Source: an uncultured archaeon (GTDB lineage Archaea; Nanobdellota; Nanobdellia; Woesearchaeales; CAIVOO01). From it: 64,000 nt of DNA. The notes under the pieces are model-generated. The model was not told the origin of the DNA. It did not search any database and worked only from the letters and a program-made list of their open reading frames with translations. How positions within the stretch are numbered: position 1 is the stretch's first letter; each line of letters begins with the position of its first letter. Of the stretch, positions 1 through 64,000 are shown piece by piece. Made by a program: the position numbers and the translations under genes. Where the stretch lies: NCBI GenBank assembly GCA_903904885.1, contig CAIVED010000044.1:5579-69578 (forward strand). Direction: 5' to 3'.

Positions 1-287
1 CCTTTTTCCCTTTGGAACAGAAATCCTCTGCGGAGTTTTTTTATCCTCATGCAATACAATCTTTTTCCTTGCCGGAATCTGGGGCATTTCCTTTTTTAGC
101 CTTGCAATCAGCTCGTTTATCTCCTTGAAATTCTTCCTGAGCTTTTCAGCAACATCCTGCTTATTCATTTTTTTCAGCTTGAAACTCTCATACTTCTGCA
201 AAGCTATTACAACCTGCCTTGATGTTTCAAGAAGCTTTTTCCTGGTCTCTGCAGGCTCCCTTATGTTGACATAGTAAGTCTCTTCAT
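1..287 (-). CDS. Hypothetical coiled-coil protein, paralog 1 of a tandem trio. Its C-terminal part runs off the window start.
   Basis: Reverse-strand ATG at 287-285 gives MDEETYYVNIREPAETRKKLLETSRQVVIALQKYESFKL... and is still open at position 1. The motif (F/Y)V(N/K)I(D/R)E + helical K/E-rich stretch is shared with the two downstream ORFs. Confidence 0.35.
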
Positions 288-294
288 CCATTTC

Positions 295-513
295 CTACAC
301 TCTCAGCAAGCCTTTGTCTATGCTGTCAATCCTTTTTTCTATTTCTTCCAGCTCGGATGACCATTCCTCAAGCTCCGAGTCCTCTTCCATTTTCATCCGG
401 TGCAGGTTTTCAAGCAGCGCCTTGCTATCCTTTATCTTGCCCTTCAGCACTTGGATTATGTCAAGCACATTCTTGTACTCGTCAATCTTAACAAAAACAG
501 GTGCGGTTTCCAT
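295..513 (-). CDS. Hypothetical small coiled-coil protein, paralog 2 (METAPVFVKIDEYKNVLDIIQ...).
   Basis: Track ORF 295..573. The ATG at 513-511 lies directly after the stop (515-517) of the upstream 186-aa ORF, so the shorter start was chosen. Heptad-like K/E/L content. Confidence 0.4.
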   Translation of the reverse strand: METAPVFVKIDEYKNVLDIIQVLKGKIKDSKALLENLHRMKMEEDSELEEWSSELEEIEKRIDSIDKGLLRV

Positions 514-514
514 T

Positions 515-1075
515 TTATGTCCCTCCAAAAAATATTTTATCAGCAAAAAGCAGTTTTCTTTCAATCTCCTCAAGGCTGTTTCGCCATTTTTCCATCGTGG
601 ATTCTTTTCTTGTTCTCAGTTCCTCAATCCTTCCGGTGGCTGAAACATACTCATTCAGTTTTGCCCTGGTGGAATTTAATTTTTCAATCATTTCCGAGTA
701 AACATCGACGTTTATGAAAAGCGGGGATTTTTTTACCCGCGGGATGTATTCTTCTTCAAGCTCAGGCAATTCCTCGGGAATCTTAGAAGGGAGTTCGATA
801 TGCTCAAGTTCCGGCAGCCTTTCCGGAATCCGTTCAGCTTCCTCAAAAGGCGGTATCCCCATGGGCAACTCTGCAGGCTCAAGCTCAGGCAGGTCAAGAT
901 TCGGAATGTCAGGAAATAACAGCCCCTCAGTTCTTGGCGCCGGCTTTTCAAGGTCATCAGAATGCCGTTTTGAAAAATTCGGCAGTTCTATTCTTAGCTG
1001 GGGCGGAGAATTTGGCTTTGGCGGCTGAGGCATAGCTGCCTCTTTTCTGTTTTTTACTAATCCAAATAACGCCAT
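515..1075 (-). CDS. Hypothetical protein, paralog 3. Pro/Glu-rich PELPELE repeats in the middle, coiled-coil C-terminus (FINVDVYSEMIEKLNSTRAKLNEY...).
   Basis: Track ORF 186 aa. The C-terminal segment parallels paralogs 1 and 2. Confidence 0.45.
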   Translation of the reverse strand: MALFGLVKNRKEAAMPQPPKPNSPPQLRIELPNFSKRHSDDLEKPAPRTEGLLFPDIPNLDLPELEPAELPMGIPPFEEAERIPERLPELEHIELPSKIPEELPELEEEYIPRVKKSPLFINVDVYSEMIEKLNSTRAKLNEYVSATGRIEELRTRKESTMEKWRNSLEEIERKLLFADKIFFGGT

Positions 1076-1205
1076 CTTTTACCCCCTGAAAATGCAAGTA
1101 TATACAGCATATATAAAGATTTGTGAGTATTATTAAGTGAAAATAGCAACGTTGCCCTGGTCGCCACGTCTTAAGTTCAAATACCCAGTTTTAAAATCAG
1201 TTTCT

Positions 1206-2723
1206 ATGAAACTGCTAATAGTCCTGTTCTTGCTCCTTTTGCCCGTTGCATCGGCAATTGAAATCAATGAGATAATGTACAATCCCGTTGGGGATGACAG
1301 CGGAAACGAATGGGTTGAAATCTACAACCCAGGGCATATTGACCTTTCAAACTGGACAATCGGCGATTTGAGCGCAAATAAAACACTTGCAGCGGTCAGG
1401 ATAACTGATTCTGATTTCTTGCTTGTTGTTGAGAACAACCGGTCGTTTGGAAATTCAAATGCCTCAATATACTATGCCGGCTCTCTCATAGGAAACGGGC
1501 TTGGGAACTCAGGCGATTCGGTTTTTTTGTATGACAAAAATAAAACACTTATCGATTCTGTTGCCTATAACAGCACCTTTGCCAACGGCAACAACAAAAC
1601 ACTGGAGAAATTCAACAGCAGCTGGCAGGAAAGCATTGCCGATGGCGGGACGCCGGGATTTGAGAATTCTGTTTCCTTTGTTGTTCCTAATTTCACAAAC
1701 CAAACCAATCTAACAGAAGCAAATTTAACAGACAATTCCACAGATCAGACAAATGTTTCGGCGAATGATACAAACCAGACATCAGCAAACCTTACCAATG
1801 CCAACCAGACAAATTCCACATCAAATGAAACAGCCAACCCCCCTGCCTGCGTTTCATCAATAAAAATCAACGCAACAAAAGAGATTTACACCGATGAGGC
1901 GATAAAATTCCGGCATATTGTAAACTCATCTGACGACAATTTCTCAATCATCTACTGGGTTGAGGACCTTTTCGGCAATGTCGTTAAGTCTGAGTATGAA
2001 ACAAAAACAATCTCGGAAAAATCATTCACCCCGCATCTCGATGAAAGGGACACGGTTTATGTAATAAAGTCGATTCTGAAGGGCTGCAATGAAAGCTATG
2101 GCGAAAAAATGGTTGCCTATAAAACCGAGAAAGAAATTGCAGACACGCCTGTGAACTCAACAAAACAGGAAAGCTCAGGCAGCGGAACAGGTGCAGCAAA
2201 CAGCACAAAGCCAAAATTCAGCTACGAACTTACGTCCTATTCCGATGAAATAATGCAGGACACTGAAGCAAGCGCAACAGTTCAGATAACGTCGGATGAT
2301 TCGCCCCACGAGGTTTACATCCAGGCGTACATTTACAGATATTCCAAAAAATATTCAGAGATTGCAGAGGAGGGATTCACAATCGAAAGTCTTGCGTCAG
2401 AAACCTATGAGCTGGCGTTTTTAACAAATGCAACTCCGGGAGATTATAAGATGAAAATCAAAATCAACAAGGATGAGCAGAAAACAGACTATGAGATAAC
2501 AAGAAATGTGACTGTGGTTAAAAATGACGAACTGGAGGAGAATAAAACATTTGAAAATGTGACCGCAACTCCGCAGAAGCCAAAAAACATAACCTACCCG
2601 GTAAACATAACAAACCAGTCGGCCATATATCAATCCAAACAGGTAAAATCATTCAGCCTTGTGCCGATAATCATAATCGGGATTCTTGTGGCCATAAGCG
2701 GGGTGCTGATTTGGAAGAGATAG
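1206..2723 (+). CDS. Secreted, C-terminally membrane-anchored surface protein with an N-terminal lamin-tail domain (LTD) and an Asn/Thr-rich linker.
   Basis: Signal peptide MKLLIVLFLLLLPVASA. INEIMYNPVGDDSGNEWVEIYNPG is the classic LTD signature. Dozens of N-x-S/T sequons. C-terminal TM LVPIIIIGILVAISGVLIW. The track start 1137 is a GTG lying upstream of the predicted TSS (TATA ~1112-1119), so the ATG at 1206 is preferred. Confidence 0.6.
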   Translation: MKLLIVLFLLLLPVASAIEINEIMYNPVGDDSGNEWVEIYNPGHIDLSNWTIGDLSANKTLAAVRITDSDFLLVVENNRSFGNSNASIYYAGSLIGNGLGNSGDSVFLYDKNKTLIDSVAYNSTFANGNNKTLEKFNSSWQESIADGGTPGFENSVSFVVPNFTNQTNLTEANLTDNSTDQTNVSANDTNQTSANLTNANQTNSTSNETANPPACVSSIKINATKEIYTDEAIKFRHIVNSSDDNFSIIYWVEDLFGNVVKSEYETKTISEKSFTPHLDERDTVYVIKSILKGCNESYGEKMVAYKTEKEIADTPVNSTKQESSGSGTGAANSTKPKFSYELTSYSDEIMQDTEASATVQITSDDSPHEVYIQAYIYRYSKKYSEIAEEGFTIESLASETYELAFLTNATPGDYKMKIKINKDEQKTDYEITRNVTVVKNDELEENKTFENVTATPQKPKNITYPVNITNQSAIYQSKQVKSFSLVPIIIIGILVAISGVLIWKR

Positions 2724-2758
2724 AAACGTTTTTAAACCTTCATTCTTCCTAACCGGAC

Positions 2759-3490
2759 ATGGGGTTTTTTGATATTTTCGGGAAGGAGAAAAAGGGCAAG
2801 AAAACAGCCCAGAAGAATGCAAAGAAGCGGCCGAAGCCAGCCAAGGCTGTGAAAAAGAAAGAGCCAGCCCCATCAAAAAAGCACGTTGATGAAGAAATTG
2901 ACAGAGAGGTCTGGCCGGTAAGGTCTGTCGCGATTGTTGAGATTCTGGGCGCGCCGAAGGAATATGTCATTGAGACAATGAATTCCTATGTGGCCAAAAT
3001 CAAGAAAGAAAAGGACATAAACGTTCTCAGCGCAACAATATCCGCGCCGGACCAGAAAGACAAGATGTTTGCCATTTTCGCTGAGATAGAAATGCTAACC
3101 AAAACACCTTCAAGGATTGTTGATTTTTGCTTTGACTACATGCCATCTTCAATAGAATTGCTTGAGCCGGAGGACATAAAATTCAACTCCCATCAGTTTT
3201 CAAATTTTTTCAACGACCTTCAGGCAAGGCTGCACAGCCTGGACATGCTTGTGAAAAACCTCCGGGCGGAGAACAAGGTGCTCAATGACAACGCCCATTT
3301 CCTACTTAGAAACAACATCCTGCTTTCGCTGAAAGAAAAGGAAAAGGATTTGGCTGCAATCTCAAAAAACATAGGGATTCCAGAGGAAAAGACAAAGGCA
3401 TTCCTGGAAGTTATGATACACCAGGGCGTAATATTATTAAATAAGAGCAAATACTCCATAAACCAGGAGAAGGTGAAATTTAGTGAGTGA
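2759..3490 (+). CDS. Hypothetical protein with a Lys-rich N-terminal tail. Possibly a ScpA/kleisin-like partner of the downstream ScpB (context only).
   Basis: KKGKKTAQKNAKKRPKPAKAVKKK tail. A C-terminal winged-helix-like segment (ISKNIGIPEEKTKAFLEVMIHQGVILL). Overlaps the ScpB start by 8 nt. Confidence 0.3.
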   Translation: MGFFDIFGKEKKGKKTAQKNAKKRPKPAKAVKKKEPAPSKKHVDEEIDREVWPVRSVAIVEILGAPKEYVIETMNSYVAKIKKEKDINVLSATISAPDQKDKMFAIFAEIEMLTKTPSRIVDFCFDYMPSSIELLEPEDIKFNSHQFSNFFNDLQARLHSLDMLVKNLRAENKVLNDNAHFLLRNNILLSLKEKEKDLAAISKNIGIPEEKTKAFLEVMIHQGVILLNKSKYSINQEKVKFSE

Positions 3491-4379
3491 ATTAAAACAG
3501 CAAATAGAGGCGATATTGTTTGCAGCTGGCAAGAAGGTATCGTATGAGGACCTTGCAAGGCTGTGCAATACAGACATTTCTGCGATAAAGAATGAGATTG
3601 CTGAGCTGAAAAAAGATTACGAGCAAAGGGATTCCCCGTTAATTCTCAGCGAAGAAGCTGACGGCTGGAAGATGACTGTCCGGGAAAAATACCTTTCGCT
3701 TGTCCATAAGATGCTTCCTGAGACAGAGCTTTCAAAATCAGTTCTTGAGACGCTTGCGGTTATTGCATGGAAGCATCCTGCAATGCAGTCAGATGTAATC
3801 AAGATAAGGACAAACAAGGCCTATGACCACATAGATGAATTGATTGAGCGGGGCTTCATTTCAAAGGAAAGAAAGGGAAGAAGCTATCTTATCCGCATAA
3901 CCCCAAAATTCAATGAATATTTCGAGCTTCCGAACAATGAGGCAATTAAAAAACTGTTCCAGGACATACAGAAGCACATAAAGCTTGAGGAAACCGAAGA
4001 ATCCGGAAAGGAAAAACTCGGAGAGCTTGAGGTGTTCGAGGAAGAGCAGACAGAGGAAAAGAAAGAAAAAATAAAGATTTATGATTCTGAATCCCGGGAA
4101 GGGGAAGCAGAGGAAACTGAAGAAACAGAAAAAGTTACTGAAGATGAAAATCCTGAAGAATCCGAGATTAATGAAAAGATAAAAAAAATTCAGGAAACAA
4201 CGGAAGAGTTCTCTAAATTTGAAGAGGGGCCTGAAGAAACTGAGGAGGAGCCTGCCAAAGAAGAAACCAAAGATGTTCCTGCAGAAAAAGAAAAGTCTGC
4301 GGAAAAAAAATCAGGCAGGAGAGTGCTTTCAAAGGAGCTTGAGGAAATGTCAGGCGATGATGAAGAGGAGGAGCAATGA
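3483..4379 (+). CDS. scpB: Segregation and condensation protein B (ScpB) homolog with an acidic C-terminal tail.
   Basis: The N-terminus QIEAILFAAGKKVSYEDLARL... and a second wHTH (ETLAVIAWKHPAMQSDVIKIR) match the ScpB tandem winged-helix pattern. The E/K-rich tail is low-complexity. Confidence 0.6.
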   Translation: MSELKQQIEAILFAAGKKVSYEDLARLCNTDISAIKNEIAELKKDYEQRDSPLILSEEADGWKMTVREKYLSLVHKMLPETELSKSVLETLAVIAWKHPAMQSDVIKIRTNKAYDHIDELIERGFISKERKGRSYLIRITPKFNEYFELPNNEAIKKLFQDIQKHIKLEETEESGKEKLGELEVFEEEQTEEKKEKIKIYDSESREGEAEETEETEKVTEDENPEESEINEKIKKIQETTEEFSKFEEGPEETEEEPAKEETKDVPAEKEKSAEKKSGRRVLSKELEEMSGDDEEEEQ

Positions 4380-4519
4380 TTTACCTTCTCCACTGCCCAA
4401 ACTGCAAACATAACATGAAATATTCTCCCATGAAATCAGGCGAAAACAAAAGGAAAATGTGCGTTTATTGCGGCAAGAGCTTTTCTGTGAAAAACAGCAT
4501 AATCAAAAAGGAATCCTAA
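4376..4519 (+). CDS. 47-aa C4 zinc-ribbon protein translationally coupled to scpB (ATGA overlap). Not in the ORF track.
   Basis: MIYLLHCPNCKHNMKYSPMKSGENKRKMCVYCGKSFSVKNSIIKKES. CPNC...CVYC with 18-residue spacing. Its start overlaps the scpB stop. Confidence 0.4.
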   Translation: MIYLLHCPNCKHNMKYSPMKSGENKRKMCVYCGKSFSVKNSIIKKES

Positions 4520-4584
4520 AAATATTCAACCTCTCCAAACCCCAAAATTCAGCCGTTTCAGGCGCTGTAAACGCCTTCTAAAAC

Positions 4585-4594
4585 ACAAGTTTTA
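4585..4594 (+). promoter_or_regulatory. TATA box (gttTTATAAAg) for gyrA. The ~55-nt leader contains two perfect hairpins (aggcgCTGTAAAcgcct at ~4556-4574; cacccTATTTCagggtg at ~4598-4614).
   Basis: Seen directly in sequence upstream of the ATG at 4651. Confidence 0.4.
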
Positions 4595-4650
4595 TAAAGA
4601 AAAACACCCTATTTCAGGGTGTGGATTCTCGTCGGAAAATCCCCTGAAAA

Positions 4651-7068
4651 ATGGCAGAAAGAATCATACCCAGACTGATTGAAGAGGAGATGAAAAAGTC
4701 CTACATAGACTATGCCATGTCAGTCATTGTCGGAAGGGCTTTGCCGGACATCAGGGACGGCCTGAAGCCGGTCCATAGGCGGGTCCTTTACACCATGCTT
4801 GAGCTCGGTTTGGCCTCAAATAAGCCATTCAAGAAGTGCGCCAGGGTTGTCGGAGACTGCCTTGGTAAGTATCATCCTCATGGCGATTTGGCTGTCTATG
4901 ACACTCTGGTAAGAATGGCCCAGACCTTCTCATTGCGATATATCCTGGTTGACGGCCAGGGCAATTTTGGCTCGGTTGACGGCGATTCTGCAGCAGCCAT
5001 GAGGTACACAGAATGCCGCATGTCCAAGGTTGCAGAGGCGATTCTCCAGGACATTGACAAGGAAACAGTTGATTTCCAGCCGAATTTTGACGCTTCGCTA
5101 AAGGAACCGATTGTCCTTCCTTCAAAGATTCCAAACCTGCTGGTAAATGGCAGCGCGGGAATTGCTGTTGGCATGGCAACAAACATCCCTCCGCACAATA
5201 TGACTGAAATCTGCGATGCCACAATTTTCCAGATTGACAATCCTGAATGCGTAATTTCAGAGCTTATGCAATTTGTAAAAGGCCCTGATTTCCCCACAGC
5301 GGGAACAATTGTCGGCAGATCAGGGATAATTGATGCCTACACCACAGGCCGAGGCAAGGTTCTTGTGCGCGCAAAATCAGAGATTATTGAGGAAAAGGGC
5401 AGGCAGAAAATAATTGTCACAGAAATTCCCTACCAGGTTAACAAGTCAATGCTGATTGAGGAGATTGCAGACCTTGTGAGGGATAAGAAAATAATCGGCA
5501 TATCTGACATCAGGGACGAGTCTGACAAAAAGGGAATGACCATTGTTATTGAACTGAAAAAAGATGCCAATGCCCAGGTTGTCCTTAACCAATTATACAG
5601 CCACACAAGGATGCAGCAGACATTCGGAATAATAATGCTGGTTCTGGTGAACAATGAGCCAAAGGTCCTGAATCTCCATGAGATGATTCACTATTTCATT
5701 CTCCACAGGAAAGAGGTTGTCACAAGAAGAACTCAGTTTGAGCTGAGAAAGGCAGAGGAGAGGGCCCATGTTTTGGAGGGATTAATCATAGCGCTGAATC
5801 ACATTGATGAGATTGTAAAGAAAATAAAGGCATCAAAGGATGCTGCTGTTGCAACAAATATGCTTGTTGCCGACTACAAGCTGACGGAAATCCAGGCCAA
5901 GGCAATCCTTGACATGAAGCTGCAGAGGCTTGCGGCGCTGGAGCAGGAGAAAATCAGGGCAGAGCACAGGGATTTGATGAAGCTGATTGCAGAACTGAAG
6001 GAGATTCTCGCTTCAGAAAAAAGAATTTTGGGAATAATCAAGGATGAGCTGAACGAGATAAAAAAGGCCTTTGGCGATGCAAGGAAAACAGAAATAATTG
6101 ATGCCGAGGGCGAGGAGATTTCCCAGGAGCAGCTGATTAAGCCGGAGGATGTTGCTGTCACAATTTCACATTCAGGCTACATAAAAAGGACAACCCTTGA
6201 CACCTACAAGCAGCAGGGGCGCGGCGGAAAGGGCGTTGTTGCCGCTGAAACAAAGGAAGGGGATTTTGTTGAGCATGTTTTTGTTGCTAATACGCATTCC
6301 TACATCCTGATGTTCACGGACAGCGGCAAGGTGCACTGGCTGAAGGTCTATGAAATCCCCGAGGCATCAAGATATGCAAAGGGCAAGGCCATAGTCAACA
6401 TTGTCCAGCTTGACCAGGGAGAAAATGTAAACGCATTTGTTCCTGTGAAGGAATTTGATGACAGCCATTTTGTTTTCATGGCAACAAAAAAGGGAACCGT
6501 GAAAAAAACAAATCTATCAGAATACTCAAGGCCGCGAAAGGGCGGCATAATCGCAGTTACGCTTGAAGAGGGCGATAATCTTATCGGGGTTGAGCTGACT
6601 TCCGGAAAGGACCAGATTATGCTTGCTTCAAAGGAAGGCAATGCCGTAAGGTTTGAGGAAAATGATGTGAGGGCCTGCGGCAGGTCTGCAATGGGTGTCA
6701 GGGGAATCAAGCTGAAGGAAAGCGATGAGGTTGTCGGAATGGTCATTGCAGATGATTCAAAGCAATTGCTGACAATAACTGAAAACGGCTACGGCAAAAG
6801 GACAGAGGCCGGCGAATACCGCCTGATTGGAAGGGGCGGTTCAGGAGTAATAAACATACAGTGCTCGGACAGGAACGGCAATGTTGTTTCAATAAGCTCT
6901 GTTACCGATGATGACGGCATTGTTGTCATAAGCAAAAGCGGGGTCATGATAAGGATTCTTGCGAAGGATATCTCCCTGATTGGCAGAAATACTCAGGGGG
7001 TCAGGATAATGAAGCTTGACGAAGGGGACAAGGTTGTTGCAGCGGCAAAGGTTGTCCACGAGGAATGA
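4651..7068 (+). CDS. gyrA: DNA gyrase subunit A.
   Basis: [21 protein letters not shown] near the N-terminus (active-site Tyr region) and GyrA C-terminal beta-pinwheel repeats. 805 aa, no intein. Confidence 0.9.
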
Positions 7069-8105
7069 AAGGCCTTGCAATAACAAATTCTGGGGATGTT
7101 TCGCTTCTTGAAATTAAGGAGTTGATTGGAGCTGTCGGCAAAAAAGAGAAGAATGCTGTTGTTTTTGACTGCGATGCAAAAAAATTGTGCGACCTGTGCT
7201 ATTTCGGGAGGTCAGTTTCAAGGGTTATGGAGCTTTTGTGCTCTTTTGAGTTCAAGAATCTGGATGACATTGGCAAAAAAATAAAGATTGAGAATTTCTC
7301 AGCCGAAACATTCGCTGTAAAGTGCATCCGTGAGGGAAAGCATGATTTTTCAAGCTCGGATGTGGAGAAGATTGTCGGGGACAAGGTTGACAGCAAAGTT
7401 GATTTGAAAAATCCGCAGAAAATTTTACTGGTTTATATTTGTGATAACAAATTCTATCTTGGGCTTGATTACTCCGGATTTGACTTGGGAAAACGGGATT
7501 ACAAGATTTTTGTGCATCCTGCTTCAATCCGCGGGGATGTTGCATACTCTTTGCTTAGAATCGCTGATTTCAGCAAAAAGGATGTTTTGCTGGACCCGTT
7601 TTGCGGCTCAGGAACAATTTTGATTGAGGCCGGGCTGTTTTGCCTGAACAAATCAGTCCATTTCCACCAAAAAGACAAGTTTGCATTTTTGAAATTCATG
7701 AAATATGATTTTAAGGATGAAATAAAAGGAAAATGCAGGATAATCGGCACAGATTTGTCAAAGAATGTGATTATAAATGCGCAGAAAAATGCCAAGATTG
7801 CCGGCGTGGAAATAGATTTCCAGGTCGCTGATGTTGAATGGCTGGATACAAAATTAGATGAGAATTCAATTGATGGGATTGTAACCAATCCTACCTCGCT
7901 TTCCAAGCGGAGAAAGCCAGAGCCGGTGAAGAAATCCTACGATGACCTGTTCAACAATGCAAAATATCTTCTGAAAAAGAAAGGGACGGTTGCGGTCATA
8001 ACAAAGGATGCTGAAGTGATGAAAGAGATTGCGAAGAAGAACGGGTTTGGGGTGAAGAAAGAGGCAAAAATCACAGAGAACATGGCAGTTGTTTTTTCTC
8101 AGTAA
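7065..8105 (+). CDS. THUMP-domain RNA methyltransferase (Trm14/TrmN/RlmL-like N2-guanine or N6-adenine MTase family).
   Basis: N-terminal THUMP-like region followed by [16 protein letters not shown] (motif I of this family). ATGA overlap with the gyrA stop. Confidence 0.55.
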
Positions 8106-8138
8106 GATTTTTAAACACTAAACAGCTAAACATCCAAA

Positions 8139-8411
8139 ATGAGAGTGCGAACGCCCAACTTTTTTGAGAAGATTCTTCTTATTATCGGCGTTTTGATTAT
8201 ACTGTTGGGCTATTCTTTTGTTTACCGGGTTTGGCAGGCTGATTCAATCCTTTCCTGGGCTGCTGTGCAGACAATCTTCCTCTGGATTATCCTGATTTGT
8301 GTCATCATCCTTGTTGCTGTTTCTGAAAACACGAAGGAAGAACTGCGAATTGTCATTGAAAACCAGACAGAAGAATTGAAGCTGCTAAGGGAAGATTTGA
8401 GGAAACGTTAA
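8139..8411 (+). CDS. Small membrane protein (two TM helices) with a charged coiled C-terminus.
   Basis: LLIIGVLIILLGYSFVY and IFLWIILICVIILVAV hydrophobic spans. Confidence 0.4.
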   Translation: MRVRTPNFFEKILLIIGVLIILLGYSFVYRVWQADSILSWAAVQTIFLWIILICVIILVAVSENTKEELRIVIENQTEELKLLREDLRKR

Positions 8412-8450
8412 ACCGCTCATTATTTAAGTTTTTCTTTCTTTAACCGGGCT

Positions 8451-9335
8451 ATGAGTTCGCCTATTTTGATAACTGAAACAGCGGAAAGAAAATGGCTCTA
8501 TCCTGAGCGATCGGTCAGGCTTCCTGTTTGGGAAAGGCCTCCTGGGAGGAGTTCGGAGTGGTCTGAAAAGCACAGATGGAGGCTTAATTACCATGTCCAT
8601 CTCAGTAATTATGAAGAAGCAGATAAACTCAAGAAAAGGTTGTGGGAACTGGGGGAAAATCCTGACCCGCAGGAAGAAGCAGGAATAATTGAAAGGCTTA
8701 GGCAAATAGAATCTCCTCAGTATGAAGATAAAACCCATGTCCAAAGATGGGGGTTTTCTGCAGTGCAAATGCCTACTGACTGGGGTCCTGTTGGCCCGAA
8801 AAACAAAAACAAGCTGAAACAATTAATGACAAACTTGGCCCATGGAACAGTGCTTGAGGCAATGTGCGGGTTTACTTCTTATTTTGATAATTCTCCCAAA
8901 ATAAGTGAAGTTGTGGCGCTGGATTTTTGCAGGGAAGGCCTGGAACGGTATGATTACCCGGAGAGAAAAAGAATCCTGTTTGATTTGGAAAGAATCTGCA
9001 GGGGAGAAAAAATGGATTTTTTTGAGGACAATTCTTTTGAAACAATCGGAGTGTTCTTCGGGATGAGATATCTATTGGAAATGTTCCCGGTTTTTCAGGA
9101 GTTTCAAAGAGTGCTTTCTCCGGGCGGAAAACTCCTGGTTGTTGAAAACCCGCACCAGGGCTATCCGGATTTGTTGAAGCACGGTTTTAATCCGGAACAA
9201 TTTGCATCTGAAGTTGAAGACGCAGGGTTCAGGGTAAGGCTGAAAGAGCTAAAATCAATAACACTCAAAAAAGGAGAGGTCGGGTTCACCGAACTTGGGG
9301 ATTACTGGCTGGTCGAGGGAACAAAAAAAGTGTAG
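8451..9335 (+). CDS. Class I SAM-dependent methyltransferase-fold protein with an unknown ~120-aa N-terminal extension.
   Basis: GTVLEAMCGFTS (motif I-like), VVALD, LSPGGKLLVVENP (motif-like). The stop TAG lies inside the 21-nt repeat at 9330-9350. Confidence 0.4.
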   Translation: MSSPILITETAERKWLYPERSVRLPVWERPPGRSSEWSEKHRWRLNYHVHLSNYEEADKLKKRLWELGENPDPQEEAGIIERLRQIESPQYEDKTHVQRWGFSAVQMPTDWGPVGPKNKNKLKQLMTNLAHGTVLEAMCGFTSYFDNSPKISEVVALDFCREGLERYDYPERKRILFDLERICRGEKMDFFEDNSFETIGVFFGMRYLLEMFPVFQEFQRVLSPGGKLLVVENPHQGYPDLLKHGFNPEQFASEVEDAGFRVRLKELKSITLKKGEVGFTELGDYWLVEGTKKV

Positions 9336-9379
9336 GGCAGCGTAAGCCGCTTTTGTTGCGAAAAATAAAGAGAAAGTGA

Positions 9380-9775
9380 TTATTTGAAAAGATAACTTGC
9401 AACTTCTCCCGCTTTTGCTGCGAGCATATAAGCCGCTATGCCTGATTTTGTTGCCATAACCTCATCTAAGAAACTGACTTTTGTTGGCTCTTTTACAATT
9501 CTTAGAACAGCAAGCTCTCTTCCGGTTCCTTCCTCATGCAGGTGGAATGGTCTGCCCCCTTCAAGCGCTGCAAAAAGACCAGCATCTAAGCTGCAGTCAA
9601 GTGAAATATTTGAAAATCTGACCTTGGTTTCACCAGTGATGGGTATAAGAACATGGTCGTTTAGTTGGAACCTGCCGTTGTACCTTTGAATTTTGGGCAG
9701 TTCATCAATAGGAACACCATCTATTTTAGAACTTTTAGGATTAAGCAATTTTATGTTTACATATTCTCGACTCAT
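9380..9775 (-). CDS. Hypothetical 131-aa protein (MSREYVNIKLL...). The gene is bracketed by two copies of the RNase P RNA 3' end.
   Basis: Track ORF 9380..9874. The shorter start was chosen so it does not overlap the RNase P RNA; a TATA-like tttatata lies ~25 nt upstream. The C-terminus (ATKSGIAAYMLAAKAGEV) gives only a weak hint of a swivel/DUF126-like fold. Confidence 0.4.
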   Translation of the reverse strand: MSREYVNIKLLNPKSSKIDGVPIDELPKIQRYNGRFQLNDHVLIPITGETKVRFSNISLDCSLDAGLFAALEGGRPFHLHEEGTGRELAVLRIVKEPTKVSFLDEVMATKSGIAAYMLAAKAGEVASYLFK

Positions 9776-9809
9776 GTAATATTGGATAGGAGAAAAATAT
9801 ATAAATTTT

Positions 9810-10120
9810 GTGTAGGGCAGCATAAGCCGCCTTCTGTAAGGCTCCACATTGCTATGGACAGCCATTGCCGGCATTCAACTAAGCGTCTCAATGGACTTGC
9901 ACAAGCCAGGGCTCGCCGTTTCATCGTTTCTCTTGGAGACGTCAGCGGGTTAACTCAGTTTTGTCGCCAAAACCTTCGCGCGCATCATCCCATTCCAAAA
10001 GCCGTGCCGTTTCTGAGCGGTTGCCATCCATTTCTGGATATTGCTTTCACAATTGGCCACCGATAGTGGGCGGACTTTCCTCAGCCGATTAAGGCCGACA
10101 GCCAGCTGCTGCTCCTACAC
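9810..10120 (-). ncRNA. rnpB: RNase P RNA (archaeal type A-like).
   Basis: Minus strand reads 5'-GUGUAGGAGCAGC...GGCUGAGGAAAGUCCGCCC (CR-I/P4 5' strand)...UUACAGAAGGCGGCUUAUGCUGCCCUACAC-3' (CR-V ACAGAAnnCGGCUUA). P1 pairs 5' GUGUAGG(A)GCAGC with 3' GCUGCCCUACAC. Minus-strand BRE/TATA at 10143-10150, ~25 nt upstream of the 5' end. Confidence 0.8.
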
Positions 10121-10139
10121 GAATAGAAGTCGGTATAGC

Positions 10140-10152
10140 TTGTTTATAAAGG
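10140..10152 (-). promoter_or_regulatory. BRE/TATA (gaaaaccTTTATAAAca on the minus strand) promoter of RNase P RNA.
   Basis: Position relative to the P1 5' end at 10120. Confidence 0.5.
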
Positions 10153-10155
10153 TTT

Positions 10156-10464
10156 TCAAAGAATAAGTTCATGACCCAGAGTGTAATATGTCGGCAGATA
10201 TGGTTCCGTAAGAGTGCTAATGCCCTTGGCTTTGCCTCGGTCCTGAACAGCATAGTTGCCGGTGACCTTTGCTACCACCCCTCCGCGTGCAGTACTAAAA
10301 GAAATCCTAAAGTCCTCAAACCAAATGTTGATGTCATCCTTTATGAACCAATTTCGCGTTAATTTTGGCAGGCCTAATTCATAGACCGTTGTGCCTAACA
10401 TTTCCAGGAGCCTGTCTGCCTGCTCAACTTCTGTTCGGGGTTGCTTTCTTTTGCGTTCAAACAT
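10156..10464 (-). CDS. Hypothetical ~102-aa basic protein (MFERKRKQPRTEVEQADRLLEMLG...).
   Basis: Track ORF 10156..10533. The longer start would place a TATA box inside the coding region; the ATG at 10464 has aaatttatatatt ~30 nt upstream. Confidence 0.35.
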   Translation of the reverse strand: MFERKRKQPRTEVEQADRLLEMLGTTVYELGLPKLTRNWFIKDDINIWFEDFRISFSTARGGVVAKVTGNYAVQDRGKAKGISTLTEPYLPTYYTLGHELIL

Positions 10465-10520
10465 TTTATTTTTTACGCTTCCTAGGAAATATATAAATTT
10501 ATTCATACCACTACAAAAAC

Positions 10521-10536
10521 CTTTATAAACCACCTC
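10521..10536 (+). promoter_or_regulatory. BRE/TATA aaaaccTTTATAAAcc for the leaderless secG/Sec61beta gene.
   Basis: About 20-25 nt upstream of the ATG at 10552. Confidence 0.45.
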
Positions 10537-10551
10537 AATTTCTGACTAATC

Positions 10552-10725
10552 ATGTCAAACGATAAGATAAGAATGCCGTCCTCCATGGGAGGCCTGGTCA
10601 GTTATACAAGCGAGTATGACTCCAAGATAATCTTCAAGCCGGCCTATGTCATTGTTTTCTGCGTTGTTGTGATAATCATCGCAATAGTTCTCCATCTTTA
10701 CGGAAACGCCCTTTTGGGAATCTAA
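10552..10725 (+). CDS. secG: Preprotein translocase subunit Sec61beta/SecG (archaeal). 57 aa, not in the ORF track.
   Basis: MSNDKIRMPSSMGGLVSYTSEYDSKIIFKPAYVIVFCVVVIIIAIVLHLYGNALLGI. The conserved MPSS.GGL motif plus a single C-terminal TM is diagnostic. The overlapping minus-strand track ORF 10555..10875 is treated as spurious. Confidence 0.75.
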   Translation: MSNDKIRMPSSMGGLVSYTSEYDSKIIFKPAYVIVFCVVVIIIAIVLHLYGNALLGI

Positions 10726-10726
10726 A

Positions 10727-11059
10727 ATGATGCCCGGAATAAATCCAAGACAGATGCAGCAGGCCATGAAAAGGATGGGCATCCAGCAGGTTGATATTGA
10801 GGCTAAAGAAGTAATTATCAGAACCGAAGACAAGGAACTTGTTTTCACAAATCCCCAGGTTTCCAAAATCAACATGATGGGCCAGGAAACCTACCAGGTT
10901 ATCGGCGAGCCGGAAGAGCGCGAACTGTCAGCAGGGATTTCTGAAGAGGACATTGAAACCGTCATGGAGCAGGCGAATGTTGACAAGAAGAAAGCTTTGG
11001 CAGCATTAGAGAAGCACAATGGTGATTTGGCTGAAGCGATAATGGATTTGAAGAAGTAA
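10727..11059 (+). CDS. nac: Nascent polypeptide-associated complex alpha subunit (NAC domain + C-terminal UBA).
   Basis: MMPGINPRQMQQAMKRMGIQQ...NPQV...MGQETYQVIG and a C-terminal UBA-like KKKALAALEKHNGDLAEAIMDL. Confidence 0.8.
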   Translation: MMPGINPRQMQQAMKRMGIQQVDIEAKEVIIRTEDKELVFTNPQVSKINMMGQETYQVIGEPEERELSAGISEEDIETVMEQANVDKKKALAALEKHNGDLAEAIMDLKK

Positions 11060-11084
11060 TTATCTTTTTTCTTAAAAATAAAAT

Positions 11085-11258
11085 CATATTTTCTGGGCAG
11101 GCCTTAACTTTGCTTCCTGCTTTTCATCTTTGCCTCGATTTCCAAGCCTGCATTAACTTGCACTCTGCAAGTAAATATTTCATTCTTGCATGGCAATCCC
11201 GCAGAACAAGCTAGACAAACTTGAAGATTAATGCCAGAACCAGCAAACCGGCTTTATT
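11085..11258 (+). repeat. Intergenic repeat family, copy A (~175 nt), containing the 13-codon mini-ORF MAIPQNKLDKLED (11190..11231).
   Basis: Shares ttttctgggcaggccttaactttgcttc, ttcttgcatggca and acaaacttgaaga.taatgc.agaaccagcaaac blocks with copy B (19372..19546, opposite strand). Shares partial blocks with copy C (58583..58730). Confidence 0.7.
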
Positions 11259-11278
11259 GGATAATATTTATATAGAAG

Positions 11279-11794
11279 GTGGCCTATTACCGGCCCATGC
11301 AAAAGTTCCAAATCGCAAGGAAGGAAGCCCTCATAAAGATCAAGGCAGCTGACCACATGCTGACCCAGACCTATCCTGCATTAAAAGACAGCAAGATTCT
11401 TATGTCTGTACTCTCAAACCTAATTGCTGGCGTCGAGCAAACAGTGACAGCAATCCTGCACTATGACCGGGCATTTCACAAAATCCCGCCGTTCCATGAC
11501 AATTTCGCTTCAAAGCTCCACCTGTTCAGGAACACCTCCGCAGGAATGCATGACATAGCCAATTTTGTGCCGTTCATTGCAAAAATGAACGACTATCTCG
11601 AGAGGCATAAAAGCAGCCAGGTGGAGTTCTCCAGGAAGGACTCTTTTGTGATGGCCGATGACAGCTATAACCTGAGGGCAGTAACCGCAAAGGATTTAAA
11701 GAAGTTCTTAGATGAGGCAAAGTCACTTTACATGAAAGCGGCGCAAATAACATCCGAGAACGAGGAAATATTTAATCTGGAGGCGGGAGACTAA
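11279..11794 (+). CDS. Hypothetical alpha-helical protein (P1) with a possible HEPN-like R-x6-H (FRNTSAGMH).
   Basis: Track ORF 171 aa. Stop and start separated by 2 nt from the next gene. The N-terminal KEALIKIKAADHMLTQTYP loosely parallels EELKRVDHLIYVSLKYT of P2. Confidence 0.35.
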   Translation: MAYYRPMQKFQIARKEALIKIKAADHMLTQTYPALKDSKILMSVLSNLIAGVEQTVTAILHYDRAFHKIPPFHDNFASKLHLFRNTSAGMHDIANFVPFIAKMNDYLERHKSSQVEFSRKDSFVMADDSYNLRAVTAKDLKKFLDEAKSLYMKAAQITSENEEIFNLEAGD

Positions 11795-11796
11795 AC

Positions 11797-12255
11797 ATGC
11801 AGGAATGCCTTATCAATGCCCATGAGGAGCTGAAAAGGGTCGACCACCTTATTTATGTCAGCCTGAAATACACCCGCACAATTGATGTCATAAAAAACAT
11901 AGTGGACAGGTTCATCAGCGCCTATGACTGCTTTATTCTTGCAATGCTTACCAAACTAAAGGAAGAGGGCAAGATAGATGAGTTTCCCGAGTCGCCTATT
12001 GAGAAGGCAAACCTGGTGAAGGAGAAATATCCCGAGCAGATTGTCCAGGAAAACATAGAAATATATCTTCTTTACAGGAAAATAGCAAAGGCAAAATCAA
12101 CAAGCTCCCAGGAATACAGGCGTCATGTTACAATGACCGCCACCCTTGCGGACGGGACAGTTATCCAGGTTGACATTGACAAGATTTATGAATACTACAA
12201 AAAAGCCAAGGAATTCTTTGAGATGGTTAAGAAATTAGGTGGAACGGGTGACTAG
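11797..12255 (+). CDS. Hypothetical alpha-helical protein (P2), possible distant paralog of P1. Overlaps the downstream MinD-like gene by 17 nt.
   Basis: Track ORF 152 aa. Confidence 0.35.
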   Translation: MQECLINAHEELKRVDHLIYVSLKYTRTIDVIKNIVDRFISAYDCFILAMLTKLKEEGKIDEFPESPIEKANLVKEKYPEQIVQENIEIYLLYRKIAKAKSTSSQEYRRHVTMTATLADGTVIQVDIDKIYEYYKKAKEFFEMVKKLGGTGD

Positions 12256-13006
12256 GTTTATATCAATTGTTTCCGGGAAAGGAGGCGTCGGAAAAACCAC
12301 AACAGCAATAAATCTCGCGGCGGCATTGAGCTCCTGCGGAAAGGAAGTCCTTGTTGTTGACGGCAACACAGGAACGCCTGATGTGGGGCTTCATCTTGGG
12401 GTTACAAAGTTCTCAACAACACTCCACGACGTGCTGAAGGGCTCAAAAACGCTCAGGGATGCTGTTTACATCCATTCATCCGGGCTGAAGTTTGTTCCGG
12501 CAAGCATATCATTGGATGAAACCAAGACCGTGGATATTGATAACCTGCACCAGGTAATGCTGGACCTTTACGGCACAACAGACATAGTCCTGATAGACGG
12601 CGCAGCAGGAATAGGGAAAGAGGCGCTTTCTGTGATAAAATCCTCAGATGAGGCGATAATTGTCACAAATCCTGACATTCCCTCTGTTACAGATTCATTG
12701 AAAATGACCAGAATCACAAGAGAGAACGGCATAAAGGTTTACGGCGTCATTGTAACAAGGGCTTTTGACAAAAATGATGTTTCCCCCGAGAATATTTCTG
12801 TCCTTCTGGACGCGCCGATTCTTGCGGTAATTCCCGAGGATTTTGCAGTCAGGAAAGCGCTGTCAATGAAGCAGCCGGTTGTTTTCTCCCATCCAGAGGC
12901 AGAATCCTCTGTTGCCTACAAAAAGCTGGCAGCGGAGATGCTTGGGCAGACCTACTCCCAGAAAATAGGGAAGAAGGGTTTCTTCGCGAGATTATTCGGA
13001 ATGTGA
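12239..13006 (+). CDS. minD: MinD/ParA-family P-loop ATPase.
   Basis: Deviant Walker A SGKGGVGKTTTAINLAAAL and the overall MinD/ParA layout. Confidence 0.8.
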   Translation: MERVTRFISIVSGKGGVGKTTTAINLAAALSSCGKEVLVVDGNTGTPDVGLHLGVTKFSTTLHDVLKGSKTLRDAVYIHSSGLKFVPASISLDETKTVDIDNLHQVMLDLYGTTDIVLIDGAAGIGKEALSVIKSSDEAIIVTNPDIPSVTDSLKMTRITRENGIKVYGVIVTRAFDKNDVSPENISVLLDAPILAVIPEDFAVRKALSMKQPVVFSHPEAESSVAYKKLAAEMLGQTYSQKIGKKGFFARLFGM

Positions 13007-14035
13007 GTCCTCTGTAAAGTAAAGTCCCTTTAGCATGTGCATTCTTAACAGTTCACTGTGAGACATTTGGCGGGATTTAGCAAATCCTGAGGTAAATGCA
13101 TCCCAAACGGATTTTTCTCTTCTCGGCATTATTTCTGGATGTGTTTCAAAAAACTCATCCCAGTAACGGCGGAATCCTACATACCCCAGTATCTTCCAGA
13201 AACCAACCCTGATTGCTTCAGCAGTCATAACCACTGAAGTATAGCCCAGAAGACCTAAATCTGGGACCTGGTTGAATGTTTTCTCTCTGTCCAGATAAAA
13301 CCTGCCATCGCGCTGAATCCAGGCATATTTCGCATTCCAAGGAGCCGGGGGATACAATATTCCTTCCTTTTGGTTAAAATTGAACACTCTTTCTGGCAGA
13401 TAATATGGGTATTTTTCATACAGCGCTTCTATTGATTTGAATTTCTCTTTCTTTTCTGAAGTTTCTTCAAAAGAAACACGCAAAACCTGGTTTTTAGCGT
13501 ATTTTACTTCCCGGTCATCATCGGTGTCGATATATTGCTCTCCTTGTTCAAGAACCTCCACAACCTTTGCACGGTAGGTGCTGTTCTTTTTTGAAGCTGG
13601 CTGGAATTCTCTCAAATAACTGTACCAGTCGACATCACCGATTTCCCATCCCGGTTCATAAGCAATGCTGTGCGGAATTTTCATCACATCAGTCCTGGTT
13701 ATCCTCTGTTTCCTTCTAACAACCTTACTTCTGTCAAGGTTTCTTTTGGCTTCATCACGGTTTTGTGAATGAAATAGCATTTCTCTATGGAAATATTGTT
13801 TGGGATAATCAAGTTCCTCGTCCCAGTCTGAGTTTAGACATTCACTATTACGATATCCTTGATTGATGTCGAGACTCAATATTCTTGCAAGCCCTTCCAA
13901 TCCGGAAAAATACAGATAATTCCAGCTTCCATCAACTTTCAAATTTTGGAGAAGTCTGACAAATTCTTCCTTTGTTATTCCGGGATTATCTAGCAAAATC
14001 GCTGCAGGTATCAGATGGTCGCATGGTCCCCCCAT
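12992..14035 (-). CDS. Hypothetical Trp/Tyr-rich 347-aa protein with no recognisable motifs.
   Basis: Track ORF, convergent with minD. Confidence 0.35.
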   Translation of the reverse strand: MGGPCDHLIPAAILLDNPGITKEEFVRLLQNLKVDGSWNYLYFSGLEGLARILSLDINQGYRNSECLNSDWDEELDYPKQYFHREMLFHSQNRDEAKRNLDRSKVVRRKQRITRTDVMKIPHSIAYEPGWEIGDVDWYSYLREFQPASKKNSTYRAKVVEVLEQGEQYIDTDDDREVKYAKNQVLRVSFEETSEKKEKFKSIEALYEKYPYYLPERVFNFNQKEGILYPPAPWNAKYAWIQRDGRFYLDREKTFNQVPDLGLLGYTSVVMTAEAIRVGFWKILGYVGFRRYWDEFFETHPEIMPRREKSVWDAFTSGFAKSRQMSHSELLRMHMLKGLYFTEDSHSE

Positions 14036-14103
14036 TTTAACTCCTAATTAAACAAAAAGAACCCCCTTTTCAATATGGCATATTAATTAATTTTTTAAAC
14101 CTT

Positions 14104-14203
14104 CTGCCAGTGCCGCGCTCCGTTCGCCTTCGGTGGGCAGGTGTTTGACCGATTTTAGTGATTTCTAACAATTCTCTTTGACTTCGCTGGGCGGCACTGG
14201 GCG
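14104..14203. other. GC-rich structured element in a divergent promoter region. A 10-bp inverted repeat CCAGTGCCGC/GCGGCACTGG closes ~80 nt containing a CCUUCGGG tetraloop hairpin. Candidate small ncRNA or protein-binding site.
   Basis: Seen in sequence. GC content stands out from the flanking AT-rich promoter DNA (TATA-like boxes at ~14075-14095 and ~14222-14232). Confidence 0.25.
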
Positions 14204-14255
14204 CAAACCTCAAAACAAAAACATTTTTATATCCCAAACCAAATTTTCTGGATAA

Positions 14256-14765
14256 ATGGCAGCTAAAACCCTGAGGCAGAAGCTTCTTGAAAAGGGATGG
14301 AAAGAGGAGGAGATTGAGCACGCGCTTGCTGTTATGGGAAGCGTTGAGGCAAAGGAGCCTGTGCCAATCAAGAGCTCCAGCCCCCTGCTCTACTGGCTTA
14401 CCCTGGTCATATCAATAATCGGCAACTTTCTCATTGCTGTTGCGATAATACCCTTCCTGATTGTCCTTTCCGATGTCCAGCTTTATTTTGTAATTGCAAT
14501 CCTTGCGCTGTCTTTCGGGGCGATGTTTAATTTTTTAATCAACACAATGGAGCATCTGGACCCTTCGCATCATGTTGTTGCGGGAGTTTTCATTCCGGCG
14601 CTTGCGGCAATAACAATATTTGTGATGGTGAATGTTTCCAACAGGCTGAGCGCATTCTTCCAGAGCCCTATCATCCACAATCCGGTCTGGGTCGCAATAC
14701 TCTACGTCATATTCTTCTCAGCGCCCTATTTCATGGTCAAGATTTTTTACTACGTGAGAAAGTAA
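14256..14765 (+). CDS. Integral membrane protein (4 TM) of unknown function.
   Basis: Hydrophobic spans LLYWLTLVISIIGNFLIAVAIIPFLIVL etc. Confidence 0.45.
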   Translation: MAAKTLRQKLLEKGWKEEEIEHALAVMGSVEAKEPVPIKSSSPLLYWLTLVISIIGNFLIAVAIIPFLIVLSDVQLYFVIAILALSFGAMFNFLINTMEHLDPSHHVVAGVFIPALAAITIFVMVNVSNRLSAFFQSPIIHNPVWVAILYVIFFSAPYFMVKIFYYVRK

Positions 14766-14778
14766 AGCCCGTTCTCAT

Positions 14779-14794
14779 AAAAACCTTTATAAAT
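14779..14794 (+). promoter_or_regulatory. BRE/TATA aaaaccTTTATAAAtatc. The ~29-nt block aaagcc(c)gttctcataaaaacctttataaa is repeated at 15341-15369.
   Basis: Two near-identical promoter-containing segments, upstream of 14837 and of the rps13 operon. Confidence 0.4.
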
Positions 14795-14836
14795 ATCCAG
14801 ATTTAATCAACAAACGTGCGATAAGGAGGTAACAAG

Positions 14837-15166
14837 ATGGTAAATAAACCGGTAGACTGGGATTATTTTTCATTTGCTGCAAGGATGTTTGGGGAAGAGT
14901 TGGAAAATATTAACTTTAGCTTTGCTGCAGTCTCGACGGCCGCTCGAGGTACTTTGACCCATTCATCAAGATATTATGAAACTGGTGTTGAATTGCCTGC
15001 AGAGGATAAAGAAATCCTTGGTAGAATACAAGGCATCCTGAATGATATGGTAACTGCTTCAAAAAAAAGGAATCTTGATGGGACAAAAAGACTTATGCTA
15101 AAGTTTATAGATGTGGTTAACAGCCGAGTTAAAGGAAAAAAACGCTGGTATGAGTTTTGGAAGTGA
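14837..15166 (+). CDS. Hypothetical 109-aa protein.
   Basis: Track ORF with a promoter motif upstream. Confidence 0.35.
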   Translation: MVNKPVDWDYFSFAARMFGEELENINFSFAAVSTAARGTLTHSSRYYETGVELPAEDKEILGRIQGILNDMVTASKKRNLDGTKRLMLKFIDVVNSRVKGKKRWYEFWK

Positions 15167-15498
15167 GCTTGCACGAATTAATGTGCAAAGCCTTTTTAGA
15201 CAATATGTATAAATATATAGATTATATTTAGGTATTTTTCCGACACCCAAGTCTAATTATCTCCATTAGTCCTTTCTTTTGATTTCTGTGCACCTTTTAA
15301 GCATTAAATGTGCAGGAAAGGCTTCAATGAATTAATGTGCAAAGCCGTTCTCATAAAAACCTTTATAAACCACCGGAATTAACAGACAAACCATAGTTAA
15401 TCAGCCCGAGTTCATGATTTAGAGCGCTTTTAGGGCTTAAAAAAGTTAAACAAGTTCTCTAAATCAATATTTTGCATATTTGGGGGAAATTTACCAAA

Positions 15499-16005
15499 AT
15501 GGAAGAAAAACAAGACAATTTCAGGCACATTTTAAGGGTTGTGGGCACTGATTTGAGCGGAAACGGCAAGCTAGTTAACGAGCTGAGGAAAATAAAGGGA
15601 ATCAGCTTCATGTTTGCAAACACGCTTTGCAATGTGGCCAAAATCGACAAGAACCAGAAAATGGGCTATGCTGAGGATTCTACAATAGCAAAGATTGAGG
15701 ATGTAATCAAGAACCCTTCCAAATTCGATATCCCGAGATGGATGTTCAACAGAAGGTGCGATCCCGAAGACGGGACAGACAAGCATCTGGTCGGGGCAGA
15801 CCTGAAATTTACTCATGAAAATGATTTGAGAATGATGAAGAAGATAAGGTCCTACAAGGGCGTAAGGCATTCAATCGGCCAGCCGGTAAGGGGCCAGAGG
15901 ACAAAATCAAATTTCAGGGTAAACAAAGGAAAGGTAACTGGAGTTGCAAAGTCAAGGCAGGCAAAGGCAGCTGCAAAGCCTACCGGAGACAAGGGCAAGA
16001 AGTAA
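15499..16005 (+). CDS. rps13: 30S ribosomal protein S13 (uS13).
   Basis: NFRHILRVVGTDLSGNGKLVNELRKIKGI...GVRHSIGQPVRGQRTKSN. The track start 15472 is TTG; the ATG at 15499 was chosen. Confidence 0.85.
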   Translation: MEEKQDNFRHILRVVGTDLSGNGKLVNELRKIKGISFMFANTLCNVAKIDKNQKMGYAEDSTIAKIEDVIKNPSKFDIPRWMFNRRCDPEDGTDKHLVGADLKFTHENDLRMMKKIRSYKGVRHSIGQPVRGQRTKSNFRVNKGKVTGVAKSRQAKAAAKPTGDKGKK

Positions 16006-16006
16006 A

Positions 16007-16585
16007 ATGGGAGACATAAGAAGGGCCAGGAAACAGTACCAGACTCCTTCCCATCCGTGGGAAGCAGCAAGGATGGCAGAGGAAAAGCCGCTGTTCAAGG
16101 ACTACGGACTTGGAAACAAGAAAGAGCTCTGGAAGATGGGTTCCATGGCAAAGGCAATCGCGCTCCAGGCAAAAAAGCTTATCGCAAAAAGGGATGACAA
16201 GCAGGCCATAAAGGAAAAGGAGCTTCTGATGCAGAGGCTGATAAGATACAATTTGATAAGGCCAGGCGACCCCATAGAGTCCGCACTGGCGCTGAGTTCA
16301 AAGGACATTCTTGAGAGAAGGCTGCAGACAATGGTTGTGAGGAAGAATTTTGCAAGAAGCATGAAGCAGGCAAGGCAGCTGATAACCCACAAGCACATGA
16401 TGATAAACAGCAAGGTCATAACATCGCCTTCATACATTGTTTCTGCTGTGGAAGAGAGCCAGATAGGATATTCGGGAAACTCCCCGTTTGTCGCAGAGGA
16501 CCACCCGGAAAGGCCGGAAGCAAACGTAAAAAAGCAAATTGCAGAGGAAAAAGCAAAAATAGAAGGAAATGAATCCGCAAAATAA
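16007..16585 (+). CDS. rps4: 30S ribosomal protein S4 (uS4).
   Basis: [26 protein letters not shown]...[20 protein letters not shown]. In-frame ATG inside track ORF 15944..16585. Confidence 0.85.
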
Positions 16586-16970
16586 AATCGTATGGGGAAT
16601 AGCGCATATTTACGCGTCTTACAATGATACAATAATCCATGTTACAGATATTACAGGAACCGAAAGCATCGCAAGGTCTTCGGGAGGGCAGATGGTCAAG
16701 GCCCACAGGCTGGAATCATCCCCCACAGCAGCAATGATGGCTGCGAAAAAGGTTGCAGAACTTGCGCTCGAGAGAGGAATCAATGGCGTTCATGTTAAAG
16801 TCCGAGGCCCAGGAGGGCATCAGGGGCCGCAGGCGCCAGGACCGGGAGCCCAGGCTTCTGTTAGGGCACTGTCAAGAATGGGATTGAGAATAGGGATAAT
16901 TGAGGACGTCACTCCATTGCCCCATGACGGATGCAAAAAGAAGGGCGGAAAGAGAGGTAGAAGAGTATGA
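16569..16970 (+). CDS. rps11: 30S ribosomal protein S11 (uS11).
   Basis: [31 protein letters not shown]...[32 protein letters not shown]. Confidence 0.85.
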
Positions 16971-17749
16971 AAATAGAAATACTTGAAAAAAAGAAGAACA
17001 GGCTTTCATTTTTGCTAAAGGACTCTTCTGTTCATTTTGCAAACGCGCTGAGAAGGACAATCATAAATGAAGTTCCCACAATGGCCATTGAGGATGTTGA
17101 GTTCAGGAAAAACAGTTCAGCCCTCTATGATGAGATGGTTGCCCACAGATTGGGATTAATTCCGCTTAAAACAGATTTGAAAAGCTATGAATTGCCTGCA
17201 GAGTGCTCCTGCAAGGCAGAGGGATGCGCAAAATGCCAGGTGGTTGGCTCATTGAAAGTCAAGGACGTAAAAGCGCCAAGAATGGTTTTGGCATCTGAAA
17301 TGAAATTCAAGGATCCTGCAATAAAGCCGGTTTACCAAGACATGCCGATAGTTTTGCTTTTGAAAAACCAGGAGTTGGAGTTTGAGGCAACGGCAGTTTT
17401 GGGAAAGGGAAAGGAGCATTCAAAATGGATTCCTGCCCACATCTTTTACAAGTACCTGCCGAATATTGAAATCGGCAAGGACATAGAAAACCCGGAGGAA
17501 ATTGCAGCTGTCTGCCCGGTTGATGTTTTTGAAGTCAAATCAAAAAAACTTGCAATCAAAGACCTTTACGCATGCCATCTTTGCGGTGCCTGCGTTGACG
17601 CGTCAGAAGGAAAAGTAAAGCTGAATGAAAAGGATACTGATTTCATATTTTACATGGAGCCCTTTGGCCAGCTTGACTCCGAGGAGATTGTCAATAAGGC
17701 AATAGACATTATTGACAGCCAGCTGGACGAGCTGGACAGCCAGCTCTGA
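16967..17749 (+). CDS. rpoD: DNA-directed RNA polymerase subunit D (Rpo3) with a ferredoxin-like Cys cluster.
   Basis: [23 protein letters not shown]...HRLGLIPLK, plus CPVDVFEV...[15 protein letters not shown] overlap with the rps11 stop. Confidence 0.8.
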
Positions 17750-17804
17750 TTACACTCACGCGGAGGTATCAAAAATCCAAGATTTTTGGAACCTACCGCG
17801 ATAC

Positions 17805-17905
17805 GCGGAGGTGGCAGAGCCTGGCCAAATGCGCAAGGTTGAGGAAGAAAACTTCAAACGCCTTGTCCCTTAGTGGGTGCGAGGGTTCAAATCCCTTCCT
17901 CCGCA
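17805..17905 (+). tRNA. tRNA-Leu, putative anticodon GAG, class II (long variable arm), with a ~15-nt intron in the anticodon loop. No encoded CCA.
   Basis: Acceptor GCGGAGG/CCUCCGC with discriminator A. T-arm GAGGGUUCAAAUCCCUU. Anticodon stem CAAGG/CCUUG flanks UUGAGGA plus ~15 extra nt. The two overlapping track ORFs here are spurious. Confidence 0.65.
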
Positions 17906-17968
17906 TCGGGGTTCCGCAACCATCATGGTTGACGAGTTGCGGCATTAAAATCAAACATAAAATAAAAC

Positions 17969-18328
17969 ATGAGAACAGGACCAACAAACGAGGAATTGAG
18001 CAGGCTTATCTCAGAGCTGAGGAAAGCTTCAGCTGTGCAGAAGGTTGGCCTCTGGAAAAGGATTGCATTTGATTTGGAAAAGCCCACGAGAAACAGGCGG
18101 GTTGTCAATCTCACAAGAATTGATAAGAATTCAAACAAGAACGAGCTTGTGGTTGTTCCCGGCAAGGTTTTGGGCGCCGGCGAGATAACAAAGGGCGTTA
18201 TTGTCGCAGCCTGGCAGTTTTCAGGCCAGGCAAAGGAAAAGATAATCAAGGCAAAGGGAGACTGCATGTCAATTGAGGAATTGCTTGCAAAGAAGCCGAA
18301 ACTGTCAGAGGTCAGGATAATAGGATGA
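17969..18328 (+). CDS. rpl18e: 50S ribosomal protein L18e (eL18).
   Basis: MRTGPTNEELSRLISELRKAS...LVVVPGKVLGAGEITKGVIVAAWQFSGQAKEKI. Confidence 0.8.
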   Translation: MRTGPTNEELSRLISELRKASAVQKVGLWKRIAFDLEKPTRNRRVVNLTRIDKNSNKNELVVVPGKVLGAGEITKGVIVAAWQFSGQAKEKIIKAKGDCMSIEELLAKKPKLSEVRIIG

Positions 18329-18744
18329 TAATCGATGCAACAGACTTGATAATGGGAAGATTGGCAGCAGTTGTTGCAAAAAAAGCCATCCTTGGAGAAA
18401 AAATTGACATTCTCAACTGCGAAAAGGCAGTCATCACAGGAAACAGGGATAATATTTTGGCAGAATACAAGAAAAGATTTGACCTGGGAAGGAATCCTTA
18501 CAAGGGCCCTTTTTTCCCAAGAGCATCCGACAGGCTTGTAAGAAGGGCCATAAGAGGAATGCTTCCATACAAGCAGGAGAAGGGGAAGAAGGCATACAAA
18601 GAAGTCATGTGCTATGTCGGAATTCCGGAACAGTTCAAGGGGCAGAAGCTTGAGACAGTTGCAGCTGCAAATGTTTCAAAACTCAAGAATTATAAATACA
18701 TGGAAATTGGGGTTTTAGCAAAGCTATTGGGCTCAAAGAGATGA
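18325..18744 (+). CDS. rpl13: 50S ribosomal protein L13 (uL13).
   Basis: IDATDLIMGRLAAVVAKKAILGEKIDILNCEKAVITG...FFPRASDRLVRRAIRGMLP. Confidence 0.85.
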   Translation: MIIDATDLIMGRLAAVVAKKAILGEKIDILNCEKAVITGNRDNILAEYKKRFDLGRNPYKGPFFPRASDRLVRRAIRGMLPYKQEKGKKAYKEVMCYVGIPEQFKGQKLETVAAANVSKLKNYKYMEIGVLAKLLGSKR

Positions 18745-19136
18745 AAACGATAATTACCAACGGAACAAGGAAAAAATCAGTTGCAAGGGCGTACATAAAG
18801 GAAGGAACCGGCATTGTAAGAGTTAACAGCAGGCTCCTGCAGAACATAGAGCCGATGATTTCCAGGCTTAAGATGGAAGAGCCGCTGATAATCGCAGATG
18901 AAATTTCAAAAAAATATGACATTAATGTTTCTGTTTTCGGCGGCGGATTCAATTCCCAGGCAGAGGCGGCAAGGCTGGCAATAGCAAAGGCGCTTCTTGC
19001 CAAAAACGCAAAACTGAGGGAAGAGTTTTTAAGATATGACAGGACGCTTCTCGTTGCCGATGTGAGGCAGAGGGAATCAAGGAAGCCGAACAGGCACGGA
19101 AATGCAAGGGGCAAGGCCCAGAAGTCGTACAGGTGA
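18741..19136 (+). CDS. rps9: 30S ribosomal protein S9 (uS9).
   Basis: C-terminal RESRKPNRHGNARGKAQKSYR is the hallmark S9 tail. Confidence 0.85.
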   Translation: MKTIITNGTRKKSVARAYIKEGTGIVRVNSRLLQNIEPMISRLKMEEPLIIADEISKKYDINVSVFGGGFNSQAEAARLAIAKALLAKNAKLREEFLRYDRTLLVADVRQRESRKPNRHGNARGKAQKSYR

Positions 19137-19143
19137 TGCTAAA

Positions 19144-19341
19144 ATGATAATACCAATAAGATGCTTAAGCTGCGGAAAGCCAATCGGTCATCTGTGGCAG
19201 GATTACAAGGACAGGGTTGCCAAGGGCGAGGACAAGAAGAAAGTAATGGACGACCTTGGCCTTGAGAGATACTGCTGCAGGTCAGCATTCCTGGGACAGG
19301 TGGACCTTCTTGAGACTATTGCGCAGTTCAAGAAGTTTTAA
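19144..19341 (+). CDS. rpoN: DNA-directed RNA polymerase subunit N (Rpo10).
   Basis: MIIPIRCLSCGKPIGHLWQDY...RYCCRSAFLGQVDLLE. The track start 19102 is upstream non-ATG. Confidence 0.8.
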   Translation: MIIPIRCLSCGKPIGHLWQDYKDRVAKGEDKKKVMDDLGLERYCCRSAFLGQVDLLETIAQFKKF

Positions 19342-19371
19342 ATTATTTTTTTCTTTAAATAATATTCCGTT

Positions 19372-19546
19372 TGCTGGTTCTTGCATTACTCTTGAAGTTT
19401 GTGCTGCTTCTTCTGCCTGAGTGCCATGCAAGAAATTAGTTATTAACTGCCGAAGGCGACTGAGGCAGTTTAAAGCAGGCCTGGCAATCAAGGCAGCAAT
19501 TGAAAGCAAGAAGCAAAGTTAAGGCCTGCCCAGAAAACGGCTTTTT
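19372..19546 (-). repeat. Intergenic repeat family, copy B (reverse orientation), with mini-ORF MALRQKKQHKLQE (19386..19427, minus).
   Basis: Reverse complement aligns end-to-end with copy A. Imperfect terminal inverted repeat gccgttttctgg ... ccagcaaacgg. Confidence 0.7.
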
Positions 19547-19600
19547 AATATAAACCATTTTCAATAAAATTTATATACTCCCCCTAGCGTAGGTTGAGGC

Positions 19601-22600
19601 ATGGACTTCAAATCTATCGAAAAGAAATGGCAGAAGAGTTGGGCAGATGCCAAAGTGTTCAAGGCAAGGGAAGATCCGAAGAAAAAGAAGTATTACTGCC
19701 TTGAGATGTTTCCATACCCTTCTGCGTCTGGTTTGCACATGGGGCACGCTTTCAATTACACAATTGGGGATATTTATTCAAGGTTCAAGCGAATGAACGG
19801 CTTCAATGTCCTTTATCCTATGGGCTATGATTCTTTCGGGTTGCCTGCGGAAAATGCGGCAATCAAGGCAAACTCGCATCCAAGAAAATTCACAAATGAG
19901 GCAATAAAGAATTTCATAAGGCAGCAGAAGGAGCTTGGCCTTAGCTATGACTGGGACAGGATTCTTTCATCATGCGAGCCGGAATATTACAAATGGAATC
20001 AGTTTTTTTTCCTTAAATTCTGGGAAAAGGGGCTTGTTTACAGGAAGAAAGCCCCTGTCAACTGGTGCCCAAAATGCAACACAGTTCTTGCGAATGAGCA
20101 GGTTCACAACGGCAAATGCTGGAGGCATCCTGACACAGATGTTGAAATCAAGCAGCTGGAGCAGTGGCTGATCAAGACAACTGCCTATGCTGATGAATTG
20201 CTTGAGGATTTGGAAAAAATCCACTGGCCTGAAAGAATCAAGATAATGCAGAAGAACTGGATTGGAAAATCTCATGGCACAGAAATAAAATTCAAAATCA
20301 ACGGAGAAGATTGGCCAATCTTCACAACGCGCCCGGACACAATTTACGGAGTCACGTTCATGGTTGTTTCTGCACAGCATCTGAGATTGATGGAGCTGGT
20401 TACAAAGGAGCAGAAGAAGGAAGTTGAAGCTTTCCTTAAAAAAATCAAGTCAACAAGCGAGAAAGATATCGAGGAATTGGAAAAGGAAGGCGCTTTCACC
20501 GGCAGTTACGCAATCAACCCAGTAACAAACCAGAAAATCCCAGTCTATGCCGGCAATTTTGTTGTAGCAGAATACGGCGCAGGGATGGTAATGGCTGTCC
20601 CTTCCCACGACCAGAGGGATTTTGAGTTTGCAAAGAAGTACAAGATTCCAATGAAACAGGTTATTGCTCCTGTTTTTGTAACAACCGACGGAAAAGATGC
20701 TGTTAGGGAAGACAAGAAAACTGAAGAGCGAGATTCAATATTTGCCATTGTTAAACACTGGGAAGAAGATAAATATTTTTGTCTGGACTGGAAAAATTTC
20801 AAATGGAAGTCCTTTGTCATAGGGGGGGTTGATAAGGGGGAAAAGGCAGAAGATGCTGCGATTAGGGAAGTTAAGGAAGAAACAGGATATTATGACATTA
20901 AAAAAATTACTGAGATGGGATTTGAGAACCATGGCAACTATTACGCTGAGCATAAGGGCGTAAACAGGTATGCAAGATTTAGGAATTTTTTAGTTGAGTT
21001 AAAATCAGATAAGCGAGAAAAGTTAGAAGAAGAACATACGAAAAATCATGAGGGAATGTGGATAGACAAAGATAAAGTTGCCAATTTTATTAACTTGTCA
21101 AATAATAAGTATATTTGGGATAGTTATATTAAAGGAGAAAGAGCATTTACAGAAGAAGGTATTCTTGTAAATTCCGGCGAATTCAATGGGATGAGAAATA
21201 CTGATGCCATTGAAGATATAACAAAATTCCTTGAAAAAAAGAAACTAGGCAAAAAAGTTGTTCAGTACAAACTGAGAGACTGGCTTATTTCAAGGCAGAG
21301 ATACTGGGGAACTCCGATTCCTGCAATATACTGCGACAAATGCGGTGTTGTCCCTGTTCCTGAGAAAGATTTGCCTGTTATTCTGCCTGAAGATGTCCAA
21401 TTCGGTGAGGGAAATCCTCTTGCAACAAACAAGGAGTTTGTTAATGTAAAATGCCCTAAATGCGGTGGTCCTGCCAGAAGAGAAACTGATACCATGGACA
21501 CATTCATGGATTCTTCATGGTATTTCCTGAGATTCTGCGACAATTTGAACAACAAAGAGCCATTTTCAAAGGAAAGTGCAAAATACTGGATGCCAGTTGA
21601 CCAGTATATTGGAGGGGCGGAGCATGCATGCATGCATCTTATTTACGCAAGATTTTTTGTAAAGGCATTAAGGGACATGGGCTACTTCAAGTTTGATGAG
21701 CCGTTTACAAACCTATTCAATCAGGGAATGCTTCATGGCGAAGACGGGGCAGTAATGTCAAAATCACGGGGGAATACGGTTCTCCCCGAAACTGTCTCTG
21801 AAAAATATGGAATTGACACAGCAAGATTCTTCCTTGTTTCAATAGCTTCTCCTGACAAAGATTTGAACTGGAGCGATGCTGGAGTGGAAGGAAGCCTGAG
21901 GTTCATCAATAGGGTAATAAGTTATTATGAAACTGTTAAAGTTGGAAAATCAAGCAAGAGAATTGAAAGCAAGCTGAACAAAGCGATTAAGGAGATAACA
22001 AAAGAGATTGAGAATTTCAATTACAATATTGCGATAATCCACATCAGGCAGCTGTTTGAATCGTTTGAAGAAGAGGCCAGCAAGGATACTCTTGAAAAGT
22101 TTTTGAAGCTTATTCATCCCATTTGCCCACACATCACGGAGGAATTGTGGGAGAAACTGGGAAACAAGCCGTTTATTACAATCTCTTCATGGCCAAAGTA
22201 CGATGAAAGCAAGATTGACGAGAAAGCAGAGCAGGAAGAGGAAATAGGCAAGGAGATAGTTTATGACATAAAGAGAGTTCTCGAGTTTGCAAAGATAGAC
22301 AAGCCGAAGAAAGTCACATTGATAATATCAGACAAGTGGAAATATAAATTCTATGAGAAATTTAAATCCGAGTTTGAGAAAACAAGGGAATTCAAGCCGA
22401 TTATGGAGGCTTTGCTGAAGGATGCAGATTTGAAAGCCCACGGCCAGGACATCCAGAAGTGGATTCCTAATTTATTAAAGAATCCGGGCAGGATTCCTGT
22501 AATTATATTTGACCAGAAAACAGAGAAAGAGATATTTTCCAAATTAACCGCCCAGATAAAGAAAGAGTTGGGAGCTGATTCGGTTGAAGTCGTTCTTGCA

Positions 22601-22666
22601 GAAGATTCCAAAGAACCCAAGGCAAAGAATGCGATGCCAAGCAAGCCGGCGATTGTGGTACAATAA
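19601..22666 (+). CDS. leuS: Leucyl-tRNA synthetase, bacterial-type architecture, carrying an in-frame Nudix-hydrolase domain insertion (~nt 20675-21151).
   Basis: HMGH class I motif (PSASGLHMGHAFNY), SHDQRDFEFAKKYKIP, LPVILPEDV, RETDTMDTFMDSSWYF, YIGGAEHACMHLIYARFF, VMSKSRGN (KMSKS). Between KQVIAPV and EEGILVNSGEFNG about 160 aa are inserted, containing GGVDKGEKAEDAAIREVKEETGY, a perfect Nudix box (Gx5Ex7REUxEExGU). Confidence 0.9.
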   Translation: MDFKSIEKKWQKSWADAKVFKAREDPKKKKYYCLEMFPYPSASGLHMGHAFNYTIGDIYSRFKRMNGFNVLYPMGYDSFGLPAENAAIKANSHPRKFTNEAIKNFIRQQKELGLSYDWDRILSSCEPEYYKWNQFFFLKFWEKGLVYRKKAPVNWCPKCNTVLANEQVHNGKCWRHPDTDVEIKQLEQWLIKTTAYADELLEDLEKIHWPERIKIMQKNWIGKSHGTEIKFKINGEDWPIFTTRPDTIYGVTFMVVSAQHLRLMELVTKEQKKEVEAFLKKIKSTSEKDIEELEKEGAFTGSYAINPVTNQKIPVYAGNFVVAEYGAGMVMAVPSHDQRDFEFAKKYKIPMKQVIAPVFVTTDGKDAVREDKKTEERDSIFAIVKHWEEDKYFCLDWKNFKWKSFVIGGVDKGEKAEDAAIREVKEETGYYDIKKITEMGFENHGNYYAEHKGVNRYARFRNFLVELKSDKREKLEEEHTKNHEGMWIDKDKVANFINLSNNKYIWDSYIKGERAFTEEGILVNSGEFNGMRNTDAIEDITKFLEKKKLGKKVVQYKLRDWLISRQRYWGTPIPAIYCDKCGVVPVPEKDLPVILPEDVQFGEGNPLATNKEFVNVKCPKCGGPARRETDTMDTFMDSSWYFLRFCDNLNNKEPFSKESAKYWMPVDQYIGGAEHACMHLIYARFFVKALRDMGYFKFDEPFTNLFNQGMLHGEDGAVMSKSRGNTVLPETVSEKYGIDTARFFLVSIASPDKDLNWSDAGVEGSLRFINRVISYYETVKVGKSSKRIESKLNKAIKEITKEIENFNYNIAIIHIRQLFESFEEEASKDTLEKFLKLIHPICPHITEELWEKLGNKPFITISSWPKYDESKIDEKAEQEEEIGKEIVYDIKRVLEFAKIDKPKKVTLIISDKWKYKFYEKFKSEFEKTREFKPIMEALLKDADLKAHGQDIQKWIPNLLKNPGRIPVIIFDQKTEKEIFSKLTAQIKKELGADSVEVVLAEDSKEPKAKNAMPSKPAIVVQ

Positions 22667-22690
22667 TTAAACTAATTTTCCAAAAAATTA

Positions 22691-23641
22691 TCAACTTTTT
22701 AATGTTATCTCTGTTGAATTGATGACAATGCTTCTATTCGCGGAGATATAAACCCTTATTTTCACATCTAAAATATGACTTCCTGCCAAAGAATCATTTT
22801 TATAACCATAAAAGTAGCCATGCCAGTTTCCTCTTACACCTTCACTAATACATTTTTGGGAGTCCTCTGTTTCCTGAGAAGTATAAAATCCATTTGGGCA
22901 GATGCCAATAGTCTGGCTTACCGGTGTTATGTTTGGATATTGTTCAAATTTTTCTTTAACTTCTGGCAGCGAATTAGCCATATTTATCATTTGAGACTCG
23001 TTTAGCTCATCTTCCAAACGTTTTATTGAATCATTGCACATAGGTACAAGATATCTATTGCCTCTAGTCTTTTCACATAGCTCACTGGTTGCCTGTAGGA
23101 ATGCGCTCATAAGTTTTTCATAACTATAACTGGTTACATTTCCCCCAGTATACACTTCTTTTCTTATCTGCTGCGCTTTAAACTGCATATAATTCCTGTA
23201 GCAAAGAGAAGCCAATTCTTCAGATTTCAAATCCCCGCACATATCAAAACCTTTTTCAAGGCTCGAATTTAAAGTGGATACTGCTTTTGGGAAAAGAACA
23301 GTGTCCTCAGCATATACAATATATTTCGCTGCAGAAAACGTGCCAATAATTATTATGCCCACAATTAATAACCAGACAATTTTGTTCTTTTTAAGGTCCA
23401 GTAAAATAACTGCCATATAAACTAGGGATAGGATAATCAGCAAAAAAGAAATGGTGTTTATTACCATATACTGTGCGGCAGTAAAATCAATTCTTAAAAC
23501 CGTGTACATTAAAACAAACGCATTATTATTTAACAAAAATGCATAATTATACCAAACTTTAGGGTACTCTAAGATTAGGCATAAAATGACCATGGCCGCA
23601 GAAATTATGATTTTCGGAACACTAAAGCTTTTCCAGGACAT
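22691..23641 (-). CDS. Membrane protein: N-terminal polytopic region (4-5 TM) and a C-terminal extracytoplasmic domain. Unknown function.
   Basis: Track ORF 316 aa with hydrophobic spans in the first ~120 aa. Confidence 0.4.
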   Translation of the reverse strand: MSWKSFSVPKIIISAAMVILCLILEYPKVWYNYAFLLNNNAFVLMYTVLRIDFTAAQYMVINTISFLLIILSLVYMAVILLDLKKNKIVWLLIVGIIIIGTFSAAKYIVYAEDTVLFPKAVSTLNSSLEKGFDMCGDLKSEELASLCYRNYMQFKAQQIRKEVYTGGNVTSYSYEKLMSAFLQATSELCEKTRGNRYLVPMCNDSIKRLEDELNESQMINMANSLPEVKEKFEQYPNITPVSQTIGICPNGFYTSQETEDSQKCISEGVRGNWHGYFYGYKNDSLAGSHILDVKIRVYISANRSIVINSTEITLKS

Positions 23642-23666
23642 ATTCTCTTCAATTGCGAGTTTATAT

Positions 23667-24866
23667 TTAAACTTTTCTTATAACAAACACCTGATCATTC
23701 TTCCTGACTAGTTTATTTGTTTTTATTCCAACTATTTCCCCTTTTCTGGCAGAATTGATTTCTTTGCCATCTTTTTGCATGTTCTCAACCTTCTGCTCGA
23801 AGACTCCGGTTGTTTTGCCTATAATCATCATCCTGTCACCTTTTTTAATCTCTCCGGACTGCAGTAATATTGCTGCTGCGCTGTTTTTCCTGTAGTAATT
23901 CTCAACAATTCCAACAAAAACCTTCTGTTCCTTTGCATTGCTTCCGTAAATGTCTGTCCAGGCATCGTTTGTTGGAGTTCCAAGGAAGAAGCCTATTGAA
24001 AATTTTCGATTATACACAGTTTCCAGCTTTTCCATCAATTTTGTTACCAATTCTTTTGTGAATTTCTTCTTCTGAATTGCATCAAGAGCTTCCCTGTAAA
24101 CAGAAGTGACTGTTTTTACATATTCAGGAGCGCGGTTTCTGCCTTCAATCTTGAATCTGTCAATTTCGGCTTTGACTAACTTGTCCAGAATCGGCAATGC
24201 ACACAAATCTTTCGGTGACATTACAAAATTGTTTTTCAATTCAAGCTCGTGCCCTTCTTCTGCATCTTTGACAATGTAGCCTCTCCTGCAGGGCTGCAAA
24301 CAATCTCCCCTGTTTGCGCTCTTTCTGAATATGAATTGCGAGGTAAAGCACCTGCCGGATTCAGAAACGCACATTGCGCCATGGATAAATGTCTCAATTT
24401 CAAGTTTTGTTTTCTTTTTTATCTCTTGAATTTGCTTGAGAGAACATTCCCTTGCCAAATTTATGCTTTCAACACCAATTTTTTCAAAGAATTTTGCTGA
24501 TTCTGAATTTGAAATGCTCATCTGGGTTGAAATATGGACTGGAATCTTCTTTTTCAGTGCCAAATTTATTACAGAAAAATCCCAGGCAATGATTGCATCG
24601 GCTTTTGCTGTTTTGATTTTGTCAAGCAGAATATTAACTTTCTTCAGTTCATCCTCAAAAATTATTGTATTTACAGTAACATAAACCTCGACCTTGTTTT
24701 TGTGGCAGAAACCAACAATCTTCTTTAGCTCAGATTGCTTGAAATTCTTGGCATTGGCTCGCATATTAAATCCTTCAACTCCTAAATAAACAGCATCAGC
24801 ACCTGCCTCAACAGCAGCCCTTAAACTAGGCCAATCGCCGGCTGGTGAGAGAAGTTGTGGTTTCAT
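23667..24866 (-). CDS. Peptidase U32 family protein (collagenase-like / RlhA-UbiU-type).
   Basis: MKPQLLSPAGDWPSLRAAVEAGADAVYLGVEGFNMRA...ELKKIVGFCHKNKVEVYVTVNT, plus the conserved Cys cluster CVSESGRC...CLQPC. Confidence 0.7.
   Translation of the reverse strand: MKPQLLSPAGDWPSLRAAVEAGADAVYLGVEGFNMRANAKNFKQSELKKIVGFCHKNKVEVYVTVNTIIFEDELKKVNILLDKIKTAKADAIIAWDFSVINLALKKKIPVHISTQMSISNSESAKFFEKIGVESINLARECSLKQIQEIKKKTKLEIETFIHGAMCVSESGRCFTSQFIFRKSANRGDCLQPCRRGYIVKDAEEGHELELKNNFVMSPKDLCALPILDKLVKAEIDRFKIEGRNRAPEYVKTVTSVYREALDAIQKKKFTKELVTKLMEKLETVYNRKFSIGFFLGTPTNDAWTDIYGSNAKEQKVFVGIVENYYRKNSAAAILLQSGEIKKGDRMMIIGKTTGVFEQKVENMQKDGKEINSARKGEIVGIKTNKLVRKNDQVFVIRKV
24803..24866. repeat. 64-nt direct repeat, copy 1 (5' end of the U32 peptidase gene). 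The second copy is at 25583..25646, with 2 synonymous mismatches.
   Basis: cctcaacagcagccct(t/c)aaactaggccaatcgccggctggtgagagaagttg(t/c)ggtttcat. The repeats bracket the DedA gene only. Confidence 0.8.
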
Positions 24867-25549
24867 TTATTCCCCTTTTTATTTTTCTTGAACATAAAAT
24901 AAAAAAATACAACAACATAGGCGATTGCCAGGAATATGAGCGCCAGCTCCAGAATGGCGTTATTCTTGACAAACCCTTCCCCGAGATATGCCTGGAGATA
25001 GGTTAATGGAATCAGCCCTAACGCTGTTCCTAAAATAAGATGCTTCAGTCTTAGTTTGGTCAGCCCTGCAAGATAGCTGAAAACATCTGAGGAAGTGAAG
25101 GGATTGATTCTCAGCAAGAATATTGCATAGCCCCCGTATTTTTTTGAGAAATGGTCAAATTTTCTGAGCTTAGATCTCTCAACCCTTTTTTCAAAGGGCT
25201 TCCTTAGAAAGTTTCTTGCAATTTCAAATGCGATAATTGCCCCCGCAATGTTCCCAATCAGCGCGGCGGTGCCTCCCCAAAAAGTCCCGAACAGGATTCC
25301 TCCCGCAGCATACAGAACAACGCTCGGAATTGGGGCTACAACAACCTCAACTACAACAAGAATTGTAAAAATTAAGATGGCCATAAAGCCAAAAGAGTTG
25401 ACAAAGTCAATAATCTGGTTGGTGTCGCTCAGAATTGCGTAGACTGAACCGTTCCTCAGGTACATGAAAATCAGAAAAAATGCAATAAGCGCGAGGGCAA
25501 TGACCAGAAACTTGTTCTCTTTAAGCCAGCCAAATGCTTTATTTTTCAT
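24863..25549 (-). CDS. DedA/TVP38/SNARE-associated family membrane protein.
   Basis: VVLYAAGGILFGTFWGGTAALIGNIAGAIIAFEIARNFLRKPFEKRV...INPFTSSDVFSYLAGLTKL. Its stop overlaps the U32 ATG (ATGA). Confidence 0.7.
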   Translation of the reverse strand: MKNKAFGWLKENKFLVIALALIAFFLIFMYLRNGSVYAILSDTNQIIDFVNSFGFMAILIFTILVVVEVVVAPIPSVVLYAAGGILFGTFWGGTAALIGNIAGAIIAFEIARNFLRKPFEKRVERSKLRKFDHFSKKYGGYAIFLLRINPFTSSDVFSYLAGLTKLRLKHLILGTALGLIPLTYLQAYLGEGFVKNNAILELALIFLAIAYVVVFFYFMFKKNKKGNK

Positions 25550-25582
25550 ATAATTCTCCTTCCAATAAGAAAATCTTCCGCT

Positions 25583-25646
25583 CCAGCCTCAACAGCAGCC
25601 CTCAAACTAGGCCAATCGCCGGCTGGTGAGAGAAGTTGCGGTTTCA
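25583..25646. repeat. 64-nt direct repeat, copy 2. On the minus strand it forms a 33-codon uORF (MKPQLLSPAGDWPSLRAAVEAGAEDFLIGRRII) whose TGA overlaps the DedA ATG and whose ATG abuts the helicase stop.
   Basis: Read directly from sequence (ATG at 25647-25645; stop overlapping the ATG at 25549-25547). Confidence 0.7.
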
Positions 25647-25647
25647 T

Positions 25648-27804
25648 TTAACTCTCCTTCCCATCAGTTTTAACTTCCTTAGGGTATATAAATTTATAAT
25701 CTTCAGGGATTTGACTCACAAATGCTGATTCATTACCATTTTCCGACATTAAGAATAGCTTTTTTTTGGCACGTGTCATGGCAACATAAAACAGTCTTCT
25801 TTCTTCCTCTTCTTTGTCCTCCACAGGTATCTCCATAATTACTCTCTTTATTTCCTTGTCAGCGTAAATATTTGGAAAACCATACATGCCACTTTTTAGT
25901 CCTAATACAAAAACATATCTTGATTCTGTACCTTTAGACCAGTGGATAGTTCTTATAGGAATCTTGAAATCCATTTTTGCAAAAGTTTTTCTATACGGTA
26001 AAGTAATTCTTGAGCTTCTAGCAAGTATTAGAAAATCAGATTGCTTTAGATCTGGGTTTTCTGTCATTAACTTTCTAATTTTACGAACAACATATTCTGC
26101 AGCCTGGAAATCATTCTTTGCATTTATCTGCATTACCTTTGACCTATCTGGCTCATTCTCCTGGCTACATCTTATGTTTTTCTTATGAATCTTTTTACTC
26201 AAATGAATAAAATAACTTGAAGCATCAACAATGTTCTTAGTTGATCTATAGTTTATAGGTAAAACTATTTTTTCACAATTACTAAAATCTCTTTCAAAAT
26301 TGAGTATATAATCAACATCAGAACCTCTCCATCCATAAATGCTTTGCCAATCATCGCCAACAACAAAAAGAGAAGTATTATCATCAATTAACAACTTTAA
26401 TAATTCCACTTCTCCATAGCTAACATCTTGGTATTCATCAACTAAAAGATATTTTATCTTATTCTTATAATATTCTCTTCGGGAAGGATTGTTTTTTAAT
26501 AAATTTACTGCATCTTTAATTAAATCATTGAAGTCTTTTTTCCCGAAGTCTTTAGACTCAAGATATTCCTCATATTTTGCCATAACAGGAATCAAAACAT
26601 TGTAAAACCATACAACTTTTTCTTTTACTTCGCTCTTAAGTCTGATCTTTACATCATTAATTTCAAGCAATCTTGATTTAATTAGATTGATGATTTCTAT
26701 TAATTCTTCAATAAATTTTTCATATGCTTTTTTATACTCTTTTGGTAAATTGAACATATCCAGAAAATTTTCTTCTTTTAGTTTATTTTCATTTAAACCT
26801 TCAAATTCATTTCGTAGTCTGGTCTGAAGCTTTTGTAAATCAAACATTTCATTTTCTTCTATGGCGATAAGATTCTTATGATGTTTTTTGTATTGCTCTT
26901 CTTTGTCTTTACGTATTTTAAGATAATCTGCTTTGTTTATATCATTGAATTCTTGTGTTTGATCATTAATCCCCCAGTGTTCAAGGTAAATATCTTCATT
27001 TATTGTAAAGTCAGGTTTAAATGGAAAATCTGCCCAAGTCACTGGTTGTTCATATTTCCATCTAACACCCATGAACGTTAAAAAATTAGCAATATCTCTC
27101 TCAGATTTTGACCTTACTGGCACGCCTTCCTTAGTTAGATATCTTTTTTGTCCAAATGTGCTTTTCTCATTTATCTCAATTTTCTCTCTCCAGTTTTCAG
27201 AATCTAAAACTTTCTCTAGAGAATTATTTATAATGTAAAGATACATACTTTCCATAATCTCTTCATTCTCGCTAAAACTAGCAACTATCTTTTCAATTAT
27301 TTCCCTTTGTTTGTTATCATCTACAATATCAAATTGTTCGTTCTGTTTTAGGATTGACAAACAAAAAGAATGAAATGTCCTTACATTTTTTTTAAGATTT
27401 ACTTCTGAAATATTGATTGCCGGAGCAATACGCTCAGCCATCTCTTTTGCAGCCTCACGTGTGAAAGTAACTGCAAGTATATCATCTTTGCTTACCCCTT
27501 TATTTCTGACTAGATGTATGAATCGCTTGGTTAATACTTTAGTTTTGCCACTGCCTGCCCCAGCGAGAACTAAAATTCTTTTATGGTCAGAAATTACTGC
27601 ACGCTTTTGTTCAAAGTTGTCTCCAAAATCCTTTAAAAATTCGGAGTACTTCTCAATTTCCTCCGTTTCTTTTTCTATTTGACTTTTTAGTTTTGGCTTT
27701 GTAGAACTATTGTTGGGGGTTGTTTTAGGATGTGATTTGTTTATCTCTTTTTTCTTTTTTACTAAATCACTAAAAAATTTAACTACCTTCCTGAACTGAT
27801 CCAT
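25648..27804 (-). CDS. UvrD/Rep/PcrA-family SF1 DNA helicase with an internal restriction-endonuclease-like (DUF559/Vsr-like) module.
   Basis: Motif I LVLAGAGSGKT, Ia VTFTREAA, II LLVDEYQD, III VVGDDWQSIYGWRG, IV NYRS, VI VAMTRAKKKL. Between Ia and II: ERDIANFLTFMGVRWKYEQPVTWADFPFKPDFTINEDIYLEHWG. Confidence 0.75.
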   Translation of the reverse strand: MDQFRKVVKFFSDLVKKKKEINKSHPKTTPNNSSTKPKLKSQIEKETEEIEKYSEFLKDFGDNFEQKRAVISDHKRILVLAGAGSGKTKVLTKRFIHLVRNKGVSKDDILAVTFTREAAKEMAERIAPAINISEVNLKKNVRTFHSFCLSILKQNEQFDIVDDNKQREIIEKIVASFSENEEIMESMYLYIINNSLEKVLDSENWREKIEINEKSTFGQKRYLTKEGVPVRSKSERDIANFLTFMGVRWKYEQPVTWADFPFKPDFTINEDIYLEHWGINDQTQEFNDINKADYLKIRKDKEEQYKKHHKNLIAIEENEMFDLQKLQTRLRNEFEGLNENKLKEENFLDMFNLPKEYKKAYEKFIEELIEIINLIKSRLLEINDVKIRLKSEVKEKVVWFYNVLIPVMAKYEEYLESKDFGKKDFNDLIKDAVNLLKNNPSRREYYKNKIKYLLVDEYQDVSYGEVELLKLLIDDNTSLFVVGDDWQSIYGWRGSDVDYILNFERDFSNCEKIVLPINYRSTKNIVDASSYFIHLSKKIHKKNIRCSQENEPDRSKVMQINAKNDFQAAEYVVRKIRKLMTENPDLKQSDFLILARSSRITLPYRKTFAKMDFKIPIRTIHWSKGTESRYVFVLGLKSGMYGFPNIYADKEIKRVIMEIPVEDKEEEERRLFYVAMTRAKKKLFLMSENGNESAFVSQIPEDYKFIYPKEVKTDGKES

Positions 27805-27825
27805 TTATTTCCCTCCAAAATAATA

Positions 27826-28095
27826 AGCGGCGAGCCCTGCGAATCCGAATAAGCCGCAACTTAACAGTTACCTCCGGCTTTCCTCGATTCCGCGACCCTG
27901 CAAGCATTGCAAACTGCAGTTAAGGCTGCTGCATTCCTGCCCTGACCTGATTCCCACAACCGCAATCCTGCAGGACAGAATGTCACTGTACAGCCAAAGA
28001 CTGGTAAGCCGCAACCTACCCTCGTCCGCAGTATAGCTTCACTTAAAGCCCGTTAGTGATTACAGCGTAGGGCTGGCACGCCAGCATAGCCCGCC
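27826..28095 (-). ncRNA. ffs: Signal recognition particle RNA (7S/SRP RNA).
   Basis: Minus strand contains AUCAGGUCAGGGCAGGAAUGCAGCAGCC, matching the universally conserved domain IV/helix 8 (cf. 4.5S CAGGUCAGGUCCGGAAGGAAGCAGCC). 5' GGCGGGC pairs with 3' GCUCGCC. TATA at 28118-28125 on the minus strand ~25 nt upstream. T-rich 3' flank. Confidence 0.6.
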
Positions 28096-28118
28096 ATGGA
28101 GAAACCAGCGATAGTGGT

Positions 28119-28889
28119 TTATAAATGTTTCTCCAGCAGTTTTGCCATACGCCAGGCATAGTAGAATGTGTGGAACTGGTTAAGAGATGTGCCCCTTTTT
28201 ATGTAAACAAGGTCTCCCTTTTGCCAGGCCGTTCCTTCCTGTAGCGCAAAAGCAAGGAATTCCGGGTCTTCAGATTTTGCCAGTTTTGTTATGTCATATC
28301 CCTGCCAGTTTTTTTCAATTCCGTGCTCGCTAACAAACATGTCAAGCCGCTCATTCCTTGGCCTTCCCCTGGGCCTTGGTTCATGATCTTCGTTCGGAAT
28401 ATCTTCATCTTCCTGAATTCCAATTATACCCTCCAGACTTTCAACCTCCTCAACCAGGGAGGGAGGAATGCCTGCAGGAGGCTCTTCTGCCGGTCCAGGC
28501 GGAAGCTGTGTCTTGATGGTAGAATCATATAAAACTGCAATCCCACCAACCTGCCCAGGTTCAACAAGCAATTTGCTATCTCGCTGTTTGACATAGGGCA
28601 GGCCTTTCAGCTTTTCCGAAAGCCCTGGTGTTCCAGCTGCCATTTCAGTAATGTCATAAAAACCCTTGTACCCTTGCAGAACAAAAGGGCCTAGTTTGAC
28701 AGGGTATATTCCGTTTTGCGCAGAACGCAGACGCTCGACAATTTCCGGCTGGAGAGTATATAAACTGTTCATCGACTTGGTTCCGTTTAGAACAAGAAGT
28801 GCTATATTTTCAGGGAGGCTAAACAATTCGCATATCCTTGCCAAAGACAATACACTTCCAGTAACTTTGTCATCACCGATAACTACCAC
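28119..28889 (-). CDS. Hypothetical protein with a central Pro/Glu-rich linker and an AT-hook-like PRPRGRPRN motif.
   Basis: Track ORF 256 aa. Confidence 0.4.
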   Translation of the reverse strand: MVVIGDDKVTGSVLSLARICELFSLPENIALLVLNGTKSMNSLYTLQPEIVERLRSAQNGIYPVKLGPFVLQGYKGFYDITEMAAGTPGLSEKLKGLPYVKQRDSKLLVEPGQVGGIAVLYDSTIKTQLPPGPAEEPPAGIPPSLVEEVESLEGIIGIQEDEDIPNEDHEPRPRGRPRNERLDMFVSEHGIEKNWQGYDITKLAKSEDPEFLAFALQEGTAWQKGDLVYIKRGTSLNQFHTFYYAWRMAKLLEKHL

Positions 28890-28937
28890 CCAAAAATAGA
28901 AAAATCTGGGTATTTATATCCTTTTTGTTTAATTAAT

Positions 28938-29840
28938 CTATACTAAATGCTGTACCAGCAGGACTATCAAGTACCCCGCAAAGCACCCAATTGACAGGAA
29001 GGGCATAGCAGGGTAGAACTTGTCCTTTTCAGCCTTCATAAACAGAAGGTATAATGCTATTGTAGCGCAAACTGTAACTATCAGCGAAATTAAAAAGCCA
29101 TTGGCCATGCCAAGGCTTCTAATCATGCTGTTCATCACAATTCCTGTGAATATCAGCGGGAATCCGATGTCCCCTCCTCCCAAAATCGCGGTCCTTACCT
29201 TTCTGGGAACAATCTTCTCGCCTTTTTTCGGCGCAGGAAGCCGCTTGTAGGGAATAAAAAGCCCTGCAAAAACCTGGCTCTTTGTCTGGAACTTTGCCAG
29301 CTTAATCATGTGCTTGCTTTTCCAGACTGCGTACATGTCATAGGCAGATATCAAAAGCAGCAGAACTACCCCAGATGTTATGTTCATTATGGGGACAAAA
29401 ATAACAGCAATCCCGCCGTAAATGAAAACCTCTGTCAGGTTGTGCACAAACAGGTTCGGCTTGTACACCTTCCAGATTGCAAGCCCAATGGCAAGGCCAA
29501 GCGCGATATACTCATTTTTCAGGAAGGCATAGAGCGAGAAGCTCAGCGTAACCACGACGCTCAGCAGGAACCAGGTCTTCCAAACCCTTTTTTGCTTGAA
29601 GAACATCAGTATGAAAACAATGGCTGTGCCTGCGATTATTGCGGCAAAAATCCAGATAAACGAGGACGTTGGCTCAACCTCAGGTCTTGAGATGTTGCCC
29701 ATCAATGGAGTGTAGGAAACATTTCCCGTCTGGTTAAAGGCGTTGAAATCAATGGAGCGCCTTACAGCCTCCAGCCCCACAACCTGGGCAGCGAAGAACA
29801 GTACAATAAGAAACAGTGTTATCTTGAAAGTGTGCTTCAT
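28938..29840 (-). CDS. Presenilin/signal-peptide-peptidase-like intramembrane aspartyl protease (A22 family homolog).
   Basis: Polytopic. YD motif in a TM (LLLISAYDMYAVW). GxGD motif (AILGGGDIGFPLIF). PAL-like motif (YPAMPFLSIG) near the C-terminus. Confidence 0.5.
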   Translation of the reverse strand: MKHTFKITLFLIVLFFAAQVVGLEAVRRSIDFNAFNQTGNVSYTPLMGNISRPEVEPTSSFIWIFAAIIAGTAIVFILMFFKQKRVWKTWFLLSVVVTLSFSLYAFLKNEYIALGLAIGLAIWKVYKPNLFVHNLTEVFIYGGIAVIFVPIMNITSGVVLLLLISAYDMYAVWKSKHMIKLAKFQTKSQVFAGLFIPYKRLPAPKKGEKIVPRKVRTAILGGGDIGFPLIFTGIVMNSMIRSLGMANGFLISLIVTVCATIALYLLFMKAEKDKFYPAMPFLSIGCFAGYLIVLLVQHLV

Positions 29841-29867
29841 TGCAAAAAGAAATTATTCTGGGTGTTT

Positions 29868-30425
29868 TTAAGTGTTTTGGTTGGCAGAAATTTGCTCTGC
29901 AGTTTTTTCGCTTTTCAGGATATGCAAATTTTTCTGCGTTAATCTTCCAAATGCCTTATTGCAGACTCTTGTCCCGTTGCCATTCAGGCGCTCCCCAAGA
30001 TAATTGCATCCAAGCTGCGGCAAGTTGCAGCATGGAATCTCTGCAACCCCTGTTTTTTTCGCAGGCAATATGAACACGTTTGGGACTACTCTGCAAAAAT
30101 TCCCTGAAATTATGTCAGCAAGGTCATGGCAGTCGTTCCATTTTTCTATCCTTCGGGCTGCTTCTTCTGGGGGCATGCCCGCCAGCCGCTGCCCCATCGC
30201 AATAAAAAGCTGGGCATCTTCTCTCCCCTGCCTGTCCGCACGTTCAAGCACCGGAAGAAGAATGTTTTTTATCTCTCGGAACCACGGGCCATACTCATTT
30301 TCAAACCATTGCTGAGCAGTTCCCCTGTAATTTTCAAGCTCATATAGAATTCCCTCTGAGAGCAGTTCGCCTGCATAAGCCGGAGCATAGAAATAATTGT
30401 AATTCACTCCGAATAGCTGGGCCAT
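29868..30425 (-). CDS. Hypothetical protein. GC-richer gene with a Cys-rich C-terminal region.
   Basis: Track ORF 185 aa. Confidence 0.35.
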   Translation of the reverse strand: MAQLFGVNYNYFYAPAYAGELLSEGILYELENYRGTAQQWFENEYGPWFREIKNILLPVLERADRQGREDAQLFIAMGQRLAGMPPEEAARRIEKWNDCHDLADIISGNFCRVVPNVFILPAKKTGVAEIPCCNLPQLGCNYLGERLNGNGTRVCNKAFGRLTQKNLHILKSEKTAEQISANQNT

Positions 30426-30503
30426 TATGAAATTAGTAGTAATTGATTGCGTATTCTTAAACCTTTTGCTTAAATTTTTAAAATCCGGTGTTTTTGCGTT
30501 CCC

Positions 30504-30953
30504 ATGAAACTGCTGAACAATGCTCTACTGTCTGCATTTGTGAAAGAGGGAGAAGATGAATCTAAGATAATGGAGAAGCTGAAATCATTTTTCCCCCTTG
30601 ATCTTGAGCCGGAAAAATTAGCAGTAAAACGGACAGTTGCAGACGGATTTAATGAGACAAGGATAATAATCCTTGAGATTGAAATTGAGAAGGAAAAGCA
30701 CACAAATGCGTTTTTGAAGAGGCTGGTCGAGATTTTGGGAAACCAGCAGAAAGAGCTGGTACTGAGGCAGGCGGAATCAAGGCTGGATGAGGAATTCTAT
30801 TTCTTCCTGAGATTTGACAAGGACAAACTGCTGAATGAAAACAGGTACTGGCTGACAGACAGCGGCAGCTGCTTCCATGTGAAGATGAATGTCGCATGCT
30901 TTCCGAGAAAAAGGGAAGAGGCGCTTAAAACCATACAGAAGATTTTTAAATAA
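30504..30953 (+). CDS. Hypothetical 149-aa protein. Possibly a UPF0201-type small RNA-binding protein (weak).
   Basis: Track ORF, immediately upstream of the aaRS gene. The assignment is by size and context only. Confidence 0.25.
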   Translation: MKLLNNALLSAFVKEGEDESKIMEKLKSFFPLDLEPEKLAVKRTVADGFNETRIIILEIEIEKEKHTNAFLKRLVEILGNQQKELVLRQAESRLDEEFYFFLRFDKDKLLNENRYWLTDSGSCFHVKMNVACFPRKREEALKTIQKIFK

Positions 30954-30972
30954 CTAATTTCTCCGTACTGCC

Positions 30973-32061
30973 ATGCAAACCATAGACCCCTGGGGAAGCG
31001 AGCTGTCAGAGGATTACGGCAAGATAGTCCAGCAGTTCGGATTAGAAGAATTTGACCCTAAATTATTCCCCAAACCAAACAGAATCATGCGCAGGGGCGT
31101 TGTTTTTGCAGGCAGGGATTTAAAGCCAATTGCCGACGCAATAAAAAAGAAGGAAAAGTTCTATGTTTTAACTGGCATAATGCCAACAGCTGACCGCGTT
31201 CATTTCGGGACAAAGATGGTTATAGAGAATGTGCGCTATTTCCAGGAGATGGGAGCCCAGGCATACGTGCTTATTGCAGATTTGGAGGCGGCTGCCACCA
31301 GGGGCGTTTCCCTTGAAGAGGCCAGAAAAAGGGCGCTGGATTTTCACATTCCTGCGTATCTTGCACTGGGGCTGGACCCGAAAAAGACAGTATTCTATTT
31401 CCAGTCTGAAAATAAAAAAGTGATGCATCTCGCTTTTGAGTTTGCAAAGAAAATAACACTTAATGAGTTCAAGGCGATTTATGGCATTGCCGACCCAGGC
31501 AGGATTATGAGCGCTGTTACCCAGGCAGGGGATATGCTGTTTCCTCAACTTGAGTCTAGGATGCCGGGGATTATTCCTGTTGGCATAGACCAGGACCCCC
31601 ACATAAGGCTGTGCAGGGACATAATTGCAAGGACAAAATCAAAATACAATTTCACCCCGATTTCATCAATATACCACAAATTCACACCTTCCCTTGACGG
31701 GGAGATGAAGATGTCAAAGTCCAAGCCGGAATCGATGATAGAATTGCCTGAGGATATTAAATCTGTATTGAAGAAGATGAAAAATGCAGTGACCGGGGGG
31801 CGCGAATCGCTAGAGCTGCAGAAAAAGCTCGGCGGAGAGCCCGAGAAATGCATGATTTTCGAGATGTACAAGCAGCATCTGATTGAGGATGACAAAATAC
31901 TGGACGCGGTTTACAAGGACTGCAGGGCTGGAACCTTGCTATGCGGCCAGAACAAGCAAAACGCCTGCGCCTACATGGAATCCTTCATGGACAATTTTGT
32001 CTCCCAGCTTGAGGTAGCAAGGAAGAAAGTTGACAAGCTTAAGTTTATTGAATTTAAATAA
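30973..32061 (+). CDS. trpS: Class Ic aminoacyl-tRNA synthetase of the archaeal/eukaryotic TrpRS/TyrRS type, most likely tryptophanyl-tRNA synthetase.
   Basis: GIDQDPHIRLCRDIA (TrpRS-like GxDQDPYFR), KMSKSKP. The HIGH region is degenerate (DRVHFGT). Confidence 0.55.
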   Translation: MQTIDPWGSELSEDYGKIVQQFGLEEFDPKLFPKPNRIMRRGVVFAGRDLKPIADAIKKKEKFYVLTGIMPTADRVHFGTKMVIENVRYFQEMGAQAYVLIADLEAAATRGVSLEEARKRALDFHIPAYLALGLDPKKTVFYFQSENKKVMHLAFEFAKKITLNEFKAIYGIADPGRIMSAVTQAGDMLFPQLESRMPGIIPVGIDQDPHIRLCRDIIARTKSKYNFTPISSIYHKFTPSLDGEMKMSKSKPESMIELPEDIKSVLKKMKNAVTGGRESLELQKKLGGEPEKCMIFEMYKQHLIEDDKILDAVYKDCRAGTLLCGQNKQNACAYMESFMDNFVSQLEVARKKVDKLKFIEFK

Positions 32062-32084
32062 AAGAAATAAAAAATAATTAAAAA

Positions 32085-32723
32085 TTATTTGGAGCAGTCA
32101 GTTGGACAGCTGTTTTTGTTTTCTCCTGGTTTGCTGCATATCCCATCTCCACAAAAGCATTCGGTTGGACAATTTATTACCGTATCCTTTCCGTCACATA
32201 TCCCGTTTCCGCAATCAGGTGAGCAATCAGCACATCCTTTTTCTTTTTCTCCAGGTTCGCAAACGTTGTTTCCGCATGTTTTTGCCAAACAGTCACTCGG
32301 GCATGTTGTTGGGTTTTCTCCTGAATCGCATTTTCCATTTCCGCAGCCAACCTCATATCCTGCAACTGCATTTTGAAGAAGCAACTTATCTAATGAGTCT
32401 ACCTTATTGTCATTATTCATTTCCAAAACAATGCTGCAGTTGAGATCCACAATAGGACCAGTCTGAGAAGGTCCGTGACCCAAAGCATAACAGTGTGCAC
32501 TGTTCGCTCCTGCAACCACAAGATTCATTGTTGATATGTCTCCTGGCGCAGGGGATCCATCTCCGTCTGCGTCACCTCTATAGTAAGAGTAACTCACTCC
32601 GTCTGCTGCCTTGGTCATATCAGGACCGGTCATGAATGCCTTTCCTGTTGGTGTCGTGCATGCTGTCAAAACCATTATTGCTGCCAGAAGCAGCGTTCCA
32701 ATAATTAAGTTTTGTGTTTTCAT
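32085..32723 (-). CDS. Secreted Cys-rich lipoprotein with a dockerin-like Ca-binding motif and CGNGxC..CP.DC repeats.
   Basis: Lipobox LTAC. DADGDGSPAPGDIS. Four or more repeats of CGNGKCDSGENPTTCPSDC / CGNGICDGKDTVINCPTEC type. Confidence 0.5.
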   Translation of the reverse strand: MKTQNLIIGTLLLAAIMVLTACTTPTGKAFMTGPDMTKAADGVSYSYYRGDADGDGSPAPGDISTMNLVVAGANSAHCYALGHGPSQTGPIVDLNCSIVLEMNNDNKVDSLDKLLLQNAVAGYEVGCGNGKCDSGENPTTCPSDCLAKTCGNNVCEPGEKEKGCADCSPDCGNGICDGKDTVINCPTECFCGDGICSKPGENKNSCPTDCSK

Positions 32724-32837
32724 CTAAGTGGGGAAGCGCAGGTTATTTATAAAATATGCTGTTGCCTTAATTACAGGAGCATTACCGCAACCTTTAAAAA
32801 ATACGTTTGATTAATATGTCCAAAAGAGGTGAATTAT

Positions 32838-33041
32838 ATGAAAAAAATAGCTCCATTATCGGGAAGTTTCATGCTTACTTCTATGCTCGGGTTTGCGATT
32901 TCCTGGGTATGGGTTTACCCGCAGTCAATAAGTTTCGGGATAGCATTCCTGATAGTATTCGGCGCCATGTTTATAGCTTCAATAATATCAATGACCCACG
33001 CCCCTGCGGAAGACATCATTAACCTTGAGAAGGTTAGGTGA
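32838..33041 (+). CDS. Small two-TM membrane protein.
   Basis: The track start 32829 is GTG; the ATG at 32838 follows GAGGTGA. Confidence 0.35.
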   Translation: MKKIAPLSGSFMLTSMLGFAISWVWVYPQSISFGIAFLIVFGAMFIASIISMTHAPAEDIINLEKVR

Positions 33042-33116
33042 TTTTTTTATTTTTATTTAAAAACATTATAATTCTATATACTAAACCTATAAAAATCTGG
33101 CTGCCATAACAATGCC

Positions 33117-33419
33117 ATGCCATTCTCAAAAGCATTCCCAAAAAGAAGCGATAAGGCAGCCTACCCCACATGGGAGGATGTCGAGCTTAGCTCTGCAGAG
33201 GAGATGCTCGTTGAAGAAAAGGCCAGGCTGGAAAACATCCAGCTCATGAACGCCTGCATAGAGGACGCGAAAAAGATAATTGAGGAAAAGGCGCTTAATA
33301 GGTACCAGTCAGACATGGTCCATATCGCAATCGCTTTATTCGAGAAAAGGGCGTCGCATTCTATTTATCACAAGGAAAGAAAAGCAAGAGAGAAGTTTGA
33401 TTCAAATAAATTATCTTAG
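33117..33419 (+). CDS. Hypothetical 100-aa helical protein.
   Basis: Track ORF. Confidence 0.3.
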   Translation: MPFSKAFPKRSDKAAYPTWEDVELSSAEEMLVEEKARLENIQLMNACIEDAKKIIEEKALNRYQSDMVHIAIALFEKRASHSIYHKERKAREKFDSNKLS

Positions 33420-33989
33420 CATCAACTGGGCATAGTCAGCCTGCCAGACCAGGACCTTCCCGCCTTCAATTACCTCAATAGGGCAAAATCCAATCCGGCC
33501 GTAATTTTCAAGATGTGTGTTGTCTCTCAATAATGTTTTCATCAAGATTTTTTTTGGGGGGTTCTGGCCTCTCAATCTTTTAAGGTCTTCCATAAATCGG
33601 TGCATAAGAAGAATGTCCACACTGCCTGTACGATCATCGGTTAACAGTTGGTCAATGCATGCATGGTCTCTTTCTTCTGGCTTTCTAATGCTGAAAAGCA
33701 TATGCCCCAATGGGGTGAAACTCGGCACTACTATTTTTCCCTTTTCATCCCGGTTGGTTTCGTAAGCTAGAAGCCCATGCATCTTTTTTTCAAGTACTCT
33801 GGTAAGATAGTGATCTGCAAGCTCCTGGCTAGCCATTTCCGGGTCTATGCGCCCCTGTTGTTTTCTTTTTTGAATCTCATGAGATGCTATCTGCATTAAA
33901 TAGTTTGCAACTGACCCCTTATATGAGGCTATTTCCACTGCAGGGGATGTTGCCTTTATTCTGGATATTTCAAATGCCATAGAAACCAA
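33411..33989 (-). CDS. Hypothetical 192-aa protein immediately downstream of the HerA-like ATPase.
   Basis: Track ORF. Same strand, 50-nt gap from the ATPase. Confidence 0.35.
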   Translation of the reverse strand: MVSMAFEISRIKATSPAVEIASYKGSVANYLMQIASHEIQKRKQQGRIDPEMASQELADHYLTRVLEKKMHGLLAYETNRDEKGKIVVPSFTPLGHMLFSIRKPEERDHACIDQLLTDDRTGSVDILLMHRFMEDLKRLRGQNPPKKILMKTLLRDNTHLENYGRIGFCPIEVIEGGKVLVWQADYAQLMLR

Positions 33990-34039
33990 AATAAATATCT
34001 CATTTATAAACCTTTCGATTATTGACTACTCGTAAATAG

Positions 34040-35356
34040 TTAAAACAGCTCTTTCTCTTCCCTGATTGCAACAGGAGAGCCCCCTCCGTGCCAGGTCAGC
34101 CTTGGGCGCATCCTCATGGGGTACATCTTCTCATTTGTGTCATCGAAGATTATTGCAGAACCCTTCAAATCAGGCAGGTTGTCAAGCATTGTTGTCAGAC
34201 CTTCCCTCATGTAGGACTGCATCAACTGGCCTAAAGCATCAACATCAATCTTTGCGGTAATCCTGTGGGCTATTACTGTATCTGCCTGGGTCATTACATC
34301 GGTGTGTATCTTCCCCGGCTGCTGTGACGCAAGTATCAGCGAAATCCCCGGCTGCCTCCCCTCCCTCAGGATTGTCACAAGCGGCGTTGTGGCAACTGTT
34401 TTTCCGACGCTCGGCAAAAATTCGTGGGCTTCGTCAATCACAAGCCATACCAGCGGAAGCTCTGATTTTTTCTTGGCCTCCTCTGTGAAATAATGGGTTG
34501 ATGCCTTGACCTCTGCGAATTCCTCGAATTTCCTCGCAATCATCCTTTCAACAAAAAGCTTTTTTGCAATCAGGCCTATGGCCAGGGCCTTTATCTCCCA
34601 GCCTCCCGGCATTGTCGCGTAGCAGCTTACGTCAAGAACAGTGACCTGGCCGCCCTTTGCAAGCGTGTCCATCTTTGTTCCCTTCTCATCAAATATGCCC
34701 CAGGTTTCTGCATTAAGAAAATGGTTTTCAGCGATGTTCTTTACATGGTCGTCAAATTTCGGCTCCTTCTCAATCGCTTCAACTATGTTCTGGATTGAAT
34801 AGCTTTGTTTTTTCTCCTGAAGGCTGAAAATAACCCTCTCAATCAGCACGCCGACTTCCTCTGTCCTTGAAACCCCGAAGGTGCTCAGCCAGTCGTCGGA
34901 ATCAAGCTCGCTTGGGTTTATGGCAAACGGTGAATCCGTAGGGATTCCCTTGTCCTTGTAATCCTTGTAGTAGCCCACTGGAGTGAAAATATTGACATTC
35001 AGGCCCCTTGGCTTCATTTTCCACTGCTCCAGAAGCTCGGCCTCCTGCAGGTTTGGGTATTTCATTGTCCAGTAAATTCCCATGGTGTCAAGAATAATAA
35101 CCGCAATGTTTTCTGAAACCTCCTTAGGCAGGTCAGAAACCCCCTCGGCTATGATCCCCATTGAGTATGACTTTCCTGAGCCTCTCTTGCCCACAATAAA
35201 AACAACGTGGGACCTGGAAACATCCATGTAAATGTTGTTTGAAAGCGAGGTTACCTGGCCCATTTTTACATAATGCTTGCCAAGAAAAACAATGCCCTTT
35301 TCGCCGAACTTTTTTCTGTCCTCTTCGTCTCTTCCTATAATTATGTCATAAGGCAT
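34040..35356 (-). CDS. HerA/FtsK-superfamily (DUF87-like) P-loop ATPase.
   Basis: Walker A VFIVGKRGSGKSYS. Walker B/DEAH-like LVWLVIDEAHEF. C-terminal LREGRQPGISLILASQQPGKI...VIAHRI pattern typical of HerA. Confidence 0.55.
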   Translation of the reverse strand: MPYDIIIGRDEEDRKKFGEKGIVFLGKHYVKMGQVTSLSNNIYMDVSRSHVVFIVGKRGSGKSYSMGIIAEGVSDLPKEVSENIAVIILDTMGIYWTMKYPNLQEAELLEQWKMKPRGLNVNIFTPVGYYKDYKDKGIPTDSPFAINPSELDSDDWLSTFGVSRTEEVGVLIERVIFSLQEKKQSYSIQNIVEAIEKEPKFDDHVKNIAENHFLNAETWGIFDEKGTKMDTLAKGGQVTVLDVSCYATMPGGWEIKALAIGLIAKKLFVERMIARKFEEFAEVKASTHYFTEEAKKKSELPLVWLVIDEAHEFLPSVGKTVATTPLVTILREGRQPGISLILASQQPGKIHTDVMTQADTVIAHRITAKIDVDALGQLMQSYMREGLTTMLDNLPDLKGSAIIFDDTNEKMYPMRMRPRLTWHGGGSPVAIREEKELF

Positions 35357-35397
35357 GCAATAAATTTATATATGACCCTTTAAATAATTTACCCTAA

Positions 35398-36054
35398 ATG
35401 GCCAAAAAAATAAAACACGGGTCAGGCAGGAAAGAGTGGATTATAATCGCAATAATTGTCGCAATTGCAATTGCCCTGGCGTTTGTTTTCTATTCAATGC
35501 CCAAAAGCACGATTGATTATCTTGCAACAGTCAACGGTGCAAAAATATACCCGCAGGACCTGAGCGAGATTGCTCTTACAATCCCCCAGAGTGCCAGGGG
35601 CAACATAACCGATGCGGACCTGCTTGAGCAGGCAATAAATTTTGAGATAATAAACCAGGAAGCTGAAAAACTGGGTATAACCGTGAGTGATGAAGAGGTT
35701 GAGCAGAGCATAGAGGAATCAGTGAAAGGCTTCGGCATGACAGTTGCAGATTTGAACGCATCACTGAAGCAGCAGAACATAAAATGGAATACCCTGTTCA
35801 ACGCCTACCGGAAGCAGATTTTGTCCTACAGGTTTCTGAACAGTACAATTCTCAGGAACATTTCAGTTTCAGAGCAGGAAATGAAAGCGCTGTACAGCCA
35901 GTATACATCTCAATTGAACACATCCTATGATAGCATAAGGCAGGACTTGAACAATACTGTGTTTGCAATAAAGGGTCAGCAGGCCCTTGGCATCCTCCTG
36001 AAGCAGAGAAGGGCAGAGTATGAGATTTTGAGATATGTGGGCAGTTCCCAATAA
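35398..36054 (+). CDS. Membrane-anchored SurA-N/PpiD-like chaperone-domain protein.
   Basis: N-terminal TM IIIAIIVAIAIALAFVF, then LATVNGAKIYPQDLSE..., resembling the SurA N-terminal domain. Asn-sequon-rich. Confidence 0.35.
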   Translation: MAKKIKHGSGRKEWIIIAIIVAIAIALAFVFYSMPKSTIDYLATVNGAKIYPQDLSEIALTIPQSARGNITDADLLEQAINFEIINQEAEKLGITVSDEEVEQSIEESVKGFGMTVADLNASLKQQNIKWNTLFNAYRKQILSYRFLNSTILRNISVSEQEMKALYSQYTSQLNTSYDSIRQDLNNTVFAIKGQQALGILLKQRRAEYEILRYVGSSQ

Positions 36055-36085
36055 CTTTATAAAAACCTCTTCCTAATTCTACTCC

Positions 36086-37171
36086 ATGAAAAAGGACCTT
36101 TCAACACTGGAGATAAGGCAGCTGGTTAATGAGCTGCAGTTCCTTGTAAACGGCAGGTTTGAAAAGATTTACCAGCTGTCCCCGAAGGATTTTGTGCTAA
36201 AGGTGCATTCACCTAATGCAAGCGCTTTTCTGAAAATAAGCGGAAAGTTTGTATATCTCTGCAATGACAAGGGAAACGTCCCTGAAAAGCCTTCAACATT
36301 CTGCACAATCCTGAGAAAAATCATTGAAAACAAGAAAATAAAGAAAATCTGGCAAAAAGAGTCCGAGAGGATTGTTGCCTTTGAAACAGAATCAAGCATG
36401 CTTTTGGTTGAGCTATTCGGCCAGGGAAATGTTGTGCTGTGCGATTCTGATTACAAGGTGATTTCGGCAAGCAGGATACAGAAGGAAGGCAGAGTAATAA
36501 AGCAGAAAGAAAAATATGAATTCCCTGAAGGAAAGAAAAATGTCTTCAAACTTTCTGAAAAGGATTTTCTGGAGCTGATAAAATCATCAAATTCAGAGAT
36601 TGTCAAGGCAATTGCCGGCATGATTGGAGGGGTTTATGCAGAGGAGGTGTGTTTAAGGGCAGGAATTGACAAAAGTGCCAAAGAAATAGAAGACTGTGAA
36701 ATCAAAAAACTTTACAAATCTTTCCAGGGGCTGATTTCAGAGGAGCCGTCGCCGATGGTTGTTTTTGGCGAAACGCCTGTTGATGCGGTTATTTTTGACT
36801 TGCAGATTTATGACGGGAAAAACAAGGTTGCTTTCTCAGCATTTTACGAGGCCCTTGACAGCTATCTTTCCCAGGCAACGGAATCTGAAAAGGAAAGCGC
36901 TGTGGAGAAAAAATACCAGGCCCAGATTGAGAAAATCGAGAATATCATTGCAATACAGGAGAAATCAATATCCGGGCTGGAATCCGAGTCAGCCGAAAAC
37001 CAGAAAATCGGGGAGATGATTTATGAAAAATACCAGGAAATTTCCGGTTTGATGAAGGAACTTGAGGATGCAAGGAAGAAAATGTCCTGGCAGGAGATAA
37101 AGTCAAAAATAAAAAACAAGAAAATAATCTCAGTTGACGAGAAAAACGCGGCAATCACGGTGGATTTATGA
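36086..37171 (+). CDS. NFACT-N domain protein (Rqc2/FbpA/Tae2-like N-terminal half + coiled coil), lacking an NFACT-R/DUF814 domain.
   Basis: MKKDLSTLEIRQLVNELQFLVNGRFEKIYQLSPKDFVLKVH... pattern of the NFACT-N family. TATA at 36054-36061, ~25 nt upstream of the ATG. Confidence 0.45.
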   Translation: MKKDLSTLEIRQLVNELQFLVNGRFEKIYQLSPKDFVLKVHSPNASAFLKISGKFVYLCNDKGNVPEKPSTFCTILRKIIENKKIKKIWQKESERIVAFETESSMLLVELFGQGNVVLCDSDYKVISASRIQKEGRVIKQKEKYEFPEGKKNVFKLSEKDFLELIKSSNSEIVKAIAGMIGGVYAEEVCLRAGIDKSAKEIEDCEIKKLYKSFQGLISEEPSPMVVFGETPVDAVIFDLQIYDGKNKVAFSAFYEALDSYLSQATESEKESAVEKKYQAQIEKIENIIAIQEKSISGLESESAENQKIGEMIYEKYQEISGLMKELEDARKKMSWQEIKSKIKNKKIISVDEKNAAITVDL

Positions 37172-38055
37172 ACAAATTTCTGCAAAGGTACAGTGAAATT
37201 TTTGGTGAGGATTTCAAAAAGCTGAAGGAAGTAAGAATAAAACCGGCACTAAGGGTAAATACCCTTAAAATATCAGAGAAAGAGCTGGTAAAAAGGCTTC
37301 GGGCAGAGAACGCGAAGACAGAAAAGATTCCGTTCACTGATTTCGGCTACTTTGTTGAGTCAAAATTCTCGCTGGGTTCGGCCCCGGAATATCTTTTCGG
37401 ATATTACTATACGCAGGAGTCTGCTTCGCAGTTGCCTGTGCAGGTCTTGAGGCCGGCAAAAAATGAAATTGTTTTGGACATGGCTGCCGCTCCCGGAGGG
37501 AAAACAACTCAGATTGCCCAGTACATGGAAAACAAGGGGGTTCTGGTTGCCCTGGACACAGAGGATTTCAGGCTGCAGGCATTGAGAAACAATCTTGAGA
37601 GAATGGGAATTGCTAATTGCATTGTTTACAAAAAAGACGGCCAGGATGTTTCTGATTTGGGAATCAAGTTTGACAAGATACTGCTTGATGCGCCCTGCTC
37701 CGGCAATTTTATTGTTGACCCGAAATGGTTTGACAAGAAAAGCCTGGAAGGCTTCAGGGAAAGGACAGAATTGCAGAAAAAGCTGCTGAAAGCTGCGGTT
37801 TCTGTTTTGAAGGATGGGGGTGTTTTGGTTTATTCCACCTGCTCCATGGAGCCGGAGGACGATGAGATTGTAATTGACTGGGCTTTGAAGAATCTGCCGA
37901 TAAAACTTGAAAAGATTGACCTGGGAATAGGAACGCCTGCAATAGCCGAGTTTGAAGGCCAGAAGTTTGACAGCGAGATAAATAAGTGTATAAGGATTGT
38001 GCCTTTCTTGACGAATACGCAGCCGTTCTTTATTGCGAAGATAGTTAAGAAATGA
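37168..38055 (+). CDS. NOL1/NOP2/Sun-family RNA cytosine-C5 methyltransferase.
   Basis: LDMAAAPGGKTTQIA (motif I), DKILLDAPCSGNF (motif IV, catalytic Cys), VYSTCSM (motif VI). Confidence 0.8.
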   Translation: MNKFLQRYSEIFGEDFKKLKEVRIKPALRVNTLKISEKELVKRLRAENAKTEKIPFTDFGYFVESKFSLGSAPEYLFGYYYTQESASQLPVQVLRPAKNEIVLDMAAAPGGKTTQIAQYMENKGVLVALDTEDFRLQALRNNLERMGIANCIVYKKDGQDVSDLGIKFDKILLDAPCSGNFIVDPKWFDKKSLEGFRERTELQKKLLKAAVSVLKDGGVLVYSTCSMEPEDDEIVIDWALKNLPIKLEKIDLGIGTPAIAEFEGQKFDSEINKCIRIVPFLTNTQPFFIAKIVKK

Positions 38056-38104
38056 CTATTCTGGAGTAGAAAAATATATAAACCCCCTTGCTTGTTTTGC
38101 AATT

Positions 38105-39133
38105 ATGAGATATGAAGAGCTTAAAAGTGCCGACCCTGATTGGGTTTGCAAAGGCAAACTGGAGGGCGCCACGTTCTTCGAGGCGTACCAGTTATCAATG
38201 GAAAAAGGGCTTGTCATCGCATCTCCTGCAGAACTTGAGGATTTCCTGTTAAAAAACCCTCAGTTTAATGGAGGGTATTTTGGAAGCGGTGAGATAATAG
38301 CCTATAACCGCGGATTGGGGAAGCTTGGAGATTTTGTTTTTTTCAAGAGCAAGGAAGGCTCCATAGCTCTGGATGTCCCAAGAGCCTATGTGGGGTATGA
38401 TGGATTTGTTTTCATAGATCCTCCTGCATATGAATTGGAAATGCCTGAGAAAAGGCAAATTAATATTTTAATTTCGGAAAGCCATACTAAATCTATCAGA
38501 CACCTCAAATCCCAATGTGTTCCTTCAAACTTGTTTTTACGGCAGGATTCTTCCTATGTCGGCCCGGCATTTGCTGGCGGGCTTTATCGGAAAGGGCGTT
38601 TCAGCACAACACTTTCTCCTTTTGACCTGCATAGCTATCTGCTGGTTGAACCGAAACCTGAAACTGCAGCCCTGCCTGCAAAACCTGAAGAAGATCTCGA
38701 GGCAAAGGTTGAGGCTGCGCCTGTTGAGTCTGTGGCGGATAATATAATTGTACCGCTACCAGCTCCTTCGTTCACAGTCATTAAAATATCCAATCTTGAT
38801 AAATATTCTGCCGCCCTTCATAATGCAAAAATGGGAGCAGATGGCCTCTTTCATGGTATGAAAGGCGGAGAAAGGGCCGGAAAGAGCGTTTTCGAGGGAA
38901 CCACGCATATGAAAAAACTAGTGGAGCTTTTGGATGCAGTTTCTCCGGATTCCGGTTCAATTAAATTAGACCTGGAAACTGCCCAGTATCAGAAACTTTT
39001 GTCAGATGCGCAAAAAAATTTGGGTTATATTAAAGACCATTCTAACCGAGAAAACAGAACACTTTGGCTCTGCTTTGAACCATTGCTGGACCTTCTCAAA
39101 TCTTCTCCGCCACAACCGCCTTCTCAAAAATAA
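38105..39133 (+). CDS. Hypothetical 342-aa protein.
   Basis: Track ORF. Confidence 0.35.
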   Translation: MRYEELKSADPDWVCKGKLEGATFFEAYQLSMEKGLVIASPAELEDFLLKNPQFNGGYFGSGEIIAYNRGLGKLGDFVFFKSKEGSIALDVPRAYVGYDGFVFIDPPAYELEMPEKRQINILISESHTKSIRHLKSQCVPSNLFLRQDSSYVGPAFAGGLYRKGRFSTTLSPFDLHSYLLVEPKPETAALPAKPEEDLEAKVEAAPVESVADNIIVPLPAPSFTVIKISNLDKYSAALHNAKMGADGLFHGMKGGERAGKSVFEGTTHMKKLVELLDAVSPDSGSIKLDLETAQYQKLLSDAQKNLGYIKDHSNRENRTLWLCFEPLLDLLKSSPPQPPSQK

Positions 39134-40229
39134 ACAGATGCGCTGTTTTGTCCCCTTTCAAATGCTGTTCATATCTGGTTCGCTCTGTCCAGTAATCCTG
39201 GGGGAGAATCTTGTAGCGTATCAGAATCCTGCCGATTTTGTTTTTCTGCAGTGATTTCACAATGCTTTCAAAATCGTGGTGAACCACATCAAGCACAGCA
39301 AATGAATTCCTGAAAAACGGGCTTTCAACCAGCTCATCGGATGTTAGCACAGAATACTCAATTGGGATTGTTTTTGTGATTTTGGCAAGCTGCGCACTCA
39401 TCCCTGCCTTTACAACAGCAGAATCAACTTCATACAAATATTTCATCGGCAGATTTTTCTTGTTGACAACCGGCTCTTTTGTGTTGTCATTTTCCATCCT
39501 TGCGCCCGAAGGAAGTACAACAGCGGAAACATCTGTTTTTTTCAGGCTGCCGAAATAAAGGGTCAGCCGGTTCAGGTGGCCTTCGACAGAAAGGTATTCT
39601 TTTTCGCAGTCAAATTTAATGCCTGAAATCTGGGGAGGGAATTCGATTGCAATGTTTTTCCCGTATTTTTTCAGCAGCAGTTCAGGATTTGGGGATATTG
39701 TCTCGGCTTTTCTTTCCTTTTCCTCTGCCAACCGCTCAGGGTCGCAGAAGAAAATATCTGCATCTTTTATTTTTTGGATTATTTTATCATCAAGGGCATC
39801 GCCCAGGATAAATTCAACATTGTGGATGTCAAGAATCTTTGCGTTTTCAATGCAGTACCGCATTTTCCGTTCATCAATCTCAACTGCGTAGACCTTTTTG
39901 CATTTTCTTGCGAATTCAAATGCCTGCATCCCCACAGAGCAGCCCAGCTCTGCGATTGCATCGCATTTCAGCCGTTTTGCCCTATAATCGCCGACAATCT
40001 TCGGCGTTGCGAATCTCAAATCAGCCTGGTTGAAATAGAGATTGTCCGGAAGCCCCTTTGATTTTGCCTTTCGCCTTGCCAGGGCAATGTCATAAATCTC
40101 TTCAATCATCTCCATTTCAAGTTGCTCAATGATTGCTGTTTTGTATGCCCCTGCCTCCAGCATTATGTTTATCTTTTTTATGGCTGTCTCGATTCTCTTT
40201 TTTGGATGGATGTCAAATAGTGTAGCCAT
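39096..40229 (-). CDS. Class I SAM-dependent (RNA?) methyltransferase, Tgs1/Trm-like, with a ~200-aa C-terminal extension.
   Basis: DAIAELGCSVGMQAFEFARKCKKVYAVEIDERK...FILGDALD. The start was moved to MATLFD (40229) to avoid a 68-nt overlap with pcm. Confidence 0.4.
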   Translation of the reverse strand: MATLFDIHPKKRIETAIKKINIMLEAGAYKTAIIEQLEMEMIEEIYDIALARRKAKSKGLPDNLYFNQADLRFATPKIVGDYRAKRLKCDAIAELGCSVGMQAFEFARKCKKVYAVEIDERKMRYCIENAKILDIHNVEFILGDALDDKIIQKIKDADIFFCDPERLAEEKERKAETISPNPELLLKKYGKNIAIEFPPQISGIKFDCEKEYLSVEGHLNRLTLYFGSLKKTDVSAVVLPSGARMENDNTKEPVVNKKNLPMKYLYEVDSAVVKAGMSAQLAKITKTIPIEYSVLTSDELVESPFFRNSFAVLDVVHHDFESIVKSLQKNKIGRILIRYKILPQDYWTERTRYEQHLKGDKTAHLFIFEKAVVAEKI

Positions 40230-40863
40230 ACTCTCCTCTTGCCGGGACAAAGCTGAAGGCCCCAAGGTCTTTTGCCTCATTTCCCTTTTTTGTTTTTTTG
40301 AGCTTTATCATCTTTTGGGTGTTTATCATCTTTTTGCTGTATTCGGGGCCCACAGGGGCAACCAGTATTCCATTTTCCCTGAGCTGCTCCAGCCATTCGT
40401 CCGGAATCCTTGGAATAGCTGCTGTGCAGATTATCTTATCATAGGGCGCTTCCTGGGGATAGCCCTTTGTTCCGTCGCCCCGGATTACAATAACATTGCC
40501 AATCCCTGCTTTCTTCAGGTTTCCTGATGCAAAGTTTGCAAGTTCCCTTAGGTATTCTATGCTTATTACCTTTCCTTTTTTGCATACCGCGCCCATAAGC
40601 GCTGCATTGTAGCCAGAGCCTGCGCCAATCTCAAGCACTTTGTCTGTTTCTTTTAATTCAAGCGCATTAAGCATTACCATAATTGTTGACGGCTGCGATA
40701 TTGTCTGGCCTGCCAGTATTGGAATTGGAGAATCCTCGTAGGCATATTTTTGGTCTTTTTCCGGGATAAAATCCTCCCTTCTTATTTTTTCAAATGCAGC
40801 GATGACCATTTCATCAATCCCCTCAACCCTGAACTTCCTTGCCAATAATTCTTTTTGGTTCAT
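40213..40863 (-). CDS. pcm: Protein-L-isoaspartate O-methyltransferase.
   Basis: GQTISQPSTIMVMLNAL (hallmark), LEIGAGSGYNAALM. Confidence 0.85.
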   Translation of the reverse strand: MNQKELLARKFRVEGIDEMVIAAFEKIRREDFIPEKDQKYAYEDSPIPILAGQTISQPSTIMVMLNALELKETDKVLEIGAGSGYNAALMGAVCKKGKVISIEYLRELANFASGNLKKAGIGNVIVIRGDGTKGYPQEAPYDKIICTAAIPRIPDEWLEQLRENGILVAPVGPEYSKKMINTQKMIKLKKTKKGNEAKDLGAFSFVPARGEYGYTI

Positions 40864-41819
40864 TTCAGCACAACTATCTTCTTTGTCAAGCTTTTATGTA
40901 TGTAATTCTCAAACTCTTCCTCAATCTTAAATCCTGCATTCTTTATAATCTTTTTGTAGTCTATAAAGCCCGGAAATGAAACAACCGCCTTCTTGATTTT
41001 CCATGTTTTGATGTTCAGCAAAAAATTCAGGTACAGCTTGTCAGGTTTTTCTGTCACCTCGCTGTTCCTTCCGTAGGGCAAATCAGTTGCAACATAATCA
41101 CATTTAATTCTCGCTTTTGTCGCGTCATCAACCTGCAGATGCCAGTATTTTGCCTTGTTCTTCTCAAGGTTTTTTGTTGACAGATTAATCATCCTCGGGG
41201 AGATGTCGCAGCCGATTGTTTTCATTCCCATCAGCCCCGCCTCAACAAGGATCCCCCCGGTGCCGCAGAATGGGTCGCAGATTGTCTCATTTTTTTCCGC
41301 TCCGGTCAGGTTTACCATTGCCTTTGCGAGCTTGGGGTTTATTGCTGTTGGGTAAACTGCAGATTTCATTGCCGCCTTTCTGCCTAAATAGGACTTGTCT
41401 GTTTCGCCGAGAAAAATTCCAACATGAATCTTTTTATCGCATATCAGGAAAATCTTTGTTTTTGCTTCTTTCAAATCCACTTTGGGATTCTTGACTTTCC
41501 GCCAGACAAACTTAGCATATTCTGCTTCTGGCTTTATTGTTTTGCCATTAATCGCTCTTATGGAAAAACTTTCGTTGTAGACTGGCTGCCAGTCAAATTC
41601 CTGCATTTTTGCTTCCAATTCAGCAGTTTTGCATGAAAAAAGGAACCTGAAAACCGAATTTGCGTATGCGAGGCGCTTTTTTGCCTTTTTTATTTCATCT
41701 TCATCGCAGTCTGCAATCAGAATATTTTCTTCTGCCCTGAACTCCTTTTTCATAACCGCGCTGAACTCTGCATATGCCAGCTTAAGGTCTTCTTTGGATA
41801 GGATGAAGAGGGCTTTCAT
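40860..41819 (-). CDS. Trm11-like THUMP-domain tRNA (guanine-N2) methyltransferase.
   Basis: ICDPFCGTGGILVEAG and VATDLPYG (D/NPPY-type motif IV). Confidence 0.6.
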   Translation of the reverse strand: MKALFILSKEDLKLAYAEFSAVMKKEFRAEENILIADCDEDEIKKAKKRLAYANSVFRFLFSCKTAELEAKMQEFDWQPVYNESFSIRAINGKTIKPEAEYAKFVWRKVKNPKVDLKEAKTKIFLICDKKIHVGIFLGETDKSYLGRKAAMKSAVYPTAINPKLAKAMVNLTGAEKNETICDPFCGTGGILVEAGLMGMKTIGCDISPRMINLSTKNLEKNKAKYWHLQVDDATKARIKCDYVATDLPYGRNSEVTEKPDKLYLNFLLNIKTWKIKKAVVSFPGFIDYKKIIKNAGFKIEEEFENYIHKSLTKKIVVLK

Positions 41820-41944
41820 GGGTGTTCTTCTGGTTTAAACTATAAATATATTACTATTTTTTTACAACAACAAAATTCCAAGGGAATTTTGAGTTCCAAA
41901 AAACTGCCAAAATGCCAAAAATAAGGCATTTTTTTGGAATATCG

Positions 41945-41958
41945 CAAACTATTTAAAG
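41945..41958 (+). promoter_or_regulatory. TATA (ctATTTAAAg) for the leaderless wHTH gene. The divergent minus-strand TATA (atatatttata, 41843-41856) serves the Trm11-like gene. The intervening region has ccaaaa(a) repeats.
   Basis: Seen in sequence. Confidence 0.35.
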
Positions 41959-41981
41959 CAAAAATGGTTTTTTGGCTGTTT

Positions 41982-42317
41982 ATGGCAAAGAGAGGACGTC
42001 CGGTTAAATCGCCCATAAGGCAGAACATTGTTGAAGTTCTTTATTTCATGGGAGAGGGATACGGCTATGAGATTTACAAAATCTACCGCGAGATTTTCCC
42101 GAAATGCACCCAGAAGTCAATTTACTATCATTTGAAAAAAGGCATCTCAACAGGGGAATTCATTGTTAAAAAAATCGAGAAAGAAAAGGGTGACTTTTCC
42201 TGGGGAAGCGAGGTTGAGAAGAAATATTACGCGCTTGGCCCCAATGCAAAGCCGAAAATTGACAAAAACGTAAAAGAAGTGGTTGAGGACTATGCAAAAA
42301 AGCGTAAGCGAGCCTGA
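41982..42317 (+). CDS. Small winged-helix (PadR-like) putative transcription regulator.
   Basis: GYGYEIYKIYREIFPKCTQKSIYYHLKKG is consistent with a wHTH recognition helix and wing. Confidence 0.4.
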   Translation: MAKRGRPVKSPIRQNIVEVLYFMGEGYGYEIYKIYREIFPKCTQKSIYYHLKKGISTGEFIVKKIEKEKGDFSWGSEVEKKYYALGPNAKPKIDKNVKEVVEDYAKKRKRA

Positions 42318-42897
42318 TAAGATACTGAGGATAGTGCTTTTCTCGGTTTACCTTGCATTCATAGTGTTCTTTGTTTTCCTTTTCTTCAAGGGATTGAAGT
42401 TTTCATTGATAGTGTTTTATGTTTCAACTGCGTATTTTGTGATTGTTTTCCTTTTCCTGGCAATAACAAGAAACCTTCATTTCAATATCCTGCTTAGCAG
42501 GAAGGATATACGCAGGACATTGTTCAGTTCCAATTTCCCGCTGACAAAATCCATGTTTTTCAAGGCAATATCCTGGGTGGCGATTGGCTGCCTTGCTGTA
42601 ATGACCGGGTTTTATTTCTATTTCGGGCTCTGGGTCCATGCAACCGTGCTTTTGGTTATCGCGCTATTCGCCTACTTCTATTTCAACCACCACAAGATTG
42701 GCATCCATGTAATAAGCGAGGGAATCGCCTTTGACTACGGCGAGATAATTGTTCTGCTGCAGTGGAGCGAAATTAAGAAAATAACAGTTAAAGGAAACAG
42801 CGTGGTTGCAGAGCTGAAGGAGAAGCGCATAAAACGAAAGTTCTACGTGAACAATCCCGAAGAATTCAGGAAGATTGTTAAGAAGTTCGGGTTTTAA
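42292..42897 (+). CDS. Membrane protein (4 TM) with a C-terminal PH/YdbT-like soluble domain.
   Basis: Track ORF 42283..42897. Internal ATG at 42292. Confidence 0.35.
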   Translation: MQKSVSEPDKILRIVLFSVYLAFIVFFVFLFFKGLKFSLIVFYVSTAYFVIVFLFLAITRNLHFNILLSRKDIRRTLFSSNFPLTKSMFFKAISWVAIGCLAVMTGFYFYFGLWVHATVLLVIALFAYFYFNHHKIGIHVISEGIAFDYGEIIVLLQWSEIKKITVKGNSVVAELKEKRIKRKFYVNNPEEFRKIVKKFGF

Positions 42898-43223
42898 ATG
42901 GCTTGGTACTTTTTATGATACTTAGCACCCATATATTTTTCTACTTTGCTTATCAAAGTTTTAATCTGATTATTGAGCAGGTAAATCCCGCCTGCGCAGC
43001 ATAAACAAATTGCATCAAGCATTAGCATATTTTCTCCATCATCCAAGCCTGCCAGTTTAGGCATGTGTTGTCCTGTGATAAAATAACACCCAAAATCAAC
43101 AATTGGTGCCCCACAAAAAAGAATTGTACCAACGTCACTGATTTTCGTTGTTAGTTCAGCAAAGACCAATGCATCTAAAGCTGCATGGTCTGCAGAATTA
43201 TTCGCATCCTTTAATAATTTCAT
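42894..43223 (-). CDS. Hypothetical small protein (possibly CMD/AhpD-like, CxxC).
   Basis: Track ORF 42894..43310 starts at GTG and overlaps the upstream gene. The ATG at 43223 was chosen. DAICLCCAGG motif. Confidence 0.25.
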   Translation of the reverse strand: MKLLKDANNSADHAALDALVFAELTTKISDVGTILFCGAPIVDFGCYFITGQHMPKLAGLDDGENMLMLDAICLCCAGGIYLLNNQIKTLISKVEKYMGAKYHKKYQAI

Positions 43224-43285
43224 AGTTAAGACATTAGTTATAAGACATAAATATATATCTTTCGGAAGACCAAGATACTTGAATT

Positions 43286-44170
43286 TTAAATATTCTTCAA
43301 CTTCCCCCACTCCTTCACAAACCCCTCAAACTCCCTTGCAATCATCCCAACCGCCTGCTTCTCGGTTATCTTCTTGTCGCGGTATTTCTCAAGCGGGCCG
43401 AAGAAGATTGTCCTTCCGATGGCGAAGCCGATTATTTCTTTGAATTGTGAAGCGGTTTTGAGCCAGGATTTGACCTGCTGTTTTGTTCCCGCTCTTCCGA
43501 GAACAATTATCTTCGCATCTTTTTTGTTATTTGACCTTACTGCGCTAATAACATTCTGCCAGTCTTTTCTCACAGGCATTTCCTCAAGCTTCCAAATATC
43601 AGGTTCAATTCCAAATTGGCGAATTTCTTTTATTGCTTTTACAGTAAGCCCCGGCCTTGATTTAGAATCATAAATCTTTGATTTCTGCGAATCCATGGGC
43701 GGGACAAGAAGCTCGAACATAAAACCAATTTTTTTAGCTTTGCAGAAGTCACTTATCTTTTTTAATCTCCTGAGCTGGATCAAATTGTCTTTTTTATTGG
43801 CAGGATTGTACCTAACAAGAACCTTTGCACAATCTGTCCTGAACTTCAGTATGTGCCTGCCAAAATCATTCCCGTATTCAAAATCAAAAACTTTCTGCCC
43901 GCTCTTTTCGGAAGTAAATGCAGTAAATGCCCCTATTTTTTTTGCTTTTCTCAGGATATCCGCGCCAAATTCCTGGTCCACAAATATTCCCAGGTTTTTA
44001 CCCTTTTGCTTATTGTAAACTTTCAGAAATCCATCGAATATTATTTTCTTATACCTGCTTACTTTAGAATGCTGCTCTTTTGAAAGCGGCTCCTGATAGC
44101 CGAACAATTCTCTGACAAAAGTGGCCCTGTGGTCAAAGGGCAGAATGCAAAGCCTTTCCGGAACTTTCAT
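43286..44170 (-). CDS. LacD/DUF2090-like class I (TIM-barrel) aldolase.
   Basis: N-terminal CILPFDHRATF parallels ALAFDQRG of tagatose-bisphosphate aldolase LacD. About 290 aa, alternating beta/alpha pattern. Confidence 0.4.
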   Translation of the reverse strand: MKVPERLCILPFDHRATFVRELFGYQEPLSKEQHSKVSRYKKIIFDGFLKVYNKQKGKNLGIFVDQEFGADILRKAKKIGAFTAFTSEKSGQKVFDFEYGNDFGRHILKFRTDCAKVLVRYNPANKKDNLIQLRRLKKISDFCKAKKIGFMFELLVPPMDSQKSKIYDSKSRPGLTVKAIKEIRQFGIEPDIWKLEEMPVRKDWQNVISAVRSNNKKDAKIIVLGRAGTKQQVKSWLKTASQFKEIIGFAIGRTIFFGPLEKYRDKKITEKQAVGMIAREFEGFVKEWGKLKNI

Positions 44171-44413
44171 TTAGATGACTATTGCAATCAGGGTTATTAA
44201 AACTATCGATGCTCTCCCAGAAATCTCAGAGAATGAATATAACCAGGATAATCACAATCACAGCGACCCAGATAGCATTTTTTGCCAAAGGACTCAGGTC
44301 CTTTTTTTCATCTTCAATATTAACTCTTGTCCTGTCGTAGCTTAACAATTAAGGATCATCCTCTTGAACGCGTTCATCAATGCTGGTTTATTAATCTTTT
44401 GTTTTTGATTCAT

Positions 44414-45109
44414 TTATCCAATAATCGACCCGCTCAGCCCGGAAAGAAGCGCCGGTGCCATGCCGAAGTAAACCAGGTAAAATGCAGAGAACAGCAGCGG
44501 AAGCTTAACCAGGCTTTGGGGCCACTGCCTTAAAACAATGCCCTGGAATAGCGCTGAGGCAATCACAATAGCAGAAAGAAAGCCATTGAGGTAAAAGTCT
44601 GTCTCGAAACCCAGGGTGAATGCCATGAAATAGTACATTAGGGGGATTATTATGACAAAAACAAACTGCACTGTCCAGGATGCAACCTCCGATTTTGAGT
44701 CCAGCTTTGCCTGGAGCCCGGAAGCCTCTTTTATTTTCTGCACAGAATTGTAAAGCAGGTTTGCATCATTTTTCCTGCTGGCAGCAGCAAGCATGTCGCA
44801 GATTCCTGAGAAGAATGGGTCATTTGCCTCTTTTGCTGTGCCGGATATGGCTGTTTCAATATCTGCCCCGCTTTCAATCTTTTCAACCATTTTTTTGTAA
44901 TAGTATGCGGAATCCGGCTGCTCTGAAGCAGCCTGCCTCAGCGCCTTTTCAAGCGACTTGGAGGCTGAAAAGTACTGGGCTATTTTTTCAAGCATGCCTA
45001 TCCTTGACTGGTCTGCGGATTTCTCAGAGGATCTTTTAACTATGATTATTATGTACACAACCAGGGATGCCGCAAAAATGCCCCACATAACGGATGAAAT
45101 GTCAGTCAT
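44414..45109 (-). CDS. T2SSF-domain membrane protein (TadC/FlaJ C-terminal-half-like).
   Basis: N-terminal TM + cytoplasmic helical domain (SLEKALRQAASEQPD...) + 3 TM. 8-nt overlap with the upstream gene. Confidence 0.4.
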   Translation of the reverse strand: MTDISSVMWGIFAASLVVYIIIIVKRSSEKSADQSRIGMLEKIAQYFSASKSLEKALRQAASEQPDSAYYYKKMVEKIESGADIETAISGTAKEANDPFFSGICDMLAAASRKNDANLLYNSVQKIKEASGLQAKLDSKSEVASWTVQFVFVIIIPLMYYFMAFTLGFETDFYLNGFLSAIVIASALFQGIVLRQWPQSLVKLPLLFSAFYLVYFGMAPALLSGLSGSIIG

Positions 45110-45623
45110 TTTTTACCCTCTTCATGAACAGCACAGCCATGAAAATTATTGCGCATACCATCATGGATAGTATCTTCACCGAATCATTCACAGCAATTGT
45201 CCCCAGCTCCGCTGCATTGAATATCTCTGCAAGATTAGCCATAAGATAAACTCCCAGGGGAATTATAGCAAAGAAGGAGAGCCATCCTAGCTTGGAAGTC
45301 ATCGATGATGAAATATTCTCAAAGCTCTCTGATTTCTCTTTCAGCAGGCTGTCCCTCAATTCGTCAAGCTTCTGCGCCGCGAAATCCCCTGCACCGAGCG
45401 CCTGCAGGAAGTTTTTAATTTTCCCGTGCTCTTCATTTACCTGGTTCTGGAGCGCGTCGCTGAGCTGCTGGCCTGTGCCTATTTTGGCCTGCACCCCTGA
45501 AAGAAAGCTGAACTCGCCTGAGAACTTTTTAATTGTTGAATCAATGCTTAATCCGGAAATAAGCGAAACCCTGAACTGCTCTATGAGCAGAATAAACCTT
45601 TCCTGAGGGTTGCTGAATGCCAT
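45102..45623 (-). CDS. T2SSF-domain membrane protein (TadB/FlaJ N-terminal-half-like).
   Basis: Cytoplasmic helical domain (LISGLSIDSTIKKF...LSDALQNQV) followed by TM helices. Confidence 0.4.
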   Translation of the reverse strand: MAFSNPQERFILLIEQFRVSLISGLSIDSTIKKFSGEFSFLSGVQAKIGTGQQLSDALQNQVNEEHGKIKNFLQALGAGDFAAQKLDELRDSLLKEKSESFENISSSMTSKLGWLSFFAIIPLGVYLMANLAEIFNAAELGTIAVNDSVKILSMMVCAIIFMAVLFMKRVKND

Positions 45624-46591
45624 CAGATTCCCCCGGTATGGATTCTGATGTGGCCCGTTTTCAAGAGTTTTTCAGCCTCGCCTGATTTTAGCAGGTTGTT
45701 CTTCGCGCCGATGTGGGCTATTGTGCTTTCCGCATTGAACTGGCCAAGCCTTAGAGAATCTTCAAGCGACTTTCCCTTTATTATTCCTGCAGTCACGCCG
45801 GAGGCAAATGCATCCCCTGCGCCGGTGGTTTCGACCACATTTATTTTCCGCGGGATTACTGTGTATTTTTCTATGCCATTATAGGCATAGGCGCCATTTT
45901 TTCCATCTGTGATTATTACGATTTTTGCGTATTCCTGCAGCTTTTTGAGCATATTGTTGATATTTTCCTTTCCAGCAAGAAGCTGCGCCTCTTCCCTGTT
46001 CAGCACAAGAAGGTCGCAGTCTGTAAGTATTTCCTTAAGATATCCAATCCCTTTTTTTGCAAGATAGGTGCTTGGGTTAAAAGCATATTTTATCCTGTTC
46101 TTTTTTGCGTAGGCAGCTATTTTTTTAAGGGTTTCAAAAGACTGGCCAATCATTGATGAGAAATAGAACCATCTTGCTTTCAGCTTCCCGAAGCTGACAT
46201 CGGCCGGTTTCAAATCATCTGCCATGCCCTTGTAGGCAAGTATTGTCCGGTCCTTCTCAAGCCCGGTTATTATAACTGAGTAGCCGGTGTTGCCTTTTTC
46301 AGACCCGCCGATAAAATCAACATTTTCATTTTTCAGCTCACTGAGAACTTCCCTTGCGCTCTTGTCATCGCCAATCTTCCCCAGGTAGGCTGTCCTTAGC
46401 CCTAGCCTTGAAAATGAAACTGCGGTGTTGGTTCCCCCGCCGCCTGTGCAGAAATGAATTCGGTCAACCAGGATTTTGGTTCCTATCGGATAGCATACCT
46501 CATGAAGGGAATTATGTTTCAGAATCTCCGGATTCCTTGTTCCTATGAAAACGTCCTCTGTTGCGCTTCCTACAGTTATTATGTCATGCAT
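45623..46591 (-). CDS. PfkB-family carbohydrate/ribokinase-like kinase.
   Basis: VVETTGAGDAFASG (anion hole / DTxGAGD), N-terminal GG motif (CTGGGGTN). The start was set at MHDIITVGSA. Confidence 0.75.
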   Translation of the reverse strand: MHDIITVGSATEDVFIGTRNPEILKHNSLHEVCYPIGTKILVDRIHFCTGGGGTNTAVSFSRLGLRTAYLGKIGDDKSAREVLSELKNENVDFIGGSEKGNTGYSVIITGLEKDRTILAYKGMADDLKPADVSFGKLKARWFYFSSMIGQSFETLKKIAAYAKKNRIKYAFNPSTYLAKKGIGYLKEILTDCDLLVLNREEAQLLAGKENINNMLKKLQEYAKIVIITDGKNGAYAYNGIEKYTVIPRKINVVETTGAGDAFASGVTAGIIKGKSLEDSLRLGQFNAESTIAHIGAKNNLLKSGEAEKLLKTGHIRIHTGGI

Positions 46592-46622
46592 GGTGAAAAA
46601 GAAATTAAAAAAAATAAAAAAA

Positions 46623-47015
46623 TTAAGATCTCTCAGCAAATGCGTAGAGCTCTTTCAATGAGACCACAATTCCTGCAGGCACTACCAATATCATTAGGTA
46701 TGTCAATAGTCCTTGCAAAAACTTGCCTATGAAATCAAAGCTTGAGCCCTGACCCACTATGCCCAGATATGTTGAGCCGAAGCCGAACATTATCACAAGC
46801 ACTGCGCTTGCAAGCAAGAAAGGCATTGTTTCCCTTGCTGAAATGTTTAGCAGCCCTACCAATATGCCCAATACCACCAATAGTGAGAGCACCACAGTGT
46901 TTGTTGCAACAACGGGGTTTATTATCGCTATTATTGCCCAAACAACCGCAAGAAGGACTCCCAGCAAAAAGGCGTACCTGCCAAGAAGGGCAGCTGTCCT
47001 TATTCCTTTTTTCAT
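46623..47015 (-). CDS. Integral membrane protein (4 TM), unknown function.
   Basis: Track ORF. Confidence 0.4.
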   Translation of the reverse strand: MKKGIRTAALLGRYAFLLGVLLAVVWAIIAIINPVVATNTVVLSLLVVLGILVGLLNISARETMPFLLASAVLVIMFGFGSTYLGIVGQGSSFDFIGKFLQGLLTYLMILVVPAGIVVSLKELYAFAERS

Positions 47016-47135
47016 TATAACACCTCCTTTTTGAATATTTTTATGAGTCTTATATTATGGTTATTTAAAAAGGTTGCTATATAACTGAGGGGATTCCTGA
47101 GTCTTTTAATAAAACCAAAAACAACAGATATGCTG

Positions 47136-48065
47136 TCAAGCAATCCTATCAAGAACCCCGTGCGCATTAACTGCCCTTTCCTTCTGCTCCAAATCCAGCC
47201 ATTTCTTTCCCATCTTTGCAGACAGTTCAATTCGCAGAATCTCCTTTTCCCTGTTGGATACTCTTGCGATTTTGTCTGCTTCAATCAGGCCGTAGGGATA
47301 GCCGAGGAAAATCGGGTCGTTGGAAATGAAGGCAATCTGCCCCAATATTTCTGTGCCTGTTCCTGCCAGCAAATCACACCTGAACAAATAATCAGAGTCC
47401 GGATGCAGTTTTGCAATGAATGTCTTGAAATTCCCCGAATCAGAAACAGGAACATAAAACCTTTCCCCTGGCGCAGACCTGCTTATCAGAAACGGCAAAG
47501 ACTCCCCTGAAAAACCGACCATTGATGTTGTCTTTGAGATGGCGCACAAACCGGCATTTTTTATCCTTGAAGCTTTTATCAGCTTTTCAATTGCGTTCTT
47601 TTCCAAATCTGATTTTGTCTCCAGCGAGCCGTCAAGGACAACCAACTCTGGTTTTTCATTTTCAACCATCCTGCAGGCAAGATTAATCTCGGCAATCTTC
47701 CTTGCTGCATCTGCGAAAGACGAAAACTCCTGGTTCATAAAATAGAAAACCAGGTCGGTTTCAGTTGCAAGGGTTCCCTTGACATTTGAAATCCTTGTTT
47801 TAACCACAATCTTGTCCTTCTCGCGCTCAAGATAAAAGAATGCATAGAACTCTGCAATCTCTGTTTTTATCTTTTCCCTGCCGCTGAAAATTACACCGGC
47901 AGCCCTGATGAACTGGATTGAGAAATCCGCGCCTCCGGCAATTTCCGCATTTCCGCCATCAACAAACAAAATGCTTCCGGGTTTCGGCTCTATCTTGACG
48001 AATGATTTCGGAGGAATTTTTTCAGGATTCCCCATTCTTGACAGCTGGTCTATTATTTCCTGCAT
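47136..48065 (-). CDS. nurA: NurA-like 5'-3' nuclease (RNase H-like fold).
   Basis: SILFVDGGNAEI and LVVLDGSLE aspartate motifs. ~310 aa. The start was set at MQEIIDQL. Confidence 0.45.
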   Translation of the reverse strand: MQEIIDQLSRMGNPEKIPPKSFVKIEPKPGSILFVDGGNAEIAGGADFSIQFIRAAGVIFSGREKIKTEIAEFYAFFYLEREKDKIVVKTRISNVKGTLATETDLVFYFMNQEFSSFADAARKIAEINLACRMVENEKPELVVLDGSLETKSDLEKNAIEKLIKASRIKNAGLCAISKTTSMVGFSGESLPFLISRSAPGERFYVPVSDSGNFKTFIAKLHPDSDYLFRCDLLAGTGTEILGQIAFISNDPIFLGYPYGLIEADKIARVSNREKEILRIELSAKMGKKWLDLEQKERAVNAHGVLDRIA

Positions 48066-48119
48066 GATTCGTTTATTATTTTGACAAGATTTAAATACTT
48101 TGTTCGATTTACGCTCCAT

Positions 48120-48578
48120 ATGAAATACCAGTTTCTTGTGCTTTTTGCAATTGCTGCAATAATCCTGGCTGGCTGCGCAAGGCAGGAACCTGCTTCAACA
48201 GCAAGCCCGGCAGCAGCCGGAGCTAAAACAGATGCAACTGCCCCTGCAGCATCAGGTGGCGTTGACGTTGCAGCAATCAATCTTACAGCAAGCTCGCCAA
48301 GCTACAGCCCAGCGGATAGGGTTTCATTCTATCCTGTTGTGCAAAATCTCGGAGATGCTGTGACTGGCGTCGATGTGGGGCTTTATATAGACAACAAACT
48401 AATACACACATTCACATTTGATTTCAAGAAAAGTGGCGAAATGAAAAGCGGGCTTTTCACCTGGTACCCTGAAAAGGAAGGCAGCTATTCTGCTAAAATT
48501 GCTGTCGACCCCGACAGCAGGCTGAACGACAAAAATCCCGCAAACAACCAGTTCTCGACGAATATCCAGATAGGATAA
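48120..48578 (+). CDS. Lipoprotein with a CARDB-like domain.
   Basis: Lipobox LAGC. Ala/Pro-rich linker. AINLTASSPSYSPADRVSFYPVVQNLGDAVTGVDVGLYIDN... TATA ATTTAAATA at ~48090, ~25 nt upstream (leaderless). Confidence 0.5.
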   Translation: MKYQFLVLFAIAAIILAGCARQEPASTASPAAAGAKTDATAPAASGGVDVAAINLTASSPSYSPADRVSFYPVVQNLGDAVTGVDVGLYIDNKLIHTFTFDFKKSGEMKSGLFTWYPEKEGSYSAKIAVDPDSRLNDKNPANNQFSTNIQIG

Positions 48579-48623
48579 ACCGCCATGGAAACTTTTTTAA
48601 AGCTTCCCAGTTTGTCCTAGTCC

Positions 48624-50690
48624 ATGGCCTATGAATTAATTATCACAGAGAAGCCCAAAAGCGCCCTTAAGATAGCCCAGGCGCTCGACGACAAGATTGG
48701 CAAGGATGCCATAAACGGTGTTCCTTTTTACAAACTGAAATACAAGGGGAAGGAAATTGTCATAACATCCGCAGTTGGCCATTTGTACAGCCTGGCTGAA
48801 AAAACCTCAAGCAAGTGGGCCTATCCTGTGTTTGACATCGAGTGGAAAGAGGGCAGCGAAGTAAAAAAAGAAAGCTCCCATGTTGCAAAATACATAAATG
48901 CAATAAAAAAACTGTCGAAGGACGCGAATTCTTTCACAGTCGCAACAGATTATGACATTGAAGGGGAAGTTATCGGGCTGAATGTGGTCCGCTATGCATG
49001 CAAGCAGAAGGATGCCGCAAGGATGAAGTTCTCAACATTGACAAAGCCGGATTTAATCAAGGCCTATGAAAACAAGTCAAAAAAGCTTGACTGGGGAATG
49101 GCCCTGGCAGGAGAAACGAGGCATGAGCTGGACTGGTATTATGGCATCAACATTTCAAGGGCGCTTACCCATGCGATTAAGACAACAGGAATGTTCAAGA
49201 TTCTGAGTTCAGGAAGGGTCCAGGGCCCTGCGCTGAAAATTGTTGTTGACAAGGAAAAGGAAATCATGAAATTCAAGCCAGAACCATATTGGCAGATAGA
49301 GCTTCTTGGAAATGTTTCCGGCGCATTGATTGACGCATGGCATATTGCGGACAGGTTCTTTGACAAGAAAAAAGCAGATGCAGTGATGGAGAAAACCAAA
49401 AACCAGAAGGCAAAAATAAGCGATGTTGACAGAAGGAGATTCAACCAGGATGCGCCGAATCCGTTTGATTTGACAACCCTGCAGACAGAGGCCTACAGGT
49501 GCTTCAAAACCAGCCCTAAGAACACGCTTGCAATTGCCCAGAGCCTTTACACAGAAGGTTTTATTTCTTACCCGAGAACAAGCTCCCAGGTTTTGCCAAA
49601 GGAAATCGGATATGATAAAATCCTGGATGATCTTGGGGTGCAGAAAATTTACGCAAAGCTTACTTCACAATTATTAAAAAAGGGCAAGCTTGAGCCGAAC
49701 AACGGCACAAAAACAGACCCTGCCCATCCGGCAATTTATCCCACAGGAATCGAGCCGAAAAATCTCGATGAGCGGGAAGCAAAGGTGTATGACTTGATTG
49801 TCAAAAGGTTCCTTGCCACATTCGCTGATATCGCAGTAAGGGAAACGCTGAAGATTGAGATTGACTGCAATGGGGAAAAATTTGTTGCAAAGGGCACGGT
49901 CACAATTGAAAAGGGCTGGCATATTTTTTACGAGCCCTACACTGATTTCAAGGATGAGGAACTGCCTAATGTGAAAAAAGGCGAAGAGGTAAAGGTTGTC
50001 GAGATAAAAATGCATGACAAGGAAACCCAGCCGCCAAGAAGATATACTCCTGCCTCAATAATCAAAGAGCTGGAAAAAAGAAATCTTGGCACAAAGGCCA
50101 CAAGGGCAAATATTATTGACACTCTTTATGATAGGGGCTATGTCAGCGGGGAAAATCTCCAGGCCACTGAACTTGGAATAAAAACCGTTGAGAGCCTTGA
50201 GCAGTTCTGCCCGGAGATTGTTGACGTTGAGCTGACCAGGCACTTTGAAGAGGAGATGGATGAAATCCAGGAAGGGAAGAAAAAGCCCCAGGAGATTCTT
50301 GATGAGGCAAAGAAAGTCCTAACAAAAATACTTGAGGAAATAAAAAAGAAGGAAGGCCAGATTGGCGAGAAACTGCGGGAGGCCTTCAAGGAAACCACAA
50401 GGAAAGCCAACATTCTTGGGAAATGCCCTGCCTGCAAGGAAGGCAATTTAAGGATAATTGTTTCAAGAGCATCCGGCAAGAGGTTCATTGCCTGTGACAA
50501 ATATCCGGAGTGCAAAACCACCTTCGGAATCCCCCAGGGCGGGGCGATAAAAGAAGTCAAGGAGCTGTGCAAGGACTGCGGTTATCCGATGATTCTTGTT
50601 TTGACAAAAGGAAAGAGGCCGTGGAAATTATGCATGAACCCTAATTGTCCGTCTAAACAACAAATGATGAATGCGAGTGTGGAGATATAA
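48624..50690 (+). CDS. topA: Type IA DNA topoisomerase (TopA/Topo III-like) with C-terminal zinc ribbons.
   Basis: Toprim (LIITEKPKSALKIAQAL...VATDYDIEGEVIG), active-site region (GFISYPRTSSQVL), C-terminal CPACKEG...CDKYPECK...CKDCGYPM. No helicase domain, so this is not a reverse gyrase. Confidence 0.85.
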   Translation: MAYELIITEKPKSALKIAQALDDKIGKDAINGVPFYKLKYKGKEIVITSAVGHLYSLAEKTSSKWAYPVFDIEWKEGSEVKKESSHVAKYINAIKKLSKDANSFTVATDYDIEGEVIGLNVVRYACKQKDAARMKFSTLTKPDLIKAYENKSKKLDWGMALAGETRHELDWYYGINISRALTHAIKTTGMFKILSSGRVQGPALKIVVDKEKEIMKFKPEPYWQIELLGNVSGALIDAWHIADRFFDKKKADAVMEKTKNQKAKISDVDRRRFNQDAPNPFDLTTLQTEAYRCFKTSPKNTLAIAQSLYTEGFISYPRTSSQVLPKEIGYDKILDDLGVQKIYAKLTSQLLKKGKLEPNNGTKTDPAHPAIYPTGIEPKNLDEREAKVYDLIVKRFLATFADIAVRETLKIEIDCNGEKFVAKGTVTIEKGWHIFYEPYTDFKDEELPNVKKGEEVKVVEIKMHDKETQPPRRYTPASIIKELEKRNLGTKATRANIIDTLYDRGYVSGENLQATELGIKTVESLEQFCPEIVDVELTRHFEEEMDEIQEGKKKPQEILDEAKKVLTKILEEIKKKEGQIGEKLREAFKETTRKANILGKCPACKEGNLRIIVSRASGKRFIACDKYPECKTTFGIPQGGAIKEVKELCKDCGYPMILVLTKGKRPWKLCMNPNCPSKQQMMNASVEI

Positions 50691-50712
50691 AAAGATTTAT
50701 ATATTCATTTGT
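50691..50712 (+). promoter_or_regulatory. TATA (tTTATATAtt / tgTATAAAt) for the pentapeptide-repeat gene.
   Basis: Directly after the topA stop, ~25 nt before the ATG at 50725. Confidence 0.4.
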
Positions 50713-50724
50713 ATAAATTTAATT

Positions 50725-51591
50725 ATGGCAAACGAAGAGGTGCTTGTTCGAAAGGATAGGATATTGCCTAGAAGCGCTCCGGATAAATTATTCTTAAGTT
50801 TATTAATGGGCGGAGCGTGGCACAAGGACTGGACTTTTGAGGAAAGAAGAGCAAATTGGAATAAGATGGTTAGGGAATTTATGATAGTGCCAATAATCCT
50901 TGAACATATAAGTCTTAAGGGATTAAATTTTAAGGGATTTATGTTTTACCGGGCTATTCTTTCCAGAGCAAATCTTGAAGGAGCCAATCTTTCAGAAACT
51001 GACATGCGAAATTCCCGTCTTTCCTATGCTAACCTTTCAGGTGCAAATCTTTCATCTGCAAATCTTGAAGGAGCAAATTTACTTTGCGCAAATTTGGCAG
51101 GCGCAGATATGCGAGTTGCTAACCTAAAAAATGCCAACTTAAACAGCGCCATTTTAACCGCAGCGAATCTTTCCGGGGCATGTCTTCAAAATGCAAATAT
51201 ATCAACTGCTGCGTCTGGTCATAGTAAGACACATCTTGATAGGGCTAATCTTTCAGGAGCAGACTTGTCAGACGCAACGGTAATAAAGGCAATTCTTTCT
51301 CATGCAGATCTCTCAGGAGCATACTTTCACAACACAGAGATAAAACTATCAAATTTAAGTTACTCTAACCTTTCTAAAGCTACCTTTTATGGTGGGGAAA
51401 TCAACAACGTTGATTTGTCAGGTGCAAATCTTCAGGAAGCAAAGTTTACAAAAGTTGATATAAGCCCTAAAAGCACTGAAAGCTTGAGATTGGCGAATGT
51501 TTCTGGTGCTATTTTTGAAAATGTACGCTTCAACGTTAAAGAGCAAGTTCTTGAAGAGCTCAGGAGTCGTGGCGCCATCATAGTGGAATAA
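50725..51591 (+). CDS. Pentapeptide-repeat protein (Qnr/MfpA-like right-handed quadrilateral beta-helix).
   Basis: More than 25 tandem A(N/D)L(S/T)xA(N/D)L repeats (ANLEGANLSETDMRNSRLSYANLSGANLSSANLEGANLLCANL...). Confidence 0.8.
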   Translation: MANEEVLVRKDRILPRSAPDKLFLSLLMGGAWHKDWTFEERRANWNKMVREFMIVPIILEHISLKGLNFKGFMFYRAILSRANLEGANLSETDMRNSRLSYANLSGANLSSANLEGANLLCANLAGADMRVANLKNANLNSAILTAANLSGACLQNANISTAASGHSKTHLDRANLSGADLSDATVIKAILSHADLSGAYFHNTEIKLSNLSYSNLSKATFYGGEINNVDLSGANLQEAKFTKVDISPKSTESLRLANVSGAIFENVRFNVKEQVLEELRSRGAIIVE

Positions 51592-51641
51592 GGAGATTTC
51601 CTACCCCAGTATACAAAATAGTAACATTTATATATTGGTCT

Positions 51642-54299
51642 TTGTTCACGGTATATATGGTATATATCAAGAGAGGCAGCGCAAATGATTCTATCATTTG
51701 CTGGTCTTTTTTCGCTAACGCTCAAAAAGGCGCAATACTATTTACCATCTTCCTGCTGGCAGCTTCTATTGTTTTGGCAGCCCATTCTGCGTCTGTAATA
51801 ACTGATTATTCGCCAATCTACGAAACAACATCGGGCAACTTCTCACTCACGGTTTCAAACGGGATTTTGAGCTCAAATTCAATAAACAATGTTTCCGCCG
51901 CTTTGAACGGATTCAGCCTTCTGTCGACAATCGCTTTAGTCGGCTGGCAGCCGAATTCATCGGGCAATGTTCTGTCATTCCTTACATCAGATCACAAAAT
52001 CAGCAACTGGGGAAGCCAAACTTTCGGCTTCCAGCTGAAGGCAGGGAATGTCGACCAGAATACAACAGTTGACTGGCCGGTTACATCGGTAGACACGGCA
52101 GGAGCAGCAGATGTTGACACTCTTCAGATTCTCATATTGAACGATGACACCGCGCCAATAATATCTGGCATAATTCCACAAAATGGCTCGTTCATAAAAA
52201 AAGGAACATCCAGCCAGCAGTTCTCGCTGATAGCAGTTGACCCTGAGACAGGCGTTGCGTCAGTAGCAGGAAAATACGGCCTCTGCAGCAATCTCTCAGT
52301 TTCACTTTCATTCACAAAAACAAACGACAGCTACATGACAACCAGCGACCTTTCATCATACGATGACAGCACTGTTTTGTGCTATGAATATGATGCCCAA
52401 AACAACGGCGGCGCAACAGCTGTTATAAACGGAATGTTCACAATTGACGGCGTTCCTCCAGTTGTAACATTAATCTACCCTGACAATGGGATTTACATGA
52501 ACAACAATTCACTATTCAGCTATTCTGCAACAGACAATCTTGCGCCGACAATAAGCTGCGCGGTTTCAGCAGACAATTCAGAGTTTGATTCCGTAATAAT
52601 CAACAACGGAGAAACAGCAAATGCCTCGGTTGATAATCTTTCAGAGGGCCAGCATAGCTGGAATGCAAGCTGCACCGATTTGGCAGGCAACAAAGGGGTT
52701 TCTGAAACAAGGTCATTCACACTTGACAGGACAGCGCCTTTAATCAATGTAACAAGCCCAGGCTCAGGCGCAGTGAACAAGGCAGGAATCCCGGTTAATG
52801 TTACTGTAACAGACAATTACGGAGTTGCCTCAATCTGGTACGAATTCCAGGACACAAGATATGACAATGTAACAAGCCAGTTCTCGGTCAATACAGACAA
52901 TGCAACAGACGGCGAGAATGTTGTCTCAATCCACGCAACAGATGTTGCAGGCAACGAGGCAGTCCTTAATTATGTGATGATTGTTGACAAAAAAGCGCCC
53001 ACAATAGATTTAACATCCCCCGAAGACAATGCAACTGTGGATGTCCATGTTCCTTTCGTGATGACTGTAACTGACAATTATGATCCTTTGCTTGACTGCT
53101 CGGTAATTGTTGACGGTGTTTTCTGGTCAAACCTGTCCGCTGAAAACGGCAATGTGACAAGGGAAACTGTCATTATACCTCCGGGAGCAAAATCAATAAT
53201 GGTCCAGTGCACTGATGATGCTGACAACTCAGGCCAGACTGAAGCAAGGATGGTTAACATCCAGGACATGTCAGGGCCTGACATAATAATAAACGATGTC
53301 CAGGATGTTGTGAGGGGTGAAACCGCAGTTTTCATTGCAAACATAACTGACATAAGCGGAATTGATGATTCCTCTGTAAGCGCATTATTAACACTGCCAA
53401 ACGGCTCATCAGAGCCGGTATCATTAAGCAAAAGCGGAGATATTTACACAGGCAGCTATCCCACAACCGCAGATTCCGAGCTTGGAGAATACAACCTGGA
53501 GATAGATGCAAAGGACACAATCGGCAACGGAAACAATGCAAGCGAAAAATTCAATGTCATACATTCCTATTCTGTGACCCTTCAGGTAACAAGCCCGGTC
53601 TATGAAAACGACCAGGTGACTGTTTCAGGAACAGCAGCAAGGGATGACGGCAATCCTGTTGCAGGAAATAAAATAGATGTTGCCCTCCCATCAGGAAACG
53701 CAACCCTTGATTTGGTTAACAATTCATTTTCAACAGCATTCAGCGCGCCTTCCCAGGGAAGCTATCCAATCAAGGCATGGATACTGATTGGCAACAGGGA
53801 GTTCAATGCAACAAAAAATCTTCAAGTTGATGCAAGAAGCTCCGGCGGAGGAGGGCACCACAGCAGCGGCGGAAGCAGCGGAAGCGGCGGCCATGTCACA
53901 GTTGCAATGCCTCCAAGCGGAGATAATGCAGGCCTGCTAACATGCGACTGCAGCGAGGATCAGGACTGCATAGACGGAAAGTGCGTGAGCAAGCCAAAGC
54001 AGGTTGTTGTGGAGACGGAAAAGGAACCTTCAGCAACTCCTGTTGAGCCGGTTGTTTCAGGAAATAATGCAGGCAATGTGACTGTTGCAGACAACAGCGG
54101 GGCAGGCATAGGAAAGGCATCAGGATTCTTCAACCTAAGCAACGTCAGCTGGAGCACACTGCTTTGGATAATACTGGGAATCATAGTCATAGCCGGAGCG
54201 ATAAAAATGCTTTCAGGAAACAGCGGCGGAAACAGCGGATTTAATTTCTCTGAGATGGAAAGATACATCAAGCAAAGAAAGCGAAACTCAAGGGAGTAA
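51642..54299 (+). CDS. Large cell-surface protein with repeated Ig-like domains, a Gly/Ser/His-rich linker, a Cys-rich module and a C-terminal TM anchor.
   Basis: Signal-like ILFTIFLLAASIVLAAHSA. Repeats (D..P.I..TSP..G/A..N). CDCSEDQDCIDGKCV. Anchor LLWIILGIIVIAGAI. Many N-x-S/T. Confidence 0.5.
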   Translation: MFTVYMVYIKRGSANDSIICWSFFANAQKGAILFTIFLLAASIVLAAHSASVITDYSPIYETTSGNFSLTVSNGILSSNSINNVSAALNGFSLLSTIALVGWQPNSSGNVLSFLTSDHKISNWGSQTFGFQLKAGNVDQNTTVDWPVTSVDTAGAADVDTLQILILNDDTAPIISGIIPQNGSFIKKGTSSQQFSLIAVDPETGVASVAGKYGLCSNLSVSLSFTKTNDSYMTTSDLSSYDDSTVLCYEYDAQNNGGATAVINGMFTIDGVPPVVTLIYPDNGIYMNNNSLFSYSATDNLAPTISCAVSADNSEFDSVIINNGETANASVDNLSEGQHSWNASCTDLAGNKGVSETRSFTLDRTAPLINVTSPGSGAVNKAGIPVNVTVTDNYGVASIWYEFQDTRYDNVTSQFSVNTDNATDGENVVSIHATDVAGNEAVLNYVMIVDKKAPTIDLTSPEDNATVDVHVPFVMTVTDNYDPLLDCSVIVDGVFWSNLSAENGNVTRETVIIPPGAKSIMVQCTDDADNSGQTEARMVNIQDMSGPDIIINDVQDVVRGETAVFIANITDISGIDDSSVSALLTLPNGSSEPVSLSKSGDIYTGSYPTTADSELGEYNLEIDAKDTIGNGNNASEKFNVIHSYSVTLQVTSPVYENDQVTVSGTAARDDGNPVAGNKIDVALPSGNATLDLVNNSFSTAFSAPSQGSYPIKAWILIGNREFNATKNLQVDARSSGGGGHHSSGGSSGSGGHVTVAMPPSGDNAGLLTCDCSEDQDCIDGKCVSKPKQVVVETEKEPSATPVEPVVSGNNAGNVTVADNSGAGIGKASGFFNLSNVSWSTLLWIILGIIVIAGAIKMLSGNSGGNSGFNFSEMERYIKQRKRNSRE

Positions 54300-54301
54300 A
54301 A

Positions 54302-55132
54302 TTGCTAGAGCAACTAAGACTTAATCTTGTGGAGCGAAGGCCTTATGTTGCGTTTTTCATAGGAATTGCCTATGTTTTCATTGCTTTCCTGACATCAAAG
54401 ATTTTCTTTCCGCAGATAATCTCCGTGGCAACACTGTTCCTTGTTACGCTTCTTTTGGTTCCCACGGTAATAAAGCTGATGGGCGACGAGGAAGAGCGCG
54501 AGAGCAAGGACGGAACCAGGAATTTTTTCAGGGACCACAGGGATATTTTTGAGGTGTACATATTTTTATTCCTCGGGCTTCTTGCCGGCTCGCTTCTGCT
54601 TGCCTGGAGCACAGACATCTCCAATTTCAGCTACCAGATGAACTACCTCCAGCACAATGAGGGGCTGAGCAGCGAGCTGATTCAGTCAAAGGCTGCAACA
54701 GGGCTGACTTTCTCGCTTAATTCCTTTCTCGGCGTCCTGCAGAACAATCTCCTGGTGATTCTCATATGCTTTGCACTGTCCTTTTTTTACGGCGCAGGCG
54801 CAATGTTCCTGGTAGTGTTAAATGCCAGCATATTCTCAACATTCATTTTCTTTGTCATGCGGGAGCTTCCAACCATGGCAAACAAGGCGGCAATACTCGC
54901 AATATTCTGCATCCATATGGTGCCTGAGCTTGCGGGATTCCTGCTGGCGGCAATAGCTGGCGGTGTTATTTCCAAGGCTGTCATGAATGAGAAGATTTTC
55001 AGCGAGCAGTTCAGGAATGTAATGAAGGATGCGCTTGTCTTGTTTTTGATGGCAGCAGTAATAATTGTAATCGCAGCTTTCCTTGAGTCATATGTCACAA
55101 CATCGCTGTTTAACCTGCTTATAGCTAAATGA
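54302..55132 (+). CDS. SpoIIM/DUF95-family membrane protein.
   Basis: 6 TM with the characteristic GxxxG-rich helices (ILICFALSFFYGAGAMFLVVLNAS...). Confidence 0.45.
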   Translation: MLEQLRLNLVERRPYVAFFIGIAYVFIAFLTSKIFFPQIISVATLFLVTLLLVPTVIKLMGDEEERESKDGTRNFFRDHRDIFEVYIFLFLGLLAGSLLLAWSTDISNFSYQMNYLQHNEGLSSELIQSKAATGLTFSLNSFLGVLQNNLLVILICFALSFFYGAGAMFLVVLNASIFSTFIFFVMRELPTMANKAAILAIFCIHMVPELAGFLLAAIAGGVISKAVMNEKIFSEQFRNVMKDALVLFLMAAVIIVIAAFLESYVTTSLFNLLIAK

Positions 55133-55875
55133 AAACGAAAATAATAGCAACCATCGGCCCTTCAAGCAGAAGCGAGAGCATCCTGAGGCAGATGGTGAAT
55201 GCAGGAATGGGCATCGCAAGGATAAACACCAAGTATGCCTCCATTGGTGAGATAGCAGACATAACCCAAAAGCTCGGGAAGATAGGGAAATGCCGGATTC
55301 TCATGGACATCAAGGATGAAAAAACAGTCAGTTTCCTGAAAAAATGCAAATTTGACTACCTTGCGGTCTCATTTTCAGAATCAGCCGAGCAGCTCAGGAA
55401 GATAAGGAAGCTCTTTTCCCCTTTGAAAATAAAAATAATTGCAAAGATAGAAACAAAAAAGGGAGTTAGGAACATTGACAGCATAATCAAAGAGAGCGAC
55501 GGGGTCATGGTTGCCAGGGGGGATTTGGGGAGGAACGTGCCGTTTGAAAAGGTGCCGATTTTCCAGAAGCTCATAATAAAGCGCTGCAGGAAAAAGGGCA
55601 AGCTGGCAATAACCGCAACTGAGATGCTTCTTTCAATGACAAAATCCCAGCTTCCTGAGCGGTCAGAAACAAGTGATGTTGCAAATGCCGTCCTTGACGG
55701 CTCTGACGCCCTGATGCTTTCAGAGGAGACAGCCATAGGAAAATATCCTGTTCTTGCGGTCCAGACAATGCGAAAAATCACTGCAGAGACAGAGAAAGGC
55801 CAGAAGCTTCTTGAGCTGGAGAGCATCTATCCTGAAAGGTACAAGCTTTCAAAATACTGCTCAGCCAGAATTTAG
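55129..55875 (+). CDS. Pyruvate-kinase-like barrel protein lacking the B domain and the C-terminal domain.
   Basis: KIIATIGPSSRSESILRQMVNAGMGIARIN, KIIAKIETKKGVRNIDSIIKESDGVMVARGDLG, ITATEMLLSMTKSQLPERSETSDVANAVLDGSDALMLSEETAIGKYP. Only 248 aa. Confidence 0.55.
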   Translation: MKTKIIATIGPSSRSESILRQMVNAGMGIARINTKYASIGEIADITQKLGKIGKCRILMDIKDEKTVSFLKKCKFDYLAVSFSESAEQLRKIRKLFSPLKIKIIAKIETKKGVRNIDSIIKESDGVMVARGDLGRNVPFEKVPIFQKLIIKRCRKKGKLAITATEMLLSMTKSQLPERSETSDVANAVLDGSDALMLSEETAIGKYPVLAVQTMRKITAETEKGQKLLELESIYPERYKLSKYCSARI

Positions 55876-56162
55876 GATTTCTTTTTTACAAACAGCGAGC
55901 ACCAGCATTCACCTTTGTCCTGCCAGGTTTTCTGCATCCTGAAATTGCAGGGGCAGATTATCTTGATGTCATCATCAAACCTTCCTGTTGTGATTCTGCA
56001 CGGGCAGAACTTTAGCCCGTGGTTTTCCTCGTTGTCCAGAACTCCCTTTGCCAGCTGCTCAACCCTTTTCATGTCCGGATTGAGAAAGAATTTGTCATCA
56101 GTTTGCAGGCCGGCAAAATCCTGCCAGATTTTAACTAATTTATCTATTTCTTCTTTGCCCAT
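55872..56162 (-). CDS. Ferredoxin:thioredoxin-reductase catalytic-subunit-like protein (FTRc).
   Basis: CPCR...CPC...CWC spacing typical of the FtrB catalytic subunit. Confidence 0.55.
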   Translation of the reverse strand: MGKEEIDKLVKIWQDFAGLQTDDKFFLNPDMKRVEQLAKGVLDNEENHGLKFCPCRITTGRFDDDIKIICPCNFRMQKTWQDKGECWCSLFVKKKS

Positions 56163-56425
56163 TTTTTAAGGTCCTCATAGCTTGCTTCCCCGCAGAATGC
56201 CCGATTGTTTTCCTCGTCAAGGAAAGTCGGGACTCCAAGCTCGCCGCCGCAGGATTTTTTTATCAGGTCTTCATGTTTGCGCATTTTGTCAGCGTTTTCC
56301 TTGCTGTGCCATACTTCAAGCTTTTCGATTTCTACGCCCGCTTCTTTTATCAGCCTGTCTGCCAGGGGCATCATTATATGGCAGTGGGGGCACTCCTTTC
56401 CGTGAAACATTATTATTTTTGTCAT
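56144..56425 (-). CDS. Glutaredoxin/NrdH-like thioredoxin-fold protein.
   Basis: MTKIIMFHGKECPHCH (CPxC active site). ~90 aa. Confidence 0.6.
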   Translation of the reverse strand: MTKIIMFHGKECPHCHIMMPLADRLIKEAGVEIEKLEVWHSKENADKMRKHEDLIKKSCGGELGVPTFLDEENNRAFCGEASYEDLKKWAKKK

Positions 56426-56679
56426 AGCCCGATTATTTTCCTGAACTCCTTCTCGTTTATTTCAACATAGGAATTGACGTGCTCGCAGGTGGGGCACGGG
56501 GAGGGGAATCCTGTTCCGATATGAATGTCGTTGCAAACATTGCATCTCCAGAACTTCATTTTCCCGGGATTCTTCAGGGAATTTTCAACGTCCGCCTTTG
56601 TTGCCGGGACAAATCCCTTTGGGCAGCCGGCTCCGAAATGAATCCCGCCTGCGCTGCCTTTGAAAATTGTTTTGTTCAT
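56422..56679 (-). CDS. Rubredoxin-like zinc/iron-ribbon protein.
   Basis: CNVC...CPTC pair with rubredoxin-like spacing. Confidence 0.45.
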   Translation of the reverse strand: MNKTIFKGSAGGIHFGAGCPKGFVPATKADVENSLKNPGKMKFWRCNVCNDIHIGTGFPSPCPTCEHVNSYVEINEKEFRKIIGL

Positions 56680-56765
56680 GCTGTTTTAAATCATTATTTT
56701 TTTATAAACCTTTCTTATTGGCCTTTTTCATAATCTTTAAATACCCCCTGTCAGGACGTTCTGCC

Positions 56766-58559
56766 ATGAAAAACAAACTTGCTGTCTTATTGTTCATAGT
56801 GCTAGTTTCATTTCCCATTGTTTTAGCCAGAAGCGGCTCTGTGAAGCTTCTTGCGGTTACAGAGGGCGGGAACAACACCTATGGCGGCAGCGTTGTTGAC
56901 ATGCGCCTGGAGATAAAGGAAGGAACAGGCCGGGTTTTCATTGATTCCTTCCCGCTGACAAAACTGGATACGCAGATAACCACAAGAACCGCAAGGCAGA
57001 TTGCCTGCGATTATGTTGGGGACGGCTGCGATTCCTATGATTTCTTTTATACCATAAATTCCTCTGCTGTAATTGTCGGGGGGCCGAGCGCAGGGGCTGC
57101 AACAACAGCGCTGACAGTTGCTGTTCTCCAGAACCTGAAGATAAATGATTCCGTTGCCATAACAGGCACAATAAATTCGGGAAACATAGTCGGCACCATC
57201 GGAGGGCTCAGCGAAAAAATCAAGGCTGCCTCTGATGCGGGCGTGAAAACAGTTCTTGTTCCATTCGGGGAGACTGTCAAGGAAAATAACAAGACAATAT
57301 CCCTTGTTGACTACGGCAGGGGCCTTAACTTGAGCATAGTTGAGGTCTCAACGCTTGAGGATGTTATGGAACGCCTGACCGGAGTGAAAAGAAAGGCGCC
57401 TGAAAGGAATTTTTCAATAAGCCCTGTTTACATTTCAACAATGAGGAATGTTGCAGAAGCGCTGTGCAACAGGAGCGCTGCCATAATGATAAACATGCTT
57501 CATGAGAATTTCCAGAATGGCAATGTGCTTGACAATGAATCCCTGGGACTGGAGCAGGATTCAAGCAATCTCACTGAAAAGGCAAAGGATGCGATGAAAA
57601 AGGGGGCCTATTACAGCGCCGCCAGCTACTGCTACGGCTCTGGCCTGAAAAACACTCAGATGCTTCTCATTGAGCAGAATCTTTCTGCCGCAAAAATGAA
57701 TCGGACAATGCTGAATATTTCCAGGCAGGTTGAAGATTACCGCAAATCAGTGGACAAATGGAAAATAGGCACAATAACAGACCTTGAGGCATACATGATA
57801 GTCAATGAGCGGCTGTCTGAAGCTGAGGACAACATCGCTGATTTTTACAGTGCAATGAAAAAGAATGGCACAGAAGAATTGGTTCTGGACCTTGCCAGCG
57901 CAATTTCAAGGCTAAACAGCGCAAAGTCCTGGTCTGAATTCTACGGCAGGGGCGGCGTTCCAATAAAGATCGATGCTGAGGCGCTGAAAAATTCCTGCGA
58001 GCAGAAGCTTTCGGAGGCAGAGGAGCGCTATCAGTATGTTAATTTTTATTTCCCCGGCATTTTGTCTGACATAAACGGGGACATCAGCAAGGCAATGCTG
58101 AATTTCAAGTCACAAAATTATGCCATGTGCCTTTTTTTGGCAACAAAGGCAAAGGCTGACGTTGATTCCGTTGCAAGCTCAATGGGAGTTGAGTCTGCGG
58201 GAGTGGATTTGCTTATAGACCAAAGGTTGAATGTCTCTAAAAACGTTATTGCGGAGCAGAATGCAAAGGGGATGTTCCCGATTTTAGGATACAGCTATTA
58301 TGAGTATGCAATCGATTTGATGCAGGGAAATGAAACAGGCAGCAAGGCAACAGCTTTGATTTACACCGGCTATTCGCTTGAGATGAGCAAGCTGGACATC
58401 TATTTCAGGGAATACAAGTCCGGCTTCAAAATAAATACCGGCAGCCTGAGGTACGCTTTCATATTCCTTGCGGGATTTGTATTTGGGGTTTTTGTGTATG
58501 ACTGGGTTGTGAAGCTGAGAAGGAAAAATGAAATTCCCAGGCGCAGAAATAAAAAATGA
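56766..58559 (+). CDS. Secreted S16 (Lon-protease-like) serine-peptidase-domain protein with a C-terminal TM anchor.
   Basis: Signal peptide. GGPSAGAATTALTVAVL (catalytic Ser region) and TGTINSGNIVGTIGGLSEKIKAASDAGVKTVLVP (Lys region). Anchor YAFIFLAGFVFGVFVY. Confidence 0.6.
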   Translation: MKNKLAVLLFIVLVSFPIVLARSGSVKLLAVTEGGNNTYGGSVVDMRLEIKEGTGRVFIDSFPLTKLDTQITTRTARQIACDYVGDGCDSYDFFYTINSSAVIVGGPSAGAATTALTVAVLQNLKINDSVAITGTINSGNIVGTIGGLSEKIKAASDAGVKTVLVPFGETVKENNKTISLVDYGRGLNLSIVEVSTLEDVMERLTGVKRKAPERNFSISPVYISTMRNVAEALCNRSAAIMINMLHENFQNGNVLDNESLGLEQDSSNLTEKAKDAMKKGAYYSAASYCYGSGLKNTQMLLIEQNLSAAKMNRTMLNISRQVEDYRKSVDKWKIGTITDLEAYMIVNERLSEAEDNIADFYSAMKKNGTEELVLDLASAISRLNSAKSWSEFYGRGGVPIKIDAEALKNSCEQKLSEAEERYQYVNFYFPGILSDINGDISKAMLNFKSQNYAMCLFLATKAKADVDSVASSMGVESAGVDLLIDQRLNVSKNVIAEQNAKGMFPILGYSYYEYAIDLMQGNETGSKATALIYTGYSLEMSKLDIYFREYKSGFKINTGSLRYAFIFLAGFVFGVFVYDWVVKLRRKNEIPRRRNKK

Positions 58560-58582
58560 CTAATTTTTTGTTAAAATAAAAT

Positions 58583-58730
58583 CCCGTTTTCTGGGCAATT
58601 CTTAATTCAGATTGCTACTCTCGATGTTTGCCTTGATTGCCAGAATTGCCTAACTTTTCTCGCTGCGCTCAAAAAGTAATATCTTATTTCTTGCATGGCA
58701 CTCAGGCAGAGGAAGCCTGCGGAAGGACAA
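58583..58730 (+). repeat. Intergenic repeat family, copy C (partial/divergent), with mini-ORF MALRQRKPAEGQCL (58695..58739) running into the downstream TATA box.
   Basis: Shares cccgttttctgggca, gccttgattgccag and tttcttgcatggcactcaggcaga(a/g)gaagc with copies A and B. Confidence 0.6.
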
Positions 58731-58779
58731 TGTTTATAAAGCGCGGTTGCTCTTTATTGCTCAGGTTTGGGGGGTGTGA

Positions 58780-61143
58780 ATGGCGGGTAAACAGGGAAAC
58801 TTAAAGTGGGTATTCCTTATTTTTCTGGCTTTGGCACTGGTTTCCATAGCGGCCATAGCGCTTAATGAGTCCGATAATAACACAGATAATTTTAGTGTTG
58901 ACCTGAATGACAGTTTGGTTTTAGGCAACAGTTCAAACGAGACAGTTCTTAACTTAACAAATAGTAGCGAAATAGTTGCGGGTAATGCCACTAATGATTC
59001 CGTGGTGAGTAGTGAGACAAACCAAACTGAAGTAACCATTCCTGAGGCAAATGCTATTGTGCCTTCTAGTTGTGTTCCTGATGTTTCTTTCTCTTCGGAA
59101 GATCTTGAGAAGAAGGGGGATACCGCCACATTTGGGAAGGATGGCATTTCCATTGTTCTTAGGGGCGCTGGTTCTTCAAGTGTTAAGTTTCCTGAGTTTA
59201 AAAATAACATTTTTACGGTTGATGTTGTGGTTGCCAATGCTACAATTAGCATTCCCCGCTGCGGGGCTTCTTCGGTGATGATTCAGCCGAGGCTTTATGT
59301 GCGGGAGAATGGGAAAGATTTTGTTTTGGCCAGGCCTCGTTGTTCCGGTTCTTTTTGCTTTAATGATGTTAAGGTTACGGCTACTAGTTATGTTTTTAGT
59401 GTTGAGCATTTTAGTGATTATTATGTTAATGATTCCGGGGGGAATTTTTCTTCTGTTGAGGCCTGTTTTGATGCTATAAACAATACTGCGGATAGGTGTG
59501 TTTTGGCGGTTTCTAATTACTCCGAGACTTTTTCTTCTTCAAAAAATTATTATTTTTCTGTTTCTGCTTTGTCGTTGAATGACCAGGAGAATATCACCTT
59601 GGATTTTAGTAGTTCCGTGATGGTTCTGCCTTCGGGTGTTTATTTTGCTGATGCTACGGCTGGCAATAATGTTTTGAAAAATGTTGAGGTTAGTGGTGGT
59701 AATGGGTTTTATACAAATGCAGGTTCAGGTTCCAAGGAGAATTTGACATTTTCAGGAATAAGTGTTCATGATTGTAATTGGGGGGTTTTCAGCGATTCAA
59801 CGTCTGCGGGTCATATCTGGGTTAGCGATAGCGAATTTAACTGCTCTGAGTATAACATTAACCCTTATACACAGCTTACTCTGGTGAATGTTACCAGCAG
59901 GATTGGGAATGTAACTTCCTGGGGGGGCTCGTACATTGATGGCCTAAAACTTTATGATGGTTCTGTCCTTGTTCTTACTAATTATAATGGTTTCCCAATA
60001 GACAACCTTACAATAAAGAATACTAATTTTACAGGTTCAACCTTTGTGATTGCTGTTCCTTCAGTCAGTAACTTCACACTGGCTGACAGCTTTTTTGATG
60101 GGATAACAGCAGCTCATGCGATAAGTTTAACCAGCTACAATGATGAGGGTTATGGTATTTGGTATAATTTTGAAAATATTGTTATAGAGAATAATACGTT
60201 CCGTAACTGCGGAGCGTTGTCGTTTTCAGACCATTATCTTGTTGGTGATTCTGCCTATGGCTACGGAGGCAATAGTTTCAATGGTGCTCCGCCCATGCTG
60301 TTAAACTCAGGCCTTTCATCGTACATAGTAATAGATCAGAATGGCAAGGATGTTACAGACAAGGTTACTGGACAGAACAATTTTTCGCTATGGTTGATAA
60401 ATCTCCCTGCGTTAGGGGTGTCCAATGCTTCTTTGTATGTTGAGCAGCCTAATGGCATGAGTTGTGCGGATGTTGCAGCTTATTATGGTGGAACTTGTTA
60501 TCTTGATGAGCAGGACTTCCTGCAAGCTAATGGTCCGGGACAGGACTATTCTGTTAAGAACGTAACCGGCTTGTCTATTATTCAGGGAGCAGACCCTGCA
60601 TTCCTGAATTACAACAACCAAACCAGCTATGATTCAACGCCAATCTTCCTTTTCAATACGAGCAATGTTAACATCACGGGCAATATGTTTGTCAATAATT
60701 CTGCACCTGTGGTGATTAATGGGACTGGTACGAATTTGTGGCTTAATCATTTTCTGGATTTTTCTCCTGTTAACTTCTCGGAGTACAATGCTTGTGTAAA
60801 TGGTTCAGGTAATTATTATGCGGATGGTTTGGCTCCTTTGGCTGGTGATTGCTCTGCGAGTATTGATGTTTTTAATCTGTCAAGGCTTTACGGCAGTTCG
60901 CTTTACAGCGTTTTTGAGTTCATGGTTAAGACTTTCAGCAATGATTCTGTTTCGTGGCTTTTTGCTCCTGGTGCCGGCCAAGATAATGTAACTTCTGGTC
61001 TTGGTTTGCCTCTGAATTCCGGCGAGACTGTTTTTGTTTATGTTGAGAAGAATTATACCTCTGTAGGAAATTATACTGTGGTGGCCTATGCCAATGGTAG
61101 TTCAGGGAGCGACCAGGAAAGCGTCGGGGTTGAGGTAGGATGA
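58780..61143 (+). CDS. Secreted parallel beta-helix (pectate-lyase-fold) repeat protein, Asn-sequon-rich.
   Basis: Signal peptide. Repeated ~22-aa N.T/G..F...S...I. units (NNVLKNVEVSGGNGFYTN..., NLTIKNTNFTGSTFVIAV..., NIVIENNTFRNCG...). Confidence 0.5.
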   Translation: MAGKQGNLKWVFLIFLALALVSIAAIALNESDNNTDNFSVDLNDSLVLGNSSNETVLNLTNSSEIVAGNATNDSVVSSETNQTEVTIPEANAIVPSSCVPDVSFSSEDLEKKGDTATFGKDGISIVLRGAGSSSVKFPEFKNNIFTVDVVVANATISIPRCGASSVMIQPRLYVRENGKDFVLARPRCSGSFCFNDVKVTATSYVFSVEHFSDYYVNDSGGNFSSVEACFDAINNTADRCVLAVSNYSETFSSSKNYYFSVSALSLNDQENITLDFSSSVMVLPSGVYFADATAGNNVLKNVEVSGGNGFYTNAGSGSKENLTFSGISVHDCNWGVFSDSTSAGHIWVSDSEFNCSEYNINPYTQLTLVNVTSRIGNVTSWGGSYIDGLKLYDGSVLVLTNYNGFPIDNLTIKNTNFTGSTFVIAVPSVSNFTLADSFFDGITAAHAISLTSYNDEGYGIWYNFENIVIENNTFRNCGALSFSDHYLVGDSAYGYGGNSFNGAPPMLLNSGLSSYIVIDQNGKDVTDKVTGQNNFSLWLINLPALGVSNASLYVEQPNGMSCADVAAYYGGTCYLDEQDFLQANGPGQDYSVKNVTGLSIIQGADPAFLNYNNQTSYDSTPIFLFNTSNVNITGNMFVNNSAPVVINGTGTNLWLNHFLDFSPVNFSEYNACVNGSGNYYADGLAPLAGDCSASIDVFNLSRLYGSSLYSVFEFMVKTFSNDSVSWLFAPGAGQDNVTSGLGLPLNSGETVFVYVEKNYTSVGNYTVVAYANGSSGSDQESVGVEVG

Positions 61144-62294
61144 ATAAGGCCGCGTTTTGGGTTTTGGTGTTTTTAGCTAGTTTTGCGGTGGTTAGCGCTG
61201 TGAGTATTGTTTATACTGATGATTATGTGACGAATTCAACAACAAGTGATGGGATTGTGTATATTGGGGGTCATATGAATGTTAGTTTGACAGGTGTCGA
61301 GGCTGGAACAGATACTGTTTGCTGGGATTGGAATGGGGATAACATTTATACTGTTTGTTTTGCTGAGAATCAGACAAAGCTTAGTAACTGCATTACTGCT
61401 TTTCCTGATGTTGGGAAAATTTGTACAACCTATGGTTGTGGCAATACTGGGTTGAATAATCCCCAGGTTATGCAGACTGTGGATGAATATGGAGATGGAG
61501 CAGGTGATGGTTATGTGAATGTCAGATATTACAAAAACTGCAATCTTGCTGCGAAAATAGCTATTAATGCCTCTCCTGCATGGTGTGTTATGATCCAGCC
61601 TAGGCAGTATCGGTGCATTGGCAATACAAGTTATTCTGATAGTGGGCATTACCGCCACTGGTTTACAAGAGCGGACCTTTGGCAAACCTTTTATTCTAAT
61701 TTAAGTTGTCCTGTCGGGCAGTTTTGCAACAGGAGCCTTGATGAAGTTTATGCTCAGTATTCTTATTCAGGCACGGTTGCTCCTTCTCCTCCTTGCTCTT
61801 CAAGCTGCGGGAATAACATATGTGAGCAGTGGGAAAATGCTTCAACCTGTCTTGTTGATTGCAGGCCTTTTTTTAATATAACTAAAGTTAGTATTGTCAA
61901 AGCCGGGACTTTCTGCAGGGGGCAGAATGTGACTTTTAGGGTAAACGGGACAAATCTGGGTTACAGCGGTATTTCCTATGTTGGTGGGGCTTTGAAGTAT
62001 CCTAATGGCTCGTTTTGCAATACGGAGTTCAAGGGCATTAATCTTACATCCGGTCAGAATGGAAGTGTATATCTTAACTGGACAGTTCCAGTGAATGTTA
62101 CTGCTGGAAAGTATTATTTTAATACTGCATGCTCATGGAACAATTGCACGAGCAAGGGGATAACAAACGGCTGCTATAATGATGGTGGGTGCAATGGCAG
62201 CCAGTCAACATACATAATATCAACAGTAAGCTATGATGTAATTGCATGCCCTAAAATAAACGTAACACCCGGATATCTGGTGTATGAGATATGA
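61140..62294 (+). CDS. Secreted Cys-rich protein of unknown function.
   Basis: Signal peptide, about 30 Cys. Overlaps the upstream stop (ATGA). Confidence 0.4.
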   Translation: MNKAAFWVLVFLASFAVVSAVSIVYTDDYVTNSTTSDGIVYIGGHMNVSLTGVEAGTDTVCWDWNGDNIYTVCFAENQTKLSNCITAFPDVGKICTTYGCGNTGLNNPQVMQTVDEYGDGAGDGYVNVRYYKNCNLAAKIAINASPAWCVMIQPRQYRCIGNTSYSDSGHYRHWFTRADLWQTFYSNLSCPVGQFCNRSLDEVYAQYSYSGTVAPSPPCSSSCGNNICEQWENASTCLVDCRPFFNITKVSIVKAGTFCRGQNVTFRVNGTNLGYSGISYVGGALKYPNGSFCNTEFKGINLTSGQNGSVYLNWTVPVNVTAGKYYFNTACSWNNCTSKGITNGCYNDGGCNGSQSTYIISTVSYDVIACPKINVTPGYLVYEI

Positions 62295-62310
62295 GCAGAG
62301 GTAAAGAAAA

Positions 62311-63033
62311 ATGAAAAAAATAATATTAATCTTAACAATGATGGTTGCTTTAACATTTATTATTGGTTGCAATCAGAAAATAGAGCAGCCCAAAGAATTA
62401 CCGCAGGAGGACGGGTTTCTAGTCAAGAATTTCGATGGAACATACAATTTAAGCTTTGATGATGTAGAAGAAGTTGTGGTGGAGTTATATGCTGAACTTC
62501 CTACGTATCTACCAGTATACGCAAAATTTGAAGTGATTAAATATAACAAAGAGTATTTAATTAGGGATATCAGGTTGGAACAATACATTAAAGAGGAATA
62601 TAACACAAGCAATAAGATTTTAAATTCTAGTTATATAAACGATATGAACCGAGGGTTAAATAATCTAAATTTCAGTGAGTATGCCGCAGTCTGTGATGAA
62701 GACTCTGAGAAAGCTTCGGATAAATATTTTCTTGAAAAAATATTCATAAAGGGTATGAAAAATGGAAAAGAGAAAAATTTAACACTAGAATCTTATTCCG
62801 TATGTTATGGTTTTTTTCCATGGAATATTTTCTATGATAAATACATTTTTACAAACTTTGGCAATATTATCCCAAACACGATAATAAAAGTTATCGATAT
62901 TGCCGTTCCAGACATTAGAGAACGAGATAGAAGCTATATCACAATGTATTCCTGGAATGGAAAAGAAAAAGTAGAATTTAATGAATCAAATATCTACTTT
63001 ATAAACAAAGAAAAGACGTGGAGTAGTGAATAA
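62311..63033 (+). CDS. Lipoprotein, AT-rich gene.
   Basis: Lipobox IIGC. Confidence 0.4.
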   Translation: MKKIILILTMMVALTFIIGCNQKIEQPKELPQEDGFLVKNFDGTYNLSFDDVEEVVVELYAELPTYLPVYAKFEVIKYNKEYLIRDIRLEQYIKEEYNTSNKILNSSYINDMNRGLNNLNFSEYAAVCDEDSEKASDKYFLEKIFIKGMKNGKEKNLTLESYSVCYGFFPWNIFYDKYIFTNFGNIIPNTIIKVIDIAVPDIRERDRSYITMYSWNGKEKVEFNESNIYFINKEKTWSSE

Positions 63034-63052
63034 AAATTATGTTAATCATATC

Positions 63053-64000
63053 ATGAGCAAGCTAATAAAATTTAGGAGTGTGTATCTTACTTTAATAATG
63101 TTTATCTTATTATCTTGTATAGCTTTAGCTAGCCCCCAAATTACAGTCAATCAATCATTTGTTAAACTTAAAGAATATTCCTCAGAGTCAGATAGTTTTA
63201 TTATATATGCAAATAATTTTAACCCAAATGAGAATATAACACTTAAAATCACAATTGATGGCAATGATATAGTAAATGATTTAGGTAATATTTTCTTCAC
63301 TATATATACTGATGCGAATGGGAGCGGACAAGCTACATTTAAACCAAAGTTAGATTCTTATGCTGGAAGAGTTAATATTAATATAACTTCTCCAGCAGAG
63401 TATTCTAAGTATTCACTGAGAACCAAAGACACGGATGAATCGGCAGGATTAACAATAGAAAGAGTCAAAAGGCAATCAAGAACTGTTAACGGACATGCTG
63501 TTAATTTTGATTTATATTACACCAATCAAAGCATAGAATATGTTAACAATACTTATGGGCAAGGTGATCTTGTTGATGTAAATGAAATATTGATTGCAGC
63601 TGCAGACTCTTATGTTCAACAAGCAGGAACTTGGGGGTTTAACAAACATCTTGGAACAGATTATGACCCGGACAATACCATACAAATTTATGCTAATGAT
63701 GGTAAACATTATTATCATAAAGAAGCCCTCTATAAAGGGATTTTCTTACAAGGGTACCCTGGAACTTTACAAAACTCCTATCAGAGAATAATTAATAACT
63801 ACCCCTTGAATTTAAAATATCAAAATTATTATGTTAGTGAAGCGGTTCATGTTGGCCATGAACATTTTCATTTTATAGAGTATTCTTATAGTAGTCAGAA
63901 AGACATACCTAAGTGGGATTATGTCAAAGGGGGTTGGTATTTTGAGGGCATGGCAAGGTTTATTGAAACGATAATTGACCCTTCAGGAACTAATCAGCCA
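63053..64000 (+). CDS. Secreted protein, partial (runs off the window end), with an HExxH (HEHFH) zinc-metallopeptidase-like motif.
   Basis: Signal peptide LTLIMFILLSCIALA. ...EAVHVGHEHFHFIEY.... No stop before 64000. Confidence 0.4.
   Translation, partial: MSKLIKFRSVYLTLIMFILLSCIALASPQITVNQSFVKLKEYSSESDSFIIYANNFNPNENITLKITIDGNDIVNDLGNIFFTIYTDANGSGQATFKPKLDSYAGRVNINITSPAEYSKYSLRTKDTDESAGLTIERVKRQSRTVNGHAVNFDLYYTNQSIEYVNNTYGQGDLVDVNEILIAAADSYVQQAGTWGFNKHLGTDYDPDNTIQIYANDGKHYYHKEALYKGIFLQGYPGTLQNSYQRIINNYPLNLKYQNYYVSEAVHVGHEHFHFIEYSYSSQKDIPKWDYVKGGWYFEGMARFIETIIDPSGTNQP

Follow-up and report, generated by a model that had tools for sequence, protein, structure and literature searches.

The window, the whole 64-kb stretch of DNA that was analysed, is a Woesearchaeota-like DPANN contig with a G+C content of 42%. 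It encodes a ribosomal-protein/RNA-polymerase-subunit cluster, NAC and LeuRS, and the nearest LeuRS homologs are MAG proteins labelled Woesearchaeota, Nanoarchaeota or Pacearchaeota. A search of the window with Rfam 15 gave above-threshold matches only to the archaeal RNase P RNA (9814-10116, minus strand), the archaeal SRP RNA (27828-28096, minus strand) and one tRNA. This tRNA gene (17805-17905, plus strand, 101 nt, 43.6 bits) presumably contains an intron; ARAGORN reported no tRNA in the window.

Three intergenic sites of the window carry copies of one repeat (Table 1). Copy A is bordered by the stop codon of NAC (11059) on one side and, on the other, by the TATA box (11268-11275) of a gene for a 165-aa hypothetical protein. 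Copy B lies between rpoN, which ends at 19341, and LeuRS, which starts at 19601, on the strand opposite to both genes. Copy C directly follows the stop codon of a Lon-like protease gene (58559) and precedes a gene for a 787-aa hypothetical protein. The initial annotation had reported three homologous copies at these places, all of them intergenic. Both statements held: an nhmmer profile made from the three copies recovered A, B and C with E = 1e-57 to 7e-61, and a covariance model scored them at 123-189 bits. A fourth copy was not found by nhmmer in the 64-kb window below E = 0.4, except for the reverse strand of copy B.

The element is ~190-205 bp long and non-coding. The core positions given earlier were correct, but the similarity continues at either end for another 15-20 nt, which belong to A/T-rich terminal repeats. 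Likewise, the three sequence blocks ascribed to all copies are present in A and B, but the third is missing from copy C, where the homology covers only the first ~155 nt and ends after GCAGAGGAAGCC (58717). Beyond this point lies the promoter of the downstream gene, in which the BRE/TATA GTTTATAAA (58735-58743) is followed by 23 nt, a leader with GGGGGGTG and the ATG at 58780. In the first block of copy C only TTTTCTGGGCA matches; the next bases are AATTC instead of AGGCC, with a compensating change on the opposite hairpin arm. A and C had been placed immediately upstream of gene promoters. Copy A does abut a TATA box, and in copy C the 3' part has been replaced by the promoter of the next gene; copy B abuts the TATA box of the next gene as well.

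Table 1. Copies of the element in the window with their hairpins and ends. Copy envelopes and E-values are from an nhmmer profile built with five copies.
Feature	Position	Strand	Description
Copy A, full length	11066..11269	+	nhmmer E = 5.5e-55; covariance model 172.6 bits
Copy B, full length	19348..19557	-	nhmmer E = 4e-59; covariance model 188.9 bits
Copy C, 3'-truncated	58563..58717 (profile envelope to 58765)	+	nhmmer E = 1.2e-49; 123.5 bits
5' terminal inverted repeat of A	11071..11096	+	CTTAAAAATAAAATCATATTTTCTGG; degenerate 3' partner 11240-11264
5' terminal inverted repeat of B	19530..19554	-	TTTATATTAAAAAGCCGTTTTCTGG; 3' partner 19353-19377 (CCAGCAAACGGAATATTATTTAAAG)
P2 hairpin of A	11097..11151	+	arms 11097-11104 and 11144-11151; encloses L-box TTTGCCTCGATTTCC (11129-11143)
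P2 hairpin of B	19475..19529	-	arms 19522-19529 and 19475-19482; L-box CTGCCTTGATTGCC (19483-19496)
P2 hairpin of C	58595..58649	+	arms 58595-58602 and 58642-58649; L-box 58627-58641
P3 central hairpin of A	11156..11172	+	ACTTGCA-CTC-TGCAAGT
P3 central hairpin of B	19445..19470	-	AACTGCC-12 nt-GGCAGTT
P3 central hairpin of C	58653..58677	+	ACTTTT-13 nt-AAAAGT
Right arm of A	11183..11239	+	P4 arms TTCTTGCAT (11183-11191) and ATGCCAGAA (11231-11239); R-box GGCAATCCCGCAGAACAAGCT (11192-11212)
Right arm of B	19378..19434	-	P4 arms 19426-19434 and 19378-19386; R-box 19405-19425

Filled and empty sites in related archaea

Related contigs were obtained through LeuRS and Lon homologs, and synteny among them is well conserved. 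Searches with nhmmer and the covariance model define a family of six copies at four loci in two species, namely A, B and C of the window and L011, L012a and L012b of a second species. L011 (LeuRS 88.5% identical at the amino acid level) is a diverged ortholog of copy B; it is located at 2232-2439 on the minus strand, with the same rpoN-LeuRS junctions and in the same orientation. The contig L012 (Lon 67% identical at the amino acid level) comes from a sister sample of L011 and has two copies. L012a is a half copy (5785-5869) right after the Lon stop codon and orthologous to C, and L012b is a full copy after a PLD-like gene.

In the next relatives the sites are empty. At site A, the gap between NAC and the next gene is 33-93 bp in L008, L009/L010 and L019, compared to 237 bp in the window. 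Site B is empty in L008 and L009 (LeuRS 86% identity in L009/L010), with an rpoN-LeuRS gap of 54 bp in L009 versus 259 bp in the window, and site C is empty downstream of Lon in L014 and L016/L017. The family thus represents an insertion common to the two close species in which sites are filled. A comparison for presence/absence polymorphism had been proposed in the initial annotation, and such polymorphism was indeed found between species, with filled orthologs of B and C and three to four relatives empty. Where a site is empty, the flanks can be aligned without interruption, and the TATA boxes of the downstream genes are part of this alignment. Their persistence where the element is missing speaks against the shared regulatory cassette suggested earlier, understood as a promoter cassette.

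No further copies were detected with nhmmer or the covariance model in ~130 kb from five other relatives. Scans of genome and metagenome contigs with the exact pattern TTCTGGGCA-N72-100-TTCTTGCATGGCA returned only chance matches in unrelated bacteria or eukaryote-like contigs, two scans of viral contigs yielded nothing or one chance match, and blastn against phage and plasmid collections gave no matches.

Every copy is preceded by a gene that runs towards it and whose stop codon lies 0-25 nt away. A run of T6-T8 separates this stop codon from the element in four of the six copies (window 11060-11071, 19342-19352 and 58560-58569; L011 2207-2231). These runs are either gene terminators that would have been used as insertion target or the outermost part of the element.

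LeuRS (19601-22666, plus strand) has a NUDIX hydrolase domain inserted at about residues 398-493; this insert is missing from the closest LeuRS relatives (876-877 aa, 81-87% identical) and present in more distant ones (P0005, P0006 and many others), and some relatives have a further hydrolase domain (PF06821) added. Downstream of LeuRS in L019, a G+C-rich 350-bp stretch (12640-12990) is apparently structured and resembles an RNA gene. A gene for a 347-aa protein without Pfam match (12992-14035, minus strand), located between a ParA-like gene and the next conserved gene, is missing from the syntenic regions of L008, L009 and L019. The ~1.6 kb between SpoIIM and the Lon-like gene (55129-56680) are missing in L012, L014 and L016, where Lon follows SpoIIM after ~40 nt. 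This segment encodes a 248-aa pyruvate-kinase barrel fragment and, on the other strand, three small redox proteins (ferredoxin-thioredoxin-reductase beta-like, thioredoxin-like and rubredoxin-like). Elsewhere in the window, a 306-aa protein (50671-51591, plus strand) consists mostly of pentapeptide repeats (ANLSGANL…), and the protein encoded at 3483-4379 has an acidic low-complexity tail.

The spacer between the Lon-like gene and a dCMP-deaminase/kinase gene contains a conserved hairpin motif, ACCTTAGCAA-GGTCC…GGAC-TCTTGCCAGGTAAAAGAGGCGAA, in three relatives (L012 5875-5935, L014 7800-7865, L016 ~11900-11960). The motif shows one compensatory change (GTCC/GGAC to GCCC/GGGC) and is without Rfam match. 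Copy C ends in an 11-nt remnant of it (TGCGGAAGGAC, 58716-58727), which suggests a deletion or rearrangement at site C.

Hairpins, boxes and terminal repeats

The element has a left and a right arm, one a diverged inverted copy of the other. Either arm can form a local hairpin (P2 left, P4 right) and contains a conserved TGCC-N4/5-TGCCA box, and a hairpin of variable sequence, P3, lies between them. P2 is a helix of 8 bp with a loop of ~40 nt that contains the L-box. Its sequence is GCAGGCCT/AGGCCTGC in B, from which A has one mismatch; GCAATTCT/AGAATTGC in C, with one mismatch in L012a; and GCGGTTCT/AGAACCGC in L011, L012b being a one-mismatch intermediate. In four of the eight pairs both sides change (GCAGGCC/GGCCTGC, GCAATTC/GAATTGC, GCGGTTC/GAACCGC). 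P3 is a perfect or near-perfect stem of 6-7 bp that occupies the same position with a different sequence in all five copies covering the region; five of its seven pairs change on both sides. P4 (TTCTTGCRT/ATGCAAGAA, 9 bp) is 97% paired and almost invariant (93-94% identity), so that its pairing is beyond the reach of covariation.

The covariation analysis across copies, another of the checks suggested at the outset, thus came out in favour of structure, P2 and P3 keeping their pairing through double substitutions among six sequences from two species. Taken together, 95.7% of the cells in P2, P3 and P4 are paired, compared to 30-44% when the partners were slid by 1-3 columns. In nine pairs of P2 and P3 both partners differ between copies, and neither the observed pairing nor the covariation score was attained in any of 500 column shuffles. 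The underlying alignment of the six sequences is a hand-made structural one, which passed unchanged through MAFFT, and the columns of P3 were fitted by hand to the hairpin; P2 was recovered independently by RNAalifold on a plain MAFFT alignment. A template-switch (quasi-palindrome) mutation could mimic such compensatory changes without selection. The cells of the helices that are not Watson-Crick pairs comprise three G.U and four A.C. As an A.C cell corresponds to G.U on the other strand, the helices contain no strand signal. Two further pairings, both fully compatible with the sequences, were dropped: that of the L-box with the R-box, 88% paired but through conserved invariant columns only, and a proximal alternative hairpin for the 5' arm of P4 (TTCT-GC/GC-AGAA), whose columns are invariant and hence uninformative.

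The ends of the element are formed by terminal inverted repeats of ~20-25 bp (consensus CTTAAAAATAAAATCCCGTTTTCTGG), degenerate and A/T-rich in their outer part. The imperfect terminal inverted repeat noticed earlier in copy B was verified, 10 of its 11 core bases being complementary. Over ~20-25 nt, the 5' ends of A and C (…TTAAAAATAAAATC(A/C)(T/C)(A/G)TTTTCTGG) match the 3' ends of L011 and L012b (consensus AAAATAAAATCCCGTTT) when these are reverse-complemented. The repeats are degenerate at the 3' end of A and at the 5' ends of L011 and L012b. Within copies, the helix P1 that they would form is 61% paired and without covariation, which gives the ends the appearance of DNA repeats in decay and not of a maintained stem; a single end-to-end hairpin was dropped for this reason. 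Candidate target-site duplications are TAA at site A and AAA or GAAAA at site B, none of them demonstrable because the junctions sit in A/T homopolymer runs.

The symmetry of the element is also seen beyond its ends. In every full copy the right half, when reverse-complemented, can be aligned with the left one (z = 3.1-6.3), and the reverse strand of every copy scores 16-24 bits with the covariance model. The L-box of the left arm, TGCC-N5-TGCCA(G), is an inverted copy of the R-box of the right arm, CATGGCA-N4-GGCAG. The motif TGCC-N5-TGCCA occurs four times in the window against 0.8 expected, two of the occurrences being those in copies B and C.

Sequence constraint and alternative readings

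Copies at orthologous sites are more similar than expected from neutral divergence. In nearly ungapped comparisons, B and L011 are 67% identical (172 columns), C and L012a 74-80% and the R-box block 80%, compared to an identity of 39-54% for the four-fold degenerate sites of the two species, which indicates that some constraint persists. Identity was taken from nearly ungapped blocks, as gapped alignment of shuffled sequences inflates the baseline to 0.58-0.75. Conservation along the element is uneven, highest in the arms of P4 (0.93-0.94) and in the boxes (0.80), and lower at the outer ends (0.48-0.59) and in P3 (0.33-0.54). The copies at site C have lost different parts in the two species, hence not every copy is maintained. 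Such above-neutral conservation is unexpected for plain junk and, as far as sequence comparison goes, points to a function at the level of the host. All copies are 66-85% identical to each other. A and B are 77-85% identical and have the same P2 variant, which hints that copy A may have been copied from B, or converted by B, after the species split. Signs of recent mobility were not found: near-identical copies are absent, and in four contigs of the same species from other samples sites A and B are both occupied and the genes are spaced identically.

The mini-ORF of the repeat was compared between A, B, C, L011 and L012b. The three translations given for A, B and C are correct, and the ATG-initiated frames, in A from position 11190, do share similar N-terminal residues. 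A family of small-peptide genes with products of 13-14 residues, MA(I/L)(P/R)Q..., is nevertheless very improbable. L011 and L012b have GTG as start, and a 1-nt indel changes their reading frame, with loss of the TAA. The resulting lengths are 13, 13, 14, 40 and 32 codons, the last two (L011 and L012b) running into flanking DNA. The ATG itself is part of the conserved P4 arm, and the similarity of the peptides tracks nucleotide identity. The initial annotation had already voiced this last worry, which was justified, as start, frame and stop all vary; its peptide-gene candidate fails on the same differences in the two full copies of the related species. In genome annotation, the mini-ORF should accordingly not be entered as a gene.

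A second reading takes the copies as genes or modules for a structured non-coding RNA, with a multi-helix junction (P1-P4) as the functional product and copies that would have arisen by gene duplication. Transcription would then start at a weak promoter of its own or come from read-through, and the product might be, for instance, a regulatory RNA, a protein-binding RNA or a ribozyme. The covariation of P2 and P3 together with conserved sequence in loops and boxes is in line with such an RNA, as is the constraint at orthologous copies. Moreover, P2, P3 and P4 all appear in the folds of minimum free energy computed for L011 (forward) and B (reverse), and T-rich tracts follow the element on both strands. 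The question of transcription was judged against the promoters of the genome itself, which have the form (G)AAAAC(C/A)-TTTATA(A/T)A (GAAAAC-TTTATAAA) followed by 22-26 nt to the start; this pattern is the same for leaderless mRNAs, the RNase P RNA and the SRP RNA. By this measure, a conserved BRE/TATA was not found on either strand of the element. Copy B has a good one (GAAAATGG-TTTATATT), but A and C have A-rich tracts only, the B ortholog in L011 is without such a box, and the start predicted from the promoter of B falls inside the 5' arm of P2. In A, B, C and L011 a T6-T8 run follows the upstream stop codon ahead of the element and should limit read-through. The copies do not fold with exceptional energy (z +0.2 to -3.0, mostly above -2), the wobble cells are without strand bias, and the two boxes, as inverted copies, form one and the same site in double-stranded DNA but differ in sequence as RNA. 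A match to an Rfam family was not obtained; near copy A the top-scoring hits reached 14-17 bits with E > 1. On balance an RNA product of this kind is possible but unlikely, and the autonomous small-RNA gene family among the original candidates lost ground on its promoters and on Rfam. Guide RNAs of the H/ACA or C/D type, 5S rRNA, tRNA-like RNA, ribozymes and omega-RNA were rejected, with no boxes seen by eye and no Rfam matches.

The inverted boxes and the unbiased wobble pairs would suit a protein-binding cassette that acts at the level of DNA, possibly derived from domesticated transposon ends, in which the boxes and the invariant TTCTTGCAT/ATGCAAGAA repeat would be putative sites of a dimeric protein. 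The hairpins might then be used as cruciform or single-stranded DNA in chromosome organisation, in recombination or by a single-strand transposase. The pseudo-two-fold symmetry of the element, the occurrence of both orientations and the fact that boxes and P4 are conserved in sequence, and not just in pairing, speak for it. On the other hand, P2 and P3 vary in sequence yet keep their pairing, which binding to double-stranded DNA does not need, outside the copies the window shows no enrichment of the box motif, and no candidate binding protein was found. We regard such a cassette as rather improbable. Flanks that are A/T-rich and of low complexity might suggest that the copies resemble each other by chance or are ordinary paralogs of promoter or terminator DNA. 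This reading is practically excluded: it is refuted by profile E-values that reach 1e-61, by the covariation, and by copies of the same family at orthologous and non-orthologous sites in the second species; in addition, the downstream promoters persist at empty sites.

Origin of the family and comparison with known repeats

The six copies probably represent an old, low-copy family of non-autonomous MITE-like interspersed elements of ~190 bp, so far seen in two Woesearchaeota-type DPANN species; we hold this view with modest confidence. Among the candidates listed in the initial annotation, a MITE-like mobile element was the only one to gain support, from the empty sites, the terminal inverted repeats, the non-coding sequence and the occurrence in both orientations. 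The elements are small (< ~500 bp), and their dispersed copies distinguish filled from empty orthologous sites. A parent transposase or an autonomous IS with the same ends was not seen among the window proteins scanned or at the loci of the relatives, and the covariance model gave no match next to the DDE_Tnp_1 gene of L008. Other repeat classes were rejected: differences between copies are not adenine-specific and the copies are intergenic, unlike DGR template and variable repeats; there is no core GTTRRRY of an integron attC, and the copies are scattered among housekeeping genes; and scattered copies without orc1/cdc6 context do not resemble the ORB repeats of replication origins.

As a MITE-like element, the repeat would have spread by DNA transposition, mobilised in trans by a transposase with the terminal repeats and the boxes as its recognition sites. 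The places of insertion would have been just behind the oligo-T terminators of genes, and most of the spread may have taken place before the two species split. After insertion, the copies were apparently neither expressed as a peptide nor equipped with a conserved promoter of their own, while the boxes, P4 and the pairing of P2 and P3 seem to have been kept under partial constraint. This would suggest a secondary use (exaptation) as a structured intergenic module in either orientation, similar to bcr1, ERIC and Correia, with the copies at site C presumably decaying. A bolder version, in which the element is a functional, mobile, pseudo-symmetric three-hairpin module under purifying selection and a previously undescribed class in DPANN, appears unlikely to us. 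The module, then no relic, might act as RNA (for instance in 3'-end formation, as an insulator or in stability, in each case independent of orientation, or in trans) or as a cruciform or single-stranded-DNA recombination site.

The MITE-like repeats of bacteria, such as bcr1, ERIC and Correia, are found at the 3' ends of genes and can be co-transcribed with them (PMC3184786). Closest in size and behaviour is bcr1 of the Bacillus cereus group (~155 bp). Both elements are in the range of ~150-200 bp, intergenic, non-coding and of non-conserved distribution, and in both a multi-hairpin fold, cruciform-like in bcr1, is kept by compensatory changes (PMC3184786). However, the sequences are unrelated, the host here is a DPANN archaeon and not a bacterium, and bcr1 was shown to be transcribed and has clear 5-bp direct repeats, whereas none of the candidate target-site duplications of the archaeal element is demonstrable. 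ERIC/IRU elements, the 127-bp imperfect palindromes of Enterobacteriaceae, likewise occur in either orientation in the 3' regions of genes. As a family they are old too: there are orthologous copies that species have kept in common, and other sites are filled in some species and empty in others. In contrast to ERIC, which is one long hairpin, the archaeal element shows covariation for the local hairpins P2 and P3 and not for end-to-end pairing. ERIC is known to be transcribed and to influence mRNA decay, and again the sequences are unrelated.

With other archaeal MITEs the family shares small size, non-coding sequence, terminal inverted repeats, multiple copies and a Woesearchaeota-like host genome. 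Typical MITE families have near-identical recent copies that are linked to a known IS, whereas the present element is old (66-85% identity), of low copy number, without a parent IS found and evolving in a structure-preserving way. In the IS200/IS605-derived PATEs and in REP/REPIN, hairpin-forming ends likewise matter more than long perfect terminal inverted repeats, and the stem-loops of the Borrelia IS605 are conserved through compensatory change (PMC3184786). Unlike our element, PATEs and REP are without terminal inverted repeats, have subterminal hairpins with short loops on one strand, and are linked to TnpA, TnpB or RAYT genes. No such genes were seen here, and the loops of P2 and P4 are ~40 nt. 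A census of prokaryotic MITEs places a Woesearchaeal genome among the most MITE-dense archaea (PMC11602168), and elements of this kind are thus already known in the lineage. The family itself is not described in the literature searched, which covered the text of PMC11602168.

Should the family be no more than an old MITE, it would be an ordinary finding. The intergenic gaps at empty sites are 30-50 bp. DPANN archaea have tiny, tightly packed genomes, and given this compactness it is noteworthy that non-coding insertions of 200 bp were kept across speciation with their hairpins preserved through compensatory change. To our knowledge, almost nothing is known about non-coding sequence in the DPANN lineage. 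In these archaea, the family described here provides a tangible starting point for the study of mobile DNA and possibly of structured elements that were exapted.

Follow-up and report, generated by a model that had tools for sequence, protein, structure and literature searches.

A Nudix hydrolase domain nested in the leucyl-tRNA synthetase of an uncultured archaeon, and its distribution among aminoacyl-tRNA synthetases

The leucyl-tRNA synthetase (LeuRS) encoded in a 64,000-nucleotide stretch of DNA from an uncultured archaeon (the whole stretch is called the window here) almost certainly is a functional synthetase with a Nudix domain nested inside it. The Nudix clade to which this domain belongs is a distinct one, almost confined to aminoacyl-tRNA synthetases (aaRS). 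The clade is found in LeuRS at two or more sites, rarely in ProRS, and in derivatives of these, which are fusions to a remnant of the CP1 editing domain and free-standing forms. The explanation that we favour, with a probability of roughly 0.45, is that the module is an active nested Nudix enzyme and a mobile aaRS-specific cassette, in which a clearing hydrolase would be tethered to the synthetase that produces its substrate. Both parts are textbook families and their combination appears to be undescribed, a full-text literature search (subscription journals mostly outside it) returned no description of any aaRS, LeuRS included, with a Nudix domain.

The synthetase and its nested module

The LeuRS gene is complete at 19601..22666 on the plus strand, where all features described below also lie, and encodes a protein of 1021 amino acids in which the Nudix module is nested in a core of the bacterial type. 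An earlier note on this DNA had recognised the core as bacterial, and the protein scores 937.7 bits against TIGR00396 (leuS_bact, cut-off 548.4), its nearest solved structure is the T. thermophilus LeuRS (1H3N, 764 bits). The other marks of a bacterial-type LeuRS are also present. The HIGH motif has the form HMGH (residues 46-49, 19736-19747), the KMSKS motif has the form VMSKS (residues 718-722, 21752-21766), and CP1 follows the ZN1 module. The T-rich and HDxRD editing motifs (TTRPDT, 20324-20341; HDQRD, 20606-20620) are both intact, and their residues are invariant across an alignment of 80 sequences. A regular-expression scan of module-bearing LeuRS found HD..D in about 130 of 145, in a run that missed HIGH or KMSKS in many of them and in which the T-rich pattern was over-strict.

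The C-terminal domain of the protein (22220..22663, residues 874-1021) lies outside the insert and is of the archaeal type. Its sole match in the PDB is the P. horikoshii LeuRS (1WZ2, residues 832-966, E 2.2e-12), and archaeal NCBIfam models cover residues 657-1021. The enzyme is therefore a hybrid, with an archaeal-type C-terminal domain on a bacterial-type core. The archaeal host is supported by the archaeal RNase P RNA and SRP RNA present in the window.

The insert breaks the match to the LeuRS editing domain (PF13603) into two stretches. The portion of CP1 that is N-terminal to the module occupies 20252..20674 (residues 218-358), the first PF13603 stretch, residues 218-361, covers profile positions 1-146. 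The C-terminal portion, which leads back to the catalytic core, lies at approximately 21140..21268 (residues 514-556), as placed by the second PF13603 stretch and by alignment to insert-free orthologues. These orthologues have an 11-residue loop (DEYKLDANKMA) at a site where the window has 155 residues, and the module is thus residues 359-513 (20675..21139), in place of this loop. The orthologue alignment agrees with the earlier note that the insertion is in frame, in the loop between KQVIAP and G.LVNSGEFNG. The note had put the insert at 20675-21151; the start holds, and the end was placed four codons too far.

The Pfam NUDIX profile (PF00293), with which the note had proposed to check its reading, matches residues 398-493 at 44.2 bits in the full protein and 46.4 bits in the excised segment, over a gathering score of 21.1 (E-values 2.5e-11 to 5e-12). 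The Nudix box, GGVDKGEKAEDAAIREVKEETGY, is found at 20822..20890 (residues 408-430) and fits GX5EX7REUXEEXGU as the note had said, with G408, E414, R422, E423, V424, E426, E427, G429 and Y430 at the defined positions. The last U is a tyrosine, which is 93% conserved within the clade. The module has both the box and the profile score of the Nudix superfamily, and the alpha/beta/alpha Nudix fold. Over 272 modules the metal-binding glutamates E423, E426 and E427 are at least 99% conserved, G408 is 99% and G429 98% conserved. Outside the box a clade-specific motif, K452-G-V-N455-R456 (20954..20968), is conserved (K452 in 99%, N455 in 94% and R456 in 92%), as are R377 (20729-20731, 97%) and W487 (21059-21061, 100%). 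Judged by sequence conservation, K452, N455, R456, R377 and W487 are candidate contacts for the substrate or its phosphates.

The window and L002, a LeuRS of the donor type discussed below, differ in the module with a pN of 0.078 and a pS of 0.77; the ratio pN/pS, about 0.1, is reported in place of dN/dS because, even in the comparison with the closest relative available, the synonymous sites are saturated. In the same comparison dN is 0.083 in the module, half of that in the LeuRS core (0.179). The conserved catalytic glutamates and the low pN/pS make it probable that the module has enzymatic activity. It would fold independently and be competent in catalysis, a Nudix pyrophosphohydrolase borne on a surface loop of the CP1 domain; as the LeuRS that carries it is otherwise complete, the protein would be bifunctional.

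The insert is not an intein, in agreement with the earlier note. The junctions read ...QVIAP|VFVTT... and ...YIKGE|RAFTEE..., with V359 and E513|R514 at the boundaries, there is no Cys, Ser or Thr at the N-terminal junction and no His-Asn at the C-terminal junction. The Pfam Intein_splicing profile scores 13.8 bits (cut-off 35.8), and the insert has a Nudix rather than a Hint fold.

Distribution and probable lateral exchange

The arrangement, which the earlier note had called distinctive, is not confined to this genome. Many LeuRS from DPANN archaea, CPR bacteria and uncultured Bacillota have a nested Nudix of this clade. We classified 348 modules, with 177 at the same site as in the window, 21 before CP1, 99 in CP1-remnant fusions and 29 free-standing, and these four classes intermingle by nearest neighbour. 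Some LeuRS bear two to three copies of the module. At E<1e-10 there are 233 representative clusters, the long ones are mostly complete LeuRS sequences in which the module occupies the site found in the window. A scan of GTDB genomes gave 137 confirmed loci, the best 80 of which are in the majority full-length LeuRS bearing the module and come from Woese- and Pacearchaeota, Paceibacterota, Moraniibacteriota, Saccharibacteria, Berkelbacteria, Clostridia and Bacilli. The clade is also found in an archaeal-type ProRS (P0166), as confirmed by a second sequence (P0341). NCBI labels Nudix-bearing LeuRS proteins merely as "class I tRNA ligase family protein".

Other enzyme domains are nested at several sites in further LeuRS of the same lineages. 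They include Ham1/ITPase (P0085, 197 bits), HAD_2 (P0170) and Ser_hydrolase domains (P0229, P0303, P0274 and P0082).

No relatives of the module were found by tblastn in phage and plasmid collections, IMG/VR gave matches at the level of the Nudix box alone and BFVD gave generic viral Nudix folds alone, and a phage or plasmid origin was rejected for want of specific relatives in these searches. Nudix ORFs found about 1 kb downstream of Saccharibacteria-like LeuRS were considered as detached modules and also rejected, on the module HMM they score 30-38 bits against 150-218 for true members, come after nusB and are separate MutT1-like Nudix proteins. A general link between the CP1-remnant form and serine recombinases was likewise dropped, being found in one Lachnospirales lineage only and not across 13 loci.

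The survey of related archaea that the note had proposed indicates that the module is not a trait of the lineage. The 14 closest LeuRS orthologues, with up to 89% core identity to the window, are all without the insert, and in the tree the LeuRS of the window is placed among them. One of them, L001, is syntenic with the window locus (L18e-L13-S9-RpoN-LeuRS...U32). In a codon alignment the window is like L001 outside a tract at 20651..21160 (codons ~351-520) and of the L002 type within it, with junctions that are crisp at the DNA level. The tract consists of the module and short donor-type flanks, KQVIAP and RAFTEEG. GC3 is 0.335 in the module and 0.474 in the remaining LeuRS gene. The donor-like DNA and the lower GC3 indicate that the cassette was gained by allelic recombination.

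A tree of 120 LeuRS requires at least 12 events of module gain or loss, and module identity shows no correlation with core identity (r=0.02, 1596 pairs). Between the window and P0226, identity is 85% in the module and 73% in the core. The Nudix module is very probably a laterally mobile accessory cassette, which would be gained, lost and swapped between LeuRS alleles through homologous recombination in the conserved CP1 flanks. In this genome a tract of ~510 nt from a lower-GC donor would have displaced the ancestral loop. Since close relatives are insert-free, the module is dispensable.

That the alleles of one essential gene exchange a whole enzyme domain as a cassette, and do so at more than one permissive site, is of evolutionary interest whatever the substrate, as is the sharing of this cassette by DPANN archaea, CPR bacteria and gut Firmicutes. 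There is also a practical consequence, the insert reduces HMM coverage and so degrades the automatic annotation of LeuRS in these genomes.

Possible functions of the module

The nearest solved or curated relatives of the module include the Lupinus and Aquifex Ap4A hydrolases, the MutT1/Rv2985 diadenosine polyphosphatase, the Ndx1 Ap6A hydrolase, RppH, and the decapping enzymes AvrM14, Dcp2 and NUDT12. The module is thus nearest to the group of ApnA hydrolases, RppH and decapping enzymes, weakly and far under all family cut-offs. The best NCBIfam match is RppH (NF001936 and related models), at 31 bits against a cut-off of 118, and RppH is the top family for 27 of 30 modules, each far under the cut-off. 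The MutT 8-oxo-dGTPase models TIGR00586 and NF008044 give 14-15 bits, against cut-offs of 98 and 148.

The aaRS are the main producers of Ap4N, and the asymmetric Ap4N hydrolases RppH/NudH, MutT1 and NUDT2 are Nudix enzymes (PMC7705103). ApnA hydrolases are marked by a conserved X-loop tyrosine downstream of the Nudix box, which stacks on adenine (Dunn/Bessman; PMC5389931). Y446 and Y447 of the window protein, candidates for the counterpart of NUDT2 Y87, stand, by sequence position, 16-17 residues past the box, where the clade consensus is F (about 80%) and Y (about 60%).

The module would most likely hydrolyse a nucleoside-diphosphate-linked compound made or met at aaRS active sites. The top candidates would be Ap4A, Ap3A and other dinucleoside polyphosphates, products that aaRS form from the aminoacyl-adenylate; an RNA 5' end bearing a polyphosphate or a cap would come second. 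With both, the hydrolase would clear what its own synthetase produces. We put forward ApnN or the RNA 5' polyphosphate as the substrate only tentatively. The idea of Ap4A, which the earlier note had raised, is plausible, and the presence of the module in the class II ProRS fits a link to chemistry shared by all aaRS. There are also points against it, the dispensability of the module among them. LeuRS is a weak producer of Ap4A relative to LysRS and PheRS. Five Saccharibacteria-like (CPR) loci with a nested Nudix in LeuRS also carry, about 1 kb downstream, the gene of a separate MutT1-like Nudix, so that an ApnA function might be redundant there. The Ham1/ITPase, HAD and Ser-hydrolase domains nested in LeuRS point to generic house-cleaning passengers, not to a device specific for Ap4A.

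The earlier note had proposed proofreading of aminoacyl-adenylates as well as control of alarmones, its interpretation as a whole is partly supported and proofreading is the weaker half. The editing motifs of the LeuRS are intact, Nudix enzymes are not known to hydrolyse aminoacyl-adenylates, and the bond in question is an acyl-phosphate rather than a diphosphate. Proofreading by the module is unlikely.

A passenger domain is a possible but doubtful alternative, in which a general nucleotide-pool sanitiser (MutT- or ITPase-like) sits in a permissive LeuRS loop, uncoupled from aminoacylation; in tiny genomes with few regulators, nesting would keep it constitutively expressed and guard it from being lost. 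The hosts are symbionts with reduced genomes, the clade has free-standing members, and MutT/NudI-type NTPases are among the structural neighbours of the module. The Ham1/ITPase, HAD_2 and Ser_hydrolase insertions are in keeping with this, Galperin and colleagues in 2006 reportedly counted Nudix and Ham1 among the classical house-cleaning NTP pyrophosphatase superfamilies. However, the clade is almost never found outside aaRS or fragments derived from them, its entry into LeuRS took place at several sites, with a further, independent entry into ProRS, and the free-standing gut versions retain a decayed piece of CP1 over long divergence. The MutT equivalog models are far under their cut-offs, and a core sanitiser should not look dispensable and laterally exchanged, as this module does. 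A Nudix fold without catalysis, serving as a ligand sensor or as an added surface for binding tRNA or protein in the manner of NrtR and CFIm25, is very unlikely. Nudix proteins with no enzymatic role are known (PMC5389931; PMC7705103), and the arginine of REUXEE and the first glutamate of the box are replaced in about 10% of modules, but the metal-binding glutamates are near-invariant, the box in the window is canonical and the module is under strong purifying selection.

Lateral, patchy distribution would also be accounted for if the module guarded LeuRS or tRNA-Leu from an inhibitor or toxin of the nucleotide type; an antibiotic that mimics an adenylate would be one case, a diphosphate modification at the tRNA end another. 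Module presence varies between near-identical orthologues, module and core phylogenies are decoupled, and the module is joined to CP1, a binder of the tRNA 3' end. One free-standing CP1-remnant fusion (P0038), from Lachnospirales, appears to lie inside a serine-recombinase island that interrupts a Zip gene, and weakly matches the PADLOC candidate PDC-S07 (29 bits). This role is nevertheless improbable, given that the PADLOC match is one of generic Nudix strength, only a single lineage among 13 loci shows the recombinase association, the phage, plasmid and IMG/VR searches gave nothing closer than the Nudix box, and the subset of window ORFs that was annotated contains no neighbouring toxin or immunity genes. 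That the insert is a chimeric metagenome assembly, a frameshifted join or a genuine intein is scarcely credible. The window protein is known from one contig alone and the base composition of its module is unlike the remainder of the gene; against this, the same architecture and site recur across many assemblies made independently, among them a complete CPR chromosome and contigs that reach about 985 kb. The reading frame is kept at both junctions, L001 (recipient-type) and L002 (donor-type) share no k-mer-length identity there, and the motifs of inteins are missing.

More widely, the aaRS of ultra-small symbionts, mainly LeuRS and occasionally ProRS, may host laterally mobile, in-frame Nudix, Ham1/ITPase, HAD and Ser-hydrolase cassettes that cross the divide between archaea and bacteria through allelic recombination, with the Nudix cassette as a dedicated, tethered ApnN or Np4-cap hydrolase and the gut CP1-remnant fusions acting in trans. 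This wider proposal is speculative and rather unlikely. Were it true, production of alarmones or caps would be controlled at source by a hydrolase built into the synthetase, and in gut Clostridia the CP1-remnant Nudix proteins would play this part in trans, detached from the synthetase. A module that acts on Ap4N-type products would be a natural fusion of producer and destroyer, and the question of whether dinucleoside polyphosphates made by aaRS are waste or signal would become directly testable. Such a test would compare naturally occurring orthologues, at up to 89% identity, of which one has the module and the other lacks it.

Comparison with known systems

The bacterial LeuRS of T. thermophilus (1H3N, 2BYT) and E. 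coli (4AQ7) are like the window enzyme in the co-linearity of the core, the position of CP1 and the HIGH, KMSKS and editing motifs. They differ in having a short loop (11 residues in insert-free DPANN relatives) in place of the 155-residue module, and in the C-terminal domain, which is archaeal-type in the window. Like the Nudix cassette, inteins are found in frame in essential genes, occur patchily and spread laterally among alleles. The Nudix insert differs in having neither splicing residues nor a Hint fold, and it remains, as a folded enzyme, part of the finished protein. The NCBIfam family NF040702 (ileS_w_GNAT), known here as a listed model match, joins IleRS to an N-acetyltransferase and is also an essential class I synthetase with an additional small-molecule-modifying enzyme domain, the synthetase, the accessory fold and the chemistry are different.

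The E. faecalis MutT/nudix family protein (PDB 2AZW) has 17% identity to the module and is free-standing, it is an uncharacterised structural-genomics target and so gives no functional information. The best neighbours of known function, by sequence profile and by structure, are the Nudix ApnA hydrolases and the RNA 5'-end pyrophosphohydrolases such as RppH/NudH/IalA. They share with the module the Nudix fold and a complete GX5EX7REUXEEXGU box, and their substrates arise from side reactions of aaRS (PMC7705103). These enzymes are free-standing, whereas the module is nested and has its own conserved R377, K452-x2-N455-R456 and W487.

The Nudix module and its host synthetase

The ORF at 19601-22666 (+ strand) encodes a 1021-aa leucyl-tRNA synthetase (LeuRS). 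The earlier note had described it as bacterial in type, with an in-frame Nudix domain that is not an intein, and our searches agree on all three points. The protein scores 937.7 bits on TIGR00396 (cut-off 548.4), and the LeuRS of T. thermophilus is its nearest solved structure. The full set of functional motifs is found, namely HMGH (HIGH, residues 46-49), VMSKS (KMSKS, 718-722) and the editing motifs TTRPDT (242-247) and HDQRD (336-340). The match of Pfam NUDIX (PF00293) to residues 398-493 reaches 44-46 bits, over a gathering score of 21.1, and breaks the LeuRS editing-domain model in two. The Nudix box GGVDKGEKAEDAAIREVKEETGY (residues 408-430, nt 20822-20890) agrees with the consensus. Its box, its profile score and its predicted fold all place the module in the Nudix superfamily; it belongs to none of the curated Nudix subfamilies tested.

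Across 272 modules E423, E426, E427 and G408 are 99% conserved and G429 98%. Outside the box the clade-specific residues R377, K452, N455, R456 and W487 are also conserved. In about 10% of modules the Arg of REUXEE is replaced or the first-position box Glu is Gln, the three glutamates being kept. Against the nearest available relative the module gives pN 0.078 and pS 0.77, and at nonsynonymous sites it has diverged half as much as the LeuRS core. We infer that the module is a working enzyme; that the catalytic residues are conserved speaks against a non-catalytic role.

The C-terminal ~148 residues of the LeuRS (874-1021, nt 22220-22663) match only the C-terminal domain of P. horikoshii LeuRS (1WZ2 residues 832-966, E 2e-12). 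Archaeal NCBIfam models give alignments over residues 657-1021. By these matches the enzyme is a hybrid, with a bacterial-type catalytic core and CP1 editing domain and an archaeal-type C-terminal domain. The archaeal domain reads the variable arm of tRNALeu, and it would suit a bacterial-type LeuRS acting on archaeal tRNALeu. Archaeal RNase P RNA (9814-10116, - strand, 163 bits) and archaeal SRP RNA (27828-28096, - strand, 121 bits) in the window show that the host is an archaeon. The window also encodes a bacterial-type DNA gyrase subunit A (4651-7068), a type IA topoisomerase (48624-50690) and a UvrD-family helicase (25648-27804). Rfam matches a tRNA at 17805-17905 (+ strand), a 101-nt span that scores 43.6 bits over the full model (1-71) and lies a short way upstream of the L18e-L13-S9 genes. 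ARAGORN found no tRNA anywhere in the window, and the match is probably an archaeal tRNA containing an intron.

Lateral gain and spread of the module

The module is present in 57 of the 120 closest LeuRS, whose core tree requires at least 12 gain or loss events. The clade in which the window LeuRS falls consists otherwise of 14 LeuRS without the module; the survey of related archaea suggested in the earlier note thus spoke against the insert as a shared trait. The nearest three insert-free proteins have cores 89, 87 and 84% identical to that of the window protein, and the closest sits on a contig that shows synteny with the window (L18e, L13, S9, RpoN, LeuRS ... peptidase U32), which places both genes at the same locus. 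Three modules that match the window's at 85, 81 and 80% identity come from LeuRS whose cores are only 73, 65 and 62% identical to the window core, and module and core identity are uncorrelated (r=0.02, 1596 pairs). As far as codon ~350, and from codon ~521 onwards, the window DNA is of insert-free type; the stretch between them, with its short flanks KQVIAP and RAFTEEG, is of donor type. GC3 is 0.335 in the module versus 0.474 in the remainder of the gene. On these sequence comparisons the module is a recent lateral gain in this genome. The simplest reading is that a tract of ~510 nt (nt ~20651-21160) was swapped by allelic replacement, through homologous recombination in the conserved CP1.

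We reject both an artefact and an intein. The junctions lack intein residues, and the score of the intein model does not reach noise level. There is no k-mer-length identity at the junctions between the recipient and donor types (represented by the insert-free, syntenic L001 and the module-bearing L002), and the LeuRS::Nudix architecture has been assembled independently many times, so a chimeric assembly is unlikely.

With the insert as query, 422 relatives turned up among 1.84 billion representative proteins, and 233 had E<1e-10. By segment mapping the long relatives are mostly full-length bacterial-type LeuRS with the module in the same loop as in the window; some carry it at a pre-CP1 site, and some have two or three copies (e.g. 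P0072). Context was classified for 348 modules: 177 occupy the window's site, 21 the pre-CP1 site, 99 are fused to a decayed CP1 remnant of roughly 100 residues and 29 are free-standing. These classes are interspersed by nearest neighbour, from which we conclude that the module has relocated repeatedly. An archaeal-type class II ProRS (P0166) also has a nested module of the same clade, at residues 398-515, between the anticodon-binding and ProRS C-terminal domains; this is rare, with two clusters found, the other being P0341, which confirms it. Among the best 80 of 137 confirmed loci in GTDB species genomes, LeuRS::Nudix occurs in Woesearchaeota and Pacearchaeota and, in bacteria, in Paceibacterota, Moraniibacteriota, Saccharibacteria, Berkelbacteria, Clostridia and Bacilli. 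One of the GTDB genomes with this architecture is a complete chromosome. P0284, a LeuRS of 970 aa that groups as sister to P0240 on the core tree, has 107 residues left in the module columns and no longer gives a NUDIX score; in the alignment it looks like a module decaying via internal deletion, a snapshot of loss.

The CP1-remnant fusions are ~280-aa proteins of gut Clostridia/Lachnospirales in which the editing motifs are mostly lost. The P0038 family, on record in 420 contigs, has its Nudix at the homologous loop of a decayed CP1, with TTRPDT changed to TITNEE and HDQRD to HIQEH. Its gene lies at 6001-6855 in L083-L086 and is also found in L006-L029; in one lineage it is preceded by a 291-aa ORF that is weakly CYTH-like (20.6 bits, under cut-off). 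A UvrD helicase adjoins the gene in Lachnospirales; that the window also encodes one is probably coincidence.

Possible roles: passenger, resistance factor or hydrolase of synthetase by-products

Other hydrolases nested at several sites in LeuRS of the same lineages, with or without Nudix, suggest that the module could be a passenger on a permissive scaffold for house-cleaning enzymes in streamlined genomes. Ser_hydrolase/alpha-beta hydrolase domains lie near the CP1 start or in the leucine-specific-domain region (P0229 243-389, P0303 242-397, P0274 259-447, P0082 601-766), a Ham1/ITPase domain precedes the anticodon-binding domain (P0085 984-1167, 197 bits), and a HAD_2 phosphatase is found in P0170 (654-808). 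LeuRS does look like a general scaffold for insertion of hydrolases, but the Nudix clade is almost exclusively associated with aminoacyl-tRNA synthetases (aaRS), the CP1 remnant is kept in detached forms, and the dispensability of the module also counts against a passenger. A conflict or resistance function fits the patchy, laterally moving distribution and the P0038 gene that apparently lies within a serine-recombinase island splitting a Zip transporter gene. However, only one lineage shows the recombinase link, the PADLOC match is generic, and phage and plasmid searches gave no relatives of the module.

As to substrate, the module approaches no curated Nudix family threshold; RppH models are top in 27 of 30 modules, yet at ~30 bits against a cut-off of ~118. 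In a PDB profile search the mRNA-decapping Nudix AvrM14 came first, followed by Lupinus Ap4A hydrolase, 2AZW, NudB, Dcp2 and NUDT12. Ap4N is made mainly by aaRS, and the asymmetric Ap4N hydrolases RppH/NudH, MutT1 and NUDT2 are Nudix enzymes that also decap Np4-capped RNA (PMC7705103). The occurrence of the clade in class I and class II synthetases fits a chemistry common to all aaRS. We therefore tentatively rank ApnN or an RNA 5'-polyphosphate first, with a probability of about 0.3. The earlier note had offered Ap4A or aminoacyl-adenylate hydrolysis; proofreading is the weaker part of that idea, because aminoacyl-adenylate hydrolysis is not known as a Nudix reaction and the editing site is intact. 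With RNase P and SRP RNAs in the window, tRNA 5' ends are presumably processed normally, and this bears against 5'-triphosphate-tRNA as substrate in this organism. Five CPR loci (L037, L040, L043, L044, L062; some titled only 'bacterium' or Patescibacteria group) have a second Nudix gene ~1 kb downstream of LeuRS::Nudix, after an ORF judged nusB-like by inspection of its N-terminal sequence. Its box context is W-T-I-P-K-G-H and its nearest family MutT1 (40 bits); at 30-38 bits on the module HMM it was rejected as a clade member.

In full-text literature searches no paper turned up that describes a LeuRS or any other aaRS with a Nudix domain, and public annotation calls these proteins "class I tRNA ligase family protein" or "NUDIX domain-containing protein". 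A nested Nudix would surprise a synthetase specialist, and the natural orthologue pairs with and without the module make it experimentally tractable. The folds are known and the finding is not categorically new, but the nested arrangement is widespread and mobile and appears undescribed. The module has an aromatic pair, Y446 and Y447, 16-17 residues after the box, where, compared by sequence position, ApnA hydrolases have their marker Tyr in the region downstream of the Nudix box (PMC5389931).
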